A stretch of DNA of 64,000 nucleotides, from the NCBI GenBank assembly GCA_030704615.1, contig CM060731.1, forward strand, positions 31,930,001 to 31,994,000, read 5' to 3'. Shown here in pieces: positions 1 to 64,000 of this stretch. Both the position numbers and the translations under genes were made by a program. Each line of letters begins with the position of its first letter. Positions within the stretch are counted from its first letter, which is position 1. This DNA is from Takakia lepidozioides. Lineage: Eukaryota > Plantae > Bryophyta. The notes below the pieces were generated by a model. The model was not told the DNA's origin. It worked only from the letters and a program-made list of their open reading frames with translations, and searched no databases.

Positions 1-101
1 TTTCCACAGTCTGTCATCGTCATGTTCTGCTTGTGTCCGCCATTGCAATCGACAGGCAGTAGGAGGGATCATCTTGGCGAGTGAGCGAGACTTGTCAGAA
101 A

Positions 102-693
102 ATGGAGACCCAAATAGAGTGTCCAGAAGTTACACCAGGGCGCAAGCCTACAGCGAGGGAGGTAGAACGAGCAAAGCGTCAAGCGGAGAACAAGACATTC
201 TTTGCATGGCTCAAGATCTACGACATTGCAAAGAGGTCCGAACTTCCGTTTTTTTCATATCCCCTACCTAGCCCTAGCCATGAAACGGCATTAAAAGCTC
301 CAAACCTGCAGAGAGGATATGATAGGGTTTTGCAGCTGTTGACTTTGTCTTTCTTCTTCTTTGCAGCGTCGAAGAGAGCTTGAGTCGCCCTAAGCCCCTC
401 GTTGAGGAAATCCTCAAACACACAGGTCCTCCTCACCGAAGTCACAGAGTTCAACTCCTGCACTCTGAAATGTCACAACGGGAGAAAGAGGTAGAGCAAG
501 AGGAGGAAGCGCAGGTTCAAGCGGAGTCAGACACAGAGGAGGCACGAGAGCAAGAATTGCAGCGAGACCAAGATTATGCCGCACATGAAGACTTGAATGA
601 GACCAGCTCGGAGTCAGAGATGGAAACGATGAAAGAAGCCCCAACAAAGACAAAGCGCGCAAAGCACCCTGCAAACTCCCCAACCCATCAGCA
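102..693 (+). CDS. Predicted first two exons (102-235, 367-693) of the CACTA second (TnpA-like) gene
   Basis: ATG at 102 gives METQIEC...REVERAKRQAENKTFF..LKIYDIAK. GT donor at 236 and polypyrimidine/TTTGCAG acceptor ending 366 splice in frame to the acidic ORF 380..736. CAG|GT donor at 694. Confidence 0.5.
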
Positions 694-1882
694 GGTTTGC
701 GATCTGCACCAAAGTTCTGTCTCCATGTGCATATGAAAAGGCAGTGAGGGTAAGAAACAATTACAACAAGGTTGTTGGGCATGAGTCTTGTATATGAATT
801 TGGGTGGGAAAAGGCTCACTGGAATGTCAACTCTAGTTGCCTGCTTTCTGGCTTGGTCTGGATTGTAATGAGGCCAACAGTTGTGGGGGTCATACTTCTT
901 CTTCAATAAAGCCAAATAGACAGTGCAGCACTAGAGGCACTTGAAGTCCTTACCCCTAAACCCTCCAACATCTCTTTGCCAATTCAACTTGTGGACCATG
1001 TGCCTTTGTTTTCAGCAATGTGAGTGTTGGTACTCTTATGGTATGCTTGACTCTCCTTCATGATGGTATATAAATGTTGCCTCTTTTTCCTTTTTCATCT
1101 TGAACCCATAAACTGAGAATAGTGGTTTTGACTTGGTGATTGTCTCTCACCAATCCATGGACCAAGAAGAAGAACAACATGAACGGTAGTGACAAGCCAC
1201 TTTGTCAGCTCCCAAAAGTACGGGACATCTGTCACGTTGTTGGCTATCGCTTAAACAAAGAGAGGGGATAAGAATGAAGAAGAAAAAGAAGAGACAAGAC
1301 AGAGAAGAGAAGGAGGAAGAGATAAAGGGGTAAGTGAAGTCCCTGGGCTTGCACAAGCTCCCCACTTGATCTCACGTATATAAGAGTCAATGTATAGTTA
1401 TATGTACTCTTACTCTTTATCTTCTTTTCTGTCCCCTCTTTTTTGCATTCTCTCTTCCTTCACTATCACAGACACTTGCTCTGGGAAAATGGTAAACCTT
1501 CCGCAGCAATACAGTCATAGTGTGGAGGAGGGGCTTGCCAATGTCCATTTGTTCCCTTCATGTGTCTCCGATCTTGAGGCAAAGAAACCCAGATACATAG
1601 GCGCAGGCACCACTCTATACAGTCTGCATAATGAGTAGCCAGTCAGTGGTTTCTAAAAACAGACACATATACTCAGTGACCGTTCCCTCTGTGAACAATG
1701 GGTGGAATTCAGTCAATACTGGTTACCAGAATCTATAATAGCAGAGGAGGGTGAAGAATACAAAAAAGAATAATTATGTCAACAGGACTGAAGACAGGAA
1801 GATAGACAGAAAGGAAGAAACTTAAAAACATCCACAGGGGCCCAGAGGGCGCATGTAGAAAAGAGAACAACAAGAAACCTTG

Positions 1883-2449
1883 GAGAGAGAGATTATACTC
1901 ATAAGACATTGTTTGCCATAGCCTTGTGGCCATTGACCCCGCGCCCAATTTGAGTGGGAACAAAAGGGACAGAACCTACCTCTGTCAGGGGCTGACGTTG
2001 GTAGTAAGACTTACCTTCATATTTAGAATTAATCCGGGTTTTCCAGATATCCTCTAGAAATCCCTCCACACAAGCATCAATCTACTGTGTGTGATTGCCC
2101 AAAAACTAGGCCTCAGGAGGGCCTGGCTTTTGGCTCAGCCTCGAGACTTTCAAAGTTGGTAAACAGGGGTACAGGCACAATTCCCTTGATAGATTTGAAG
2201 AGAGCGTCTCTTTGGTGAGAGAACCCCGGACAATGTATCAGAAAATGAATACTGTCTTCAGATTGCCCACACAACGGGCAATTGCACTCTCCCTTTCCTC
2301 TCCGCTTCTGTTTGATGTTCAAAGGTAGGCTTCCTGCCCTCTAGTGCCAAGAGTGGGTAGACCCTTGAGGTCATCCCTGATGTCCTCCCCATGTCACAGA
2401 CTGGAAACAAGTTCAGGAAAGTTTTCTGCCTAACTTCATTTTCATCACA
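1883..2449 (-). mobile_element. LINE 3' end fragment (C-terminal zinc finger plus (CT)n tail)
   Basis: ORF 2113..2322 has CPLCGQSEDSIHFLIHCP (CCHC-type LINE ORF2 C-terminus). The same 3' end and GA-repeat tail recur at 2450 and 16145. Confidence 0.75.
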
Positions 2450-3665
2450 GAGAGAGAGATTGTACTCATAAGACGTTGTTTGCCATAGCCTTGTGGACAT
2501 TGACCCCGCGCCCAGTTTGAGCGGGAACAAAAGGGACAGAACCTACCTCTGTTAGGGGCTGACGTTGGTAGTAAGACTTACCTTCATATATAGAATTAAT
2601 TCGGGTTTTCCAGATATCCTCTAGAAATCCTTCTTGTATAGATTGACAATGACGCCCTGTCACCAGCGAAAGGGGATTGTTTCAGTCTTCTAGATCAGGT
2701 TAAAGAGGAGAACTAGGGATTGAATTATGTCTTGAAGTTGATGGATTGAACCATCTCCGCCAACGCCTGATTTATGTTGGCAACCCGCATGGGATCGCCA
2801 CCGTGCTTGATAAGCTCGTTGACAATACCATCAGGTCCACCAGCTTTATATCCATTTAAATGTTCAATTGCTTCCACAATCTCAGAAGGACTAATGGGAG
2901 TGTTATAAGCCATTGAAATATACTCCAGTTCATCAGGGCTGTTTTGCATCATAGGAACAGTTTTTCCAAATGTGTCCCTCCATTCAGTAGAAGACCCCTC
3001 ACTGTTAGACCTAGAAGTTATGCCAAGGATACTGTAGTGAGTTTCAAAGGTTTTGACAATGTCAACCGATGAAGTCACCACTGCACCTTTAGTAGTCTTC
3101 ACGCGCTGTACTTGCTGACCGTTTTTTGGCTTGTACAAATGTTGAAGGGCCAACCAGAATTTCTTGTCATTACCACCATGGTGGTTTGAGTTTATTTCAC
3201 TGTATAACTTGTCCCAGTATAATTTCTTCTGAGACCTAACAAGCTGATTGATATCTTTACGGAGCTGGTAGTACCTCGCCCACAATTCTCTATTGGTTTC
3301 CAAATTGCAGCACTCTTTATAGAGGGCTCGTCTCTCAGCTATCTTGAGTTTAATCTCATTGGTCCACCAATTAACAGCTCTACATAGACAATTAGTTTCA
3401 TCCCAATGTCTTGTCAACCACGGAGGAAACGAAACTCTCCCAAGAGTCCCCTGCTCTTTCGACTTCATTTCTTGCGTTATCAGAGCGAGACTGAAGTTCT
3501 TGGAGCGATTGGACAAAATGAGGGAGAGCCTCTTGCAAGGCCTGGACATACTCAGCCTTGACCTCCTCATTATGGAGTTTTTCTATGCGCCACTTCCGAA
3601 TCGAATGTTTCACATATCTCTTGGTGTAGGAAAACACCTTTTGATCTCATTCCAAACCAGGAACT
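2450..3665 (-). mobile_element. Internally deleted LINE (3' tail joined to the ORF2 linker/RT N-terminus); continues at 15709
   Basis: ORF 2725..3570 has ISPSEIVEAIEHLNGYKAGGPDGIVNELIKHGG (pre-RT motif). 2450-2640 repeats the tail at 1883. Confidence 0.8.
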
Positions 3666-4013
3666 TGTCGTGCGCATACATATCGCTACACAACTACATC
3701 GCTGTCCAAACCACACCACACATATATGCACAATAAAGTAGTCTACCACAATCGCCCCCCTAGCTGGTGGATAGGTCCCTCTACCTCCAGATAGCTACAA
3801 GATGTAATAGCCACAGCCGTACTAAGTCCTCTATCACTGTCTTTATCGTGCTCAAACTCTATCAACCAAGAGGCCGGGTACAAGAGTAGCCCCATCGTTA
3901 GTCGCCGTCTTGCAATCTATGAACTTGAGCCAAGATCTCGTGTGTTCTAGGTCTCCTAGTAGCTGGGTCTTGCGTTTCTTGTTAACCTCCCATGGTTGTA
4001 TCCACTCCCACTA

Positions 4014-4160
4014 TCCAATGCAATGTGGACATAACCAATCCCCATTCGGAACCATCTCAAGAGGTGGAGTCAAGCATCCCATATGCCAACCTCTAGAGCA
4101 CCGATCACATACCAGCATGGTGGCTGCCCCTTTAGCAGACCCACACAACATGCACCTCAA
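4014..4160 (-). CDS. PHD finger at the integrase C-terminus
   Basis: CMLCGSAKGAATMLVCDRCSRGWHMGCLTPPLEMVPNGDWLCPHC = C4HC3 with the conserved W before the last CxxC. Confidence 0.92.
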
Positions 4161-7100
4161 ACCTGCAGATACCACTGCCAGGTTTGGGTCAATCCTGCCA
4201 TCGACATTCGGAAGGTGACATGGCGCACAATTACGCACATGGTCCTTCCAAGTGATGCCATCCCGACCCTCCAAGACCAAGACGCCTGAGGGCAAGACCT
4301 CTCGAACCCTCAAAATAACACGTCCTGCAGTCACATCCAGGGTCGTAGGAGCAGTCTGCTGCAGATAGACATAGTCACCAGGGTTGAATCTCCGAACCCC
4401 AGACGATAGCCCCCACCACGTATGGTAGCATACCTCAACGTATCACGGTGTTGTGCAATGGCAAGGTTCTCGAAAGCCATGGGCATGACTCTCTTGAACA
4501 ACTCTGCACGCTGCTCACATGCACGTGCCCACACGTCCGGATCGTCAAGGTTAAGAACTGTAGCAGCTTCTCTGCGAATGGATGTAGGCAAATCCGGCTC
4601 TCGGCCAAAGAGAAGAAAGTATGGTGAGAAAGAGGCAAGTGATGCTTGCTTGCTGAACCTGTAGCCCATGGCTAACCAGGGTAACTGAAGGTCCCAATCT
4701 CCTAGGTGTCCCTTCTGCAAGCCATACTTGCGCAAACCCCTCTTTACTGTCTGAACAACTCTCTCTGCCAAGCCATCGGCTTCAGGATGATCCCGAGAAG
4801 TGGTGCGGTGGTCTATCAAGGCTTTGTCACACAAAGCCTGAAACTCCCCCAAGAACTCTCTCCCTTGGTCCGTGAGTACCTCAGCTGGAGCACCGAATCG
4901 GCTAAGCACACAATCCAGGAATGCATACGCAGCTCCCTCACTAGCCTTATCAGGCAATGGAACCAATTCAATCCACTTGGAGAAGTGCTCCACCATCACC
5001 AACACGTACTTGTTGTGGCGCATGGTCAGTGGCAACGGCCCTGCGAAGTCAAGACTCCACCTGTAGCCCAATCCCATGATCGGAAGAGGTTGCAATTGTG
5101 GAGTAGGGGCGTTGAATGAAGCACGCACCCTGTCACATACCATGCACCTAGCCACAAAGTGTTGTACCTCTGTGTGCATACCACGCCACCAATACTGCCC
5201 CTGCAGTAGACTATGAGTGCGTCGCACCCCAAAATGCCCCAACTCCTCATGGGCATGCCGCACTAACCGTGCCCGCTGTGTTGGGTGAGGCACAATCCTC
5301 ACTCGACCATCCTCCCACACTCGGAGCAGGTGTGTCCCCTCCCACCTGAACCTCTTGGCTCGTTGTAGGATCCGATCCCTCTCCTTGGCAGTCATAGTGG
5401 CTGCCGTGTCTCCACTGCGGAGGTAGTCCAACACAACTGAATCCTCATGTATATCTTTGGCGCCACCCTGCTCATTGCTGGCCTCAGGGTCCTCAGACAC
5501 TTGATCTACAGTCATCCCTGTTGTAGGTCCAACCTGGCCTTCCGCTGCCAAGATACACAGAAATGCAGATGCATGCCATCCGGGCACCATCTCCTCGTCC
5601 GTCTCACCATGCCACCGAGCTCCAGTGTCATCCTGCTGGCTCGTGCATGGATTGCGACTCAACCCATCTGCATTTCGATTGACCAAACCCGGTCGATGCA
5701 CCACCTGAAAGTCATACTCTTGAAGGATGAGTGCCCACCGTGCAAGCTTCCCCGTAAGCTTGTCTGACTCCATCAACCACTTGAGTGGTTGGTGATCCGT
5801 GACAAGGGTGAAGAGATTGCCGTATAGATAGCACCTGAAGTGTGCCACGGCCCACACTGCAGCTAAGCATTCTCCCTCATATGAGCTATACTTAGACTCT
5901 GCAGCATTGTTCGAGCGGCTAGCATAAGCCACTACGAACTCTCTTCCCTCATCATCCACCTGTGTGAGCACCGCTCCAAGCCCCAGCATGCTCCAATCTG
6001 TATGCAGCTGAAAAGGACGCCCCCTGATAGGTCGTCTCAAGATGGGCGCCGAGGTCAACCTCGCCTTGAGCTCTTGAAAAGCTTGTTCTTGCTCATCTTC
6101 CCACTGCCACTCCTGGTCCACCTTGGTCAGCTTGGTTAGAGCCTTTGCAATGGCACTAAATCCCTTAACAAACCGTCTGTAATAGTTTGCTAACCCCATG
6201 AAAGCTCGAACTCGGCTCACATCCGTGGGGCGTGGAACCTGTGCAATGGACTCTACCTTAGTCTGCTGTACCCCCAATCCTCCAGGATATATCATGTGAC
6301 CCAGATACTCAATCTGGTTGTGGAAAAACTTGCACTTGCCCGGATGTAACTTCAATCCGTGCGTCCTCAAGCGCTCAAATACCCCCTGAAGGTGTCTCTC
6401 ATGCTCCTCCACCGTAGCACTAAAGATGATGATGTCATCTATGTAGCACCGAGCAAACTCCACCCCTGCTAGAATCCTGTCCATGACTCTTTGAAACTCA
6501 GCGGGAGCGTTTTTAAGCCCAAATGGTAAGAACCGCCACTGGTATAGGCAATCCTTCCCGTGCTCATTGATCCCCCAGAATGCCGTCTTTTGCTTATCCG
6601 CCTCCTTGATCGGCAACTGGTGATATCCGGATCGTAAATCCAACGTGCTAAAGACCTTGGAATGCCCAATGGCATCAAAGATCTCCTCTGGTGTTGGCAT
6701 GGCATACCTATCGGACTTGGTCTGACGATTTACAGGCCGGTAATCACCGCACATACGTCTCTCCGTCCAATTGCCATAGACATCCTTCTTAGCTGGCATC
6801 ACTGTGGCTGAAGCATACTCTCCACCAGAGAGCTCCACCAAACCTGCCTCCCAGAGATCTTGAGTCCTCATCTGAATCAAAGACCTCTCCATGTCACTGT
6901 ATCTATAGGGTCTCCGAAAGATTGGCGTGTCAGTGGCCAACTCAATACGGATCTCTTGACCCTTCAGTGCTCCCAAGTCCTTCAAACTGAAGGCAAAGCA
7001 ATTCCTGTAAGCCCTCAGGAACCGCCGTATACGTCGTCTCTCTCCTCCGGTGACAATGGGTCCAATATCAGGCTCCCAATTGTCCTCCGTAACTGCAACC

Positions 7101-7419
7101 TTAAGTCCAGTGGGCTTAGAGGTAGAGGACGCGTCCCGTGGTTGCTATGCTGCAACCTCTTGAGCAGTACCCCCTTCCTGCTCAGTCAATGACAAGGCCT
7201 CATCCTGCCCCATCATCTCATCATTGAGAACCTCCTCATCCATCACAGCTGCCTTCGCTGCCAACTCCCTCTGAACCTCGAGCACCTCCCACATGTGCCA
7301 TGGATGTCTACACCTCGTGGTCCTCACCGGCTCGCCCCCACTCGCTGCCTGTACCGTCTCGGTAGGCAGAGAGACCATCAAGGGAAGTGCACTCCGCACT
7401 CTACGTTGCTCAGCCATAG

Positions 7420-8372
7420 CCAAGCTGACAATCCAGGTCAAGCAATTGAGATCCATTGCTTGCCCCAACACCTGACGACGTGATGCCTCAGAAAGGGAAG
7501 GCACCGCCGTGGTCCCAGTGGAAAACCCCATAGCCCGCTCTCGCTCGTCGGCATTAGGCTCCACTAACTGCTGCAACTGAGCATCCCACAGGAGGCCAGG
7601 TCCACCATCCCGAAAAGCATGGGATCCTGGGAAGCTGAGCAGTGTAGGTAATGCTGCTCGTGGTTGACCCACCCTGTTGACCACTGCCAAAGGCGAACGG
7701 TCATCGTGTCTCACACGTTGAGACTGCCTTCCTGTGTCCAAAATGCCATCCACGGTGAGGTGTGCTGGCCGCTGCACCCCATCAAATGCACGCTTGAGCA
7801 GTGCGGGTGGCATCAAGTTAGTCCACCATAGTCGTGGACGATGAGCCCGTGACCCCACTGCAGCTGCATCCAGCAATACTGCTGACCCAAGCCACGACCG
7901 GACTTGATGCACACTGGCCATCACCCTGGCCCGAGAATCACCCATCAGTGGCACATTCTCCAAGATGTATGCCGGAGATACAGCCTGATGAAGCTGCAAT
8001 GGCGCAAAATCCGCACCATCTCCCAAAACAGACCCGTCCTCGAGTCTCGCAATCCATTGCCATGCCCGGCTGATGAATGCCCTTGGCAGGGCCAACCTGC
8101 CACTACCAGATCAATGGAGCCAACCCGCTCCAAATCCTGCGCCCCCAGCAACGCAATGTCTGCTGGCAAGGCCTGCTGATATCCACGAACTGCAGACACC
8201 GGCAACAACTCAGGGTGCTGCTGCACCATCTGAGCAACATGGCGCAGTGAGACGCGTCGTGCAGTCTCATCCCTCTCCACATACAGGTAACGTCGAACTC
8301 GTACACCTGCCTGCAGCACTGCAGCCAATCCAGTGCTGATCCCGCCAAATAAGTCCAGAAGGCATATGCCTT
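7420..8372 (-). CDS. DNMT3-like C5 cytosine methyltransferase domain inside pol, between protease and RT
   Basis: Motif I LLDLFGGISTG, II YVERD, IV VAGWPCQG, V GLRDSRTGLF, VI YILENV, VIII AHRPRLWWTN, IX ERERAMGF, X RRQVLGQAM. Order and spacing match DNMT3 catalytic domains. One 1-bp frameshift near 8000. Confidence 0.92.
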
Positions 8373-11300
8373 CATCCGGTCGCTGCCACACAAGAGGTGT
8401 GGTGTCCAATGGCGACAACTGAGGTGGCCCTGGTACAATCACCGCACTCTCCTCCTCTCCTGACGGTACAAAAGCTTCTACCCAAGCTTGTTGCACCCGT
8501 CCATCAGCAGCGTGCTGCAAATCCTTGCTCGTACCCCACAACGGAGTGTGAGCAACCATGGCAGGCAACTCCGCCGTACCATGCATGTCATCCTGCTCTG
8601 CTGGAGGTGGCACATCCTCTGCATGGGCATTGCCTTCCAGCAACTCTCCAGGCCAGCTGACTGCAGCTGTGAAGGCGGCTAGTGTTGGCATCTTGCCCCG
8701 CTGAGCAGCTGCAATACCCCCAATGAATGTCACAGGGAGCTGTGCACGGCGACCATCCCCTGACTGCCATCCAGGCCTGTAGGATGCTGACTCCTCCCAG
8801 AAATCCAGGGTGAAGCCCATGGGGTATAACACTGCCCCACCAACGAGGACATCGTAAGAGACCGCGTCTGTCATAATGGCCTTGGCTCGCATCACTGAGC
8901 CATCTACAGGATGATCCGGCTGCAGTCTAATAGCCAACTGATGCCGTGTCATGCCGCGAGCCTGCTCTGATCCTCCCAGAGATGTCTGTATCTGGAAAGG
9001 ACAAGGCTCCATATCCGCCTCCATGAGGCCCAAACCTGCAATAGCAGCTCTGCCCAACATCAGTGGCTGAGCTCCTGAGTCCAACAAGACCCGCAGTGGC
9101 CGGTACTTCTTGCCTGCCGGGCCACTCAAAGTGAAAATGCCTCCCTGGTTGTCTAACAAGACAACTCCAGGTGTCACCATGGCGCGCTCAAAGGCTGGCC
9201 TAGCTGGCAGCTCCGTCAATCTGGCAGCTGCAGCTTGCCAGGGCGCTGCCGTGGCAGTCTTGACCCTCAAATCCGAGGATCCCTCTGCCACTACACCTTC
9301 CACTAACTCCGCAGAAGATGAAGTGACCTCTCCACTCTCGCAGAGTGTTGCTGCTAGTCTGAACACTGCAGCTGGTCTCACTCCCGGCGTCGCAATCATG
9401 GTCGCCGAGAACAGTGGGGCTTGACACACAGAGGTGGCTGCTCCCAATAACACACCGGCTGCACTAGCCTTGGTAGTAGGTGTCAGTGCTGCACGGGTAG
9501 CTCTCCCCAATGGCATAGTAACCTCCGCCTCGGTAACAGTCGGGCGAGAACTAGGTGCCATGGATGGCGTTGACACTGTCTCCGCCAAGGTGAATGACTG
9601 AGGCAGCCTTGCCTGACGGCTTGCCTCCCCACGTTGTGGATCCAACTCCACCTCTGCACCTCGTGGCTCAGGAACTCGTGTTGCTCCTCGAGTCACGGCT
9701 GCAGCAGACTCCACCTGCTCTAATGGTAGTGCTGCTCCGCACATGAATCCCATTCCGCCCATATCTCCTCCCTCAGGAGCAGGAGGTGGGCCATCCCGCC
9801 TGGGAGCCGGTACCGCCTGAGCTATTGCCATGGTAGCGAGCCTCTGCTCTAGCTGCTGAAGCCGATTGGCCATGCCTTGGTCAACACCCTGACCTCCGCG
9901 TCCTTGGCCATGTGGAGGTTGCCCTTGGCCTGCACCTCGTGCCCGACCACCTCGTCCTCTTTGGGCTGGTCCACCTCGCCCCCGGCCACCATTGTTCCCT
10001 TGGAACTGGCCTGGGCGCAACTCAGGATGCAAGTCATAACACTGGGCATCTCCATGCCCATACTTGCCACAATGCCCACACTGCAACTGTGCAGGCTGTG
10101 CTTGTGCCGGCCTTCTGCCACTCTCTGGGCAATCTCTCTTGACATGGGGTCCTCCACATGTCCAACATATCACCCCTGGTTGCTGTTGGCCTGCAAAAGA
10201 TGCCACGGGCCTCTGCACCTGAGGTCCCCTGTAAGCTCCATGGAACTTGGGCTGGGCAACCTTGCCCCCCTGACCACGCTGTTGGGCAGTCCCTTGTGCT
10301 TGTGGGCTGACAGCTGTGCCCCGTACAGGCATGTCCTTACCAAATCCAATTGTAACAACTCGCTCCTCCACCATGTTGAGCTCAATCCGCTCAGCCAGCA
10401 GAAACACATCTGCTAATGTGGGTTGGGCTGCTTGTAACAGGGTTGCATCTCGCACCCTTCTCTTGAGCTCCTTGTCCAGAATTCCATACCAAAACTGGAT
10501 TGCCTGAGCTTCAGTAACCCCTTGGGTCACACTTATCAAGCGCCTCATACGAGTGTACGCCTCTCGCAGGCTCTCACTGGGTTTGCGCTGGAAGTCTTGC
10601 AAACTTCGCAGCTTCTCTGTCCGTACACCTTGGTAGTTCCTCCGCAACTCCTGGAAGAACTCCACCACCGGGTTGAATCTTGGCAAATGTGTTGTAGTCG
10701 TGGCAGGAGAAGTAGTAGCACCTTTTGAACTGGTACCACCTTCAGAAGTACCAGCGCTACTTGCTCCACTACTAGTGCTGGCAGTGGAAGCTATTGGTAC
10801 TGATGCAGCTACTGGTCGCGTCGTGCCTCGAGTAATGGAGACGTAGTCAGGTGACCAATACATCCTCCACTCCTCAATCTCTGCTTCATGTCCTCGCCTG
10901 AACTCGTGGTAATCGTCCATAGGCGGGCCTTCCAAATGCTGGAACAGTCCCTTCCACGCCATGAATGGGGTGAATAGCTGTGGATTGCGCATCTGCTGCA
11001 AATCACACCAGCTGTCGAACTCCTGGATAAAGTCATCCAACTCGATTGTGCCCACAGCTCCAGAGTACCTACGAGGCCCCTTGGTAGCTCCATACATCAC
11101 CTCCATGTCGTCCCACAACAATGGCGAATGAAAGTGCACACCTGTTGATGAAGCCTCCGAGTCTGTGTCTGACGCTACAGTAGTTGAGGGTGGCGGTGAA
11201 GGTGGTCTGAACCGAATACCTCGTCTTGTGACCCCACTCTCACTGTCACTGCTTGTAGCCGTACTCCCCTCAAAACCCTTGGGTAACTCCGTAATGACAC

Positions 11301-11841
11301 TCACAATGTGCACCTCCTCCACGTGACACTATAAGGCTCTAGTACTAATCTAATAGTGACACGGGTGGGCACCTGTTGCAGTCTAAGGGTCATATCCCAA
11401 TGGCTCAGGGCACCTGCACCTGCATCCACCGCAAGAACTCCTATGGTTGGCTGGTCATCAACCCAGCCTCACCGTAGAAGAAACACTGGTGGTCTTGCTG
11501 GTCATCACTCCAGCCTCACCACCGACAGCATACTCTAGGATTGACCGGTGATCAAATCCGGCCTAATCCCTATGAAAGCAAGCGCCCACACAAAACCAAC
11601 ATGGCGCACAGTCAAGCATGCAGGTGTTGGGGGGGATCCAAACACAAGAAATCAAAACATCAACACCCCCACACCAAAATCCAGCAGCAACGCTGATCCT
11701 GCAGAATATCCCAGCCCAAAACCCCGGACTGGCTGGCCTCCACCAAGAGAGGCTTTGGCAACTACAAGTACAAGGTAATGAAAATAGTACAGAGATGGAG
11801 GGGAAGAATAGAAGCCCGCCCAAGCAAGATCTAATCCTGAT

Positions 11842-12564
11842 CTATGCTATCAACTTCCAGACTTCTCTCAAAGTGCCTCGCTCTGCTTGATGGTAAGGTG
11901 TAGGAGGTATATCTATGTCCAGAAACCTGCCACTAACCTTGTCCCAAGCTACAGTAGCTCGCTCTAACCAACCCTCCTCCTCTTTCTGCCAGGTAGAGAC
12001 AAAGCAACACTCTGCTATCTCCCGCTCACTGAACACTAAAGAAAACAAAGGTAGGGTCTGATAGTCTCTCAACTCGAAAGCTTTGAGACGATTGCGGGTG
12101 TCTTCATTGCGAATGACTGCATCGCCTTCAAACAGAACAAACTTGTCCTCGCTAATGAACCCCCGCTCGTGGTTGCCTTGTGCAGAGCGTGTCCGACTGC
12201 AACACTGTCTAATTGCACAAACTTGTGCAGCTCCTGCTCCTCTGCTCCAGTACACCACGGCCTTGTGGCTGAACACCTTGGTCCCCGGGGCTGTCTTTGG
12301 CTGTGTTCCAAGCCTAGCTTTCACCCACTTTGGTATTTCACCTACAGCTGCAGAACTGCTGGCTCCAACAGAGTTCTGACTGTTCAAGGCGATATTGAGG
12401 CCCTCAATGCCAACTACAGCAGTCTGTTGTCTACTGCTAATGCCTGACTCCCAGTATGCAATCAACTCGTCCAACTGTTCTCCACTCAAAGTCTGAGTTC
12501 CTTGGGAAACATAAATCGGTGTCCCCTTGTGTGCACAGACTAAGAGAAGAGACCTGCCCTTCAA
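11842..12564 (-). CDS. Extra ORF of unknown function upstream of gag
   Basis: 240-codon open frame on the gag-pol strand. The true start is probably frameshifted (ATG near 12590). No recognisable motif. Confidence 0.45.
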   Translation of the reverse strand: MKGRSLLLVCAHKGTPIYVSQGTQTLSGEQLDELIAYWESGISSRQQTAVVGIEGLNIALNSQNSVGASSSAAVGEIPKWVKARLGTQPKTAPGTKVFSHKAVVYWSRGAGAAQVCAIRQCCSRTRSAQGNHERGFISEDKFVLFEGDAVIRNEDTRNRLKAFELRDYQTLPLFSLVFSEREIAECCFVSTWQKEEEGWLERATVAWDKVSGRFLDIDIPPTPYHQAERGTLREVWKLIA

Positions 12565-13296
12565 TTACGTCCTCATTTCCCCCAGCCATGCATGGAGTAC
12601 ATCCACCAATTTGTCTCTCATATAGACCAGCACAGGTTCTAGAGACAGTATTGTGGATCTTTCATGGCACACTCACACTCTAAAAATTCCATAGATTTTT
12701 AGCAGAGTCCCCAAAACAGAAACCAGGTTTAGATAGGTAGATTTCCCCTTTCTGCAGCTATCCCCCAAAAACTGGGTCAAACAGAGTCCATTTGACAAAG
12801 ATATGATGAATTTGGCTCCAACTCATTCAAATTAGATTAAAAAGGGGTTTTTTTTTTTTTTAAGGTTTTCAAGTTTTAAAAATTCAAAGTTACACCCAAA
12901 ATATCTGGTAACTGGTTCCCGGTTCCCTAAGTTCTATATGGCATCCTAGGTTCCCTGGCCACGTGCCTGCTGTTCCCCTCCATTTCATTTGAGTTCAACA
13001 GCTCACCATGCTTTGGAATCCCAACCGTCTTCTACCACAAACCGTGGTGACGATGGAGTTCGTGAAGCGATCCTTCCCAGTAAACCCTCGAGAGACGAGT
13101 CCCCTGTGCACTTGATATACACTCTCTTAATAGAGATCAAAATCAGCAAGGAGACACCATTGACGACACCCAGAGATCAGAGACAAGTACTTGCGCAGTT
13201 CGGAGGCCACAGCATCCCCTCTGGACACTGAGCGGGGAATAGCTGCTACACAGCAGCTCAGTCTATCGTCAGCTCCTATACCTACTAGCTTCCTGC

Positions 13297-13690
13297 CCCT
13301 GCCATAATCAAAGAGACAAGTGACACAACACCAGCTGGAAACACCTTTCCTGAATTTTTGTATCGAGAGCCCATCACAAACAAGAGAAGCCCTGAAACAG
13401 CAACACCGATAGAGGACGCAAGGACAGGGTTCGAGGGCAGGTTCAGATAGACATAATAGAGGATCAGAGCTGACCCTCCCCCTGACAGCAATGACTTGCT
13501 GCTCCCAGATTTTGCAAATCCGATCACTCCTCCCAGACCAACAAGGACTGCATACGCCAAGGTCAGCTTCTGCGACATAGACAGCTTCATCTTTCCGTCA
13601 CCACTTCCCTCTTCCTGTCCTCCCTCACCACCGTTCCTGTTGCCTCCATTGCCCGACACTTGGGTTACATGCTCAGCCAGACCTTCAAAA
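13297..13690 (-). pseudogene. FAX2: Captured fragment of plastid fatty-acid exporter FAX2-like (TMEM14 family)
   Basis: Gly-rich linker then SMSQKLTLAYAVLVGLGGVIGFAKSGSSKSLLSGG...MGSRYKNSGKVFPAGVVSLVSLIMAG. Truncated at both ends; no intron visible. Confidence 0.85.
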
Positions 13691-14541
13691 ACCTGGCCCA
13701 AAATTCACTGGCTGCTCGGACACTGACATGACCAAACCTCTTTAACTCCAATCAGCCTGCTGCTGAGTTACGATCTCATCACCAAGCAAAATCTATCCCA
13801 ATGCCCAGTTGAGCTGCCAGTCTCGCATTCACTTTCCCCACCAAGGCAGCTGCAGTACACTGACTGTCTTAGCTCCCTCCATGACAACCTCCCGCATTTG
13901 GGCAAGTTCAGCTTCACGGACCTCCCAGCGACTTAGCAGCTGCTTCAGGTCATGGTCCTAGCTAGCGCATGCTGGGCTGCAACCAGTTGCAGATCCTTAT
14001 CGTGTAGAAACCCCTTCACTGCTCTCTTTCCATCTCCTGATGCCATGCTCCATCCTCCAGCCACTTCACTTGTTTCAGGCACCCAGGTCCCTATGGGCAG
14101 GTCACATGCTCCTGTGCCAGCCAGAACAGTGACATTCGACCCCTTCGTCTTCAGGAACAAGCTGGTAGCTTCCTTGATGTCATCAGTTTCCTGGACACTT
14201 AAACGGCAGTATGGTCGCCACCTCTGATTGAGGCAGTAGTGGTGACGAAAGGAGAAGAGAACACAGGGAAAGAGCGAGGAAAAATAAGGGCGGAGAACTG
14301 CTCATGTCAAAAGGTCAAAGCCAGAGAGGTCGAAACATTGTGCGAAGGGGGGCCGTGTTTCTGCTGCCCTCTCCCACTTCAGCGCAACATTCAGCGTCCA
14401 GAGAGTGAAGTCCCTCAAAATTTAGAGAGTGAACCCACCGGCAACAGGAGTGCTCTCAAGCGGACATTGAGCGCCCTCCACTGACTCAGTTGAGTGTGCA
14501 AACCTTTCTGCTCATGCAGTTCCAGCAGTCAATACTCACTC

Positions 14542-15033
14542 CTAGTGATGATGATGCTCATGCCCTAGAAGACCACCCTCTCCTATCACCTTCAACTGAA
14601 AGACTTGGCTGCAGACTGAGCATTCATACTATTTGTCCTTCTCCAGCTTGAACCATGTCACATCATGCTCATCCTCACCAACACCTCCTGAGCACCCAAC
14701 TATCCGCTCATCATAGTGTGACTCCACAATTGCAGGGGCATCCTTGGTTCCAAAGGGACCACGAGGCGGATCCAGATCAAAGCGCTTCCCACCCGAGCGC
14801 TCCGCTTCCAACTCCTCCAGCTCAACTCCTGTTGCAATTCCAAAATCGCCCGAGCTGCCTCCTGCACTTGCCAAATCACGACTACGATGCAACCACCGCG
14901 CATATGAGAGACCCCGATGTTCTGATTACTCCGCTTGCAGTTGCGGGTTACACAGCAATGTCGGTGGAGGCACACATGGTACACGCCTGGATGCAACCAA
15001 CCGTGAGAGCCTGCATCCAGCCGTCCTCAACAT
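14542..15033 (-). pseudogene. COX5B: Full-length intronless copy of cytochrome c oxidase subunit 5b
   Basis: One frame of 164 codons: Arg-rich presequence MLRTAGCRLSRL, IATGVELEEL..GPFGTKDAPAIVESHYDERIVGC.GG.GEDEHDVTWFKLEK, YECSVCSQVFQLKVIG, stop at 14542-14544. Premature stops at 14926 and 14629. Confidence 0.92.
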
Positions 15034-15334
15034 AGCGCCCCACTCCCTCTGGGCCTTGCCATCACACCACCAGCTGCCATCGACATATCCTCCGCAGCCG
15101 GCGACGCCCTTACAGTGGAAGCACACCTCGCCAATGCCAACAGAAATATGGGCAGACCACCATTACTCTCTCTTCTACCACACCATTGCGACTGGAGATG
15201 TGAGGTGAACTCAAGCTAGAGCCGTTCTATGCTCCTTGCTTGAGCTGCGTACAAGACCATGACCATCTATATTATAATAGTGCTTAAAAAAACAAAAACA
15301 TCATATCTAGCTTAGCACTGGAAAACTAGATAGT

Positions 15335-15682
15335 GCTCATCTCTCTCGAGTGATAACCCAAACTAGATAAGGACACACACTCTCAACACAAGAAATATGC
15401 AATCCCTCAACATCACTCTTTAAGATAATAGTCGAGCCAGGGGCACCCCAAGCTATGGGGACTCCACCCCACAACAACCTACACTCCCATCATAAGCACA
15501 CTCAGATCTGAAGAATGCAGGAGCTCGGTCGCGCAGGCTCAACTCGAGAGAGATGAGCTGCGCGACTGCCGCTCTCGTGAAGATAAGACGGACCAGGTGT
15601 CAAACTAAACTTGACACCTGATTTAACACTTGACCTAAATCCAAGTGTTAAATACAAATAACTAGTTTTATGCTAGCTGTTT
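15335..15682. repeat. Cluster of inverted repeats at the 5' end of the DNMT-gypsy element
   Basis: CAGGTGTCAA/TTGACACCTG (15594-15620); ATTTAACACTTG/CAAGTGTTAAAT (15621-15653); GTCGCGCAG(G)CTCA/TGAGCTGCGCGAC (15528-15566); 17-bp perfect inverted repeat 15335-15351 vs 15542-15558. Confidence 0.85.
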
Positions 15683-15708
15683 TCACACTGTGCTTATTTA
15701 ACTTGACA

Positions 15709-16135
15709 AACTGGTCAGACGTACCAATATCAGTTCTGTCGATCAACACATTGGCACACTGGGGGAACAAATTTTTGTCCATTATGATATAATCCACAAT
15801 GGAACGTTCCCCAGTTTGGGATTTCTCACGAGTCCACTGCACTTGGTCACCTCTTGTCATGTTATTCGAGGTCAAAAGCTGAAGATCTTCTAGACAGTTA
15901 ATTAACCGTCTGCCATTAGAATTCAGTTCGTCCTCACCAAAAGGTCCAATGATATCGTCCTGATGGAGCCCTTTGCCCACCCGGGCATTGAAGTCACCCA
16001 ATAGCACCACCTGACCTTTGGCAAGGAACGAAGCACAGTCCAGCTTTACATCTTCGAAGGCTTTGTCTGCATCAGCACAAAGCGTCCCCTCTGTGGGGCA
16101 TGTAAACACAACCCACAAAGAGGTCCTTCGTCCTT
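15709..16135 (-). mobile_element. LINE apurinic-type endonuclease fragment (5' continuation of 2450-3665)
   Basis: LLGDFNARVG, NSNGRRL, SIVDYII, GTSD motifs in ORF 15648..16118. Confidence 0.88.
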
Positions 16136-16141
16136 GAGACT

Positions 16142-16144
<3 letters not shown>

Positions 16145-16178
<34 letters not shown>

Positions 16179-17885
16179 CACTCCTGAGACGTTGCTTATC
16201 ATAGCCTTGTGGCCACAGACCTTGCCCGTGCCCAGCAGAACAAGAGGGAACAGACATGAGGGGCTCACTCCAGTAGTAGGACTTACCGTGTTATAAACAT
16301 TAGTTCAGGCTTTCCAGATTCCTTTTAGAAAGCCCTTCACACAAGCATCAATATGTTGTATGTGGGCTACCAAGCAATGAGACCCCAACAGGGCCACCGC
16401 TTTAGACTCAGCCTTGAGATATTGAAAGTTGGTGAACAGAGGTGCAGGGACTATGTTCTTGATGGTCCTGAAGAGGGTCGCTCTCTGATGAGAATACCCC
16501 GGACTTGTATCAGAAAATGGACATTGTCTTCAGGCCACCCACACCTGTGAGCATTGACAATCTCCCTTTCCTCTCTGCATCTGTTTATTGTTCAAAGGTA
16601 GACTCCCCATCCTGAGGTTAAATTTTCAGTCTAGTGCCAAGGGTAGGTCTGCCCTTCAGATCATCCTCAAAGTCCTCACCCATGTCACAAACTGGAAACG
16701 AGTTCAGGGAAGTTTATGCCTAACATTGTTTTGTTCGGACATTCTTCATGCTTTTGACATGGCCTTAGACACTTCAGCCTCCACGTCAGATTCATCTAGC
16801 AAGGTGAGTTCTTCCTTCCTAATATTCAGGTATTTATCATAGGGTCGCTGGTATGAGGCATGCGATTCAGCTGACTGTACCATCTGACCTTGAACTCATC
16901 ATGTTGAGAGCTCAAGGCTGGTACTCCAAACCCACCCTGAGCAGCCACGTCAGTTGTTCTACAGCTTCTGGGTCAGGGGAAAGATATGGAGGATGGTTCA
17001 CAACCTGCATGTGAACACCAAAGCTTGTGTTGTGGTCAAAAGCGAGAAGTCTAATTTCTTTGACATTGACCAAGGTGTAGCTCAAGGTTGTACCCTCTCC
17101 CCGCTGCTCTTCAATGTTTTCGTTTATCAGCCCCTTAAAAATTAGGAAAGCAAGAGATTAGGTGGGTGATGCCGCCATACCAGCACTTATGAAGAGATCA
17201 GGCCTTATCAGGCCTTGGAGTACACATCTGCCGTGTGGGTTGGCCAACTCCAATCATGCTAAAACTTTAGAATCCATTCAGCTTTTGGTGCTCAAAGAGA
17301 GCATGTCAGCGCGTGCACCATAAGATGTCAAGGAAGGAAACCTTTGTAGAAGGAAGGTGTCGTTCTAGGACAGAGGTTTCCTTAGAGGTTTCTTTCTTTT
17401 TTTCCTTCCTTGAATAGGCCAGCTCAAGGACATGGTTGACACAGCCCCCAGGAAGCCTGCCTCACCTTCATGGAAAACACTTCCAGACTCCAAATCAACC
17501 TCAAGATGGGTGCTTATTATCCTACAGAACAGCTTGCAAACTGTGGTAAGAAGTGTAATGCTATGGTAGTTCCCAGGCTGTCATCTGTCACCTCAGATTG
17601 ACACTGACACCCTCTCTCCAGCGAAAGGGTATCATTTCAGTCTTCCAAATAAGGTCAAAGAGGAGTGCAAGGGCATCTACCATATGATCACACCAGGCTT
17701 GACAATCGTATCAGACACACCAGCTTTATAGCCCTTTAGAAGTTCTATTGCTTCAGCAATCTCAGAAGAACTCATGGGCACATTGTACCCCTTTGTGATG
17801 TACTCCAGTTTTTCAGGGTTGTCTTGGATTGTAGACAGTCATTTCCACTGTACCCTTCCATTCTTTAGAAGACTCCTCACTGTTA
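16145..17885. mobile_element. Degenerate, rearranged LINE: 3' tail with (GA)n 16145-16175, plus-strand RT fragment ~16950-17330, minus-strand pre-RT fragment ~17600-17885
   Basis: Tail homologous to 1883/2450. GVAQGCTLSPLLFNVFV in ORF 16954..17145. 17617-17885 resembles 2660-3005. Confidence 0.75.
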
Positions 17886-18010
17886 TAGGCAAGTCTGACT
17901 GACAGGGTCTTCTTGCATCGGCCTTTGGGCTTGGCTTACCCACTAGGTTTGCCATCCCTAGTAGTATGGTGGTATTGTTTCTCATGTTTATGTTGAGCAA
18001 TGTGTGCAGA

Positions 18011-21000
18011 GTTCAGTCAAAAAAAGGAAGGGAATTGCAGGGAAGGATGCGAACGAGCATAAGTTTCTTACTCCAGCAAAGTGTGCACCAACTATTGCGC
18101 CAACTGCTGTGATGAGTGGTGCGGTTGTTCTAACTTACAAAAAACCAGCCCCGCCCACTCCACACACTGACGTTCAAGCTCCCTTGTATCCACCAGTATC
18201 GGCTCCTCCCTCGTATCCGCATATGTACCCGCAGTATCCTGCCATGTCAGGGTATAATCTGCATGGGCACATGCCATATCCTCACTATCAACCTCCAAAC
18301 AATGATCCTCAGTGCCAGAATTACAATTCTTTTGCTCCACCTGCAGGCGCTTCAATGCATGATCCTAGTCAAGGTGGGTATTCCATTTACCACCATTATG
18401 GAATGCATCCCCATAGTATGTATCATCCTCGGCCTATGTACAACCAACCTACTTCCTCCCTCTATCCTACCAGCCCTGCAAGACCACACCAGGGGCAGGT
18501 CCAGTATGGTGGCCACCAACCTTCAGGATCCAACTACAGTGGAGTACAACAGCCGGCACCTTCGAGCTTCACTGCACCGCGGCCACCTCTTTATCCAACA
18601 TCTCCAGGTACACCTAATACCCTGAAAGGGAAAGGCATTCTGAAACAGACCGAGGATGCATTTGCTCCGCATCATCCTGTGGGGTGGGAGACAGCAGTCC
18701 AGCCCCAACAGAGTGAAGGTGGTAACATGCAAGGTACTGCTGAAACCTTGCAGGATTCCAACCTTACTCCTGGGGGACATCAGGTGTGACTCCTATAGAA
18801 TGAAAAAATGCTTTAAGGAGGGAAAGAAGGGCACTTGCAAAAGATCTGAGAGACCAGGCTGCTCAAAATGTGGTTGTAGGGAGGAGGAAATTTTTCATTT
18901 CTTGTGATGAACTTGGAAACCCTGAAGGTCCTGCTCGGAACCAGTGGATGACAACTCTGCGAGGGCAGTGTCAACGTTTGTTGGACTGGTCATTGTATGC
19001 TCAGGATCAACCATTACACTTAATTGAAAAGATCATGGAGATCTTGGCTTCAGATTGGGAATACAGACCTCCTGGTCTTAACATAAAGGCTATTACAAAA
19101 ATAATTTGCGGGCAGCTCAAGTACCAACGAAATAAGCTGTTCAAAAATTACTATAGTGTGGGGCTGCCCAAACCCCATCATGTGCCAGACAAGACATGGG
19201 CACAACTAGTTGTTAGTTGGGGTTCCACTGATTTCAAGAAATTCCAGGCAAATGGTGTCAAGGCGCGGGGATGTGTGAAGAATACATCTCGATCGGGTCG
19301 CAGTGGAATCAGCGGTGTTGTAGCACGACTGGTATACTTCTCTTACAACATAGGAAGTTCCCACATTGTTTTGCATTGATAAACTTTATGTGTTGGGTTT
19401 TTTTGGCTAGAGCTCAGAGTCTATTCCTATATGGATGGAATTAGTACACATTGCTACTACTTGGGGGCCTTCTCATAGTTGGGCGCCAGCAAGAAACTAA
19501 GCACTCTTATTGAGGGGGAGTCATTGACGCTATCCTAGATAATTCTTTACTGTTGGCAGTGTGCTATGCTAGTCATTTACACTTGCAAGTTTGTTGCAAT
19601 CACAGGAGGAGACTGGACGTACACCAAGTTTGCAGGAGATCGCCGGTAGCGCCAAGAGTGACAAAGGCTACGGGTTGGGGTGTACAGGCAGTGCAGCCAC
19701 AACGGTATATAAACCAATTCTGGTGTGAATTACATATTCATGATTTCCATGCCATTGCTAGTTGCCGTTTGGTTCTCTTTTCTTACTAGTTCATCAGTTA
19801 GTGTAGTGAATTGTTACTTTGGAGGTGTTCTATGTGATGGGGTAGGGAATTGGTTCACTAGCAGCTCGCCTCAATGCTATGGAAAACAAACAAGTGCAGA
19901 TGGAAGCCAGCTCCAAGGCAGCTTCCAAGTCCAACTGGAGGCAGCAGCTGCATTCAACATTGTGCTAGCTAAACTTGGCATGAATGTGCCAGATTCACAG
20001 CCTACAGGTCCACCATGCACCACCTTTGCGCCACAGACAACAAATGAGATTATTTCTCATGTTATGGGCTCACCACTCAACCTGTTCAAGGCAGTTTCTT
20101 CACCGCCACCAAAGCCAAACACAATAGGCTCATTGTTTGGGCTTTCAGAAATGGAGGGGGATAATGACATGGAGGGTTGGTCTGAAGGTGAACTCAATCC
20201 ATCCCCCCATATTGTTGAGGCAACTGCAAAGTGTTCATCAGTCTTGTTGTCCCCTACACCAGTAGCACTGTCGGCATATGTACTACCCTCTCAATATGCC
20301 TGTGAGGTCTCCATGAATTTGCACAGTGCCCCACAGAAAGGTGTGTCTTTTGTACATGATAATCATGTACAAGTTGTAGGTAATTGCCCTTCGGCAACTG
20401 AGAGGCAGAAACACATCCTTATACTTGACTTGAATGGATTGTTATGTGAGAGCAGACTACGAACAAGGGAATACCTAGAGCCCACTGTCACCTCCAGACC
20501 TGGGTGTCAGGAGTTTCTGGACCGATGCCTTCAGATTTTTGATGTAGGTGTATGGTCTTCCATGTCATTGAGTAATGTCCTTCCAGTTGTGAAAGCTTTG
20601 TTTCGTGGGAAGCAACCAAAGATGGTGCTTCACCAAGACTATTGTCACCAGCCTGTGGGAATGGTGGACCCTTTCAATCCTTCTAAAACTGTCATGTACA
20701 AGAACTTATGTAAGTTCTGGAAGGACTACAGCCATTACAATCCAACCAATACTTTGCTGGTGGATGATTCCCCACTCACTTGCTTACCCAACCCTGCAAA
20801 TAATTGCATCTTCCCGTATCCATGGAAGTTGAGGGATCAGCCAAACTGCAAGAGGCTTATGAAAGAATTACTGCCTTGGTTAGAGGGTGTATCCAAGGCT
20901 GCACACATCCCTGAGTATGTGTCAGGGCACCCATACAGATATGGGCAGCCCAACTACTTGTTCAATACTGCAGCCATGGGTAGTGGATCACAACAATCTG

Positions 21001-21935
21001 CAAAGGCATCCGAACCAGGGCTTCATGCTGCCAGAGTTCCAACGACTTTGCCTCCCGATGCAACAACAAAGCATAATCAAAGAAAGGTGAGAGCAGAAGT
21101 TTCAATGCTTGGGCGCGTGGGTGGATTTGTATTGTTAATGCTACTTCACAATTTGTGTCATTCGTGCTATTCTCATTTTTTGATCGTTGTGGCATTCAAT
21201 ATACAGATGGTGAAACCAGTGAAGCGTTCAATGGGCAGGGAGAGTACAATATGTGCTATCAATCAGACTACAACCACAGTGGATCTAACTGAACCACAAG
21301 GTAACCAACAAAATCCGCACAGTGTAAGTACTTCCTTTGTGCAATTTTGTTTCCTTGTCTGATGTTGGATCAATACACCCCCTATGTATCGCCACATAGC
21401 TGCAAGCCCAACAACCTACAAAGGTAGTTTTGTGACATCGTCCTACCACATCCATGTTGACCATGCATAACCTGCTATCAACTAGGTATGGCACCGTTCC
21501 AGTTTTGATCATGTCAGCATGTAGTATAGAGACAGCAAATGCAATTCAGAATTGGAAGTATGCAATAGGTAGGGTTGGGGTGTTTGCTGGAAGAACTTCA
21601 ATGCCATTTTGCAGGAGTGCCAAGCTGTCAGTCTCTGTTCTCCAAGGTTCATTTCTGATATAGGAATCTGGTTTTTGTTGCAGTTTCAGATCGGCGACAA
21701 GGTGTTATTGTTTGATCCTTGTGCACCAAAAAGAAGGGCAGGTGTGGGATATATTGCTGGATTTCCGAAAGCAAATGTGCTAGACAACTATTACCGTATC
21801 CATGTGAAATCGGTCATGATTTCAGAGGTTGTGTTGCCGTACCCGGACTACTCTGTTACCCCTAATCATACCACATTGGGTGACACGCAAGGAAGTTCCA
21901 CCTTATGGTCTGAAAAGTTTCTTAAACACGCGTGA
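18011..21935 (+). CDS. Spliced CACTA TnpA-like gene: Pro/Tyr-rich region, Transposase_24-like domain, NIF/FCP1-like HAD domain, Transposase_23-like C-terminus
   Basis: PHHVPDKTWAQLVVSWGS..K..NGVKAR...SRSGRSG (18870..19379); ILILDLNGLL..RPGCQEFL..VGVWSS..KNL.KFW..NTLLVDDSP (20409-20830); YRIHVKSV..VVLPYP..TLGDTQGSSTLW (21685-21935). Exon boundaries are approximate. Confidence 0.7.
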
Positions 21936-22897
21936 TATTGAAGGTGCTACAAGTTTAGTTTAGTTTTCTTTATGGATTGAGGGTTGCTGAGACAGTTGAA
22001 CAAAACAGCTCTTTTCACATGAACAATATTTTTTGAATTGATGGTCTTGCTATTCTCATGTATGATGACAAGATCCCCTTGTTCAAGGGCAACTTCATTT
22101 TCCCACATCAAGCCAAATTTTTCTTGTGTAGACATGAATGTGGTATTTTGCTGGTTGTTTGCTATATTTAATATTAATAACATTACTACTGGTCAATGTG
22201 GTTAATAATACAATTATTATCCCTGTTTTAAATAAGCTTTTATTAAAATGAAACAAAACAAATAATAATTCTAAAATAATAATATATTACATATTAAATC
22301 AAGCAGCCAATGGCTTTTGGGGGTGCTATCCCATTTATAATAATAATAATAATAATAATATGACTATTCATTTTGGCATTTGTCAACAAATAATAATTGT
22401 TTACTTTTCGTCCAATAGGAACAAAATAATGGATATGACAGTATTCACACTAGTGTCATTGCGATCACACCACGACTTGAACCTGGTGTTAAATCTGTGT
22501 GAGAGAAGCCGTAAGAAGAGCCCTTAATATCTATTATTTATTTAATAATTCTGATGGACTCTATTACGTGGCATTCCCTTTGACATACATGTGGCAGACA
22601 TGGTGGCAATGAGGTGTAATAAGTACCGTAGAAAGACCATTAAGATTACTTAGTCAAAATAGTAGAACTAACCAGTCAAAACGGCCTTCAAAATATCCGT
22701 CAAAAGAGCCACCTAAACCTACTGCCACATCAGGTGCAAGTTTGGTGTGAGATGGTTTTTTTCACAGGACCAAGAAAGTTCACATGTGGTGCAAAGGACT
22801 AGGTTAACCTAACACCAAGGGGGGGTAGGAACATGGGCTCTTTTCACACCAAAATGTGTGAGAAGAGCCGTTAAAAAAACCGGTTTCTATATTAGTG

Positions 22898-24375
22898 ACA
22901 CCAACTTCCCACAACAATTTCAGCTCATCCACAAGGGGCTGCAGATAAACATCTGCATTGTCATTTCCCACAGATTGTGGTCCAAGAATCAATAAAGCCA
23001 ACATCGTGAAAAATGGCTTAGTACAGAGCCAGGGTGGAAGATTATAGTTCACCAACATGACAGGCCATGTTGACCATTTGTTTGATTTATCACTGTGAGG
23101 ATTGACACCATCCCATGCGAGACCCAATCGCAGATTTTTGGGGTCCGCTGCAAACTCAGGCCATTTTTGGTCAATGTGGGCCCAAGCCTTGTTGTCTGCT
23201 GGGTGCCTAACCAAGCCATCCTGACTTCGATTCTTAAAGTGCCATGACATTATCTCTGAGATGGACTTGGCTTTATACATTCGAAGCAGCCTTAAGATGA
23301 TAGGGAAATGTCGAAGGACCTTACGAGGTACTGGCGTCTTCGTACCCACCACATAACGACGTGCCTGACATTTTGGACAAACCTCCAAATTCTGAAGCTC
23401 CCTTCTGAACAACACACAGCCTTCCGGCCATGCATGTATACTCTCGTAATGAAGCCCGAGTTCCATTATGAGTTGTTTTGCCTCATAGTGGGACTTTGGC
23501 AGGCAATTGTCTGCTGGCAACAGTTGTCTTCCTAACAATGTAAGGAGTTCATCGACAAAGGTGTTTGACACACCATGGGTTTGACAAGCATTTAACAGCA
23601 GTAAGGTAGCAGACAATCGAGAGGAAGAACTCCCTACATATAAAGCCCTGGATACCTCGTGCTCAAAACGTAAGGCACTCGCTGCACCACGATCACCATC
23701 GCTTTGCAGTCCACCATCAGTTTGCTCTAGCACTCCATCTGTGTCCCATTGGCCCTGTGTTCCATCTCCCATTTCCTCATGTGCATCACCAGTTTGCACC
23801 CCATTATCTATAGTTGCGAATGTCTCCCGGAGCATTCTAAGCATGTCAAGATTACGATCCAAGGTATCAGGACCACCTGCAGGGCTGGTTTCCGTCCTAA
23901 ACCCCTCATGTTCGTCTCCAGAGTTTTCCTGCTTAGTACATATCAGATGCCACATGTCAGCCCACTATAAGATGGAGAGTTTTTTCATTTGCAATAATGG
24001 ATGTGGAACGTGCCATTTTACAGCCACGTGGCAATAGGAAAACGGACATGTACAATACTCTACACCTTACGACAATACCGCTACCAGGAATTTGAATTGT
24101 TTCTTATAATTTCAAAGTATGCATCTGCAAAGGGAAGAGAATCCAGAGAGATGCACCGGGAGTTCTCGTAAGTTAGGATCTCGCAAGTTCAGAAGCAGAT
24201 GACGCTTAGCCCGGCCAATGGTTTGCCAGTTCCCACCATGACAGGCATTGCATGGACATAGAATTTTCCGAAGACCCAGTCTTCTTGCTCGCGCTTCCTC
24301 TAGTTTCCACAATCTGTCATCGTCATGTTCTGCTTGTGTCCGCCTTTGCAATCGACAGGCAGTAGGAGGGATCAT
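22898..24375 (-). pseudogene. CACTA transposase (transposase-associated domain plus Transposase_21/TnpD-like), 3'-truncated at 22898
   Basis: ILCPCNAC..HL; CPKCQARRY, KVLRHFP, HPADNKAW, NLRLGLAWDGVNP, STWPVMLVNYNLPPW, DVYLQPLVDELKLLWEVGV. Confidence 0.92.
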
Positions 24376-26528
24376 CTTGGCGAGTGAGCGAGACTTGTCA
24401 GAAAATGGAGACCCAAATAGAGTGTCCAGAAGTTACACCAGGGCGCAAGCCTACAGCGAGGGAGGTAGAACGAGCAAAGCGTCAAGCGGAGAACAAGGCA
24501 TTCTTCGCGCGGCTCAAGATCTACGACATTGCAAAGAGGTCCGAACTTCCGTTTTTTTCATATCCCCTACCTAGCCCTAGCCATGAAACGGCATTAAAAG
24601 CTCCAAACCTGTAGAGAGGATATGTTAGGGTTTTGCAGCTGCTGACTTTGTCTTTCTTCTTCTTTGCAGCGTCGAAGAGAGCTTGAGTCACCCTAAACTA
24701 TTCTCATGTATGATGACAAGATCCCCTTGTTCAAGGGCAACTTCATTTTCCCACATCAAGCCAAATTTTCCTTGTGTAGACATGAATGTGGTATTTTGCT
24801 GGTTGTTTGCTATGTTTAATATTAATAACATTACTACTGGTCAATGTGGTTAATAATACAAATATTATCCCATGTTTTAAATAAGCTTTTATTTAAATGA
24901 AACAAAACAAATAAAAATTCTAAAATAATAATATATTAAATATTAAATCAAGCAACCAATGGCTTTCGGGGTGCTATCCCATTTATTATAAGAATATCTA
25001 TACAACAACAACAACAACAACAACAATAATAATAATATGACTATTCATTTTAGTATTTGTCAATAAATAATAATTGTTTACTTTTCGTCCAATAGGAACA
25101 GAACAGTGGATGTGACAGTATTCACACTAGTGTCATTGCGTTCACACCACGATTTGAACCTGGTGTTAAATCTGTGTGAGAGAAGCCGTAAGAAGAGCCC
25201 TTAATATCTATTATTTATTTAATAATTCTGATGGACTCTATTACGTGGCATTCCCTTTGACATACATGTGGCAAACATGGTGGCAACGAGGTGTAATAAG
25301 TACCGTAGAAAGACCATTAAGATTACTTAGTCAAAATACTAGTTGAACTGACCAGTCAAAACGGTCGTCAAAATATCCGTCAAAAGAGCCACCTAAACCT
25401 ACAACCACATCAAGTGCGAGTTTGGTGTGAGATGGTTTTTTTCACAGGTCCAAGAAAGTTCACATGTGGTGCAAAGGACTGGGTTAACCCCTAAGCGCCC
25501 ATTCGACCAGTTTTCGGCCGAATGTTTTGGTTTTTCGGCTCTATTTTTCTCGGATTTGAACCGATTAACCTGATTTTTGGAGGGTAGGATGCCAGCCACA
25601 TGGCAGTCAGGATTCCAATGCGCGATTAGGTTTTTTTTTTTTTTTTGGTTAGGGTTGCAATTTTTGGCTGCGCAAGAGGTGGGGTTTGCTTCTGCAGCGA
25701 TTTTTGCTTGCTCCCGCGTTTTGAGCGTCATCTCTCTCCTTCCCGCGCTTTGCCTTGTGCTGTGATCTCGTCTGTTGTGGCGTTCGCGCGTGTTCCATAC
25801 TTTGTTGCAAGTTGCCGTTGCAGATGCCTTGACAGGTTGCCGTTGGTGATCTGCTCCGATTTGCATCTTCCATTATCTCTTTCTCTTTCAGTCGAGGAAA
25901 CTTGGAAATTGTGGGCAAGTGCTAGAGACTGAGCCATAGCTGTGAGAGAGGATGGGCCGACATTGCATTGATACTCAGGGTGCGCATTCAAGGCAGTGTT
26001 CATTGTTTGATATACCTGAGCTAGACTGTGCGCAGTTAGGGCATCGTGTAGCTCATCCTTGTGTTTATCCTTGTGTGCATAGGCAAATTGGTGGAGTAAG
26101 GTTGAAGCTACATAGTATAAGATGGGTTCGGGTGTGTTGCCTTCCCCTGCACCTGCGCATTTGGAGACTCAAGCTGCATCGATTGCCAAGTGGGCACGCT
26201 CACTGGGCGCATCAACCGAGCAAGTCGAGCGGATTGTCGGGTGCCTGAATGAGGACTACCTCTTGTGTTTGAAGAGACCTGCTTGTGTGCATTGGCCTGG
26301 ATTTCCACAGCCCTCCAACTTTCGTTACTTGTTTAGGCGCCATTGCGCAGAGATTTTGGGTTGGGTAGATCGCAAGGAGGAAGGAGACCCCCTTGGGTTC
26401 AGCGCAGAGGTAAACGACATTTTGAGGCTCGAGGTTTGGTCTGACTTCCAGACGTCTTCTGCCAGCCACGATGAGGCTCAAATAGCTGGCCAGGGACAGA
26501 GAATCGTACTGAACCCTCTTTTGATTTC

Positions 26529-28581
26529 ATGAGTGAGGAGATGGGCAATTCGGCCTACTCCTTGCGCAACTCTCAAAATCCTATATGTGATCCTGCTGGT
26601 CACTCCCAAACTATGGAGGACATAGGGATTTTGGGATCCACAGTGAAGGTGGCAGTGGCTGAGCTACACCTTCAGGATGTGGCATCGTCTAGCAATGCCC
26701 ACGAATTTGGATATGGCACTGTGGTAGACAAGACATGGGACATCCTGAATGGTATAGAGAATTATATTGTCTCTTTTTTTGGTGTCCTTGGTGTTCATGT
26801 GGTATCGTCACAGTCCTGTGTTGTGTGTAATCTTGATGATTCAATGTTGTGCACTATCCCTGAGCTCTTGGGGTTGGATTCTGAAGCTGAATTGCCTGAG
26901 GGGGAAGTAGATGATAGTGAACCAGATTCTGATTGTGACTATAATCCAGAAGACGATGACCTTGTTGACATCGACAATCCTGACTTGATGGACTACTGTG
27001 TGGACACGGGGAATCCAACGCGTGAGGTGGGATTATTTGATTTGCCGCCCAATTGGGAGCAGTGGGGTCCTGCCGAGTTGTTTGGTGATGACATGTGGAA
27101 CTCCTCTTCTACTGAATTGCCAGACATTACATGGTTAGGTGGGGATTCGGGTCCTCGTTTGCCTTTTGGAGATTCAGCAAATCCAGTTGTCTTTTTCAAT
27201 TTGTGTTGGCCACAGTCGGTCATGCGCCGAATTTGCAGCATGACCAACTTGTATGCCAGGACAGAAAACCAGAATGGAAACCTGAAAGGAGGTAGATGGT
27301 GGTACCCTATCACCATCCGTGAATTGAAGGCTTAGCTTGCTGTTCACATGCTCATGGGAATCAAAAAATTGCCTAGTACTAGATTGTATTGGAAAGCCAA
27401 CAATGCCTTCTTCAATTGCCCTTCCATCATGCGCATTATGTCCCGCAACCGATGGGAGGCAATTCTGAGGTGCCTCCACCTTGTTGACAACAGGGATGTA
27501 TGCACTATTGACACTGACCCTGCTTTTGATAAGTTAGCTAAAACCAGGTGGTTGCTAGATGCACTAAATGGTTTGTATGCCACCTACATGAGCCCCGAGC
27601 AGAATTTGACTGTGGATGAGCAAATGGTGAAGTACAAGGGCAAATATGCCCGAATCCAGCAATACCTGAGCAAGAAGCCTGTGAAGTGGGGTCTGAAGGT
27701 GTGGTGTTTGTGTGGTGCATGTTCCAAATATGTTCAGAAGTTAGAGGTTTACCTTGGGAAGGATGATGGGAATGATATGACCCATGGCAGTGGATATGGC
27801 GTGGTGACAAGGTTACTAGAAGGATTTGAGGGTAAGGGCCATATTGTAACGATGGATAATTTTTTTAGTAGCCCCATCCTGTTCTATGATTTGGCAGCAA
27901 AACAGATCTATGCTACTGGCACGGTAAAAACCTCCTGAGTGGGCTTTCCTACATGCCTTGATTTGGGGAAGAAGGGTGAGAGAGGTAGGCTGGAATATCG
28001 TGTTCACATAAGTGGCAAAGTAGCCGCTATTGCCTGGATGGATGCCAAGTTGGTGACCATGATTTCCACTGCCATTTCCCCTGTCGGTCCTGATTGCTTC
28101 ATACAAAGATGGCACAAAGGGGCAATACGTGCTGTGCCTACCTCCCCTATTGTGGTTCATTACCAGCAGCATATGCGGGGAGTGGATATTTAGGATCAGC
28201 TACGGGGTTACTACTCTGGTCAGACCAGGGACCATAAATGGTGGCACCGCTTGTACTTTCATGGAGTTGACACTTCTTTGGTGAATGCTTACATATTGTA
28301 CCTGGGTTTTATGAGGGGAAAGGGCCGCATTCTTCTTAGCCACATGCTTTTCAATTTGGAGGTTGCAAAGGGACTAATTGTGGGGTGGGTTCCTCCCAGG
28401 AGAACAGTAATGCCAGGGGCAGATGTGCCCAACCCGGGGTCCGTGCATTTCTCCCTCAAGACTAGTAGGAGGAGGAAGTGTGTTCAGTGCGGTATGCGTC
28501 AAAGGTATTTTTGGTCACGTGTGTGGAGATGTCTATATGTGCCTTGGACGATGCTTTGTCAAGAGCCATAGCCTTATCTGA
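26529..28581 (+). pseudogene. piggyBac transposase (DDD) with C-terminal Cys-rich domain; 3 in-frame stops and one frameshift
   Basis: LTVDEQM..KKPVKWGLK, VTMDNFF, ATGTVK, MRGVDI*DQ, KWWHRL..NAYILY, CVQC...CGDVYMCLGRCF..H. Stops end at 27335, 27938 and 28193; frameshift near 28510. Confidence 0.92.
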
Positions 28582-29026
28582 TTATAGGTACTTCTATGTT
28601 CAGTAATTGATATGGTTGATTTCTTACTGCAGAGACGTGGAGACCTTTGATGCCAAAGAGGGGGTATCCTCCTTACGACACTTTTTCTATGTAGTGGTGT
28701 TCTGTCTTTTTCTAAACACAATGGTGTGTTTGGGGGTTGGTTTGTTGTTGGTAGCCATGAAACATTTGTACTGAGGATCCAGCCATAGAGAGTCGCTTGA
28801 CAGTCCAAGGAGAGGTATGATTTCGTGGTTGTGCAGTATTGGGGTTCACTGAGTCCTGATCTGAATGGTTTGTTTGCTACTCCAGCTTTTTGCCTTAGTG
28901 TTCATGTAGCTCCGAGGTCTTTGCTGCAACAACCCACTCACACAATTCGGCGTGTAAAGGTGGGTTCATCTCTGGTTTTTCTGAGTCTGATTTGATGCTA
29001 GTGCTGGCCACATGTTGGTCTTTCTT

Positions 29027-29403
29027 TGTGTGAGCTGCCAGTTGGGGCAGGCCACTGGGTTCAATTCCCACTCACGCAATGGAATTATCTGTGTTCAGGT
29101 TTGTATGTTGCCTCATTGTGTTGGAATTTTGCTGGCCTTCAAGCTTGTGTGGCTGCCTCATTGTCTCTAAACTTTCGGAGTGTGCAGATTGTGTGGAACT
29201 TGGCCAAAAACCTTCAGCATGGGCTGCCAGTTGGGGCAGCTCCATGGGTTCAAATCCCACCCATGCTTGGCCACTAAGGGTGGGAGATGAAGGTGAGGCT
29301 GTTTTGCATCTCTATATTTTGGGAGCTTGGGCTTGTGTGGAATTCGGCTTCAGCATGGGCTGCCAGCTGGGGCAGCTCTGTGGGTTCAAATCCCACCCAT
29401 GCT
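29027..29403 (+). ncRNA. Three 52-nt tRNA-like structures (29027-29078, 29216-29267, 29352-29403)
   Basis: 7-bp acceptor-like stem, CTGCC/GGCAG arm, and T-arm TGGG-TTCAA(A/T)T-CCCA. Compensatory changes between copies. Not canonical tRNAs. Confidence 0.6.
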
Positions 29404-30105
29404 CTCCCACTATGGATGGGAGATGAAGTACTTGGCTGCTGTGCTTGATTCTGGCCTTTGTCTTCATGTTGCTAGACTCCATTTTGTGTGCCTTAGGCTT
29501 GTGTCGAACTTGGGCAAAAGAATGAGAGCAGGTGGAAGCTGATGTGCACATGCCAGCTGTCTTTGTGCTTCAACAAAACTGCTGCTGCCTATGGCATTTT
29601 GACCCCCCTTACTTTGACTAGTTGTAAATCAGAAAATATGAATCCATTTTTTGCATTCTATGGCTCATCAGAATGCCAATGTGCTGGACAACACCTGTAA
29701 GCAGGATGAGGTCCTGCAGATTTCATCCCGTCATTGAAAATTGCAAATTCCTCCAATTTCCCTTATTGTTTTGGGAGGGGCCCAAAAAATGGGCCCCACA
29801 CTCAACGGTGGCGTTTCTCTGATTTTCGCCTGATTGGCCTGGAAATTTACAGGTGTCTGGAAAGGGTAGGTATGAGCATAATGCCTGGTCAATTTTCCCA
29901 AAAACTTTTTTTTCGCTGAGATATTCTTATTTTTCTGAGCTGGGGTCCATTTTTTTCAAAAAATCAACATTGGGCACTGGGCGCTTAAGGGTTAACCTAA
30001 CACCAAGGGGGGGGGGGGGGGGGGGTGTGGGGGTGTGAACTCGAGCTCTTTTCACACCAAAATGTATGAGAAGAGCCGTTAAAAAAACCGGTTTCTCTAG
30101 TAGTG

Positions 30106-33100
30106 CATTGCTAATTCATATTCCTCAGCCATGTCAAAATCGCCCTCCACTGATTCAGTAGTATGAGAATCATCTTCACCTCGGCGGCTTTTCGGTGGTT
30201 TGATCTTCTTGGGTGTCTCAGGAATCCTGCGTGGCATACAGTGTTTGGCCTACCATGTCCGGAAGCTTAAACTGTACTACTTGCATCAATCGTTTGCAAG
30301 CAAAATGAGTGTACTCCCTGAATTCCTTGTCCGTATAGGTGAGAGGTGTGCCAATGATTTTGGAACAGTGTAAGTATTTCCAGGCTTCATGTCCCTTATA
30401 AAAAATATCATCAAGGCCCAATTTTTCTTTGGTCAAGTTGGTCCAAGCCAAATTAAACCATGAACGAAGTTGGGAATCCTTCTGCAACATGCGCATCATA
30501 CAGATACATATGGGGTGGAACTGAAGGTAAGACCCAATGATCTCCACTGGAATAACTCAAAAATCTTGACTGCATCTTCTGATGCTCAATGTGATAACGT
30601 GCAATGAAACAAGCAGCATAGTATAATCCATAGCCCATGACCAAACTAGATACCTCATTGGTCTTGGTATAGATGTATCCATGAACAACCTGGAAGGCAA
30701 TTAATTCCTTCAGCATGGTGCCTACCTCAGACCAGTACCTTGCAAAATGATGATCCTCAATGGGTCGGTTGTTCGGAAGAACTTTAGTCCGAGTTGCCAC
30801 TGGCAACCAAATGCGCATGATCTGGTAATAATGTGCCAAAAACTGTGGAGGACTGAATTCCTTCCAAGCCAAATCCATCGCAATGGGAATTTGGTTGAAG
30901 GGCATAATCATAGCCCGATTGTACTCAAGTGCAGCAGAAGTCCTAGGGTGGTTAAAAGCAGCATCCCCCCAAACCTCAGACTGTGGCATTGCCATGGTAT
31001 CAACAGTGTCAGCCACTTGCACAACCACCTGCTGTGGGGGCTGTGATATTGCCGCCACTGTCTCTCCTATTGCTGGCAACTCCTACACCTCCTGTGATGA
31101 AGACTGAAAAATCAGAGTCCTGGCATGTAAATAAGTAGCCACCATCTCTTCCTCAGGAACAAAAATTCTTTTATCAATGTTGGAGCTCAAGTCATCTACC
31201 TGAGTCTACAGCCCTTCCACATCATCCTGTAACTCAACTATTCTACTATAGACATTGTCTATAGTGGTTGTGACAATGTTCTGCACCTGCAACCTGAGAT
31301 CATTCATCTCCCCCTGGGTGAGCTTTCTTGGTGCCTTCCCTTCCACCGGCCCTTGTGTTAACCATACTTGCATAAGATGATTATTTACCAAGTCCTGTAT
31401 AACACCCCTGAGAGCCTGAGTCTGTACATATCTAACTGCTGCTGCAAAGCCTCCATGCGCTTCACATGAGGTTCAACCAGGGTTGCATAGGCAGCAGTCA
31501 GATTATTGGCTTCTTTCCAAGCCTTGTTAGCCACATAGAGTTCATTCTTTTGGCCCGTGAGTGTTTGCTGCAACTCCAGGATGTACCTTTCCTTCTCAGC
31601 CTCAATCCGATTGTATTGTTGAAAGGTATCATAATTGCGACAGATAGTAGCTTTCAAATCAGCAATGAGTTTCCTTTGCTCCACTGTCTCAGCCTCCACC
31701 ATCATACACCTCTCGGCTTGTCTGTTAACTTCTAATGCAGTTTGCTGCAGAGCAGTTGTTAGTGTGGCACATTAGATGGTCATTTTCTGATGAACTGCCT
31801 CCAATTCTGTATGAAGCACCTTCACCTCCTGCAATTTTCCCTCATGCTTCACCTGCAACTGGTATAGCTGTTGCTTATGTAATTCATGCAACTTCTCCTG
31901 CTCCAGACCCGCTTCAATTATATTCCCCTTTGCTAGCTGCAGGGCAGCCTTCGTGTCCTCCAATTCTTTCTGCAACTTGAGGTTGGCCTCCACATCCACC
32001 TTGTTTGCACACTCAGTGGCAATTCTAGCCTCAAACTCCTGCTTGAGTTCCTCCCTCAAAGCTGCCAATTGTGTGGATGGAACATGGGATTTCACATAAG
32101 TGCCCAACAAATTGAGTGTCCTGCTTATGGAACTCATAAGCATGGCCTGCTGTGGGTCTTCATGGGAAGCTTATTGATGGTCCCCCTGACTCTCCATAAT
32201 GTGATGTTTCACCAACCATTCAGGCCATGTTCCCACAAGATCTTCTTCCTCAATGACCTCATTTCCCACAGGTGCTGCAGTGCCCTTACATTCTACCCCT
32301 GGAATCTCCTTCACAGGTTCGGGCATGACATGCACAACAGGGATTTCCTTGGTCAAACTCTGCATCTTTGGTACTACTGGTTCTCCAACCATGCTAGAGT
32401 TCTCATAGAGAAGGTCACCCTTCTCAATGTCTGCCACTACCTGCTCTGTAGTGGGAATGTCCAACCCTTCTCCTTCCACAGCATTAGGTTCTGGTGTGAT
32501 AGCATGCACAATGTGAGTTATCCCTGGGGCAACCGAGTCAATCGGCTGTGGTGGCTGTGGTACTGAGGTGACACTTCTTCCTCCCTCTCCAAAGGCCGTG
32601 CTTCCAGCAATAACAACCCCCCGTGCTGGTGCTCCTCATCATGCACAAGCGCTATGGAAACATCATCTCGTGGTTTCCTTGTAGCTAATGGATCTGCCAC
32701 TACAGTCGTATCCCGCTTCTGCCTCTTAGACTGATGCTGCCCCTCCAATCCTCCTTCACCGTGTGAAGAGCCCTGCTCCTCAATTGCAGTGGTTGTTGTC
32801 TCAAATACTCCCATCTCCTTGCGTTCACGCGCATCAAGCAAACAAGAGTCAAGAATAATTTGAGCAATTATTGGGCCAGACACAATGATCGGAGATTTAG
32901 CAGCAGTGCCCTGTAACCACTTCATCTCTTCCACTAGACCATTGTACATCAACTCCGCCCAAGCCACATCCTCTCTCTTCAAGGCTTTCAGTATCTCCTC
33001 CGTGAATGATCGGCTAAAGTAGTGTTGGTTCTGTTTCATGGCAAACAGAACGTTCAGTATTTGGCCAACTTCCCTTAACCCTGGGTACTCAGCCTTGGTG

Positions 33101-36100
33101 CAGGTGTATCCTTGAGTCTTAAATAAACTCGCTTCTTGGAACAAATTCCCTATTTGCAATCTTGCCCTGTGTTCATCCACATTCACATGGCCCGATGACA
33201 ATTCAAACAGTTGCTGCAAGTACTGGGGAGTAATCTCTATATCTACTCCCCTCACCTGTGTAACTCCTATCCGGGGCTCAAAGTTCTGAATGAATTGAAT
33301 CATGTACTTCCGATGATGCAAGGACCATTCCTTGCGTAGCAGCCCTTCCAATCGCAACTCCTTCAGCAGCTGCACTGCCTGTGGTGTAGCAATTGTTTGC
33401 TTCTGCAGAATCGTGGTGCTCTTCACCCTGATATCCTCCATTCCCCTAATTCTCTTCATCCCAGACAAACAAGAAGGCCTTGTTTGAAATAGCTGTAGGA
33501 AAGCTTGTAGGGCATAGAGCAATATAAAGGTATGGTTGGCACAGAAAGGAACGGGTAATTGCGTGTAAGCCTGTGGGGCTTGCAGATAGTGGGTGAAAGA
33601 GAATGTCCTTTCAACCTGTCCATCCTTGCGCCACTGTGTGAGAAGTAAAGCTAGCGTATAGTCTGTAATATCCGCCATAGCTACAAAGCTATAGCTTTGA
33701 TTGCCCCTCCCGTCGAGACGTTGGTTATTCGGAGCCACCCCGACTCTTCCGCTCATAACTCTTCTAATTTCTTGTTCTTGTTTCTTGGAGGGAACCACCT
33801 GCATGAAATTCTCGCTCCTCATTGACTGTTGTCTCCTTGGGTAACTTCTTAATTTTACCCTCATCTGCTCACATTCCCACTTGGAATGTCCACCAGGACA
33901 GCACATGTGGCAAAGGTCCCCATTTGCTGTACGTGTAAAGGGTTCCGTTACCCATTCCATGGATGCATTAATAGGCCCACAATTAATTTCGGCTGTTGTA
34001 CCGGGTAGGTACTTCGATGGCCCAGTTTGTCTTTTTGCATGATGACACCCGCTATTGCAGTTCATGCAATGCGGAGCGCTTTGCCCCTTAGGCCACGTGT
34101 TCGAATTCAAAACTCTTCCGTCGCCCTCTGTCCGTGTGGCTTTTTCTCCGAGTTTGACTCCCAAGCTGACCTTACACTTACCAGCCACTTTTCTGACGTT
34201 AACCCGCATCCACCTGTCACTGATCCTATGGACTGTGCAACCCGCGTGGGCTGTGTTGGGCTGTGATAGGCTGTGTCAAACTGTGACAAGCTGTGATAGG
34301 CTGTGTGATGCTGTGATGGGCTGTGATAGGCTGTATCATACTGTGGTGGCCTGTGATGACTGTGTGAACACCCGTGTTCTACGCTCAGGCCATACACATT
34401 CGGATTTACGACAAGTGCCTCATGCTCCATTGGTATTACCGGTGTAGTCCGTGACTGCTTCTGTGTTTCAATATGCAAATCATGCTGCAATGGTTTATCA
34501 TGGATACCACTGTATCCCTTCAACTTATTGGCATTAACTCTTCCAAGCATCTCTTTGTTAATGGTTTGTAACATGGTTGTGTTGTTATCATACATCTTCT
34601 TTATGACATAAGGTCCTTTCCATGGTGACTTAAGCTTAGAAGCTTTAATCTTCCCCTTCTTCTGCAACCACAGAACCAAATCACCCGTCTTAAAAGTTTT
34701 CAATTTACCTTCATCAAATTGATCCTTCATCTTCATCTGAATTCTGGTCATGTTATCTGCTGCATCAGCACGTCCTTCTTCCACATAATATAATTCATGT
34801 TTCCTGATTTTAATTGAATCCTCCAATTCCATTCTCCTTCCCCATTCAGTTCTCATGGTAGGTAACAAGAATTCCACTGGAAGTAAAGCTTCCATACCAT
34901 AAACTAATTGGAATGGTGTATACTTAGTGGTGACTTTATATGAAGTCCTGTATGACCACAAAGCTGTCAGCAGTTTTGTACCCCAATCTGTTTTGTTTAC
35001 ATTGACTATCTTAGCCAAAATAGTGCATAGTATTTTGTTGGTGGCCTCTGCCTGCCCATTACCCTGTGGGTAATAGGTTGTACTCTTCCTGTGTACAATC
35101 ATGAACTCTTTAGTCAATAATTCTATGGTCTCATTAATGAAGTGACTTCCCTGGTCACTGATAAATTCCAGGGGACAGCCAAATCTTGTAAGTATGTTCT
35201 CATACAGGAACCTTGCTGTAGATTTAGTTGTGTTGTCCCTCAGAGCCTTAGCTTCCACCCACTTTGTAGTATAATCAGTGGCTATGATTATATACTTGTT
35301 CTGTGTATTTATGGCTAGTGGGTTTATTGGTCCAACAAAGTCTAGTCCCTATTTTTGAAATAGTTCAGTAGGCATCGTAGGATGCAAAGCCATCTTCCGA
35401 GATCTTTGCAAAGGTCCTAGCTTCTGGCACTCATCACAACTCTTGCAATACTTGTGTACATCCTTGAACAAAGTAGGCCACCAGCAACCTACAAGTAATA
35501 TCTTTCTACTGGTAGTCTCCTCTCCAAAATGACCTCCAGCCACTCCTTTATGAACTTCTTCCAAAACTTTATTTATTTCATGGTGGTACAAGCATCGTTT
35601 AAGAACTCCATCAGGTCCTAGCTTATACAATCTGCCACCTATCATAGTGTAAGGTAAAGCCTTGATAGCTATTCTCTTCCTCTGTTCCTTCCCATAACTG
35701 GGTGGGCACTGACCATGAGTAACGTAGTATTCGATTGGCCACTGCCAATCTAACCATTCATCTGCACTTCCTTGCACCTCCACTGCAAATAAACTCGCAT
35801 CAGGTAGTTGGTCGTCCACTCCCGTGGCGGGCTCTCCTGTTGATAGGCATGACAAGTGATCTGCCACAAGCAACTTCGTATTCAAACTCGTGCAAGATTA
35901 TTAACCATCTTGCTATCCTACCACTTATCAAAAGCTTGTTCACCAGATAAATCAAAGCCTGATGATCCACATAAAACATAAACTTCATCCCCAATAGGTA
36001 ATGCCTGAATTTCTTGACTGCATAAATCATTGCCAATGTTTCTCTTTCAGTGGTGCTATAGTTCCTTTCAGCACTGTTCAACAACCTGCTAGCATAGTAC

Positions 36101-36712
36101 ACAGGTGAATCTATGTTTCCTGTGATATTTTGGGCTAACACAGCTCCCAATGCTTCTCCTGAGGCATCACAGTGCACATGAAATACTACATGCCAGTGAG
36201 GGTTAATCAGCACAGGTGTAGTTATTACTGACAATGTAAGTTCCTCAAAAGCCTATTGACATTCAGCTGTCCATGTAAACACTACATCCTTCTTCAAAAG
36301 CTTGCTCAATAGAGCTGTCATCTGTGCATATCGTTTAACAAACCTTCTATAATAAGTAGTTTGTCCAAGGAACCTCATTAAACCCTTCACGTTACTTGGT
36401 GGTGGTGAGGCTTTAATAGCCTCTGTCTTTCTAGGATCCACAAGCAGTCCCTTCTTAATGTGTCCCAGTAGTACCCCTGAAATCACACAAAAAGTACACT
36501 TTTCCGGATTCTGTCCAAGACCTCTCATCCTGTATCTGGCCAAACATAACTCCAACTTCTGCAAGTACTCATTCTTAGAGCTGTACACAGTGAAGTCATT
36601 TTAAAACATTTGCATGAAATCATCCAGATACTCATGGAAGGATTCACTTATCACCCTCTGAAAAGTTGCTGGTGCATTACAAAGTCCAAAAGGCATGACT
36701 TTGTATGCATAT
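30106..36712 (-). mobile_element. Non-chromovirus Ty3/gypsy family B, copy 1 (RT C-terminal half, RNase H, integrase, long 3' extra ORF); degenerate
   Basis: HCDASG, YASR..ERNYSTTE, GGHFG..CKSCDEC, ISDQGSHF, NGQAE. Cut by the CACTA end at 30105 and by the LTR at 36713. Confidence 0.9.
30120..33460 (-). pseudogene. Long sense-strand extra ORF downstream of pol (N-terminal plant-retrotransposon accessory domain, central coiled coil)
   Basis: Chain of ORFs 32518..34209, 32171..32509, 31772..32143, 31385..31705, 30453..31079 and 30218..30547. VRGVDIEITPQYLQQLFEL and VAWAELMYNGLVEEM motifs. Diverged homolog at 53938-54702. Confidence 0.65.
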
Positions 36713-37623
36713 TGTTAGTGGGCTACTTGGGACTTTAACGCTTTTACGGGTTCTGTGGGGTACCCTTAATTTTTACACAGACTGAGACCAACAGGAGCCT
36801 TAGGAGTGACAGCAGCAGGTTTGGTTTACACAGCCCGACACAGCCCGTCACAGCCAGTCACAGCCAACACAGCCCGACACAGCTAGTCACAGTCAGTCAC
36901 AGCCAACACAACCCGCCACAGCCGACACAGCCCGTCACAGCCTTACACAGCCAGTCACAGCTCGGCACAGCTTGACACAGCCTGTCACAGTACATGGGGA
37001 ACAATTATCATTGGCAGGGAATGATTGTGAGGGAACGACATCTGCAGAAGGAACGTGTTAATTCAGGGATGACGGTTAATTAGTTAGGTGGTTAGAACAG
37101 CTTGCGGGCAGATAAGGGGAGCGGCAACGGAAAGAGGGGACACACTTCATGGGGAGCGTTTCTTAGTCATGTAGGAGAGGAGATCAGGCAGAGTGCAAGA
37201 ACGAGAGTAGAAAGAAGAAAAAAAGATGAACAGTAGATACTTATTTCATGCAGAGCTGTAGTGATACTGTATGGCGACTTAGAGTCACCTTGACATTGGC
37301 CTAGTACCTGATAAATCGTAAACTGATACTTATTCGATACAAGCACACTGTGTAGAGAGACATGAGTGAAGCTGTGAAATGAATGCATGATTAACTGGAA
37401 CTAAGAAGATACTGAAGCAATCTGATGCTTCAGTATCAGATAAAGTAAATTGATAACATGAAGGCAAGAAGGAATACAAATGGGAAGCACAACCATGATT
37501 CACTAGCTACAGGTCATGACTGATTGTACTGAGCGGGCTGAGCGCTTAGAGATATCCAACTCTTCTATCTTGGAGTTTCCACCTCGGATAGCGAAGGGAT
37601 GGGTGAGTAAAAGCCGTTTGACA
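36713..37623 (+). repeat. 5' LTR of family B copy 2, with 10-bp (ACAGCCxxxC)n tandem array; primer-binding site (PBS) follows
   Basis: TGTTAG...TTTGACA then TT-TGGCGACCATACTGGGG (PBS, probably tRNA-Arg type). Homologous to 53028-53906 and 54703-55721. Confidence 0.88.
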
Positions 37624-38211
37624 TTTGGCGACCATACTGGGGAACTGGGTCATGAACAGCCAAATGTGACAGGCATCTGGTGGGATCATGGTGGATGGAG
37701 AATTAGAGAATTTGATGTGAATCAAATTCCCTGTGAAACGGAGAAGGAAAGATTGTCTAAACAATTCTTTCAGAGGTTCTTGGAATTGCCAGACGGTTGT
37801 AAAGAAAACATTCTTAAGAGAGTGCATGATGCTGACCCTGAGTGGGGTCTAGAGAAAGGGGTGATAAAGATTTATCAGGTGGCCTGTAGAGGAAGAGCAC
37901 GTTGGTTACCAACACTGGTTTATGTGATAGCGTTGCTATCCATTAAGCGGGTAGAGTTTGAAGGCTGGGAGGAAAGGAAGGTGAATGTTTATACTCATAT
38001 GCATGAAGAGCTTGTACTGGTAAAGAATTGGATTCCAAAGGATATTCTGTGGATCAAACTCACACCAAGAACAGCTTTCCAGACTTGTTTGCCATATGGT
38101 TATATGGTAACGGAGACTTCTAGTATAGCCAAGGGTGCATTGAAGTTTGAAAGAAACCCAGGCATATACGAGAGATACTACAGAAGAGAGTATTGGTTAC
38201 TGCCACATTAA
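37516..38211 (+). CDS. Extra 5' ORF (231 aa) of family B starting inside the LTR
   Basis: Open frame, nearly identical in copy 4 (55614-56308, one frameshift). No known motif recognised. Confidence 0.6.
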   Translation: MTDCTERAERLEISNSSILEFPPRIAKGWVSKSRLTFGDHTGELGHEQPNVTGIWWDHGGWRIREFDVNQIPCETEKERLSKQFFQRFLELPDGCKENILKRVHDADPEWGLEKGVIKIYQVACRGRARWLPTLVYVIALLSIKRVEFEGWEERKVNVYTHMHEELVLVKNWIPKDILWIKLTPRTAFQTCLPYGYMVTETSSIAKGALKFERNPGIYERYYRREYWLLPH

Positions 38212-39389
38212 AGAAATGAAAGACATGGGACATGAGTGATGAAAGAGAAGCCAGACTCCAGAGATATTCAGCAAAAAGAGAAAGTTATCTGAAAGCTAAT
38301 TATCCATATCTTTGGGAGAGAGGAATAGACATAGGGGAATCATCTGGACCTCTCACGCCATTAAGATCAGAGAGTACATCACCCATACCGGAAGAACTAG
38401 AGTTGGATGCCACTCCTTTTTTTTCTTTGCAAGAAAGATTAAGGGAATTGGTACGGGAAGAAGATCAACCACGAGGTGAAAGATCTGAGGTACATCCATG
38501 GATAAAAGATTTGACATAAATCTTTGATAAGAGTTGGCATGGAACACCAAAAGCAGGAACTCCAGTTTCTGAAACGGAAGGTGAAGAAGGAGGAGAGGAT
38601 GTGGCAGAGCCAACGGAGAGTTCAGACTCTCCAACACCATTGCAGTTGAGTTACATGAGTGAAGAAGAAACCCAAGGGCAGAACTTGGAGGATGAAAACA
38701 GAGAGAAGAAATTGGAAGAGGAAGAATATGAAGAAGTAGACCCAACAGCTGAGGTTGAGACTACAACCAGGACATCCCAACCCGTTGGACCTGGATCAAA
38801 TGGAGCACTTGGATCACACGCCAATGAAGGTGTCGGCTCAGGGGGATCAGGCGGGCAGCCTGGATCTGGCTCTGGGGGGACAGGGAGTGTGGGAAGTAGT
38901 GCAACTGGAGCTGGGAATACTGTGAATATTGTGGGGCCAGTAGTAGGGAGTGCTCAGGGGCCACCACTGGGTGGAAGATCCACCACAACTACAACAGGTC
39001 CTCAAGGACCAGCAGCAGCAAGGGGGCCAGCATCTGTCAGTGGGCAGAAGGTAGGGCCACAGATAGCGTTACAACCAACACGGACAAAACCACCTTTTCC
39101 AATATATTCAGGGAAAGGGGATCCTGATGTACACATTAGCCAATTTGAGCACATGTGTATTGTGAACAATAAGAATGGCGATGATGCCAAGATGAGACTA
39201 TTTCCTTGTTCACTTATTAAGAAAGCAAGTGAATGGTATGCAAGATTCCCTGATAATCATTTCCTAACCTGGAATGGCTTGAATACAACATTCCGAAATA
39301 AGTTCAGGACAAGTAAAACTGAGGATGAAGTGTATGGAAGTTTACAACAGTTAAAGCAAAAGAAGCATGAAACTGTTGAAGAGTATATG

Positions 39390-42300
39390 CACTACAACAG
39401 ATGAGCGTTTTTATGACTGCACATATGACTATTTTTTCAGTCCTATATGCGTTCATGACTACATCACTCTACAGTGAAAAAAGCCCTGTCATAGCGACTA
39501 GTCTTTAAGACTGCATTTTGCAAGTCATAGCCGTGACTGCTTGCGTGGCACCTAGAGTCATGCATAAGAGAGTGATGTAGTTACAACTCTATGACTTACA
39601 TACGACTAACTATATGACTACATTGTCTGATGAGCGTTGCCTACATGGAGAGGCTTTAGAGGAACACGTGCACCACTGCGCAAGCGACACGTCACGACAC
39701 CTGTTGCACTTCAGATGTGACATGTGGCACTTAGACATAATATATGACTAGCATATATGACAGGGTTTATGCCACGTGTCATCAAGAATGTCTCTGAAAA
39801 TAATTTAATAGTTATATTTGTAATTTTAAATTCTTAAATTTATATTTTATTTTTGAAAACAGGGGATAGCAGCTTGGAATTTTTTATTAAATGGTATTAA
39901 TGCTTAATTTAATAATGTTATATAAAATAAAAATAGATTAAATGATTTAAATTTTTCATTATATGGTGAAAATCTGATATAAAAACAGAATGGACCCCTC
40001 TTGCATACTAGCAACCACAAGGATATTCAAAATAGACAAGTACAGGGAAATACACGCCCTGTAAATTATATTACAAAAATCCAAGTGAGACCAATGTCCC
40101 AATGGACACCTCAAAGGCCACAAGGTCCAAAAATCCATGCCTGAAAAGGTCCAGTAAGCAAAAAATAAGCAAGCCCACATATGGGCTGAATTGTTGTAAT
40201 ACTAGTTTGTTCTGGTGCTACTAGAATCAAGGACCATGTTAAACAGTGCAATACTTACGGCCGATTTGATAAGAGGGAAAAACAGGGTGAAATGTATTGA
40301 AGAAGGTGCCTTGATTAACAGTGCCTGATTTGATCAATTGTGCCGCTGCTGCTGCGGCTTCCAGTTGATCATCTACCCATGCAGGTTTTTTGTACCTATC
40401 CTTGCACAGGGAATCATAGGTAATATGGAGCTTGAAATCCGGCCCTCTTGGATGAATGTGGACCCACACATCTATCCCTGCTCCTTCAGCTATCCATGCC
40501 CCTGCACAAATCATGCATATATCCTCGCCTTGCTGCTAGCAGCTGACAATGACAGCCAAGTTCTATGACCCAAACCCAGAGTGAGCACAATGGCTTTGTA
40601 AGGCCAATGCTACAGGGCATATTCAATACTACAATGAGGATACGCAAGCAGCAGATACCATGTGCAAATAAAAAAACAACAAAGGTGGTGAAGGTGCGCA
40701 ACCTGCCAAAGAGAGGGCGGAGTTGAGGAAGGATGAAGCAACTACAGACATTGCGAAATGCTCTGATGCGGGCAGAAGGGAAGACCCAAGCCCTGTCGGG
40801 GTTCAGCTGGCAAAAGAACAAGCTGCTGACAGCAACAACATGGAAGCAGAGTGGATACAAGTTGATTTTGACAAACCTGAGTCCATCAGACAAGGCATTA
40901 GAAGGCCCAAACAAAGAACACTGTCTAAAATCTGTAATAACATGAGACACAGTCGTCAAACACTAACCCAACATGGGTCTTGGCAAACTTTCAGCAAAGC
41001 TGAAACAATCACAGAAGCAAAAAAAAGGGCAGGACCTCAAGGAAAGATGTAGGGAGTACCTTTTGCAGTGATCAATGAGTACGTGGAAGGAGGAGAAGCT
41101 TACCCATTGTCAAGCACGGAGTACATGATGCAACCAACAGCACAAGTATCATGTCAGTTCACTCATAATGAGCTAGAGGCACTGGATGAGTTGGACGAGA
41201 TATACCATATAAGTGATCACACTCCAATAAGACTACAACAACACCCCACATCAACATGTTGACACGGGGAAGTGCAAAGAAGGCCAAAATAGGGGATGGG
41301 ATGCCTATTATGTAGAAATCCAGCCAAGACATCAAGGATTTAGGGCAAAAACATGGATTTGGTGAAGAAGAATGCATTGGCATGGACAACATCTACAGCT
41401 CAGCAGGGTTTGAGCGCCAACCAGAGATATTCATGGGAGAGGGTGACAAAAGCGAGGAAGAAGCCAAAACACAAAGCCTTGACGCATTCACTGAAGACTG
41501 GGCAGACAAACAGATAAGAGAAGACAGTTCGCAAGAAACGGATAAGAGGGAAAAACAGGGTGAAATGTGCTGAAGGAGGTGCCTTCAGTAGACGTGCCTG
41601 ACCTTATCAATTGTGCCGCTGCTGCTGCCGCTTCCAGTTGACCATCTACCCATGTAGGTTTCTTGTAGCTATCCTTCCACAGGGAATCATAGGTAATGTG
41701 GAGCTTGAAATCCAGCCCTCTTGGATGAATCTGGACCCATACTCTATCCCTGCTCCTTCAGCTATCCATGCCTCTGACAACCTAGAATTCTACCAGCAAA
41801 CACCCCAACCATACTGGTGTGGAGTTCTTCCTCAAAACACCCCAACCCTACTTATCACAATCTGAAATGCATCTGCTTCTCTGTGTAGTCCAACAGGCAT
41901 TCGCCTTTTTATCTCCATTGTCCCACCATTGACTGGGGTCGGAAAGTGTTCACCCCAAAGCTTCTCCTCACCTCTATTATATGTTTTTGGATACTTCCAT
42001 GCTGCCACACTGGCAGTAACTTGCCAAAGTCACTCCAAACCACCACAGATCTACCCAACGACCTAACTTGCAAAATTCAATATGCATCTTGCGGCCTAGT
42101 CTGATGAGAGGGCAACACAGGCTGAAATAGGTTGAAGAAGAAGGTACCCTACCACATTGTCCTTGACCTCTCTTGACCCATGGAGGATTTGACCGATCAT
42201 CAACCTAAAAGGACCTCTTGTGTGTGCTGCTTGTGTCTGTAGTCAGGTAATGTCGGATTGGTCTGTGAGATCGAACCACTACGGCGTAGCTGAGTAGTCA

Positions 42301-42928
42301 GAGATTGAAACACGCATGATAAGACCAAGCTGACTCTCCCAAGAACGGCGAGCTCGCTTCTCCTCGTCTCGTCTCCTCCTCCTCTTCTCCTTCGTGCATC
42401 ATTTGCTCAACGCCTCCATCCCACGCCCCTGCATATCCTGCTATCATCGTGTTCCATCCCTCGGCTATGTGGTGTGGCGCAGGAGACAAAAAAACGCCAA
42501 GTCCCAGCCCTCCTTTCTGTTCACGATTACCCTAATGGGCAACCTTATTAGCAATTTTTTAACTTTTTTAAACCTAATGGACAACCTTATTTGCATTATA
42601 TGTGCCTTCAAAATGACACGTGTAGTGATGTAGTCGTATAAATAGAGTTGTGAAACCATCTTCAGTCATGGAGTCATAAGATTACATGAAACGTCGTCCA
42701 CGTGTAGTCAAACATATCACACTAGTCATATAAACCATCCCTGTCATCATGGTCAACAATGTTTGACCAATGCTCCCTAACTTTCCGGAGTCATGTAGTG
42801 ATATCCGTTACTACAAAGTCATAAAACTATGACTGCAATGCATTTCAGTGCTCTGTAGTCATCTACCTAGTGCAGTTTTTATGACTCCGCCAAAGCCGTA
42901 GTCCTAAAAACGCTCATCTCTTGTAGTG
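39390..42928. mobile_element. Non-autonomous CACTA element, 3539 bp
   Basis: Terminal inverted repeat CACTACAA(C/G)AGATGAGCGTTTTTA at both ends; 3-bp TSD ATG (39387-39389, 42929-42931); subterminal ATGACT/AGTCAT motifs; empty site at ~57472-57490; no transposase. Confidence 0.95.
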
Positions 42929-43515
42929 ATGGAAAAGATGGAATTGATGATGAAAAAGCTGGCTGCTGTACCAGCACCAGGTTTACAGAAGACTTGGTTT
43001 GTGAGTGGACTAAGACCAGAGTTGCAAAAGAAAGTGGATATGTTACCCCATAATACAGTGGAGGAAGCATTTGAAACAGCGAACAGAATTGAGCAATTGG
43101 GAATGCTCAGGAGAGAGAAAAGGGATGATGAGGACTTTGAAGATGAGTCAGATGAGGAAGAAGAGCAAGAGCTAAAAAGGAAGAGTAAGAGGAAGGAGAA
43201 GTTGAAGAGGGATATCTATGAAAAAAGATTAGAAGAAATCTTGAAGAAGTATCCCACAGAGGCTGCAACACATTGGAGGAAGGGTGTTTGGTGTGCAAAG
43301 TGCCAGAATGAAGGCCATACCACCACTGAATGCCACATGAAGGAGAAACACTGTACTATCTGTAAAATGGATAACCATTCTACTGAGAATTGTTACTACA
43401 ATAGAAGGACAACAGCTAGAGAACCTAGGCAAGTAAGGGTGCATCAAGTGCAGCCCCAGCCAAGAAGAAACAGTGATCAGGACCACTATGGTAGGCCTGG
43501 TGGTTATAACAATGG

Positions 43516-44239
43516 TGTCGCGGCCCTTTGCCTTGAGGGCAGGGGGTCGGGACACATGAGGGGCTGCCCCTGTGGTGGGGGCAGCGGCAGCGATAGGTAT
43601 GGGGGGCTGAAGCACCCTTGAGTGCCCAAGGCACTCAAGGAGGCGGAGGCGCTCACTAGGTGGAGCCCCGCACACCGGGTTGCGGTGGAGGTGGCCCCAC
43701 AAGGGGTGGTGGTAGCTTAGTGGGACTTAGTGGGGGTGGCATAGGACTCACCATGGGGTGGAGACCTCGAGGTGGGAGTCGTGGGGAGTCTTGGGACTCA
43801 TCACGGTCCATTGGGGCCGCGGTGAGTGGGCCAAGACTCACCGCGACTCACCACCGGGAGTCGAGGGTTTTCGTGGTGGTTCGCCATAAAATGGCATGGC
43901 TGGTTATGAAACCCCCGCGGACAGCTACAGAAGTATATATAGGGAGTAGTAACCCCGAGAACGGTGCAAGCCCGTTGGTGACCAAAAACTAGTGAGTAAG
44001 CGAGCGAGCCGGAAAGCGACCAAAGAGTGGGGAGCTGTTCCGGACTGCCATCTACCAAAGGGAATTCTCCTAGTCCCAAATAGGTGGAGGGTTTAGAGGG
44101 AAGCGGAAGGGGACCGTTATGTCCCGGTGAGCAGCCGAAACTCCAAGTTGGCCCGGCGGCCAGGTTGGGAGTCAGGCGCGCGCATCAAAGCGAGTAACTA
44201 TGACTTGAAGGGGAGTTTACCGAACTGAGGTGTGCGACA
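43516..44239 (+). repeat. Chromovirus 5' LTR
   Basis: Direct repeat of 49762-50485; only one mismatch noticed by eye. Confidence 0.97.
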
Positions 44240-44294
44240 CTTGGTATCAGAGCTTAGAGTTCAGTACGCGATCGTCCTTGGGATTGGCCTCATC

Positions 44295-45535
44295 ATGGGG
44301 TCGGGCAAGCCGAAGCGAAAGCGGAACGGCCCAAAAGATGATGATCCCGGTGAGCCCGATGGGGGCGACGTGTCACCGAGGCGGCCGTTTGAGGAAGCGA
44401 TTAATGTTTCCGAAAACGAGGCCGCTCAGGAGCGGGAGGAATCCGAGGAGTCGGAGCCCGAGGAATCTTTGAGAGCTCTGACAAACCAAGAGATGCCTCC
44501 CATGCCGGCAGCCTTTTGGGAAGGGTTGTTGGCGCAGTTTGGCGGGACGTTGAAAGACGTGTTGAAGGCGGCTAATGCCACTTCCACCAAGGCAAAGTTT
44601 AAGGTGAAGCCTAAGGAACCCGGCACCTTCGAGGGCGTTCGAAACCGGAAGGCACTCAACACCTGGCTCCTGGAGCTAGAGCAGTACTTCCGGGCGGCCA
44701 AGTTGAGTGACGAGGATCGGGTGGAAGTGGCTCCCACCTATTTGAGGGGCTATGCTCAACAATGGTGGCAGAAACGCCTTCACGACCGAGGCCCAAGCCC
44801 GGAAACCTTGAACTGGAGTGAGTTCAAGGAATTGATGAAGAGACAGTTTGTGCCCCTCAACGCATCCTGGCTTGCCCGGGACAAGATGAGGAATTTGAAG
44901 CAAACAGATGACATTCGGGGTATGTCCAGGCTTTCAATGTGCTGTTGCTCGAAGTCGCGGACATGGCAGAACCAGAAATGGTCTTCAACTTTGTGGCGGG
45001 ACTGGCCCCATGGGCTAGGCGGAAGTTGGAGGAGAAGCCACCCAAGACTTTGAACGAGGCAATTGAGAGAGCTGAATGTTTCTCGGATGTCCCTAGGGGT
45101 GAGAGACAAGGCCGTACGGAGCTGAACCACAAGAAGACCCGGCGGGAAGGTGACTCCTCCCGACCGGAAAAGAAGTGGGATAGGCCACGCGGCGAAAATG
45201 GCACGTGGAAATCGAAGGGAGGTCCTTCACACGTCAAGGCGGCACCCGGTGCTTCGAAAGGAAAAGCGGGTGGAGCGACTTATGGCGGACAGAAGGCGAC
45301 CTTTGATGGAGTGTGTTTCAATTGCGGGGAGCCCGGGCACATGGCCAAGAAGTGCACGAAGCCCCGGCAATTGAACATGACTCGGGCGACCACGGAGCTG
45401 TCGGAAGATACCATCAGTCGCTTGGTGGAAGCGGTGGTCGCCAGGACTTGCAAGGTAGGCAAATTTCTTGTGAGTTGTATCAGGAAACTGGCGCCTTACG
45501 AAAAGGGAGTCAGTTATTGTTCGTGGATGGGATAA
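44295..45535 (+). CDS. gag: Chromovirus gag (1-bp frameshift near 44918)
   Basis: [46 protein letters not shown]. Confidence 0.88.
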
Positions 45536-48500
45536 TATCCGGAACTAATGTGTCGTTGTTGGTGGACACAGGAGCGTCGCACTCCTTCATGACGCCGGCG
45601 GCGGCGCGAAAGTTGGGACTCCCGACAAGTGACGTGGGGGCCTCTATTGAGGTGCGCTCTGCCAAAGGAGAACCTCAGTTGGCGACAAGGTTGGCGTTTG
45701 ATGTTCCTCTTCAACTGGGGAGTTGGGAGGGACGTGAGAACTTCACTATCTGCGAGATCGATGGAGTGGATCTCATTTTGGGAATGACCTTTTTGAGCAA
45801 ATCCGGAGCGGTCATAGATGGCCGCAAGAGAGTAGTCACGCTGCCATGTGGGAATGGTGGCGAGGTTTTACGAGTGTCGGAAACGCCCAAATCCGTGGGA
45901 GGGCGAATAAACCTTCTATCAGCAAAGGAGTGGGCCGTGGAGGAGACACACGAGTCCCAGTTTTTGCTTTACATTAGAGAAGTGAAAGGAGAAGGCGATG
46001 GGGAGCCGAGCCCAGATTGGATCAAGGGGATTTTGGAGAAATACCAGGATGTGATGCCGGAGGATTTACCAAGCGGCTTGCCACCGCGAAGAGGAGTTGA
46101 CCACAAAATTGAGGTGATACCGGGATCGGAACCGCCTGCCAAGGCGCCCTACCGGTTGAGCCACAAAGAGTTGGTCGAGCTGAAGACTCAGCTCAAAGAT
46201 CTAATGTCAAAGGGGTACATCCGGCCGAGTAAGTCACCTTACGGAGCCCCGGTGCTATTTGCAGACAAGAAGGATGGGACGCTGCGGATGTGTGTCGATT
46301 ACAGGGCTCTGAATAAGGTGACTATCAAAAACCGGTACCCTTTGCCAAGGATCGACGACCTCTTCGATCGGTTGGCAGGAGCGAAGTATTTCAGCCGGAT
46401 CGACTTGCGCTCCGGCTATCACCAAATTCGGGTGGCGGAAGGAGATGAGGAGAAGACCGCGTGCAGGACAAGGTATGGTTCATATGAGTTCTTGGTGATG
46501 CCTTTTGGGCTCACCAATGCACCAGCGACATTTAGCACGCTGATGAACAGCCTTTTCCAGGAGTGGTTGGATGACTTTGTGATCGTGTACATCGACGACA
46601 TCTTGGTGTACTCGAAAACAAAGGAGGAGCACCTGGAGCACCTCAAAAGGGTGTTCCAAAAATTGCGAGAAGGGAAGCTGTATGCCAAAGCTTCAAAGTG
46701 CGAATTCGGGGTCACAAAAGTGGAGTTCTTGGGGCACGTGATTACACAGGATGGGATCAAAATGGATGACAGAAAGGTGAGGGCGATCTTGGACTGGGAG
46801 CCTCCGACTTCGGTCCCGGGAGTGCGATCCTTCCTAGGACTCGCCTCCTATTACCGGAAGTATGTGAGAAATTTCGCCAAGATCGCGGGGCCGCTGTCGG
46901 ACCTTCTGTGTAAATCCAAAGTCTGGGTATGGAACACATTTTGTGGCCAAGCTTTTGCTGAATTGAAGCAGCGGATGACGGAAGCTCCAGTCTTAAAAAT
47001 CCCGGAGTTCGATCGTCCGTTTGAGATTCATACAGATGCATCGGACTTCGCAATTGGGGGTGTACTTATGCAAGATGGACGTCCAGTGGCTTACGAAAGT
47101 AAGAAACTGAATGAAGTGGAGCGACGGTGGCCGACGCACGAAAAAGAGATGAAGGCGGTGGTACATTGCCTTGAACTCTGGCGCCACTATGTTGGTTCCA
47201 ACCCAGTGAAGGTGTTCACGGACAATGTCACGGTGAAGTATTTTGCCACGCAGCCCAAGTTGTCCCCAAAACAACTTAGGTGGCAAGATACTTTGGCAGT
47301 GTTCGACGTGGATATCCAGTACAAACCGGGACGGGACAATGTGGTGGCCGATGCTTTAAGTAGAAAGCAGCAGCTCTTGTTGGTGTACAAGGGCGAGACG
47401 GCGCTCCAAAGGAAGATCCGGAAGGCTTGCCGGAAGGATGAGCTGGCAAAGTGCGTGATGCAGAACTTGAGAATGGGGGTTAAATCGCAGTTCCACTTGC
47501 AAAACGGACTGCTCCGGTATAAGCAAAAACGTCTCTATGTGCCAAAGGGAGGGATCAGGGATAGTCTCTTGAGAGAATGCCATGATAGCCCGCTTGCGGG
47601 CCACGGTGGAGCCAAGCGCACTGCGGCACTCTTGAAGAAAGAGTATTTCTGGCCCAAACTGAGGGAGGAGGCAGAGGAGTATGTAAAGACATGCACCACA
47701 TGCCAACAAAACCGGAGCGAGTATAAAAAGCAAGCGGGGCTGTTACAACCCTTGCCGATTCCAGAGGGGACTTGGGAAAGCGTCTCGATGGATTTCATGA
47801 CTGCTATGCCGCTGTCAAAAGGATTCGATGCAATCATGGTGGTGGTAGATAGGTTCAGTAAAATGGCCCATTTCATCCCCACCAAGGAGACGGCAACTGC
47901 GCAGGAGACAGGGCGACTTTACTTCGCCCACGTCTTAAAGCATCATGGAGTCCCGAAGGATATTGTCTCGGACCGCGACCCAAAGTTTACGAGTAAATTC
48001 TGGAGAGCACTTTGGAAGAAGATGGGGACGAGGCTGAAGATGAGCACCGCCTTCCGACCTACGACGGACGGCCAAACGGAAAGAGTGAATTCCGTAGTGA
48101 AGCAATTCTTGCGGAATTACGTGTCGGCAGACCAATCAGACTGGATGGAACACTTAGACGCGGCAGAGTTCTGTTATAATAACACAGAACACTCCGCGAC
48201 GGGAGTTTCCCCTTTTGTGTTGGTCTATGGAAAAGCACCTCTGGTGCCGACAAGTTGGGCCGCCCAGGACGTTGAGGAACCGGCAGTAGCGGCGGTACTG
48301 GAAGAACGCGAGCGTTTGTTGAAGCTCGCAAAGTACAACATTGCCAAAGCTAGGAAACGGTATGAAAGGCAGGCGAATCGGAAGCGGAGGGAAGTGAAGT
48401 TTGAGGCAGGCACAGAGGTCTGGTTGAACATCAAGAATTTTCGACTACCTCCGGAAATGAGTCCGAAGTTCGTACCTCCGTATGCGGGTCCCTTTCGCAT

Positions 48501-48855
48501 TCGGAGGGTTATGAATGAGGATGTGTATGAATTGGAGCTGCCAGCAAACAGCAAGGTGCACCCAGTATTCCATGTCTCCCTTTTGAAGCCTTACTTCAAA
48601 GATGAAGCACGTCCGAATCGGCAGCAAGTGTTGCGTCCGCCACCTATGCTGTTGGATCATGAAAATGAACCCGAGTACGAGGTGGAGGCAATACTTAAGT
48701 CGAGGAGGTTCAAGAACCGAGAAACGGAGTATCTCGTCAAATGGAAGGGCTATCATCTTGTGGAGGCATCTTGGGTGCGTGCCTCAGAAATGGGAAACGC
48801 ATCCGAGGCAGTTGCAGCGTTCGAAGGGCGACCTCAAAAGCGGAAGAAGCGTTGA
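45313..48855 (+). CDS. pol: Chromovirus pol: protease-RT-RNase H-integrase-chromodomain, open frame
   Basis: LVDTGAS; YIDDI; TDASD; [22 protein letters not shown]; GPF; [18 protein letters not shown]. Confidence 0.96.
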
Positions 48856-49761
48856 TGGGGACATCAACCTTGGAGCGTGGGGGAGGAAATGCATGCTTAG
48901 CCCGGTTTAGCTAGCTCAGGAATCCGATTGCAAAAACTTGTATTGTACAAAAATTTGTGATAAAGGAAATGGGTTCCAAATATTGTGCGTCCTATTGTGT
49001 TTGGAATGGTGATGCATGGTGTGGTTGGCTGGTGTGTAGAATGCATGCTAGCTTACAAAAGTGGGAGAGGTAAATTGGGTTAATCGTGTGTTTGCGCAGT
49101 GCCGAAATCGGGTGACTCCCATCCAAGGGGCAAGGAAACTTGCGCCTTATTTGGGAGTTCAAGTGCTAGTGCGCACCTGGCGCGTGCGCGTACTATAACT
49201 GCGCTACCGAGGGGGTTGCCTTGTAGTGCGGGCTAACGCGGAAGCTACGTGCTTCCGTTCACGTACTATAATCGTGTAGCCTCGGGACGAAGTCGTAGTG
49301 CGGCTTCGGCGTGTTCCCGTACCTCAGGCCAGCATTCCAAGGCGGACCCAATTGTAGTGATTGGGGCGCACGGTTGGTTCAAGGTTATCTTCCTAGTCAA
49401 AGAGGGTTCCAGGTGAACCCTTGCTCAAGGTGATGCCAAAAGCGGCATCATGAGCGATCGCAAGCAATGTTGTTGCAGTAAGGCGATTCGATCCTCGGGG
49501 AGGATCGTTCCTTGGCCTTGAAGTAGGCCAAGAAGAGTGCACTGGGAGGAGCTGGAGAGGCTCCACCCTTGGCCGGGACTTGGAGGAAGTCGGCCGAACT
49601 AGCTAGTGGAGAGTGGAGTCAAGTGTGGGGTTTGGTTCTTTGCCATGGGACGCCATGGTACGGAAACAAACTCCTTGATGTGGGACGCCACAACTTGGAT
49701 GTTCGTTTCTACAAAATGGACAAGTCGATGAGGACATCGACTCCCTGTTGGTAGGGGTGTG

Positions 49762-50485
49762 TGTCGCGGCCCTTTGCCTTGAGGGCAGGGGGTCGGGACA
49801 CATGAGGGGCTGCCCCTGTGGTGGGGGCAGCGGCAGCGATAGGTATGGGGGGCTGAAGCACCCTTGAGTGCCCAAGGCACTCAAGGAGGCGGAGGCGCTC
49901 ACTAGGTGGAGCCCCGCACACCGGGTTGCGGTGGAGGTGGCTCCACAAGGGGTGGTGGTAGCTTAGTGGGACTTAGTGGGGGTGGCATAGGACTCACCAT
50001 GGGGTGGAGACCTCGAGGTGGGAGTCGTGGGGAGTCTTGGGACTCATCACGGTCCATTGGGGCCGCGGTGAGTGGGCCAAGACTCACCGCGACTCACCAC
50101 CGGGAGTCGAGGGTTTTCGTGGTGGTTCGCCATAAAATGGCATGGCTGGTTATGAAACCCCCGCGGACAGCTACAGAAGTATATATAGGGAGTAGTAACC
50201 CCGAGAACGGTGCAAGCCCGTTGGTGACCAAAAACTAGTGAGTAAGCGAGCGAGCCGGAAAGCGACCAAAGAGTGGGGAGCTGTTCCGGACTGCCATCTA
50301 CCAAAGGGAATTCTCCTAGTCCCAAATAGGTGGAGGGTTTAGAGGGAAGCGGAAGGGGACCGTTATGTCCCGGTGAGCAGCCGAAACTCCAAGTTGGCCC
50401 GGCGGCCAGGTTGGGAGTCAGGCGCGCGCATCAAAGCGAGTAACTATGACTTGAAGGGGAGTTTACCGAACTGAGGTGTGCGACA
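49762..50485 (+). repeat. Chromovirus 3' LTR
   Basis: Direct repeat of 43516-44239. Confidence 0.97.
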
Positions 50486-53027
50486 AATGGCATGGAAGGG
50501 AGAGGTAATTCAAGAGGGAATTACCAGCCAAGGAATCAGGATTACATAAACAATTCCAGAACAGATCAAGGGCGAGGACCTAATGGGGAAGAACTGTGTT
50601 ACTACTGTAATCAGGCAGGCCATCGCAAGGCAGCCTGTCCATTCTGGATCAGACACCAGAATGAGATGAGAGCTCCAGTGAATGAGGGTCCAGTGGTGGC
50701 AGCTCACATGGTTAGGCCATGTGTTGTACCAGAAGTAAGTACAATGATAGTAACGAGAAGCAAAGCCAAACTAATACCTCCAGTAGTTGAGGAAGATGAT
50801 GATAATGAAGATGGCAGTGATGTGCCTGAAGATGATGAGGCTTGGAGAGATGAGAAAGAACTGCACAAAGAAGTGGCAGATACCATAAGGGAAATGCAGA
50901 AGAGTACTGATATTCCTATGGAAGATTCCTCTGATTCTGAAAGAGAAGAGGAAGTGAGTGAGGATGAAGGGAAGAAAGAAGCTGCAGACATGCAGAGTAA
51001 TGAAGGGACTTTGGCTGAAGTAATATGCCAGTCCAAAGTGTAGATTACCATTGGACAGCTATTGGCTGTGGCACCTTATTTATAGACACATGTTGTATCA
51101 AGCAATCAATCGAATTGCCCATGTGACAGGGAACACAGACCTGAACAGCAAGGTGACCAGTTATAATGTGAAGCCGGAAGGGCGAGAAACAGTCATGGAC
51201 TTTGATGATTCTATGCCAGTAATCCAATGGAGAATTGGAAGCACAAAACTAACTGATGTACTGATAGATGAAGGCTCTGGAGTGAATATCATGACAGACC
51301 AATTAAGGCAGAAGCTTGGTCTAAGTAACATGAAACCAGCCCCATTTACAGTAACAATGGCAGATCAAAGAAGTGTACAGCCATTGGGATTGATAAGAGG
51401 AGTTAAGATACAGATTCAAAAGATGATATTTATGATCACAGTAACTGTGTTGAAAATGGATGAAGTCATGGAGGCTTACTCCTTATTATTGGGACGTCCG
51501 TGGCTGAAACAGGCCAGGGTATTCCATGACTAGAATTCCCAGTTACTAACTGTGCATAATGGGATGCACAAGATACAAATTACCACTAAGAAATCTAGTA
51601 GATTACCTGCTACGAGAAGACCTCGAGGGGTCAGGGAGTATGACTGGAGGGGAGGACTGGATGAGGAGCAGGAAGCTACCATGTTCGCTGCACACCCAGA
51701 GTGGGAGCAGGTTGCAGAGATGCAGCTGGAAGGCCTAAGTTGTTTAAAAGGTATCTGCTGTGGTGTAGTGACAGCAACACCAATTGAAGGTGAAATAAGC
51801 AGTTACCCACCACATTTTTATGAAGAAAGAGAAGGAGAAATGGAAATCCTAGAGGAACCAGCCACTGTGAGTTTACAGGATGAAGTGGTAACTGGTTGGG
51901 CAATCACAGCTGATGAGCAGGTGAGAGAAGTGAACGTGGGAACTGAAGAGGAACCGAGGATGGTGAAGGTAGGGGCTGATTTGGAGCCAAAATTCTTTGA
52001 GGAAGCTAAGAGTTTGTTCATCAAATACAGAGATGTATTTGCTTGGAGCTACAAGGATCTAAAAGGGATACCACCTGAGATCTGTCAGCATAAGATTGAA
52101 CTGGAACCAGGGTCAGTACCAATCAAACAGGCAAGGTACAGAATGAATCCCAACTATGCACAGAAGGTCGGAGAAGAGATCAAGAAGTTGGCTGAGGCTA
52201 AGTTTATATACCCGATAGAGTATACAACTTGGTTGTCACCCATTGTGACAGTTCCCAAGAAGAATGGTAAACTGAGAGTTTGTGTGAACTATAAAAAGTT
52301 GAATGCTTGCACGAAGAAAGATCTTTTTTCCTTTGCCATTCACAGAAGCGGTATTGGACACTGTGGCAGGCCATGAGATGTATTCATTCATGGATGGCTT
52401 CAGTGGTTATAATCAAGTGCAAGTGGCAGAAGAAGACCAGGGAAAGACATCGTTCATCACAGACTGGGGTGCTTATGCATACAAAGTCATGCCTTTTGGA
52501 CTTTGTAATGCACCAGCAATCTTTCAGAGAGTGATAAGTGAATCTTTTCATGAGTATCTGGATGATTTCATGCAGGTGTTCTTGGATGATTTCAGTGTGT
52601 ACAGCTCTAAGAATTAGCACTTGCATAAATTGGAGTTATGTTTGGCCAGATGCAGGATGAGAGGTCTGGGCCTGAATCCAGAGAAGTGTACTTTCTGTGT
52701 GAACTCAGGGGTGCTTTTGGGACACATTGTGTGTAAGAGGGGACTTCTTGTGGATCCCAGGAAGACAGAGGCCATTAAAGCCTCTCCACCACCAGTAAAT
52801 GCTAAGAGTCTAAGGAGATTCCTTGGACAAACCAATTATTACAGAAGATTTGTCAAAAGGTATGCACAGATAGAAAGATGTTGTGTTTGCATGGACAGCT
52901 GAATGTCAACAGGCTTTTGAGGAACTTACATTGTCAGTAACAACTACACCTGTGCTGATTAACCCTCACTGGCATGTAGTATTTCATGTTCATTGTGATG
53001 CCTCAGGAGAAGCGTTGGGAGCGGTGT

Positions 53028-54702
53028 TGTCGCGCGGCTTCTACTCACCTATCCCTTCCCTATCCGAGGCGGAAACTCCAAGATAGAAGAGTTGGAAATC
53101 TCTAAGTACTCAGCCCGCTCAGAACAATCAGTCATGACCTACAACTAGTGTATCATGGGAGTGTTTCCTATTTGTTTTCCTTCCCGCATTCATGTTAGCT
53201 AGTTACCTTACTGCTGGTAATTAGGTATCAGTTTGCTCCATCAACTCATCCATTCATTCCACAGCTTCACTCAGATCCCTCTACACAGTGTGAGTATGAA
53301 GTGTGTATCATTAATATCTATCAAGTATCAGGCTAAAGTCCTGGAGTCTCTAATCTGCTCTACATTATAATTCTACTGCTTGCTATCATTAAGCATCAAC
53401 AGATCCTCCTCCTACTCCGTGCTCTCCATCTTTCTGCTCAGAAATACGCTATCTCCTCCTTTCCCCCAGTGATGTCCGAAGTCTCCCCCCAAAAGTGCCC
53501 CCCTCTCGTCTCCGCTGCCCGCTTTATACCTTCCCCCTATTCTAACCGTTTTCCTTCACTAACCGTCCTCCGTGAATTACATTTTCCCCAGGCAGATGTT
53601 GTTCCCCACAGTCGTTCCCTGTCATGATAACCGTTCCCTATGACTGTGACAGCTTTGTCAGACTGTGACGGCTGTTTCGGGCTGTGTCGGGCTGTGACTG
53701 GCTGTGTATGGCTGTGTATGGCTGTGACGGGCTGTGAGTGTGTCGGGCTGTGGATGGCTGTGACGGGCTGTGAGTGTGTCGGGCTGTGTATGGCTGTGAC
53801 GGGCTGTCTTAAAAAATTAAGGTACCCCTCAGAACCCATAGAAGTGTCTAAGTCCCAGACTCCACAGAACCATAAAAATGCCTAAGTCCCAGACTGCCTC
53901 CTAACATTACCCCTTCCCCCTCTCAAAAGCCGTGTCCTCACGGTTTACTGCTTAGGATCAGTAAATCTTTGTGAACGTGGTCCTGTCTGTTTTTGTGAGA
54001 GTGCCTTGGAGGGCTCTCTGTACGTGCCCGAGTTCTATGACTGCTGCTGGAGATGCTTGAGCTGTACTTGTACCTGATTTTGTTGCCCTTTGACTGAACC
54101 GGCTGTAATGGCTCTGGTGTGGGAGATCCTCGTCGTTTCTTGTCGTGCAGTTCTTGATCATATTCCTCCCATACGTCAAGAGCTTGTTCTGAAGATTCAG
54201 CTGTTGTGTCCCGAATCTGTTTCAGTCCTGCAATTTTTTGGTTTTCTTGCCTTTTTGGTTTCTCTGGAATGAAAATTGGCATACAGTGTGGCCCCACCAT
54301 GTCAGGAACCTTAAGCTTCACAACGTTGTGTAACCTGTTGAAAGCAAGTTGATTGAACTTCAACAATTCCTTCTCAGTGTAGGTGAGAGGTGTGCCAGTA
54401 ACTTTGGAGCAGTATAGGTATTGCCAAGCTGTCTGCTCCTTATTAAAAATGTCGTCAATATGGCCGTTTTTTTGCGTTTGCTCAAGTTGTTCCAACAGCC
54501 CTGTTAAACATGAACGGGAGTTGTGAATCCCTCTGTAACATGATTTTCACATCATTAAATACGTATGATGCGGCCCACAGGTAAGTCAATGATCTGTAGT
54601 GGAATAAGTCAAGAAATCTGGACTGCATCTTCTGCTCTCAATGTGGTAACGTGCAAGGAAACAAGCAGTATAATAAATTCCACAGCCCATGACCAAACTC
54701 GC
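53028..54702 (-). mobile_element. Family B copy 3: 3' LTR (53028-53906), polypurine tract and end of the 3' extra ORF
   Basis: Reverse-complement LTR TGTTAG...GCGCGACA. Polypurine tract GAGAGGGGGAAGGGG at ~53910-53924. ORF 53938..54495 is homologous to 30218..30547. Confidence 0.9.
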
Positions 54703-57700
54703 TGTTAGAGGACTGTCGGGGACTTAGACACTTATACGGGATCTGTAGGGTACCCTTAATTTTTGCACAGACTGAGACCAACAGGAGCCTTAGGGGTGAC
54801 AGCAGCGCACTGTAGATGAGGGTTACACAGCCCGACACAGCGTCACAACACACCGACATAGCCCTCACAGTCGTCACAGCCACACAACACAGCCCTTCAC
54901 AACCCACAGCCAACACAGCCACACAGCCCGTCACAGTCGTTCCAGCAGACACAGCCACCGCACATCCGACACAGCCACACAGCCAGTCACCAGCCCGACA
55001 CAGCCAAACACATCGCACAGCACACACACCCACAGCCCGTCACAGTTTCACACAGCCAGTCACATAACACCGAACAGCTTGGCACAGCTGTCACGATCAT
55101 AGGGAACGAAGAGTAGGACAGGGAACGACTGTGGGGAACAACACCTGCGAAGGGAACATGTTAGTTCACAGACGACGGTTAGTGAGGGAAACGGTTAGAA
55201 CCGCGGATAGGAAGATAAAGGGAGAAACGGGGAATTGAGAAGATCATCATTCGGAGGAGGACTTCTTGGTGATGGAGGAGAGGGGATCGGGCAGAGATGA
55301 AGAGAAAGAACGAAGTAAAGATAGAGAGATGAGGAGTAGATGCTTGATATATGCAAGGCTGTAATGATATTGTAGAGCAGATTAGAGACACAATGGCTTC
55401 GGCCTGATACCTGATAAATCATAATCGGATACTTTTACGATACAATCACACTGTGTAGAGAGATCTGAGTGAAGCTGTGAATGAATGGATGAGTTGATGG
55501 AATCCATAGATTGATAAAGCAAACTGATACTTAATTATCAATGGTAAGATAGCTAACATGAATACCAAAAGGAAACAAATAGGAACACCCCCATGATACA
55601 CTAGCTGTAGGTCATGACTGATTGTTCTGCGCGGGCTGAGTACTTAGAGATTTCCAACTCTTCTATCTTGGAGTTTCCGCCTCGGATAGCGAAGGGATGG
55701 GTGAGTAAAAGCCGCGCGACATTTGGCGACCATACTGGGGACCTGGGACATGAACAACCAGATGTGACAGGCATCTGGTGGGATCATGGTGGTTGGACCA
55801 TTAAAGAATTTGAAGTGAATCAAATTCCCTGTGGAACGAAGGAAGAAAGATTGTCCAAACAATTCTTTCAAAGGTTCTTGGAATTGCCAGACGGTTGTAA
55901 AGAAAATATTCTTAACGAGTGCATGATGCTGATCCAGAATGGGGTCTGGAGAAAGGAGTGATAAAGATTTATCAGGTAGCCTGTAGAGGAAGAGCACGTT
56001 GGTTACCAACATTGGTTTATGTGATAGCATTGCTATCCATTAAACGAGTAGAGTTTGAAGGCTGGGAAGAAAGAAAGGTGAATGTTTATACTCATATGCA
56101 TGAAGAGCTTGTACTGGTAAAGAATTGGATTCCAAAGGATATTTTGTGGATCAAACTCACACCAAGAACAGCTTTTCAGACTTGTTTGCCATATGGTTAT
56201 ATGGTAACGGAGACTTCAAGTATAGCCAAGGGTGCATTGAAGCTTGAAAGAAACCCAGGCATATACGAGAGATATTACAGAAGAGAGTTTTGGTTATTGC
56301 CACATTAAAAGAAATGAAAGACATGGGACATGAGTGATGAAAGAGAAGCTAGACGACAGAGATATTCAGCAAAAAGAGAAAGCTATCTGAAAGCTAATTA
56401 TCCATATCTTTGGGAGAGAGGAATAGACATAGGGGAATCATCTGGACCTCTCACACCATCAAGATCAAAGAGTGCATCACCTATACCGGAAGAACTAGAG
56501 TTGGATGCCACTCCTTCTGTTTCTTTGCAAGAAAGATTAAGGGAATTGGTACAGGAAGAAGATCAATCACGAGGTGAAAGATCTGAGGTACATCCTTGGA
56601 TAAAAGACTTGACAGAAATCTTTGATAAGAGTTGGCATGGAACACCAAAGCAGGAACTCCAGTTTCTGAAGCAGAAGATGATGAAGGAGAAGAGGATGTG
56701 GCAGAGCCAACGGAGAGTTCAGACTCTCCAACACCATTACAGTTGAGTTACATGAGTGAAGAAGAAACCCAAGGGCAGAACTTGGAGGATGAAAACAGAG
56801 AGAAGAAATTGGAAGAGGAAGAATATGAAGAAGTAGACCCAACAGCTGAGGTTGAGACTACAACCAGGACATCCCAACCCGTTGGACCTGGATCAAGTGG
56901 AGCACTTGGATCACAGGCCAACGAAGGTGTCGGCTCAGGGGGATCAGGCGGGCTGCCTGGATCTGGCTCTGGGGGGACAGGGAGTGTGGGAAGTAGTGCA
57001 ACTGAAGCTGGGAATACTGTGAATATCGTGGGGCCAGAAGCAGGGAGTGCTCAAGGCCACACACTTGGTGGAAGATCCACCACAAAAAACAGGTCCAGAA
57101 GGACCAGCACCAGCAAGGGTGCCAGCACCTGTCAGTGGGCAGAAGGTAGGGCCACAGATGGCGTTACAACCAACACGGGCAAAACCACCCTTTCCAATAT
57201 ATTCAGGAAAAGGGGATCCCGATGTACACATTAGCCAATTTGAGCACATGTGTATAGTGAACAATGAGAATGGCGATGATGCCAGATGAGACTGTTTCCT
57301 TGTTCACTTATCAAGAAAGCAAGTGAATGGTATGCAAGATTCCCTGATAATCATTTCCTAACCTGGAATGGCTTGAATACAGCATTTCGAAATAGGTTCA
57401 GGACAAGTAAAACTGAGGATGAAGTGTATGGAAGTTTACAACAGCTGAAGCAGAAGAAGCATGAAACTGTTGAAGAGTATATGGAGAAGATGGAATTGAT
57501 GATGAAAAAGCTGGCTGCAGTACCAGCACCCGGTTTACAGAAGACTTGGTTTGTGAGTGGACTAAGACCAGAGTTGCAAAAGAAAGTGGATATGTTACCC
57601 CATAATACAGTGGAGGAGGCATTTGAAACTGCGAACAGAATTGAGCAATTGGGAATGCTCAGGAGAGAGAAAAAAGAAGATGAGGACTCTGAGGATGAGT

Positions 57701-60700
57701 CAGATGAAGAAGAAGAGCAAGAACTAAAAAGAAAGAGTAAGAGAAAGGAGAAGTTGAAGAGGGATAACTATGAAAAAAAATTGGAAGAAATCTTGAAGAA
57801 GTATGCCACAGAGGCTGCAACACATTGGAGGAAGGGTGTATGGTGTGCAAAGTGCCAGAATGAAGGCCATACCACCACAGAATGCCACATGAAGGAGAAA
57901 CACTGTACTATCTGTAAAATGGATAACCATTCTACTGAGATTGTTACTACAACAGAAGGACAGCTGCAAGAGAACCTAGGCAAGTAAGGGTGCATCAGGT
58001 GCAGCCCCAGCCAAGAAGAAACAATGATCAGGACCACTATATGGTAGGTCTGGTGGTTATAACAATGGCATGGAAGGGAGAGGTAATTCAAGAGGGAATT
58101 ACCAAGGAAATTCCAGAGGCAACTATCAGGGTAATCCAAGGGGGAATTACCAGCCCGGGAATCAGGATTATAGAAATAATCCAAGAACAGACCAAGGGCG
58201 AGGACCCAATGGTGAAGAGCTATGTTACTATTGTAATCAGCCAGACATCGCAAGGCAGCCTGTTCATTCTGGATAAGACACCAGAATGAGATGAGAGCCC
58301 CTGTGAATGAGGGCCCAGTAGTGGCAGCTCACATGGTTAGGCCATGTGTTGTACCAGAAGTAAGTACAATGATAGTAACAAGAAGTAAAGCCAAACTAAT
58401 ACCTCCAGTAGAAGAGGAAGAAGATGAGACTGGAAGTGGCAATGATATGCCTGAAGATGAAGAGACTTGGAAAGATGAGAAGGAACTGCACAAGGAAGTG
58501 GCAGATACTATAAGGGAAATGCAAAAGAGTACTGATATTCTGTGGCAGATTCCTCTGATTCGGATGGAGAAAAAAAGGGAGTGAGGAAGAAAGGAAAAAA
58601 AGAAGATGCAGACATGCAAAGTAATGAAGAGACTTTGGCTGAAGTAATATGTCAGACCAAAGCAGAAATTACCATTGGACAGCTATTAGCTGTGGCACCT
58701 TATTGTAGGCACAGGCTGTATCAAGCAATCAATCGAATTGCCCAGAGACAGGAAACACAGACCTGAACAGCAAGGTGACCAGTTATAATGTGAAGCCGGA
58801 AGGGCGAGAACAGTCATGGACTTTGATGATTCTATGCCAGTAATCCAATTGAGAATTGGAAGCACAGAACTAACTGATGTACTGATAGATGGTGGTTCTG
58901 GAGTAAATATCATGACAGACCAATTAAGGAAGAAGCTTGGTCTAAGTAACATGAAACCAGCCCCATTTACAGTAACAATGGCAGATCAAAGAAGTGTACA
59001 GCCATTGGGATTAATAAGAGGAGTTAAGATACAGATACAGAAATGATCTTTATGATCACAGTAACTGTATTAAAATGGATGAAGTCATGGAGGCTTACTC
59101 CTTATTATTGGAACGTCCGTGGCTGAAACAGGCCAGGGTATTCCATGACTGGAATTCTCAGTTACTAACCCTGCATAATGGGATACACGGGATACAAATT
59201 ACCACAAAGAAATCTAGTAGATTACCTGCTACAAGAAGACCTCGAGGAGTCAGAGAGTATGACTGGGAGGAGGACTGGATGAGGAGCAGGAAGCTACCCT
59301 ATTTGCTGCACACCCCGAGTGGGAGCAGGTTGCAGAGATGCGGCTGGAAAGCCTAAGTTGTTTGAGAGGTATCTGCTGTGGTGTAGTGACAGCAACACCA
59401 ACTGAAGAGAAACCAGCATTTACCCATCACATTTCTATGAAGAAAGAGAAGGAGAAATAGAAATCCTAGAAGAACCAGCCACTGTGAGCTTACAGGATGA
59501 AGTGGTGACTGTTGTACAATCACAACAAGCTGATGAGCAGGTGAGAGAAGTAAATGTGGGAACTAAAGAGGAACCGAGGATGGTGAAAGTAGGAGCTGAT
59601 TTGGAGCCGGAATTCTTCGAAGAAGCTAAAGCTTGTTCATCAATACAGAGATGTATTTGCTTGGAGCTATGAGGATCTAAAGGGATACCACCTGAAGTCT
59701 GTCAGCATAAGATTGAACTGGAACCAGGGTCAGTACCAATCAAGCAGGCGAGGTATAGAATGAATCCCAACTACGCACAGAAGGTTGGAGAAGAGATAAA
59801 GAAGTTGGCTGAGGCTAAGTTTATATACCCATAGAGTATACAACTTGGTTGTCACCCATTGTAATAGTTCCCAAGAAGAAATGGCAAACTAAGAGTATGT
59901 GTGAACTATAAGAAGCTGAATGCTTGTACGAAGAAAGATCCTTTCCCTTTGCCATTCACAGAAGCATATAGACACTGTGGCAGGCCAAGTGCAAGTGGCA
60001 GAAGAAGACCAAGGGAAAACAGCTTTCATCACAGACTGGGGGGCTTATGCATACAAAGTCATGCCCTTTGGACTTTGTAATGCACCAGCGACCTTTCAGA
60101 GAGTGATAAGTGAATCTTTTCATGAGTATCTGGATGATTTCATGCAGGTATTCTTGGATGATTTCAGTGTGTACAGCTCTAAGAGTGAGCACTTGCATAA
60201 ATTGGAGTTATGTTTGGCCAGATGCAGGATGAGAGGTCTGGGCCTGAATCCAGAGAAGTGTACTTTCTGTGTGAACTCAGGGGTGCTTCTGGGACACATT
60301 GTGTGTAAGAAGGGACTCCTTGTGGATCCAAAAAGACAGAGTCCATTAAAGCCTCTCCACCACCAGTGAATGTTTAAAAGTCTACGAAGATTCCTTGGGC
60401 AAACCAGTTATTACAGGAGATTTGTCAAAAGGTATGCACAAATAGCAGCACCATTGAGCAAACTACTGAAGAAAGATGCAGTGTTTGCCTGGACAGCTGG
60501 AATGTCAACAGGCATTTGAGGAACTTACACTGTCAGTAACAACTACACCTGTGCTGATTAACCCTCACTGGCATGTAGTATTCCATGTTCACTGCGATGC
60601 ATCAGGAGAAGCGTTGGGAGCGGTGTTAGCCCAGAATGTTACAGGGAATATAGATTCACCTGTGTACTATGCTAGCCGGTTGATGAACAGTGCTGAGAGG

Positions 60701-61179
60701 AACTATAGCACAACGGAAAGAGAAGCATTGGCAATGATCTATGCAGTGAAGAAATTCAGGCATTACCTGTTGGGCAAGAAGTTTATGTTCTATGTGGATC
60801 AACAGGCTCTGATATACCTGTAAACAAACCTCTGATAAGCGGAAGAATAGCAAGATGGTTAATAATCTTTGCACGAGTTTGAGTTCGAGGTTGTTTACAA
60901 GCCTGGAAGACTGCATCTTGTGGCGGATCATTTGTCACGATTGTAACAGGAGAACCAGCCACAGGAATAGATGATCATTACCAGATGCGAGTCTCTTTGC
61001 AGTGGAGGTGCAGGGAAGTGCAGATGACTGGTTAGATTGGCAGTGGCCAATCAGATACTACCTTGCTCATGGTCAGTGCCCACCTAGTTTGGTAAGGAAG
61101 CAGGGAACAAGAATCGGTATCAAAGTATTTACCTTATAATATGGTAGGAGCAGAATGTATAAGTTAGGACCTGATGGAA
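54703..61179 (+). mobile_element. Family B copy 4: 5' LTR (54703-55721), PBS, 5' ORF, gag-pol up to the gap; many single-base indels
   Basis: Same LTR and PBS as copy 2. Protease VLIDGGSGVNIM; RT and RNase H motifs. Confidence 0.9.
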
Positions 61180-61679
61180 NNNNNNNNNNNNNNNNNNNNN
61201 NNNNNNNNNNNNNNNNNNNNNNNNNNNNNNNNNNNNNNNNNNNNNNNNNNNNNNNNNNNNNNNNNNNNNNNNNNNNNNNNNNNNNNNNNNNNNNNNNNNN
61301 NNNNNNNNNNNNNNNNNNNNNNNNNNNNNNNNNNNNNNNNNNNNNNNNNNNNNNNNNNNNNNNNNNNNNNNNNNNNNNNNNNNNNNNNNNNNNNNNNNNN
61401 NNNNNNNNNNNNNNNNNNNNNNNNNNNNNNNNNNNNNNNNNNNNNNNNNNNNNNNNNNNNNNNNNNNNNNNNNNNNNNNNNNNNNNNNNNNNNNNNNNNN
61501 NNNNNNNNNNNNNNNNNNNNNNNNNNNNNNNNNNNNNNNNNNNNNNNNNNNNNNNNNNNNNNNNNNNNNNNNNNNNNNNNNNNNNNNNNNNNNNNNNNNN
61601 NNNNNNNNNNNNNNNNNNNNNNNNNNNNNNNNNNNNNNNNNNNNNNNNNNNNNNNNNNNNNNNNNNNNNNNNNNNNNNN
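61180..61679. other. Assembly gap (500 N)
   Basis: Run of N. Confidence 1.
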
Positions 61680-64000
61680 GCCAGTGCTTCTCTTTCAGTT
61701 GTGCTATAGTTCCTGTTCAGCACTGTTCATCAACCTGCTAGCATAGTACACACAGGTGAATCTATATTTCCTGTACATTCTGGGCTAACACCGCTCCAAC
61801 GCTTCTCCTGATGCATCGCAGTGAAAATGAAATCTACATGCCAGTGAGGGTTAATCAGCACAGGTGTAGTTGTTACTGACAATGTAAGTTCCTCAAAGCC
61901 TGTTGACATTCAGCTGTCCAGTGCAAAAACACTGCATCTTTTCTTCAGACTTGCTCAATGGTGCTGCTATTTGTGCATACCTTTTGACAAATCTTCTGTA
62001 ATAACTGGTTTGCCCAGGAATCTCCTTAAACTCTTAACATTCACGGGTGGTGGAGAGGCTTTAATGACTCGTCTTCATGGGATCCACAAGAAGTCCCTTC
62101 TTACACACAATGTGTCCCAGAAGCCCCCCGGAGTTCACACAAAAGTAACTTCTCTGGATTCAAGCCCCAGACCTCTCATCCTATGCATCTGGCCAGAAAT
62201 AACTCCAATTTATGCAAGTGCTCATTCTAGAGCGTACACAACTGAAATCATCCAAGAACACCTGCATGAAATCATCCAGATACTCATGAAAAGATTCACT
62301 TATTACTCTCTAAAGGTTGCTGGTGCATTACAAAGTCCAAAGGGCAATGACTTTGTATGCATAGCACCCCAGTCTGTGATGAAAGCTGTCTTTCCTTGAT
62401 CTTCTTCTGCCACTTGCACTTGATTATACCACTGAAGCCATCAATGAATGAGTACATCTCATGGCCTGCCACAGTGTCCAATACTCTGCTTCTGTGATGG
62501 CAAAGGAAAGGATCTTCTTCGTACAAGCATTAGCTTCTTGTAGTTCACACCTACTCTTAGTTTACCATTCTTCTTTGGGAACTATAACAATGGGTGACAA
62601 CCAAGTTGTATACTCTATTGGGGATATAAACTTAGCCTCAGCCAACTTCTTGATCTCTTCTCCAACCTTCTGTGCGTAGTTGGGATTCATCCTGTATCTC
62701 GCCTGTTTAACTGGTAATTGATCCTGGTTCCATTCAATCTTATGTTGACAGATCTCAGGTGGTATCCCCTTCAGATCCTCATAGCTCCAAGCAAATACAT
62801 CTCGGTATTTATGAACAGAACTCTTTTGCTTCCTCAAAGATTCTGCTCTAGATCCGCCCCTACCTTCACCATCCTTGGTTACTTCTCTGACCCACATTTA
62901 CTTCCCTCACCTGCTCATCAGCTGTTATTGTCAAACCAGTCACCACTCACCCCACTTCATCCGTAAGCTCACAGTGGCTGTTCCTCTAGGATTTCCATTT
63001 CTCCTTCTTTTCTTCATAAAATGTGATGGTAACCTGATGGTTTCCTCTTCAGTTGGTGTTGCTGTCACTACACCCCAGCAGATACCTCTTAAACAACTTA
63101 GGCTTTCCAGCCGCATCTCTGCAAACCTGCTCCCCTCTGGTGTGTAGCAAAACAAGGTAAGCTTCCTGTTCCTCATCCAGTGCTTCTTTCCAATCATACT
63201 CTCTGACCCCCTCTTGGTCTTCTTGTAGCAATAGTCTTTCAGATTTCTTAGTGGTGATTTGTATCTTGTTTAACCCATCCTGCACAGTCAGTAATGTGAA
63301 TTCCATCATGAGACACCTTGCTTGTTTCAGCCATGGTCTTCCCAACCAATAAGGAATAAGCTTCCAGGACTTCATTCATCTTCACCGTTACTGTGATCTT
63401 AAGATCATCTTTGAATTGTGATTTAACTCCTCTGATTAATCCCAATGGCTGTACACTCCTTTGGTCTGCCATGTTTACTGTAAATGGGGCTGGTTTCATG
63501 TTGTTTAGACCTAGCTTCTGTCTCAATTGGTCTGTCATGATATTCACACCAGAGCCTCCATCTATCAGTACATCTGCCAGCTCTGTGCTTCCAATTCTCA
63601 ACTGGATAAAACGGGCATAGAATCATCAAAATCCATGACTGTTTCTTTGCCCTTCTGGCCTCACATTATAACTGGTCCACCTTGCTTTTTCAGGTCTGTG
63701 TTCTCTGTCAATTGGGCAAATCCTGTTGATTGCTTGATACAGCCTGTGTCTACAATAAGGTGCCACAATCTAATAGCTTCCCAATGGTAATTTCCACTTT
63801 GGACTGGCATATCAACTTCACCAATGTCCCTTTCCTTACTACTCTGCACTTCTGCAGCTTCCCTCTTTCCTTCTTCCTCCTGACCTCTTCTTCTCCTTCA
63901 GAGTCTGAGGAGTCTACCATGGGAATATTAGTATCTTCTTTATTCCCGTATGGTATCCGCCACTTCCTTGTGCAGTTCCTTCCTCACTCTCCAAGCCATC
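61680..64000 (-). mobile_element. Family B pol (gag end, protease, RT, RNase H) on the minus strand, heavily frameshifted
   Basis: Reverse complement of ~58480-60730. VLIDGGSGVNIM in ORF 63248..63601. Confidence 0.88.

Follow-up and report, generated by a model that had tools for sequence, protein, structure and literature searches.

The window, a 64,000-nucleotide stretch of Takakia lepidozioides DNA (contig CM060731.1, assembly GCA_030704615.1), contains one damaged member of an abundant family of Ty3/gypsy retrotransposons. The whole insertion is 12,043 bp long (3666..15708, minus strand), starts with TGTCA (15708), ends with CGACA (3666) and exceeds the 4011..11322 span of the original prediction, from which the true element ends, the split repeats and the PHD finger described below were absent. 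It has TG/CA termini and a 4-bp target duplication, and lies in a LINE whose uninterrupted form was found among the contigs of run X5. Self-comparison of the window (E<1e-5, at least 30 bp) showed no LTR pair or internal repeat pair in the element. The 94,448 matching contigs of run X1 indicate a large family, the figure not being a copy number. Elements without a DNA methyltransferase (DNMT) have spread in the 64-kb window too. The features of the copy and its flanks are as follows.

2640..3661, minus strand: target LINE, continuation past the insertion (frames, repeat comparison, flanks)
3662..3665, no strand: target site duplication AACT (4 bp), left copy (end comparison)
3666..15708, minus strand: whole insertion, form A-coding-B, terminal unit unrepeated (ends, target duplication, loose contig ends at 3666)
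3666..3751, minus strand: B repeat, 3' terminal unit (first and last letters match the 113-bp B of related loci)
3752..3761, minus strand: polypurine tract immediately preceding B, 86 bp in from the element end (the same tract precedes B1 in related loci)
4020..4154, minus strand: PHD finger, C-terminus of integrase (PF00628, 1.9e-11; structure matches; family columns)
4399..4403, minus strand: frame disruption of the integrase tail, unique to this copy (frames; contigs of other copies)
4406..5281, minus strand: integrase, with zinc finger (H 5251, C 5146) and D,D,E core (motifs at 5050, 4876, 4768) (Pfam, motifs)
5648..6100, minus strand: RNase H (Pfam, motifs)
6200..7072, minus strand: reverse transcriptase, YIDD at 6445-6434 (Pfam, motifs)
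7139..7147, minus strand: in-frame stop TAG (7147-7145) plus CAA CCA (7144-7139), candidate type I readthrough signal (family conservation; motif per PMC2754532, PMC3542737)
7370..8370, minus strand: DNMT3-like C5 cytosine methyltransferase, unpermuted motif order, private frame break near 7999 (Pfam, motifs, fold, profile)
8767..9132, minus strand: aspartic protease, LLDSGAQ at 9087-9067 (Pfam below cut-off; homologues, motif)
10039..10167, minus strand: two CCHC-type zinc-knuckle-like motifs (read from the translation; no Pfam match)
10402..11328, minus strand: gag capsid region, first ATG at 11106, frame open from 11328 (PF03732 below cut-off)
11845..12564, minus strand: 240-codon open frame, 5' region of the element (frames)
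13288..13704, minus strand: intronless TMEM14/FAX-like host gene fragment (PF03647, 7.7e-18)
15370..15708, minus strand: A repeat region, 5' terminal unit, length assumed from the 339-bp A of related loci (end follows B+GC in other copies)
15709..15712, no strand: target site duplication AACT (4 bp), right copy (end comparison)
15713..16142, minus strand: target LINE, endonuclease part, upstream of the insertion (PF14529, 1.9e-5)

Four minus-strand frames carry the coding region: 11328-7945 (1127 aa; gag, protease and the first half of the DNMT), 8110-7145 (second half of the DNMT), 7144-4331 (reverse transcriptase (RT), RNase H (RH) and integrase (IN)) and 4442-4011 (integrase tail and PHD finger). 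Between the first ATG, which corresponds to the MDGMYG start of Marchantia gag homologues, and the last stop lie ~2,365 codons. The domain order is the gag-PR-RT-RH-IN of Ty3/gypsy elements with a DNMT3-like domain between protease (PR) and RT, as had been predicted, and Pfam, fold and profile agree on this. Pfam matches in the window frames were RVT_1 (1.9e-32), RT_RNaseH (6.5e-36), Integrase_H2C2 (9.1e-16) and rve (5.3e-14), with those to Gag (E 0.0036) and protease (E 0.058) both under their cut-offs. In the frames scanned there was no tyrosine recombinase family, rve and Integrase_H2C2 being found instead, and after the integrase a PHD finger stands in place of the chromodomain of chromoviruses. 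The 240-codon frame in the 5' region had no Pfam match, no Atlas match of at least 0.9 and no match in 80 related loci.

The original prediction counted three lesions in one continuous gag-pol frame. Three interruptions are indeed present, and two of them, the frame breaks near 7999 and 4401, represent damage because they are missing from the contigs of other copies (the first in three of four runs, the fourth having no cover there; the second in all four). The third is a stop at 7147-7145 that is conserved in the family and splits Gag-PR-DNMT from RT, so the frame is not continuous.

Every motif of the predicted catalytic set was located: DLFGG (8355-8341), GWPCQG (8097-8080), ILENV (7966-7952), HRPRLWWTN (7843-7817), ERERAMGF (7546-7523) and LGQAM (7468-7454). 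The first-half piece of the DNMT alone matched PF00145 above its cut-off (E 2e-9), the profile check that had been proposed. For the fold of a natural relative, P0002 (75% identical), human DNMT3A came first among the PDB matches (E 2.6e-16, TM 0.60/0.79), and profiles ranked DNMT3A (1e-22) above DRM (1e-8) and M.HhaI (4e-6). By modelled fold and profile the domain thus appears closest to the DNMT3 family, with motifs I to X in unrearranged order.

Of the loci covering these sites, 72 of 74 retain the catalytic Cys and 69 of 76 the ENV Glu; the catalytic Cys, Glu and Asn and the SAM loop show almost no variation. Between lineages dN/dS is 0.09-0.21 (0.13 for the unsaturated pair L066/L067, dS 0.26), and judging from these ratios the DNMT is under purifying selection at that depth. 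Neutral evolution, absence of the domain from other copies, and insertion boundaries of its own had been named as findings that would count against the original prediction; the ratios lie far from neutrality, and other copies carry the DNMT at the same place with no such boundaries. Among close Sphagnum-type copies the median dN/dS is high in all domains (DNMT 0.51-0.89, RT 0.31-0.73, IN 0.41-0.76), as expected from post-insertion decay, and there the DNMT is somewhat less constrained than RT. We also considered CpG depletion as a sign of self-methylation (observed/expected 0.43-0.59 in the element, 0.84-0.90 over a young chromovirus at 44-50 kb), and dropped it because age and host methylation account for it equally well.

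The conserved stop separates a Gag-PR-DNMT reading frame from an RT-RH-IN-PHD reading frame. TAG or TAA followed by CAR-YY was found at the DNMT-RT junction in 54 of the 58 related loci in which the two are adjacent; in 49 it is the first in-frame stop upstream of RT and in a further five another lesion lies downstream. These counts omit 22 of 80 loci, where the junction is missing or RT is not adjacent; L061 and L063 are among loci outside the count, yet both read TAG CAA CCC. The 58 loci are not independent, since most belong to one (Sphagnum-type) family and several are the same insertion. After other premature stops, CARYY occurred in just 9 of 903 cases. The signal persists across lineages with dS >1.4 (window, L027, Sphagnum-type, L066/L067 and L074), and its stop alternates between TAG and TAA while the second codon after it varies among Pro, Leu and Ser, which points to constraint on nucleotides. 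The sole sense form, TAC in L039 and L042, is probably one event. At the protein level, 83 of 98 close homologues, including ones from Marchantia, Calypogeia and Sphagnum, end 40-140 aa past the DNMT. Run X9 (organism B; 40 of 381 letters differ) has no listed change at the stop, and a 96-nt contig of run X6 spanning it is identical to the window. An origin of the stop by CAG-to-TAG deamination was rejected, there being no Gln codon at the site in the 58 loci. Folding of the 107 nt after the stop in seven sequences showed, by eye, no common structure.

Type I readthrough signals have the form UAG/UAA then CAR YYA, and that of TMV operates at ~10% in vivo, according to the text of PMC2754532 and PMC3542737. 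As at the leaky stops of TMV, benyviruses and pomoviruses described there, a polymerase lies downstream of the stop in our element. Unlike the viral signals, this candidate one is in a retrotransposon and follows protease and DNMT rather than gag; the final A of CARYYA is moreover missing in the commonest subfamily. The exact hexamer was present at only 6 of 50 junctions (window, L027, L057, L066, L067 and L074), and the other 44 had CAR-YY without the final A. Readthrough has reportedly been seen in the plant retrotransposons SIRE1 (env) and RIRE2. In Candida Tca2, an in-frame stop junction gave no readthrough in yeast reporters (PMC2194720). Because the stop is conserved, the DNMT sits in the Gag-protease reading frame and not in Pol, and the main product is likely Gag-protease-DNMT, with RT-integrase probably made by leaky readthrough of the candidate signal. 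Some relatives have an open DNMT-RT frame (P0066, P0071, P0159, P0271, P0338 and P0341) or place the DNMT between RNase H and integrase, and in algal relatives the DNMT lies within the Pol reading frame; Gag-level dosage is thus not needed family-wide.

We hypothesize that this element translates a Gag-PR-DNMT frame, adds RT-RH-IN-PHD through a leaky stop, and carries its DNMT in the particle, where the enzyme would methylate the new cDNA; on balance we favor this reading as a whole. Low-frequency readthrough of the junction stop is the step in which we have most confidence. At a TMV-like rate it would yield about ten times more Gag-PR-DNMT than full polyprotein, and many DNMT molecules per particle. 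It is probable that the protease then releases an active C5 methylase within the particle. That the substrate is the cDNA, most likely at CG, so that a new copy integrates already methylated, we regard as an evenly balanced proposition. CG specificity is suggested by analogy only, as model residues 263-303, the likely DNA-recognition region, have pLDDT mostly <50; in the account of PMC5890265, Symbiodinium DIRS DNMTs methylated yeast DNA, SymbioDIRS-Dnmt3 acting de novo on CG.

Retention of the DNMT may instead reflect something other than cDNA methylation: the protein could coat or shield nucleic acid within the particle, work in trans on host DNA or on copies already integrated, or restrain the spread of its own element. 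We consider this a minority possibility that deserves weight, as Gag-level amounts surpass the needs of one cDNA and the elements lacking a DNMT spread in the same window. In addition, the isolated Klebsormidium DNMT produced no methylation in yeast, a test its authors deem inconclusive, and their text lists host benefit and other roles (PMC5890265). A purely structural role, however, would not require the near-invariant Cys, Glu, Asn and SAM loop, and fusion to Gag puts the DNMT at the site of cDNA synthesis. The enzyme in capsid amounts predicted from the conserved stop would likewise favor a role inside the particle, and methylation of the element's own cDNA is the role that we prefer.

The repeats of this family are split. 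Relatives have the layout A-coding-PPT-B-GC-A-B (PPT, polypurine tract), and the window copy is the short form A-coding-PPT-B; other copies of its own family also carry the B-GC-A junction in contigs. Full A-coding-B-A-B structures with 4-bp duplications were found in L041, L061/L063, L071 and L079. The duplication is exact in L014, a short form, as well as in L061/L063, L071 and L079, and has one mismatch in L041, L042 and L057. At the repeat junction of relatives is an internal palindrome, GACA-GC-TGTC, and the polypurine tract adjoins B1 rather than any element end. A TGG-type primer site after A1 was not seen by eye in five full loci. The palindrome is likely the site at which integrase would cut circularised cDNA. 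We think it reasonably probable that reverse transcription duplicates B-GC-A, that the cDNA ends are joined, and that integrase cleaves both strands of GACA-GC-TGTC in staggered fashion, each time after CA. The products would be what an integrase usually acts on, two CA-3'OH ends carrying 2-nt 5' overhangs. Circle junctions have reportedly been described for IS3-family elements.

The ends could also be made without a circle, by a template-switching RT giving a linear cDNA that ends at the two half-sites, with the short form arising later by B1/B2 recombination or assembly collapse. A symmetric two-repeat circle predicts an alternative cut product, A-B-A-coding-B, and none of the 19 loci with a visible A1 start has B upstream, which counts against such a circle. 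The A2-B2 junction is also nearly constant in sequence, and B1-by-B2 recombination would yield exactly A-coding-B with the original duplication kept. Against the linear route, no primer site was seen adjoining either element end, and short forms are frequent (L014, L057, L042, L021, L026, L043/L048, L050 and L070) despite a B of just 113 bp. In one case, L071, 17 extra bases and two PPT-side bases at the A2-B2 junction are as a joined end predicts. The linear route seems to us the less plausible of the two, and cutting of joined ends is retained as the working model.

A further alternative leaves the element as described and has RT-integrase made by reinitiation at a downstream ATG, from an internal promoter, or by splicing over the stop. 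The commonest junction context is CAA CCC followed directly by ATG, as in most Sphagnum-type loci, so reinitiation would be possible in that family, and L057 and L066 have a Met at codon 4 or 5. Tca2 carries a weak promoter at its junction (PMC2194720), and some annotated Marchantia and Sphagnum gene models span from the DNMT into RT (P0004, P0005, P0013, P0045 and P0050). These routes are nonetheless improbable, as the window, L027, L067, L074 and L014 have no early ATG (in the first four the first Met past the stop lies 47-116 codons inside RT-homologous sequence), the window and most loci keep the two reading frames in register, CAR-YY is retained over saturated synonymous distance, and Marchantia cluster members of 1278-1281 aa terminate at the junction stop. 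Readthrough remains the explanation that we prefer for RT-integrase.

The prediction that the lineage persists in land plants was borne out by relatives in Marchantia, Calypogeia and Sphagnum, and others were found in Closterium and chlorophytes. No protein labelled Klebsormidium was among the listed homologue matches, and viral contigs gave no relative (0/13 pattern matches). The proposed trees placed DNMT and RT-RH sequences in the same three main groups; they were FastTree trees with local support only, used 25 of 135 eligible RH-DNMT-IN proteins, had P0066 and P0071 as long branches, and lacked a DNMT outgroup, host DNMT3, DRM and charophyte KnitGypsy. The window copy does hold a FAX-like host fragment, with an A-run (12848-12861) downstream, that is likely a captured mRNA, and the element is thus able to capture mRNA. 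That one ordinary Gypsy copy acquired the DNMT as a host DNMT3 fragment, recently or neutrally, can nevertheless be dismissed, given homologues in 570 clusters (50% identity) at E<=1e-30, the three groups shared by the two trees and dN/dS far <1 between lineages.

The best solved-structure matches of the PHD finger were CHD4, PHF12, KDM5B/A, ATXR5 and PHF21A. Two residues ahead of its zinc His is Gly in 115 of 130 proteins and 14 of 14 loci, and Trp in one of 130; Trp at that position marks H3K4me3 readers. Some readers of unmodified H3K4 use an acidic residue ahead of the first Cys; it is frequent in algal relatives, but 1 of 14 loci has it and the window copy does not. We lean slightly toward a PHD finger that anchors integrase on nucleosomes lacking H3K4me3, at a distance from promoters. 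Gypsy-7a_cRei of Chlamydomonas reinhardtii is likewise a green-lineage Gypsy with a PHD finger, and its insertion is biased to intergenic sites; by description it differs in having a left and a right LTR and no methyltransferase listed (bioRxiv 10.1101/2022.06.16.496473).

DNMT-bearing Gypsy elements are a known kind since de Mendoza 2018, whose text describes KnitGypsy-Dnmt3 from one alga, Klebsormidium nitens, with few copies and the DNMT 'in the Pol ORF' (PMC5890265). Our element shares its Gypsy domains, unpermuted Dnmt3-like domain under purifying selection and DIRS-like A-coding-B-A-B layout, the last seen in relatives and, through the B-GC-A junction, in the window's own family. Compared by description, it differs in its land-plant hosts, very many copies, integrase with PHD, and DNMT in the Gag-protease frame before a conserved stop. 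The word 'PHD' is absent from the main text of that report, though its Fig. 4c and Supplementary Figs 13-14 might depict a PHD, the place of the DNMT or a break between reading frames; 'PHD' and 'stop codon' are absent from three of its supplement files, which mention no KnitGypsy. SymbioDIRS-Dnmt3 of Symbiodinium also has a Dnmt3-family domain in a split-repeat retrotransposon, with a tyrosine recombinase instead of a DDE integrase and the DNMT in the RT reading frame (PMC5890265). PAT, Ngaro and VIPER share the A1-B1-A2-B2 layout and use a tyrosine recombinase, whereas the window-type element has a DDE integrase, TG/CA ends and 4-bp duplications (PMC4157794). EpiLTRs/DAM-LTRs of Cymbomonas and Euglena are Gypsy-type with a DNA methyltransferase and a histone-reader domain, but their enzyme is DNMT4-related and accompanied by an adenine methylase and a chromodomain; the text of that preprint lists streptophyte Gypsy-DNMT3 as a separate acquisition (bioRxiv 10.64898/2026.05.21.726589). 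In a search that lay outside most subscription papers and Repbase, we found no published report of land-plant Gypsy-DNMT3, its readthrough, PHD or integration route.

We tentatively suggest, as a speculative reading, an old green-lineage Gypsy clade with a self-contained epigenetic kit, comprising capsid-level DNMT3 via a leaky stop, a PHD reader and a circle-cutting DDE integrase. Its copies might arrive fully pre-methylated, steered to H3K4-unmethylated chromatin, and might be an unrecognised source of de novo methylation in many-copy mosses and liverworts, in a clade missed by LTR-pair catalogues. Surveys demanding a 5'/3' LTR pair, the method described in PMC6317226, would likely miss this family. 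Split repeats with DDE-type ends suggest integration from joined cDNA ends, unlike the retroviral textbook route. What retrotransposon-borne cytosine methyltransferases are for has been a question since 2018, at which time the algae known to carry them offered no good genetics (PMC5890265). Many copies in the tractable Marchantia polymorpha have an open Gag-PR-DNMT frame, so that this function is testable in a land plant. Those copies are annotated as hypothetical genes, and copies of this family have in this way added DNMT3-like 'genes' to bryophyte annotations.

The minus strand of the window has four open frames in succession at 11328-4011. In these, Pfam matched a C5 methylase (E 2e-9), reverse transcriptase (RT), RNase H, both the zinc finger and the core of an integrase, and a PHD finger (E 1.9e-11); the scores of gag and protease were under the cut-off. 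Every C5-methyltransferase motif listed in the original prediction was found, in canonical unpermuted order. Since the window's methyltransferase (DNMT) is broken, a natural relative of 75% identity (P0002) was used for structure prediction (mean pLDDT 77.8). The top PDB matches to its predicted fold were human DNMT3A and DNMT3B (E 2.6e-16), and the family profile scored DNMT3A far higher than DRM or bacterial methylases. The domain set of a DNMT-bearing Ty3/gypsy element was therefore borne out, but not the placing of the DNMT in a single gag-pol frame, as a conserved stop precedes RT.

This stop had been counted among three lesions. Contigs of four public sequencing runs were aligned to positions 3000-13000, and neither the break in frame near 7999 nor the one near 4401 was present in those of other copies. 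These two are damage, while the in-frame TAG at 7147-7145 (-) is conserved and is no lesion. Run X1 alone contributed 94,448 contigs at an identity of at least 80%, a number of contigs rather than of copies, indicating that the element family is large. In run X9, from another organism, a closer alignment showed no change at 7139-7168 among the rows listed. Homologous proteins, including those of Marchantia, Calypogeia and Sphagnum, terminate soon after the DNMT: the distance to the protein end was 40-140 residues in 83 of 98 (a count that includes cluster members, and hence non-independent proteins), shorter in 7 and longer in 8, five of which extend into RT.

A scan of metagenome contigs, from which the best 80 of 100 loci were retained, gave 58 loci with an adjacent DNMT-RT junction. 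In 49 of these, going upstream from RT, the first stop in frame was at the homologous place and had CAR-YY after it; five others had the stop and CAR-YY with another lesion downstream, two had a doubled stop and two had TAC. Of 903 other premature stops in these loci, only 9 had CARYY after them. Because most junction loci belong to one Sphagnum-type family (named for an ORF end resembling a Sphagnum jensenii protein), the persistence of the signal across lineages, at dS above 1.4, is a stronger argument than the locus count. The contexts were as follows:

Window and locus L027: TAG CAA CCA
Sphagnum-type family: TAG or TAA CAA CCC
Loci L066 and L067: TAG CAG TTA
Locus L074: TAG CAA TCA

A CAR YYA hexamer after UAG or UAA constitutes TMV's type I readthrough signal, ~10% efficient in vivo (PMC2754532, PMC3542737). 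Against readthrough are the absence of the final A of CARYYA in 44 of 50 junctions, an ATG after the stop context in the Sphagnum-type family, and the stop junction of Tca2, similar in appearance, which directed no readthrough in yeast (PMC2194720). In its favor, the first Met after the stop is 47-116 codons downstream in the window, L027, L067 and L074. On balance, these sequences make it quite probable that the conserved stop is bypassed by readthrough. Whichever way it is bypassed, the DNMT is part of the Gag-protease product.

Between lineages, DNMT dN/dS was 0.09-0.21 (0.13 at dS 0.26 for the pair L066/L067), with the catalytic Cys retained in 72 of 74 and the Glu of ENV in 69 of 76. We infer that the DNMT of the window's family would be active. 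A profile search returned 570 clusters (50% identity) with E of at most 1e-30. Among the 145 new representatives listed, RT or RNase H was ahead of the DNMT in 71, the named members being chlorophytes, and integrase directly followed the DNMT in 20 more; 12 had the window's order, which Closterium shares, and 42 had a DNMT alone. In a large set of related proteins (P0102-P0244, P0268-P0348), the same DNMT lies after RNase H and before integrase; the chlorophytes named in this set are Scenedesmus, Haematococcus, Monoraphidium and a 'Chrzof1' model, and many of its members have no precomputed PF00145 label. FastTree trees of RT-RNase H and of DNMT, without a DNMT outgroup and both with this set sampled at 25 of 135 eligible proteins, agreed on three groups: one that bears the stop and includes Marchantia, one of Closterium, and the RNase H-DNMT-integrase group. 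A single old capture of the DNMT, with a later move within the polyprotein, would fit these trees. The window's element nests among Marchantia and Sphagnum-type copies; it is real and conserved, and no one-off.

No LTR pair flanking the coding region was found in the window. The insert and a fragment it carries are:

3666-15708: whole insert, 12,043 bp, interrupting a LINE, with ends TGTCA and CGACA
13288-13704 (-): TMEM14/FAX-like fragment, intronless, inside the element, with an A-run at 12848-12861

The insert has a 4-bp target site duplication (AACT), and in other copies of its family the 3666 end leads through GC into the 15708 end. Full relatives (L041; L061 and L063, one insertion; L071; L079) read A1-coding-PPT-B1-GC-A2-B2 with 4-bp duplications, where A and B are split terminal repeat units and PPT is the polypurine tract. 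Short forms resembling the window's were L014, with an exact duplication, and L042 and L057, with one mismatch. In full relatives the PPT adjoins B1, and no TGG-type primer site was seen by eye after A1 in five full loci; a primer therefore probably sets neither of the integrated ends. These sequences are most simply read as integration from a circle. B-GC-A would be the unit that reverse transcription duplicates, the cDNA ends would become joined, and integrase would cleave each strand of the GACA-GC-TGTC palindrome after CA; the products would be CA ends recessed in the usual way, with overhangs of 2 nt. A two-repeat circle would give the long form and a single-repeat circle the short form. 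The mirror product, with B upstream of the A1 start, was seen in 0 of 19, which a symmetric circle leaves unexplained, and B1-by-B2 recombination can instead make the short form. The window's copy is likely a dead end because it has two frame breaks and is missing A2. A second GACA-NN-TGTC motif, at 1224-1233, may mark where the repeats of a different split-repeat element join, or may be due to chance.

The FAX-like fragment is likely a captured mRNA. Its closest named match was a Sphagnum protein (76%), and it grouped with this and other sequences to the exclusion of seed plants (SH-aLRT 96). Together with the nesting of the element among Marchantia and Sphagnum-type copies, this points to a land plant as host, probably a bryophyte, the named matches including no ferns or lycophytes. 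An open frame of 240 codons at 11845-12564 (-), also in the long 5' part of the element, matches no known family; it has contig cover in all four runs and is absent from the 80 related loci.

The A-coding-B-A-B layout is shared with KnitGypsy-Dnmt3 (de Mendoza et al., Figure 4 legend, PMC5890265), which the window's element resembles in layout and DNMT type and would work like. In contrast to the window's element, KnitGypsy-Dnmt3 has its DNMT in Pol. A 2025 DNMT survey places such elements in streptophytes and dinoflagellates, still citing the 2018 paper (PMC12344493), and a moss DNMT3 study uses 'retrotransposon' once, not for encoded enzymes (PMC6453930). The literature searched, which took in neither subscription articles nor Repbase, nor any figures or the supplements of bioRxiv papers, gave no paper on the land-plant range, the proposed leaky stop or the internal palindrome. 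The combination of features is surprising, and an open question on these elements becomes testable in Marchantia.

The best solved matches to the PHD finger include CHD4, PHF12, KDM5A/B, ATXR5 and PHF21A. The Trp typical of H3K4me3 readers is missing from 129 of 130 proteins and all 14 loci, and 125 of 130 proteins retain an Asp after Cys number three. We lean slightly towards a PHD that binds H3 tails without K4 trimethylation. A PHD-bearing Chlamydomonas Gypsy is described as having insertions between genes 2.6 times more often than expected, and PHD-transposon fusions are reported in general (10.1101/2021.11.30.470311).

Other features of the window were:

61180-61679: assembly gap, 500 bases
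34240-34357 and 53661-53820: tandem arrays of a 10-bp repeat whose core is GCTGTG, within degenerate Gypsy-like elements
19713-21359 (+): open frame of 549 codons that includes a NIF/FCP1-like phosphatase domain, amid transposon remains
22807-23964 (-): CACTA-type transposase fragment (Transposase_21)
43515-50493 (+): young chromovirus-type Gypsy with 733-bp terminal repeats 99.5% identical, pol open with SH3 and chromodomain, high CpG content
27336-27935 (+): PiggyBac-like transposase fragment (DDE_Tnp_1_7, E 1e-49), of a type uncommon in land plants

Follow-up and report, generated by a model that had tools for sequence, protein, structure and literature searches.

A piggyBac DNA transposon carries, downstream of its transposase and on the sense strand, a tandem array of 52-nt tRNA-like units. 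Variation among family copies spares the stems of these units, which are likely structurally constrained tRNA look-alikes under selection for RNA structure. By analogy with the 3' end of MALAT1 and with plant mitochondrial t-elements, we assign a probability of roughly 0.5 to the reading that the units form a cleavage module, which would be cut by the PRORP and tRNase Z of the host. The features discussed below, all within the window (the whole 64-kb stretch of DNA that was analyzed), are the following.

25488..29991, plus strand: piggyBac DNA transposon, 4504 bp, with TTAA at 25484-25487 and 29992-29995
25488..25501, plus strand: left terminal inverted repeat, 14 bp
26529..28581, plus strand: transposase pseudogene, interrupted by three in-frame stops (27333, 27936, 28191) and by a frameshift near 28513
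28659..28673, plus strand: G-run/C-run hairpin, likely what remains of the hairpin found immediately ahead of the unit in related loci
28933..28944, plus strand: remnant of a unit 0, unit positions 41-52, with loose contig ends on both sides of 28932/28933 (runs X1 and X2)
29027..29078, plus strand: tRNA-like unit 1, 52 nt
29079..29215, plus strand: spacer 1, 137 nt, with homology to spacer 2 and to the sequence that follows unit 3
29216..29267, plus strand: tRNA-like unit 2, 52 nt, whose fold is predicted to lose out to the flanking sequence in this copy
29268..29351, plus strand: spacer 2, 84 nt
29352..29403, plus strand: tRNA-like unit 3, 52 nt, followed by a short trailer hairpin at ~29404-29422
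29978..29991, minus strand: right terminal inverted repeat, 14 bp, with one mismatch to the left repeat

The window is a nest of transposable elements, with Ty3/Gypsy frames (pol and gag), a CACTA-like frame of the Transposase_21 type, and one piggyBac, and from this content we read it as nuclear DNA. Among the 120 matches listed for one Gypsy polyprotein, identity reaches 57%, the best named near-full-length match is from Riccia sorocarpa (53%), and the top-scoring ones are from Closterium (45%); a non-seed streptophyte plant is accordingly the likely host. One of the DNA runs with matches to the window is labeled as a plant metagenome. Directly upstream of the Ty3/Gypsy pol, a 1125-aa frame (7945-11322, minus strand) has at its end a partial C-5 cytosine methyltransferase domain (PF00145, E 2e-9), possibly marking a retroelement with its own methylase, and a 545-aa frame with a NIF phosphatase domain (19725-21362, plus strand; PF03031, E 4e-17) adjoins the CACTA-like Transposase_21 region and may be cargo of that element. 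A 500-base break in the self-alignment at 61180-61679 suggests an assembly gap.

The piggyBac element is delimited by inverted arms (25482-25501 and 29978-29997) that consist of TTAA and the 14-bp terminal repeats, the target duplication and short terminal inverted repeats characteristic of the superfamily. A single TTAA at 22804-22807, within a paralogous repeat (~22050-22900), represents the empty insertion site. The element sits in the end of a high-copy repeat (22050-22900, 24698-25489, and 29996-30105), and both of its flanks are joined directly in one X5 contig. Together with a transposase domain match to PF13843 (DDE_Tnp_1_7, E 1e-49), on which ESM Atlas agrees, the ends, the TTAA, and the empty site bear out the initial annotation, which had placed the units downstream of a piggyBac transposase.

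Candidate catalytic Asp motifs, which we take to be the catalytic triad of the piggyBac transposase, lie at 27609, 27849, and 28179, and the Cys-rich tail is split over two frames by the frameshift, at position 28513 of which X1 contigs of depth 775/1035 have one letter fewer. With its three in-frame stops and frameshift the copy has no intact transposase frame of the kind an autonomous element would have, and it is therefore dead. Protein searches turned up no close relative, the highest identity being 54% among the best 150 of 13111 matches and 46% among 7 longer ones. In the long 5' region ahead of the transposase (25889-26014), a pyrimidine tract runs up to an AG near 25890, and there are candidate splice donors. 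All 30 bins are covered by contigs of run X1, the long family contigs having a depth of ~700-840 and being 97-99% alike and lone diverged contigs a depth of ~37-49; as contig depth is not copy number, we read the family only as young and multicopy, with diverged relatives. One X5 contig is an internally deleted, nonautonomous derivative from which 25977-28550, nearly all of the transposase, is gone, and it still extends into unit 1.

The initial annotation described three units of exactly 52 nt separated by spacers of 137 and 84 nt, all of which holds at the coordinates given above. Units 1 and 2 are identical at 40 of 52 positions, units 1 and 3 at 39 of 52, and units 2 and 3 at 49 of 52. The fold predicted for each has a closing stem of 8 bp, an arm of 5 bp capped by a 6-nt loop, a linker of 5 nt, and a T stem of 4 bp. 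The 7-nt T loop, TTCAA(A/T)T as first described, is TTCAATT in unit 1 and TTCAAAT in units 2 and 3. The three-way form with a T arm stands, and the register originally proposed, with stems of 7, 6, and 5 bp, gives way to one of 8, 5, and 4 bp, which pairs 51 of 51 cells against 51 of 54; either register results in a 12-bp acceptor-plus-T helix. When folded alone each unit is a three-way junction, and equally good folds were obtained from 16, 4, and 3 of 200 shuffles for units 1, 2, and 3, respectively.

Compensated changes in the closing stem were also upheld, with three pairs altered on both sides, one altered on one side (C-G to U-G), and pairing kept. This level of covariation was reached by 20 of 500 column shuffles, in what is a weak test with three rows, and the change at pair 1:52 may reflect a one-letter slip instead of two substitutions (there is an insertion row at 29216). 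Of the 12 differences between units 1 and 2, seven fall in the closing stem with pairing kept in all, four in the linker, one in the T loop, and none in the inner stems; an 8-bp stem stays fully paired after seven random substitutions in 2940 of 400000 trials. A chance repeat as the origin of the units was rejected.

The loop of the middle arm reads AGYUGG at unit positions 14-19, which we take to correspond by numbering to the D-loop positions of tRNA. GG at 18-19 and C36 in the T loop are present in all three units, and the D-like arm is predicted to contact the T loop through this GG, forming an elbow. Modeling in native context gives a less stable picture. At 37 C with flanks included, the mean acceptor pairing probability ranges, depending on flank length, from 0.18 to 1.0 for unit 1 and from 0.02 to 0.83 for unit 3; for unit 2 it is 0.0 with at least 30 nt on each side. 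The 451-nt minimum-energy fold keeps unit 1 alone whole. By these predictions the unit fold is not robust in its native context, and unit 2 would misfold.

For units 2 and 3, folding of the reverse strand is about as good as that of the forward strand, as might be expected if the units were DNA hairpins or transposase-binding subterminal repeats, and 11 nt close to the left end (25552-25562, minus strand) match the T arm. No unit is found at the left end, however, and the units lie ~590-960 bp from the right end; only plus-strand RNA is compatible with the U-G pair of unit 1 and with the T-loop consensus. A role as DNA repeats is accordingly highly improbable. The 11-mer, which is T-arm/B-box-like and sits ~65 bp inside the left end, is probably there by chance, as are weak T-loop-like motifs near 25163 and 22486 (minus strand), in the two copies of the flanking repeat.

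To which class of tRNA-like sequence the units belong can be asked of several families. Identity as tRNA genes was rejected, the three-way fold having no anticodon arm and the best Rfam match being tRNA-Sec at 28 bits against a threshold of 47; ARAGORN called no tRNA gene in the window. The initial annotation called the units mascRNA-like, which is apt as an analogy and fails as membership: unit 3 scores 21.7 bits on RF01684, whose gathering score is 42.5, and units 1 and 2 have no RF01684 match at E up to 10. An acceptor stem predicted to stack on the T arm, two G in the D loop, and a C in the T loop are shared with mascRNA and menRNA. The anticodon-equivalent stem-loop, nt 19-33 in the account of mascRNA in PMC11693755, is missing, with a 5-nt linker only. 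The 8 Rfam matches at E up to 10 include no triple-helix family, and in related loci a GC hairpin lies upstream of the unit. From plant t-elements the units share the GGTTCRANYCC T-arm motif within a tRNA-like fold (3 of 3 units), and not the organellar location, given that the transposable element content of the window reads as nuclear.

A dispersed tRNA-derived SINE, raised in the initial annotation as an outcome that would undo its proposal, fits poorly. The B-box is perfect, but the A-box lacks its 5' half, and there are 19 nt from A14 to the B-box G, compared with 39 nt in a 76-nt tRNA by standard numbering, the A-box consensus likewise being the standard one. SINEs share a 3' body and tail and vary in their 5' flank; the reverse is seen here, as described below. 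Within the 64-kb window, no further units or dispersed copies occur outside the piggyBac.

The same boxes bear on whether the units act at the DNA level, as TFIIIC-binding B-boxes that would make them small Pol III genes (like TMERs or the Cassandra 5S domain) or a chromatin barrier. Each unit has the perfect GGTTCRANYCC box and an AGYTGG A-box half, T runs of at least 4 occur in each spacer, a short version of the family has a T run right after unit 1, and a 5S promoter sequence is described in Cassandra elements (PMC10946416). T runs are common in this T-rich region, though, and the missing A-box half and shortened box spacing count against a promoter. Moreover, compensated acceptor pairs are needless for a DNA signal, and contigs that are probably RNA reach hundreds of nucleotides upstream. 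We consider action as a DNA signal quite improbable.

Evidence of how the array arose comes from comparison with other copies. That other copies might lack the units, a second outcome the initial annotation held against itself, is not the case; contigs of other copies carry them, with two to four units each. The two spacers and the stretch after unit 3 are mutually homologous, with alignment scores reached by 0 of 500 shuffles in each comparison, and the array therefore grew by tandem duplication. The "array of three" of the initial annotation is right for whole units and incomplete with respect to unit 0, of which a remnant survives. Here ~178 nt upstream of the remnant are missing, the extra DNA of other copies at 28932/28933 ends in the rest of unit 0, and an X5 contig bridges the junction (record positions 124 to 303), so that a deletion has removed a fourth unit from this copy. 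In the short version of the family, unit 1 is joined to 29595 (joint 29075 to 29595; X1 depth 551), the shorter side of this joint being 27 letters only, and other unit orders are visible in further contigs.

A history of duplication and loss is also what would be seen if the piggyBac had captured a host tRNA-like module or a tRNA or SINE fragment that was then duplicated and has no present use, the paired changes having been inherited from the source. The homology of the spacers, the variable unit number, and the loss of most of unit 0 here agree with this, as do T-loop residues that are broken in some copies, and the piggyBac-type element Pokey is described as carrying captured rDNA spacer pieces (PMC10946416). 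A scan of metagenome contigs with the unit pattern returned 6 loci, none of which matches a piggyBac protein or aligns to the window by blastn; three overlap ARAGORN tRNA calls, and the other three resemble tRNA remnants by eye. The core of the unit thus also resembles the anticodon arm plus T arm of real tRNAs, although at 22-26 bits on model R1 (none of the loci above 26) compared with 77-82 for the training units. One of the contigs (L006, 4636-7559) has a cluster of four tRNA genes, including one with a 6-nt anticodon loop that ARAGORN left unassigned. Against a captured and idle module, no tRNA gene or further unit was found in the window, the A-box half is missing, and copies with foreign flanks have the 5' flank in common and differ in their 3' flanks. 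In addition, identity between units 2 and 3 is 49/52, compared with ~70% for their aligned flanks (79.8% over a 129-nt block), and variants avoid the stems. Capture followed by idleness is in our view unlikely.

The avoidance of stems is seen in a table of variants that covers 40 of 51 rows, corresponding to 39 distinct places; contigs less than 80% alike were excluded, differences in short pieces were not placed, and some rows may be other units aligned to these coordinates. Units 2 and 3 contain 12 of these places, and unit 1 contains none of them. Eleven of the 12 are unpaired (hypergeometric P 2e-5), the sole paired site being in the terminal pair, and in the core only, 11 of 11 are unpaired (P 2e-4). 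A single decayed X5 contig accounts, in whole or in part, for five of the 12, and in it the equivalents of T54 and C56 are broken; one X1 contig has a T-loop letter missing. G18 is not among the listed variants, and G19 to A in one lineage is the sole listed change of the GG. Loose ends of X6 contigs at 29355-29402 imply a further version of the closing stem, with U-A at pair 1:52, U-G at 3:50, and A-U at 4:49. At 3:50 the short version implies U-A, and units 2 and 3 have C-G, which, judging from the table rows, suggests that this pair may have evolved stepwise via the wobble pair.

Contigs of X1, X5, X6, and X7 include some in which the match is restricted to 29027-29080 or 29355-29402 and other flanks follow. 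In these sequences the unit is an island of conservation. In the flanks compared (up to 30 letters each, 20 of 39 rows), the 5' side mostly shares a G-run/C-run hairpin and a few nucleotides and the 3' sides differ, an arrangement that fits a 3'-end module and is opposite to that at the head of a SINE. The 12-nt hairpin motif, with up to one substitution and both strands considered, has a single match in the window, at 28661, ~80 nt after the transposase stop; the number expected is ~0.001 from the stop to unit 1 and 0.28 over all of the window, for a motif picked after the likeness had been noticed.

Runs X1 and X5 are DNA, and we guess that X6 and X7 are RNA, as which no record labels them. 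X6 covers 6 of 30 bins and X7 covers 11 of 30. The X6 contigs also include transposase pieces that are ~80% alike, and hence diverged, and right-end pieces, with nothing on the high-copy repeat at 25300-25627, which argues that X6 is not genomic DNA. We infer from these contigs that the foreign-flank loci are transcribed relatives of the piggyBac, although they may instead represent a host module that the element has captured. A depth-13 X6 contig joining a transposase tail to a unit was compatible with the depths but left 0.9 of 16.8 unexplained in one bin and was not counted.

If X6 and X7 are RNA, uncut molecules exist, because in both runs some contigs read through a unit and extend far to either side of it, and an X7 contig crosses unit 2 with window-like flanks. 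Such contigs would be accounted for, as would the same covariation, if the units were selected tRNA mimics left uncut in the transposase mRNA, where they might serve cell-to-cell mobility, stability, or as a protein-binding decoy. There is precedent for mobility in that tRNA-like structures fused to plant mRNAs can confer it, according to a review (PMC10082932). It would then need its own explanation, however, how units that keep the PRORP determinants and the 12-bp ruler escape cleavage, and a hairpin immediately ahead of the unit would meet the needs of an end made by cutting. We regard uncut mimicry as rather unlikely.

What is described of plant RNase P bears more directly on the cleavage-module reading. 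Arabidopsis PRORP1 cuts tRNA without an anticodon arm and not a bare minihelix; it requires G18, C56, and a purine at position 57, whereas a change of G19 to A is tolerated and a 3' CCA impedes the enzyme (PMC3562450). PRORP is also described as gauging the acceptor and T stems jointly (PMC4919922), and so 8 + 4 bp should be equivalent to 7 + 5 bp. At the level of sequence features, all three units have the equivalents of G18, C56, and R57, a 12-bp acceptor-plus-T helix, and no encoded CCA. In mascRNA, a D arm without linkers and with two G still forms the elbow (PMC11693755), and in plant mitochondria, tRNA-like folds known as t-elements end mRNAs (PMC1920247). On the PRORP determinants, the mascRNA elbow, and the t-element precedent, we therefore prefer a cleavage module.

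In such a module, host RNase P (PRORP) and tRNase Z would cleave the units at their 5' and 3' ends, and when transcription reads through, the upstream RNA would have its 3' end fixed by the first unit. In related loci that RNA would end in the GC hairpin and a few nucleotides, as the triple helix and mascRNA have it for MALAT1. Further units may provide redundancy, with the spacers released as by-products. The likely benefit to the element, which is speculation, would be a defined end that needs no polyadenylation and restricts read-through in the direction of the terminal repeat. A more elaborate version, which we hold to be doubtful, is that a polycistronic tRNA-spacer cassette evolved in a clade of plant DNA transposons, in which cuts by host PRORP and tRNase Z at each 52-nt mimic would leave the transposase mRNA with a poly(A)-independent 3' end protected by a hairpin and would yield defined spacer RNAs acting for the element, for example, against silencing. 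A blastn search for a spacer target in the window gave one 14-nt match at chance level and none beyond it.

Processing signals of tRNA-like form are known from two vertebrate long noncoding RNAs and from plant mitochondria. Were the units cleaved, they would represent a new way for a nuclear DNA transposon to control its own RNA and a natural non-tRNA substrate for plant nuclear PRORP, of which few are given in the account of one review (PMC4919922). As a 52-nt natural substrate, the unit can be tested in vitro and, if cut, could serve in plants as a compact linker within arrays of multiplexed guide RNAs. In a literature search that covered mostly titles and the beginnings of abstracts, we found no report of tRNA-like arrays in a DNA transposon, and titles and beginnings of abstracts on piggyBac in non-seed plants yielded no paper describing such elements. 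The unit pattern had no match in viral contigs or prokaryote genomes, a search led by the transposase locus found no relative in either, and no second species with units emerged from these and the metagenome contigs.

Comparison with known systems places the array near several of them. In herpesvirus TMERs and engineered polycistronic tRNA-guide RNA arrays, tRNA-like units alternate with RNA that is released by tRNA enzymes; the piggyBac array differs in having no intact A-box and spacers that are degenerate duplicates. Cassandra TRIMs, with their 5S domain, and Pokey, with its rDNA spacer pieces, are likewise transposons with sequence from housekeeping-RNA loci, but Cassandra has a Pol III promoter in a retroelement and Pokey has spacer DNA, and as far as the account in PMC10946416 goes, no tRNA-like processing signal is described for either. 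The anticodon-deleted tRNA-Cys substrate of PRORP1, as presented in PMC3562450, shares with the units the missing anticodon arm, G18, C56, a purine at 57, and the absence of an encoded CCA, whereas the units have a 5-bp D-like stem without the two linker residues and are natural rather than engineered. The enzymes relevant to the units would be the nuclear PRORP2 and PRORP3.

The closest parallels are with mascRNA and menRNA, at the 3' ends of MALAT1 and MEN-beta (RF01684), and with t-elements. As in the account of the former in PMC11693755, the units are short tRNA mimics with a 12-bp acceptor-plus-T stack (predicted here), a linker-less D-like arm with two conserved loop G, and a canonical T loop, and they directly follow a stable upstream structure, here in related loci. 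They differ in their 52-nt length, the lack of an anticodon-equivalent stem, the 8 + 4 register, and a tandem arrangement of two to four, as well as in having a plain GC hairpin instead of a triple helix and in residing in a plant DNA transposon. With plant mitochondrial t-elements, as described in PMC1920247, they share the GGTTCRANYCC T arm and a noncanonical tRNA-like fold behind a coding region and, by analogy, would be cut by the same enzyme classes; unlike t-elements, they are nuclear, carried in a transposon, arrayed, and of fixed length. At the roughly even odds that we give to cleavage, the units would work as mascRNA and t-elements do while being members of neither family.
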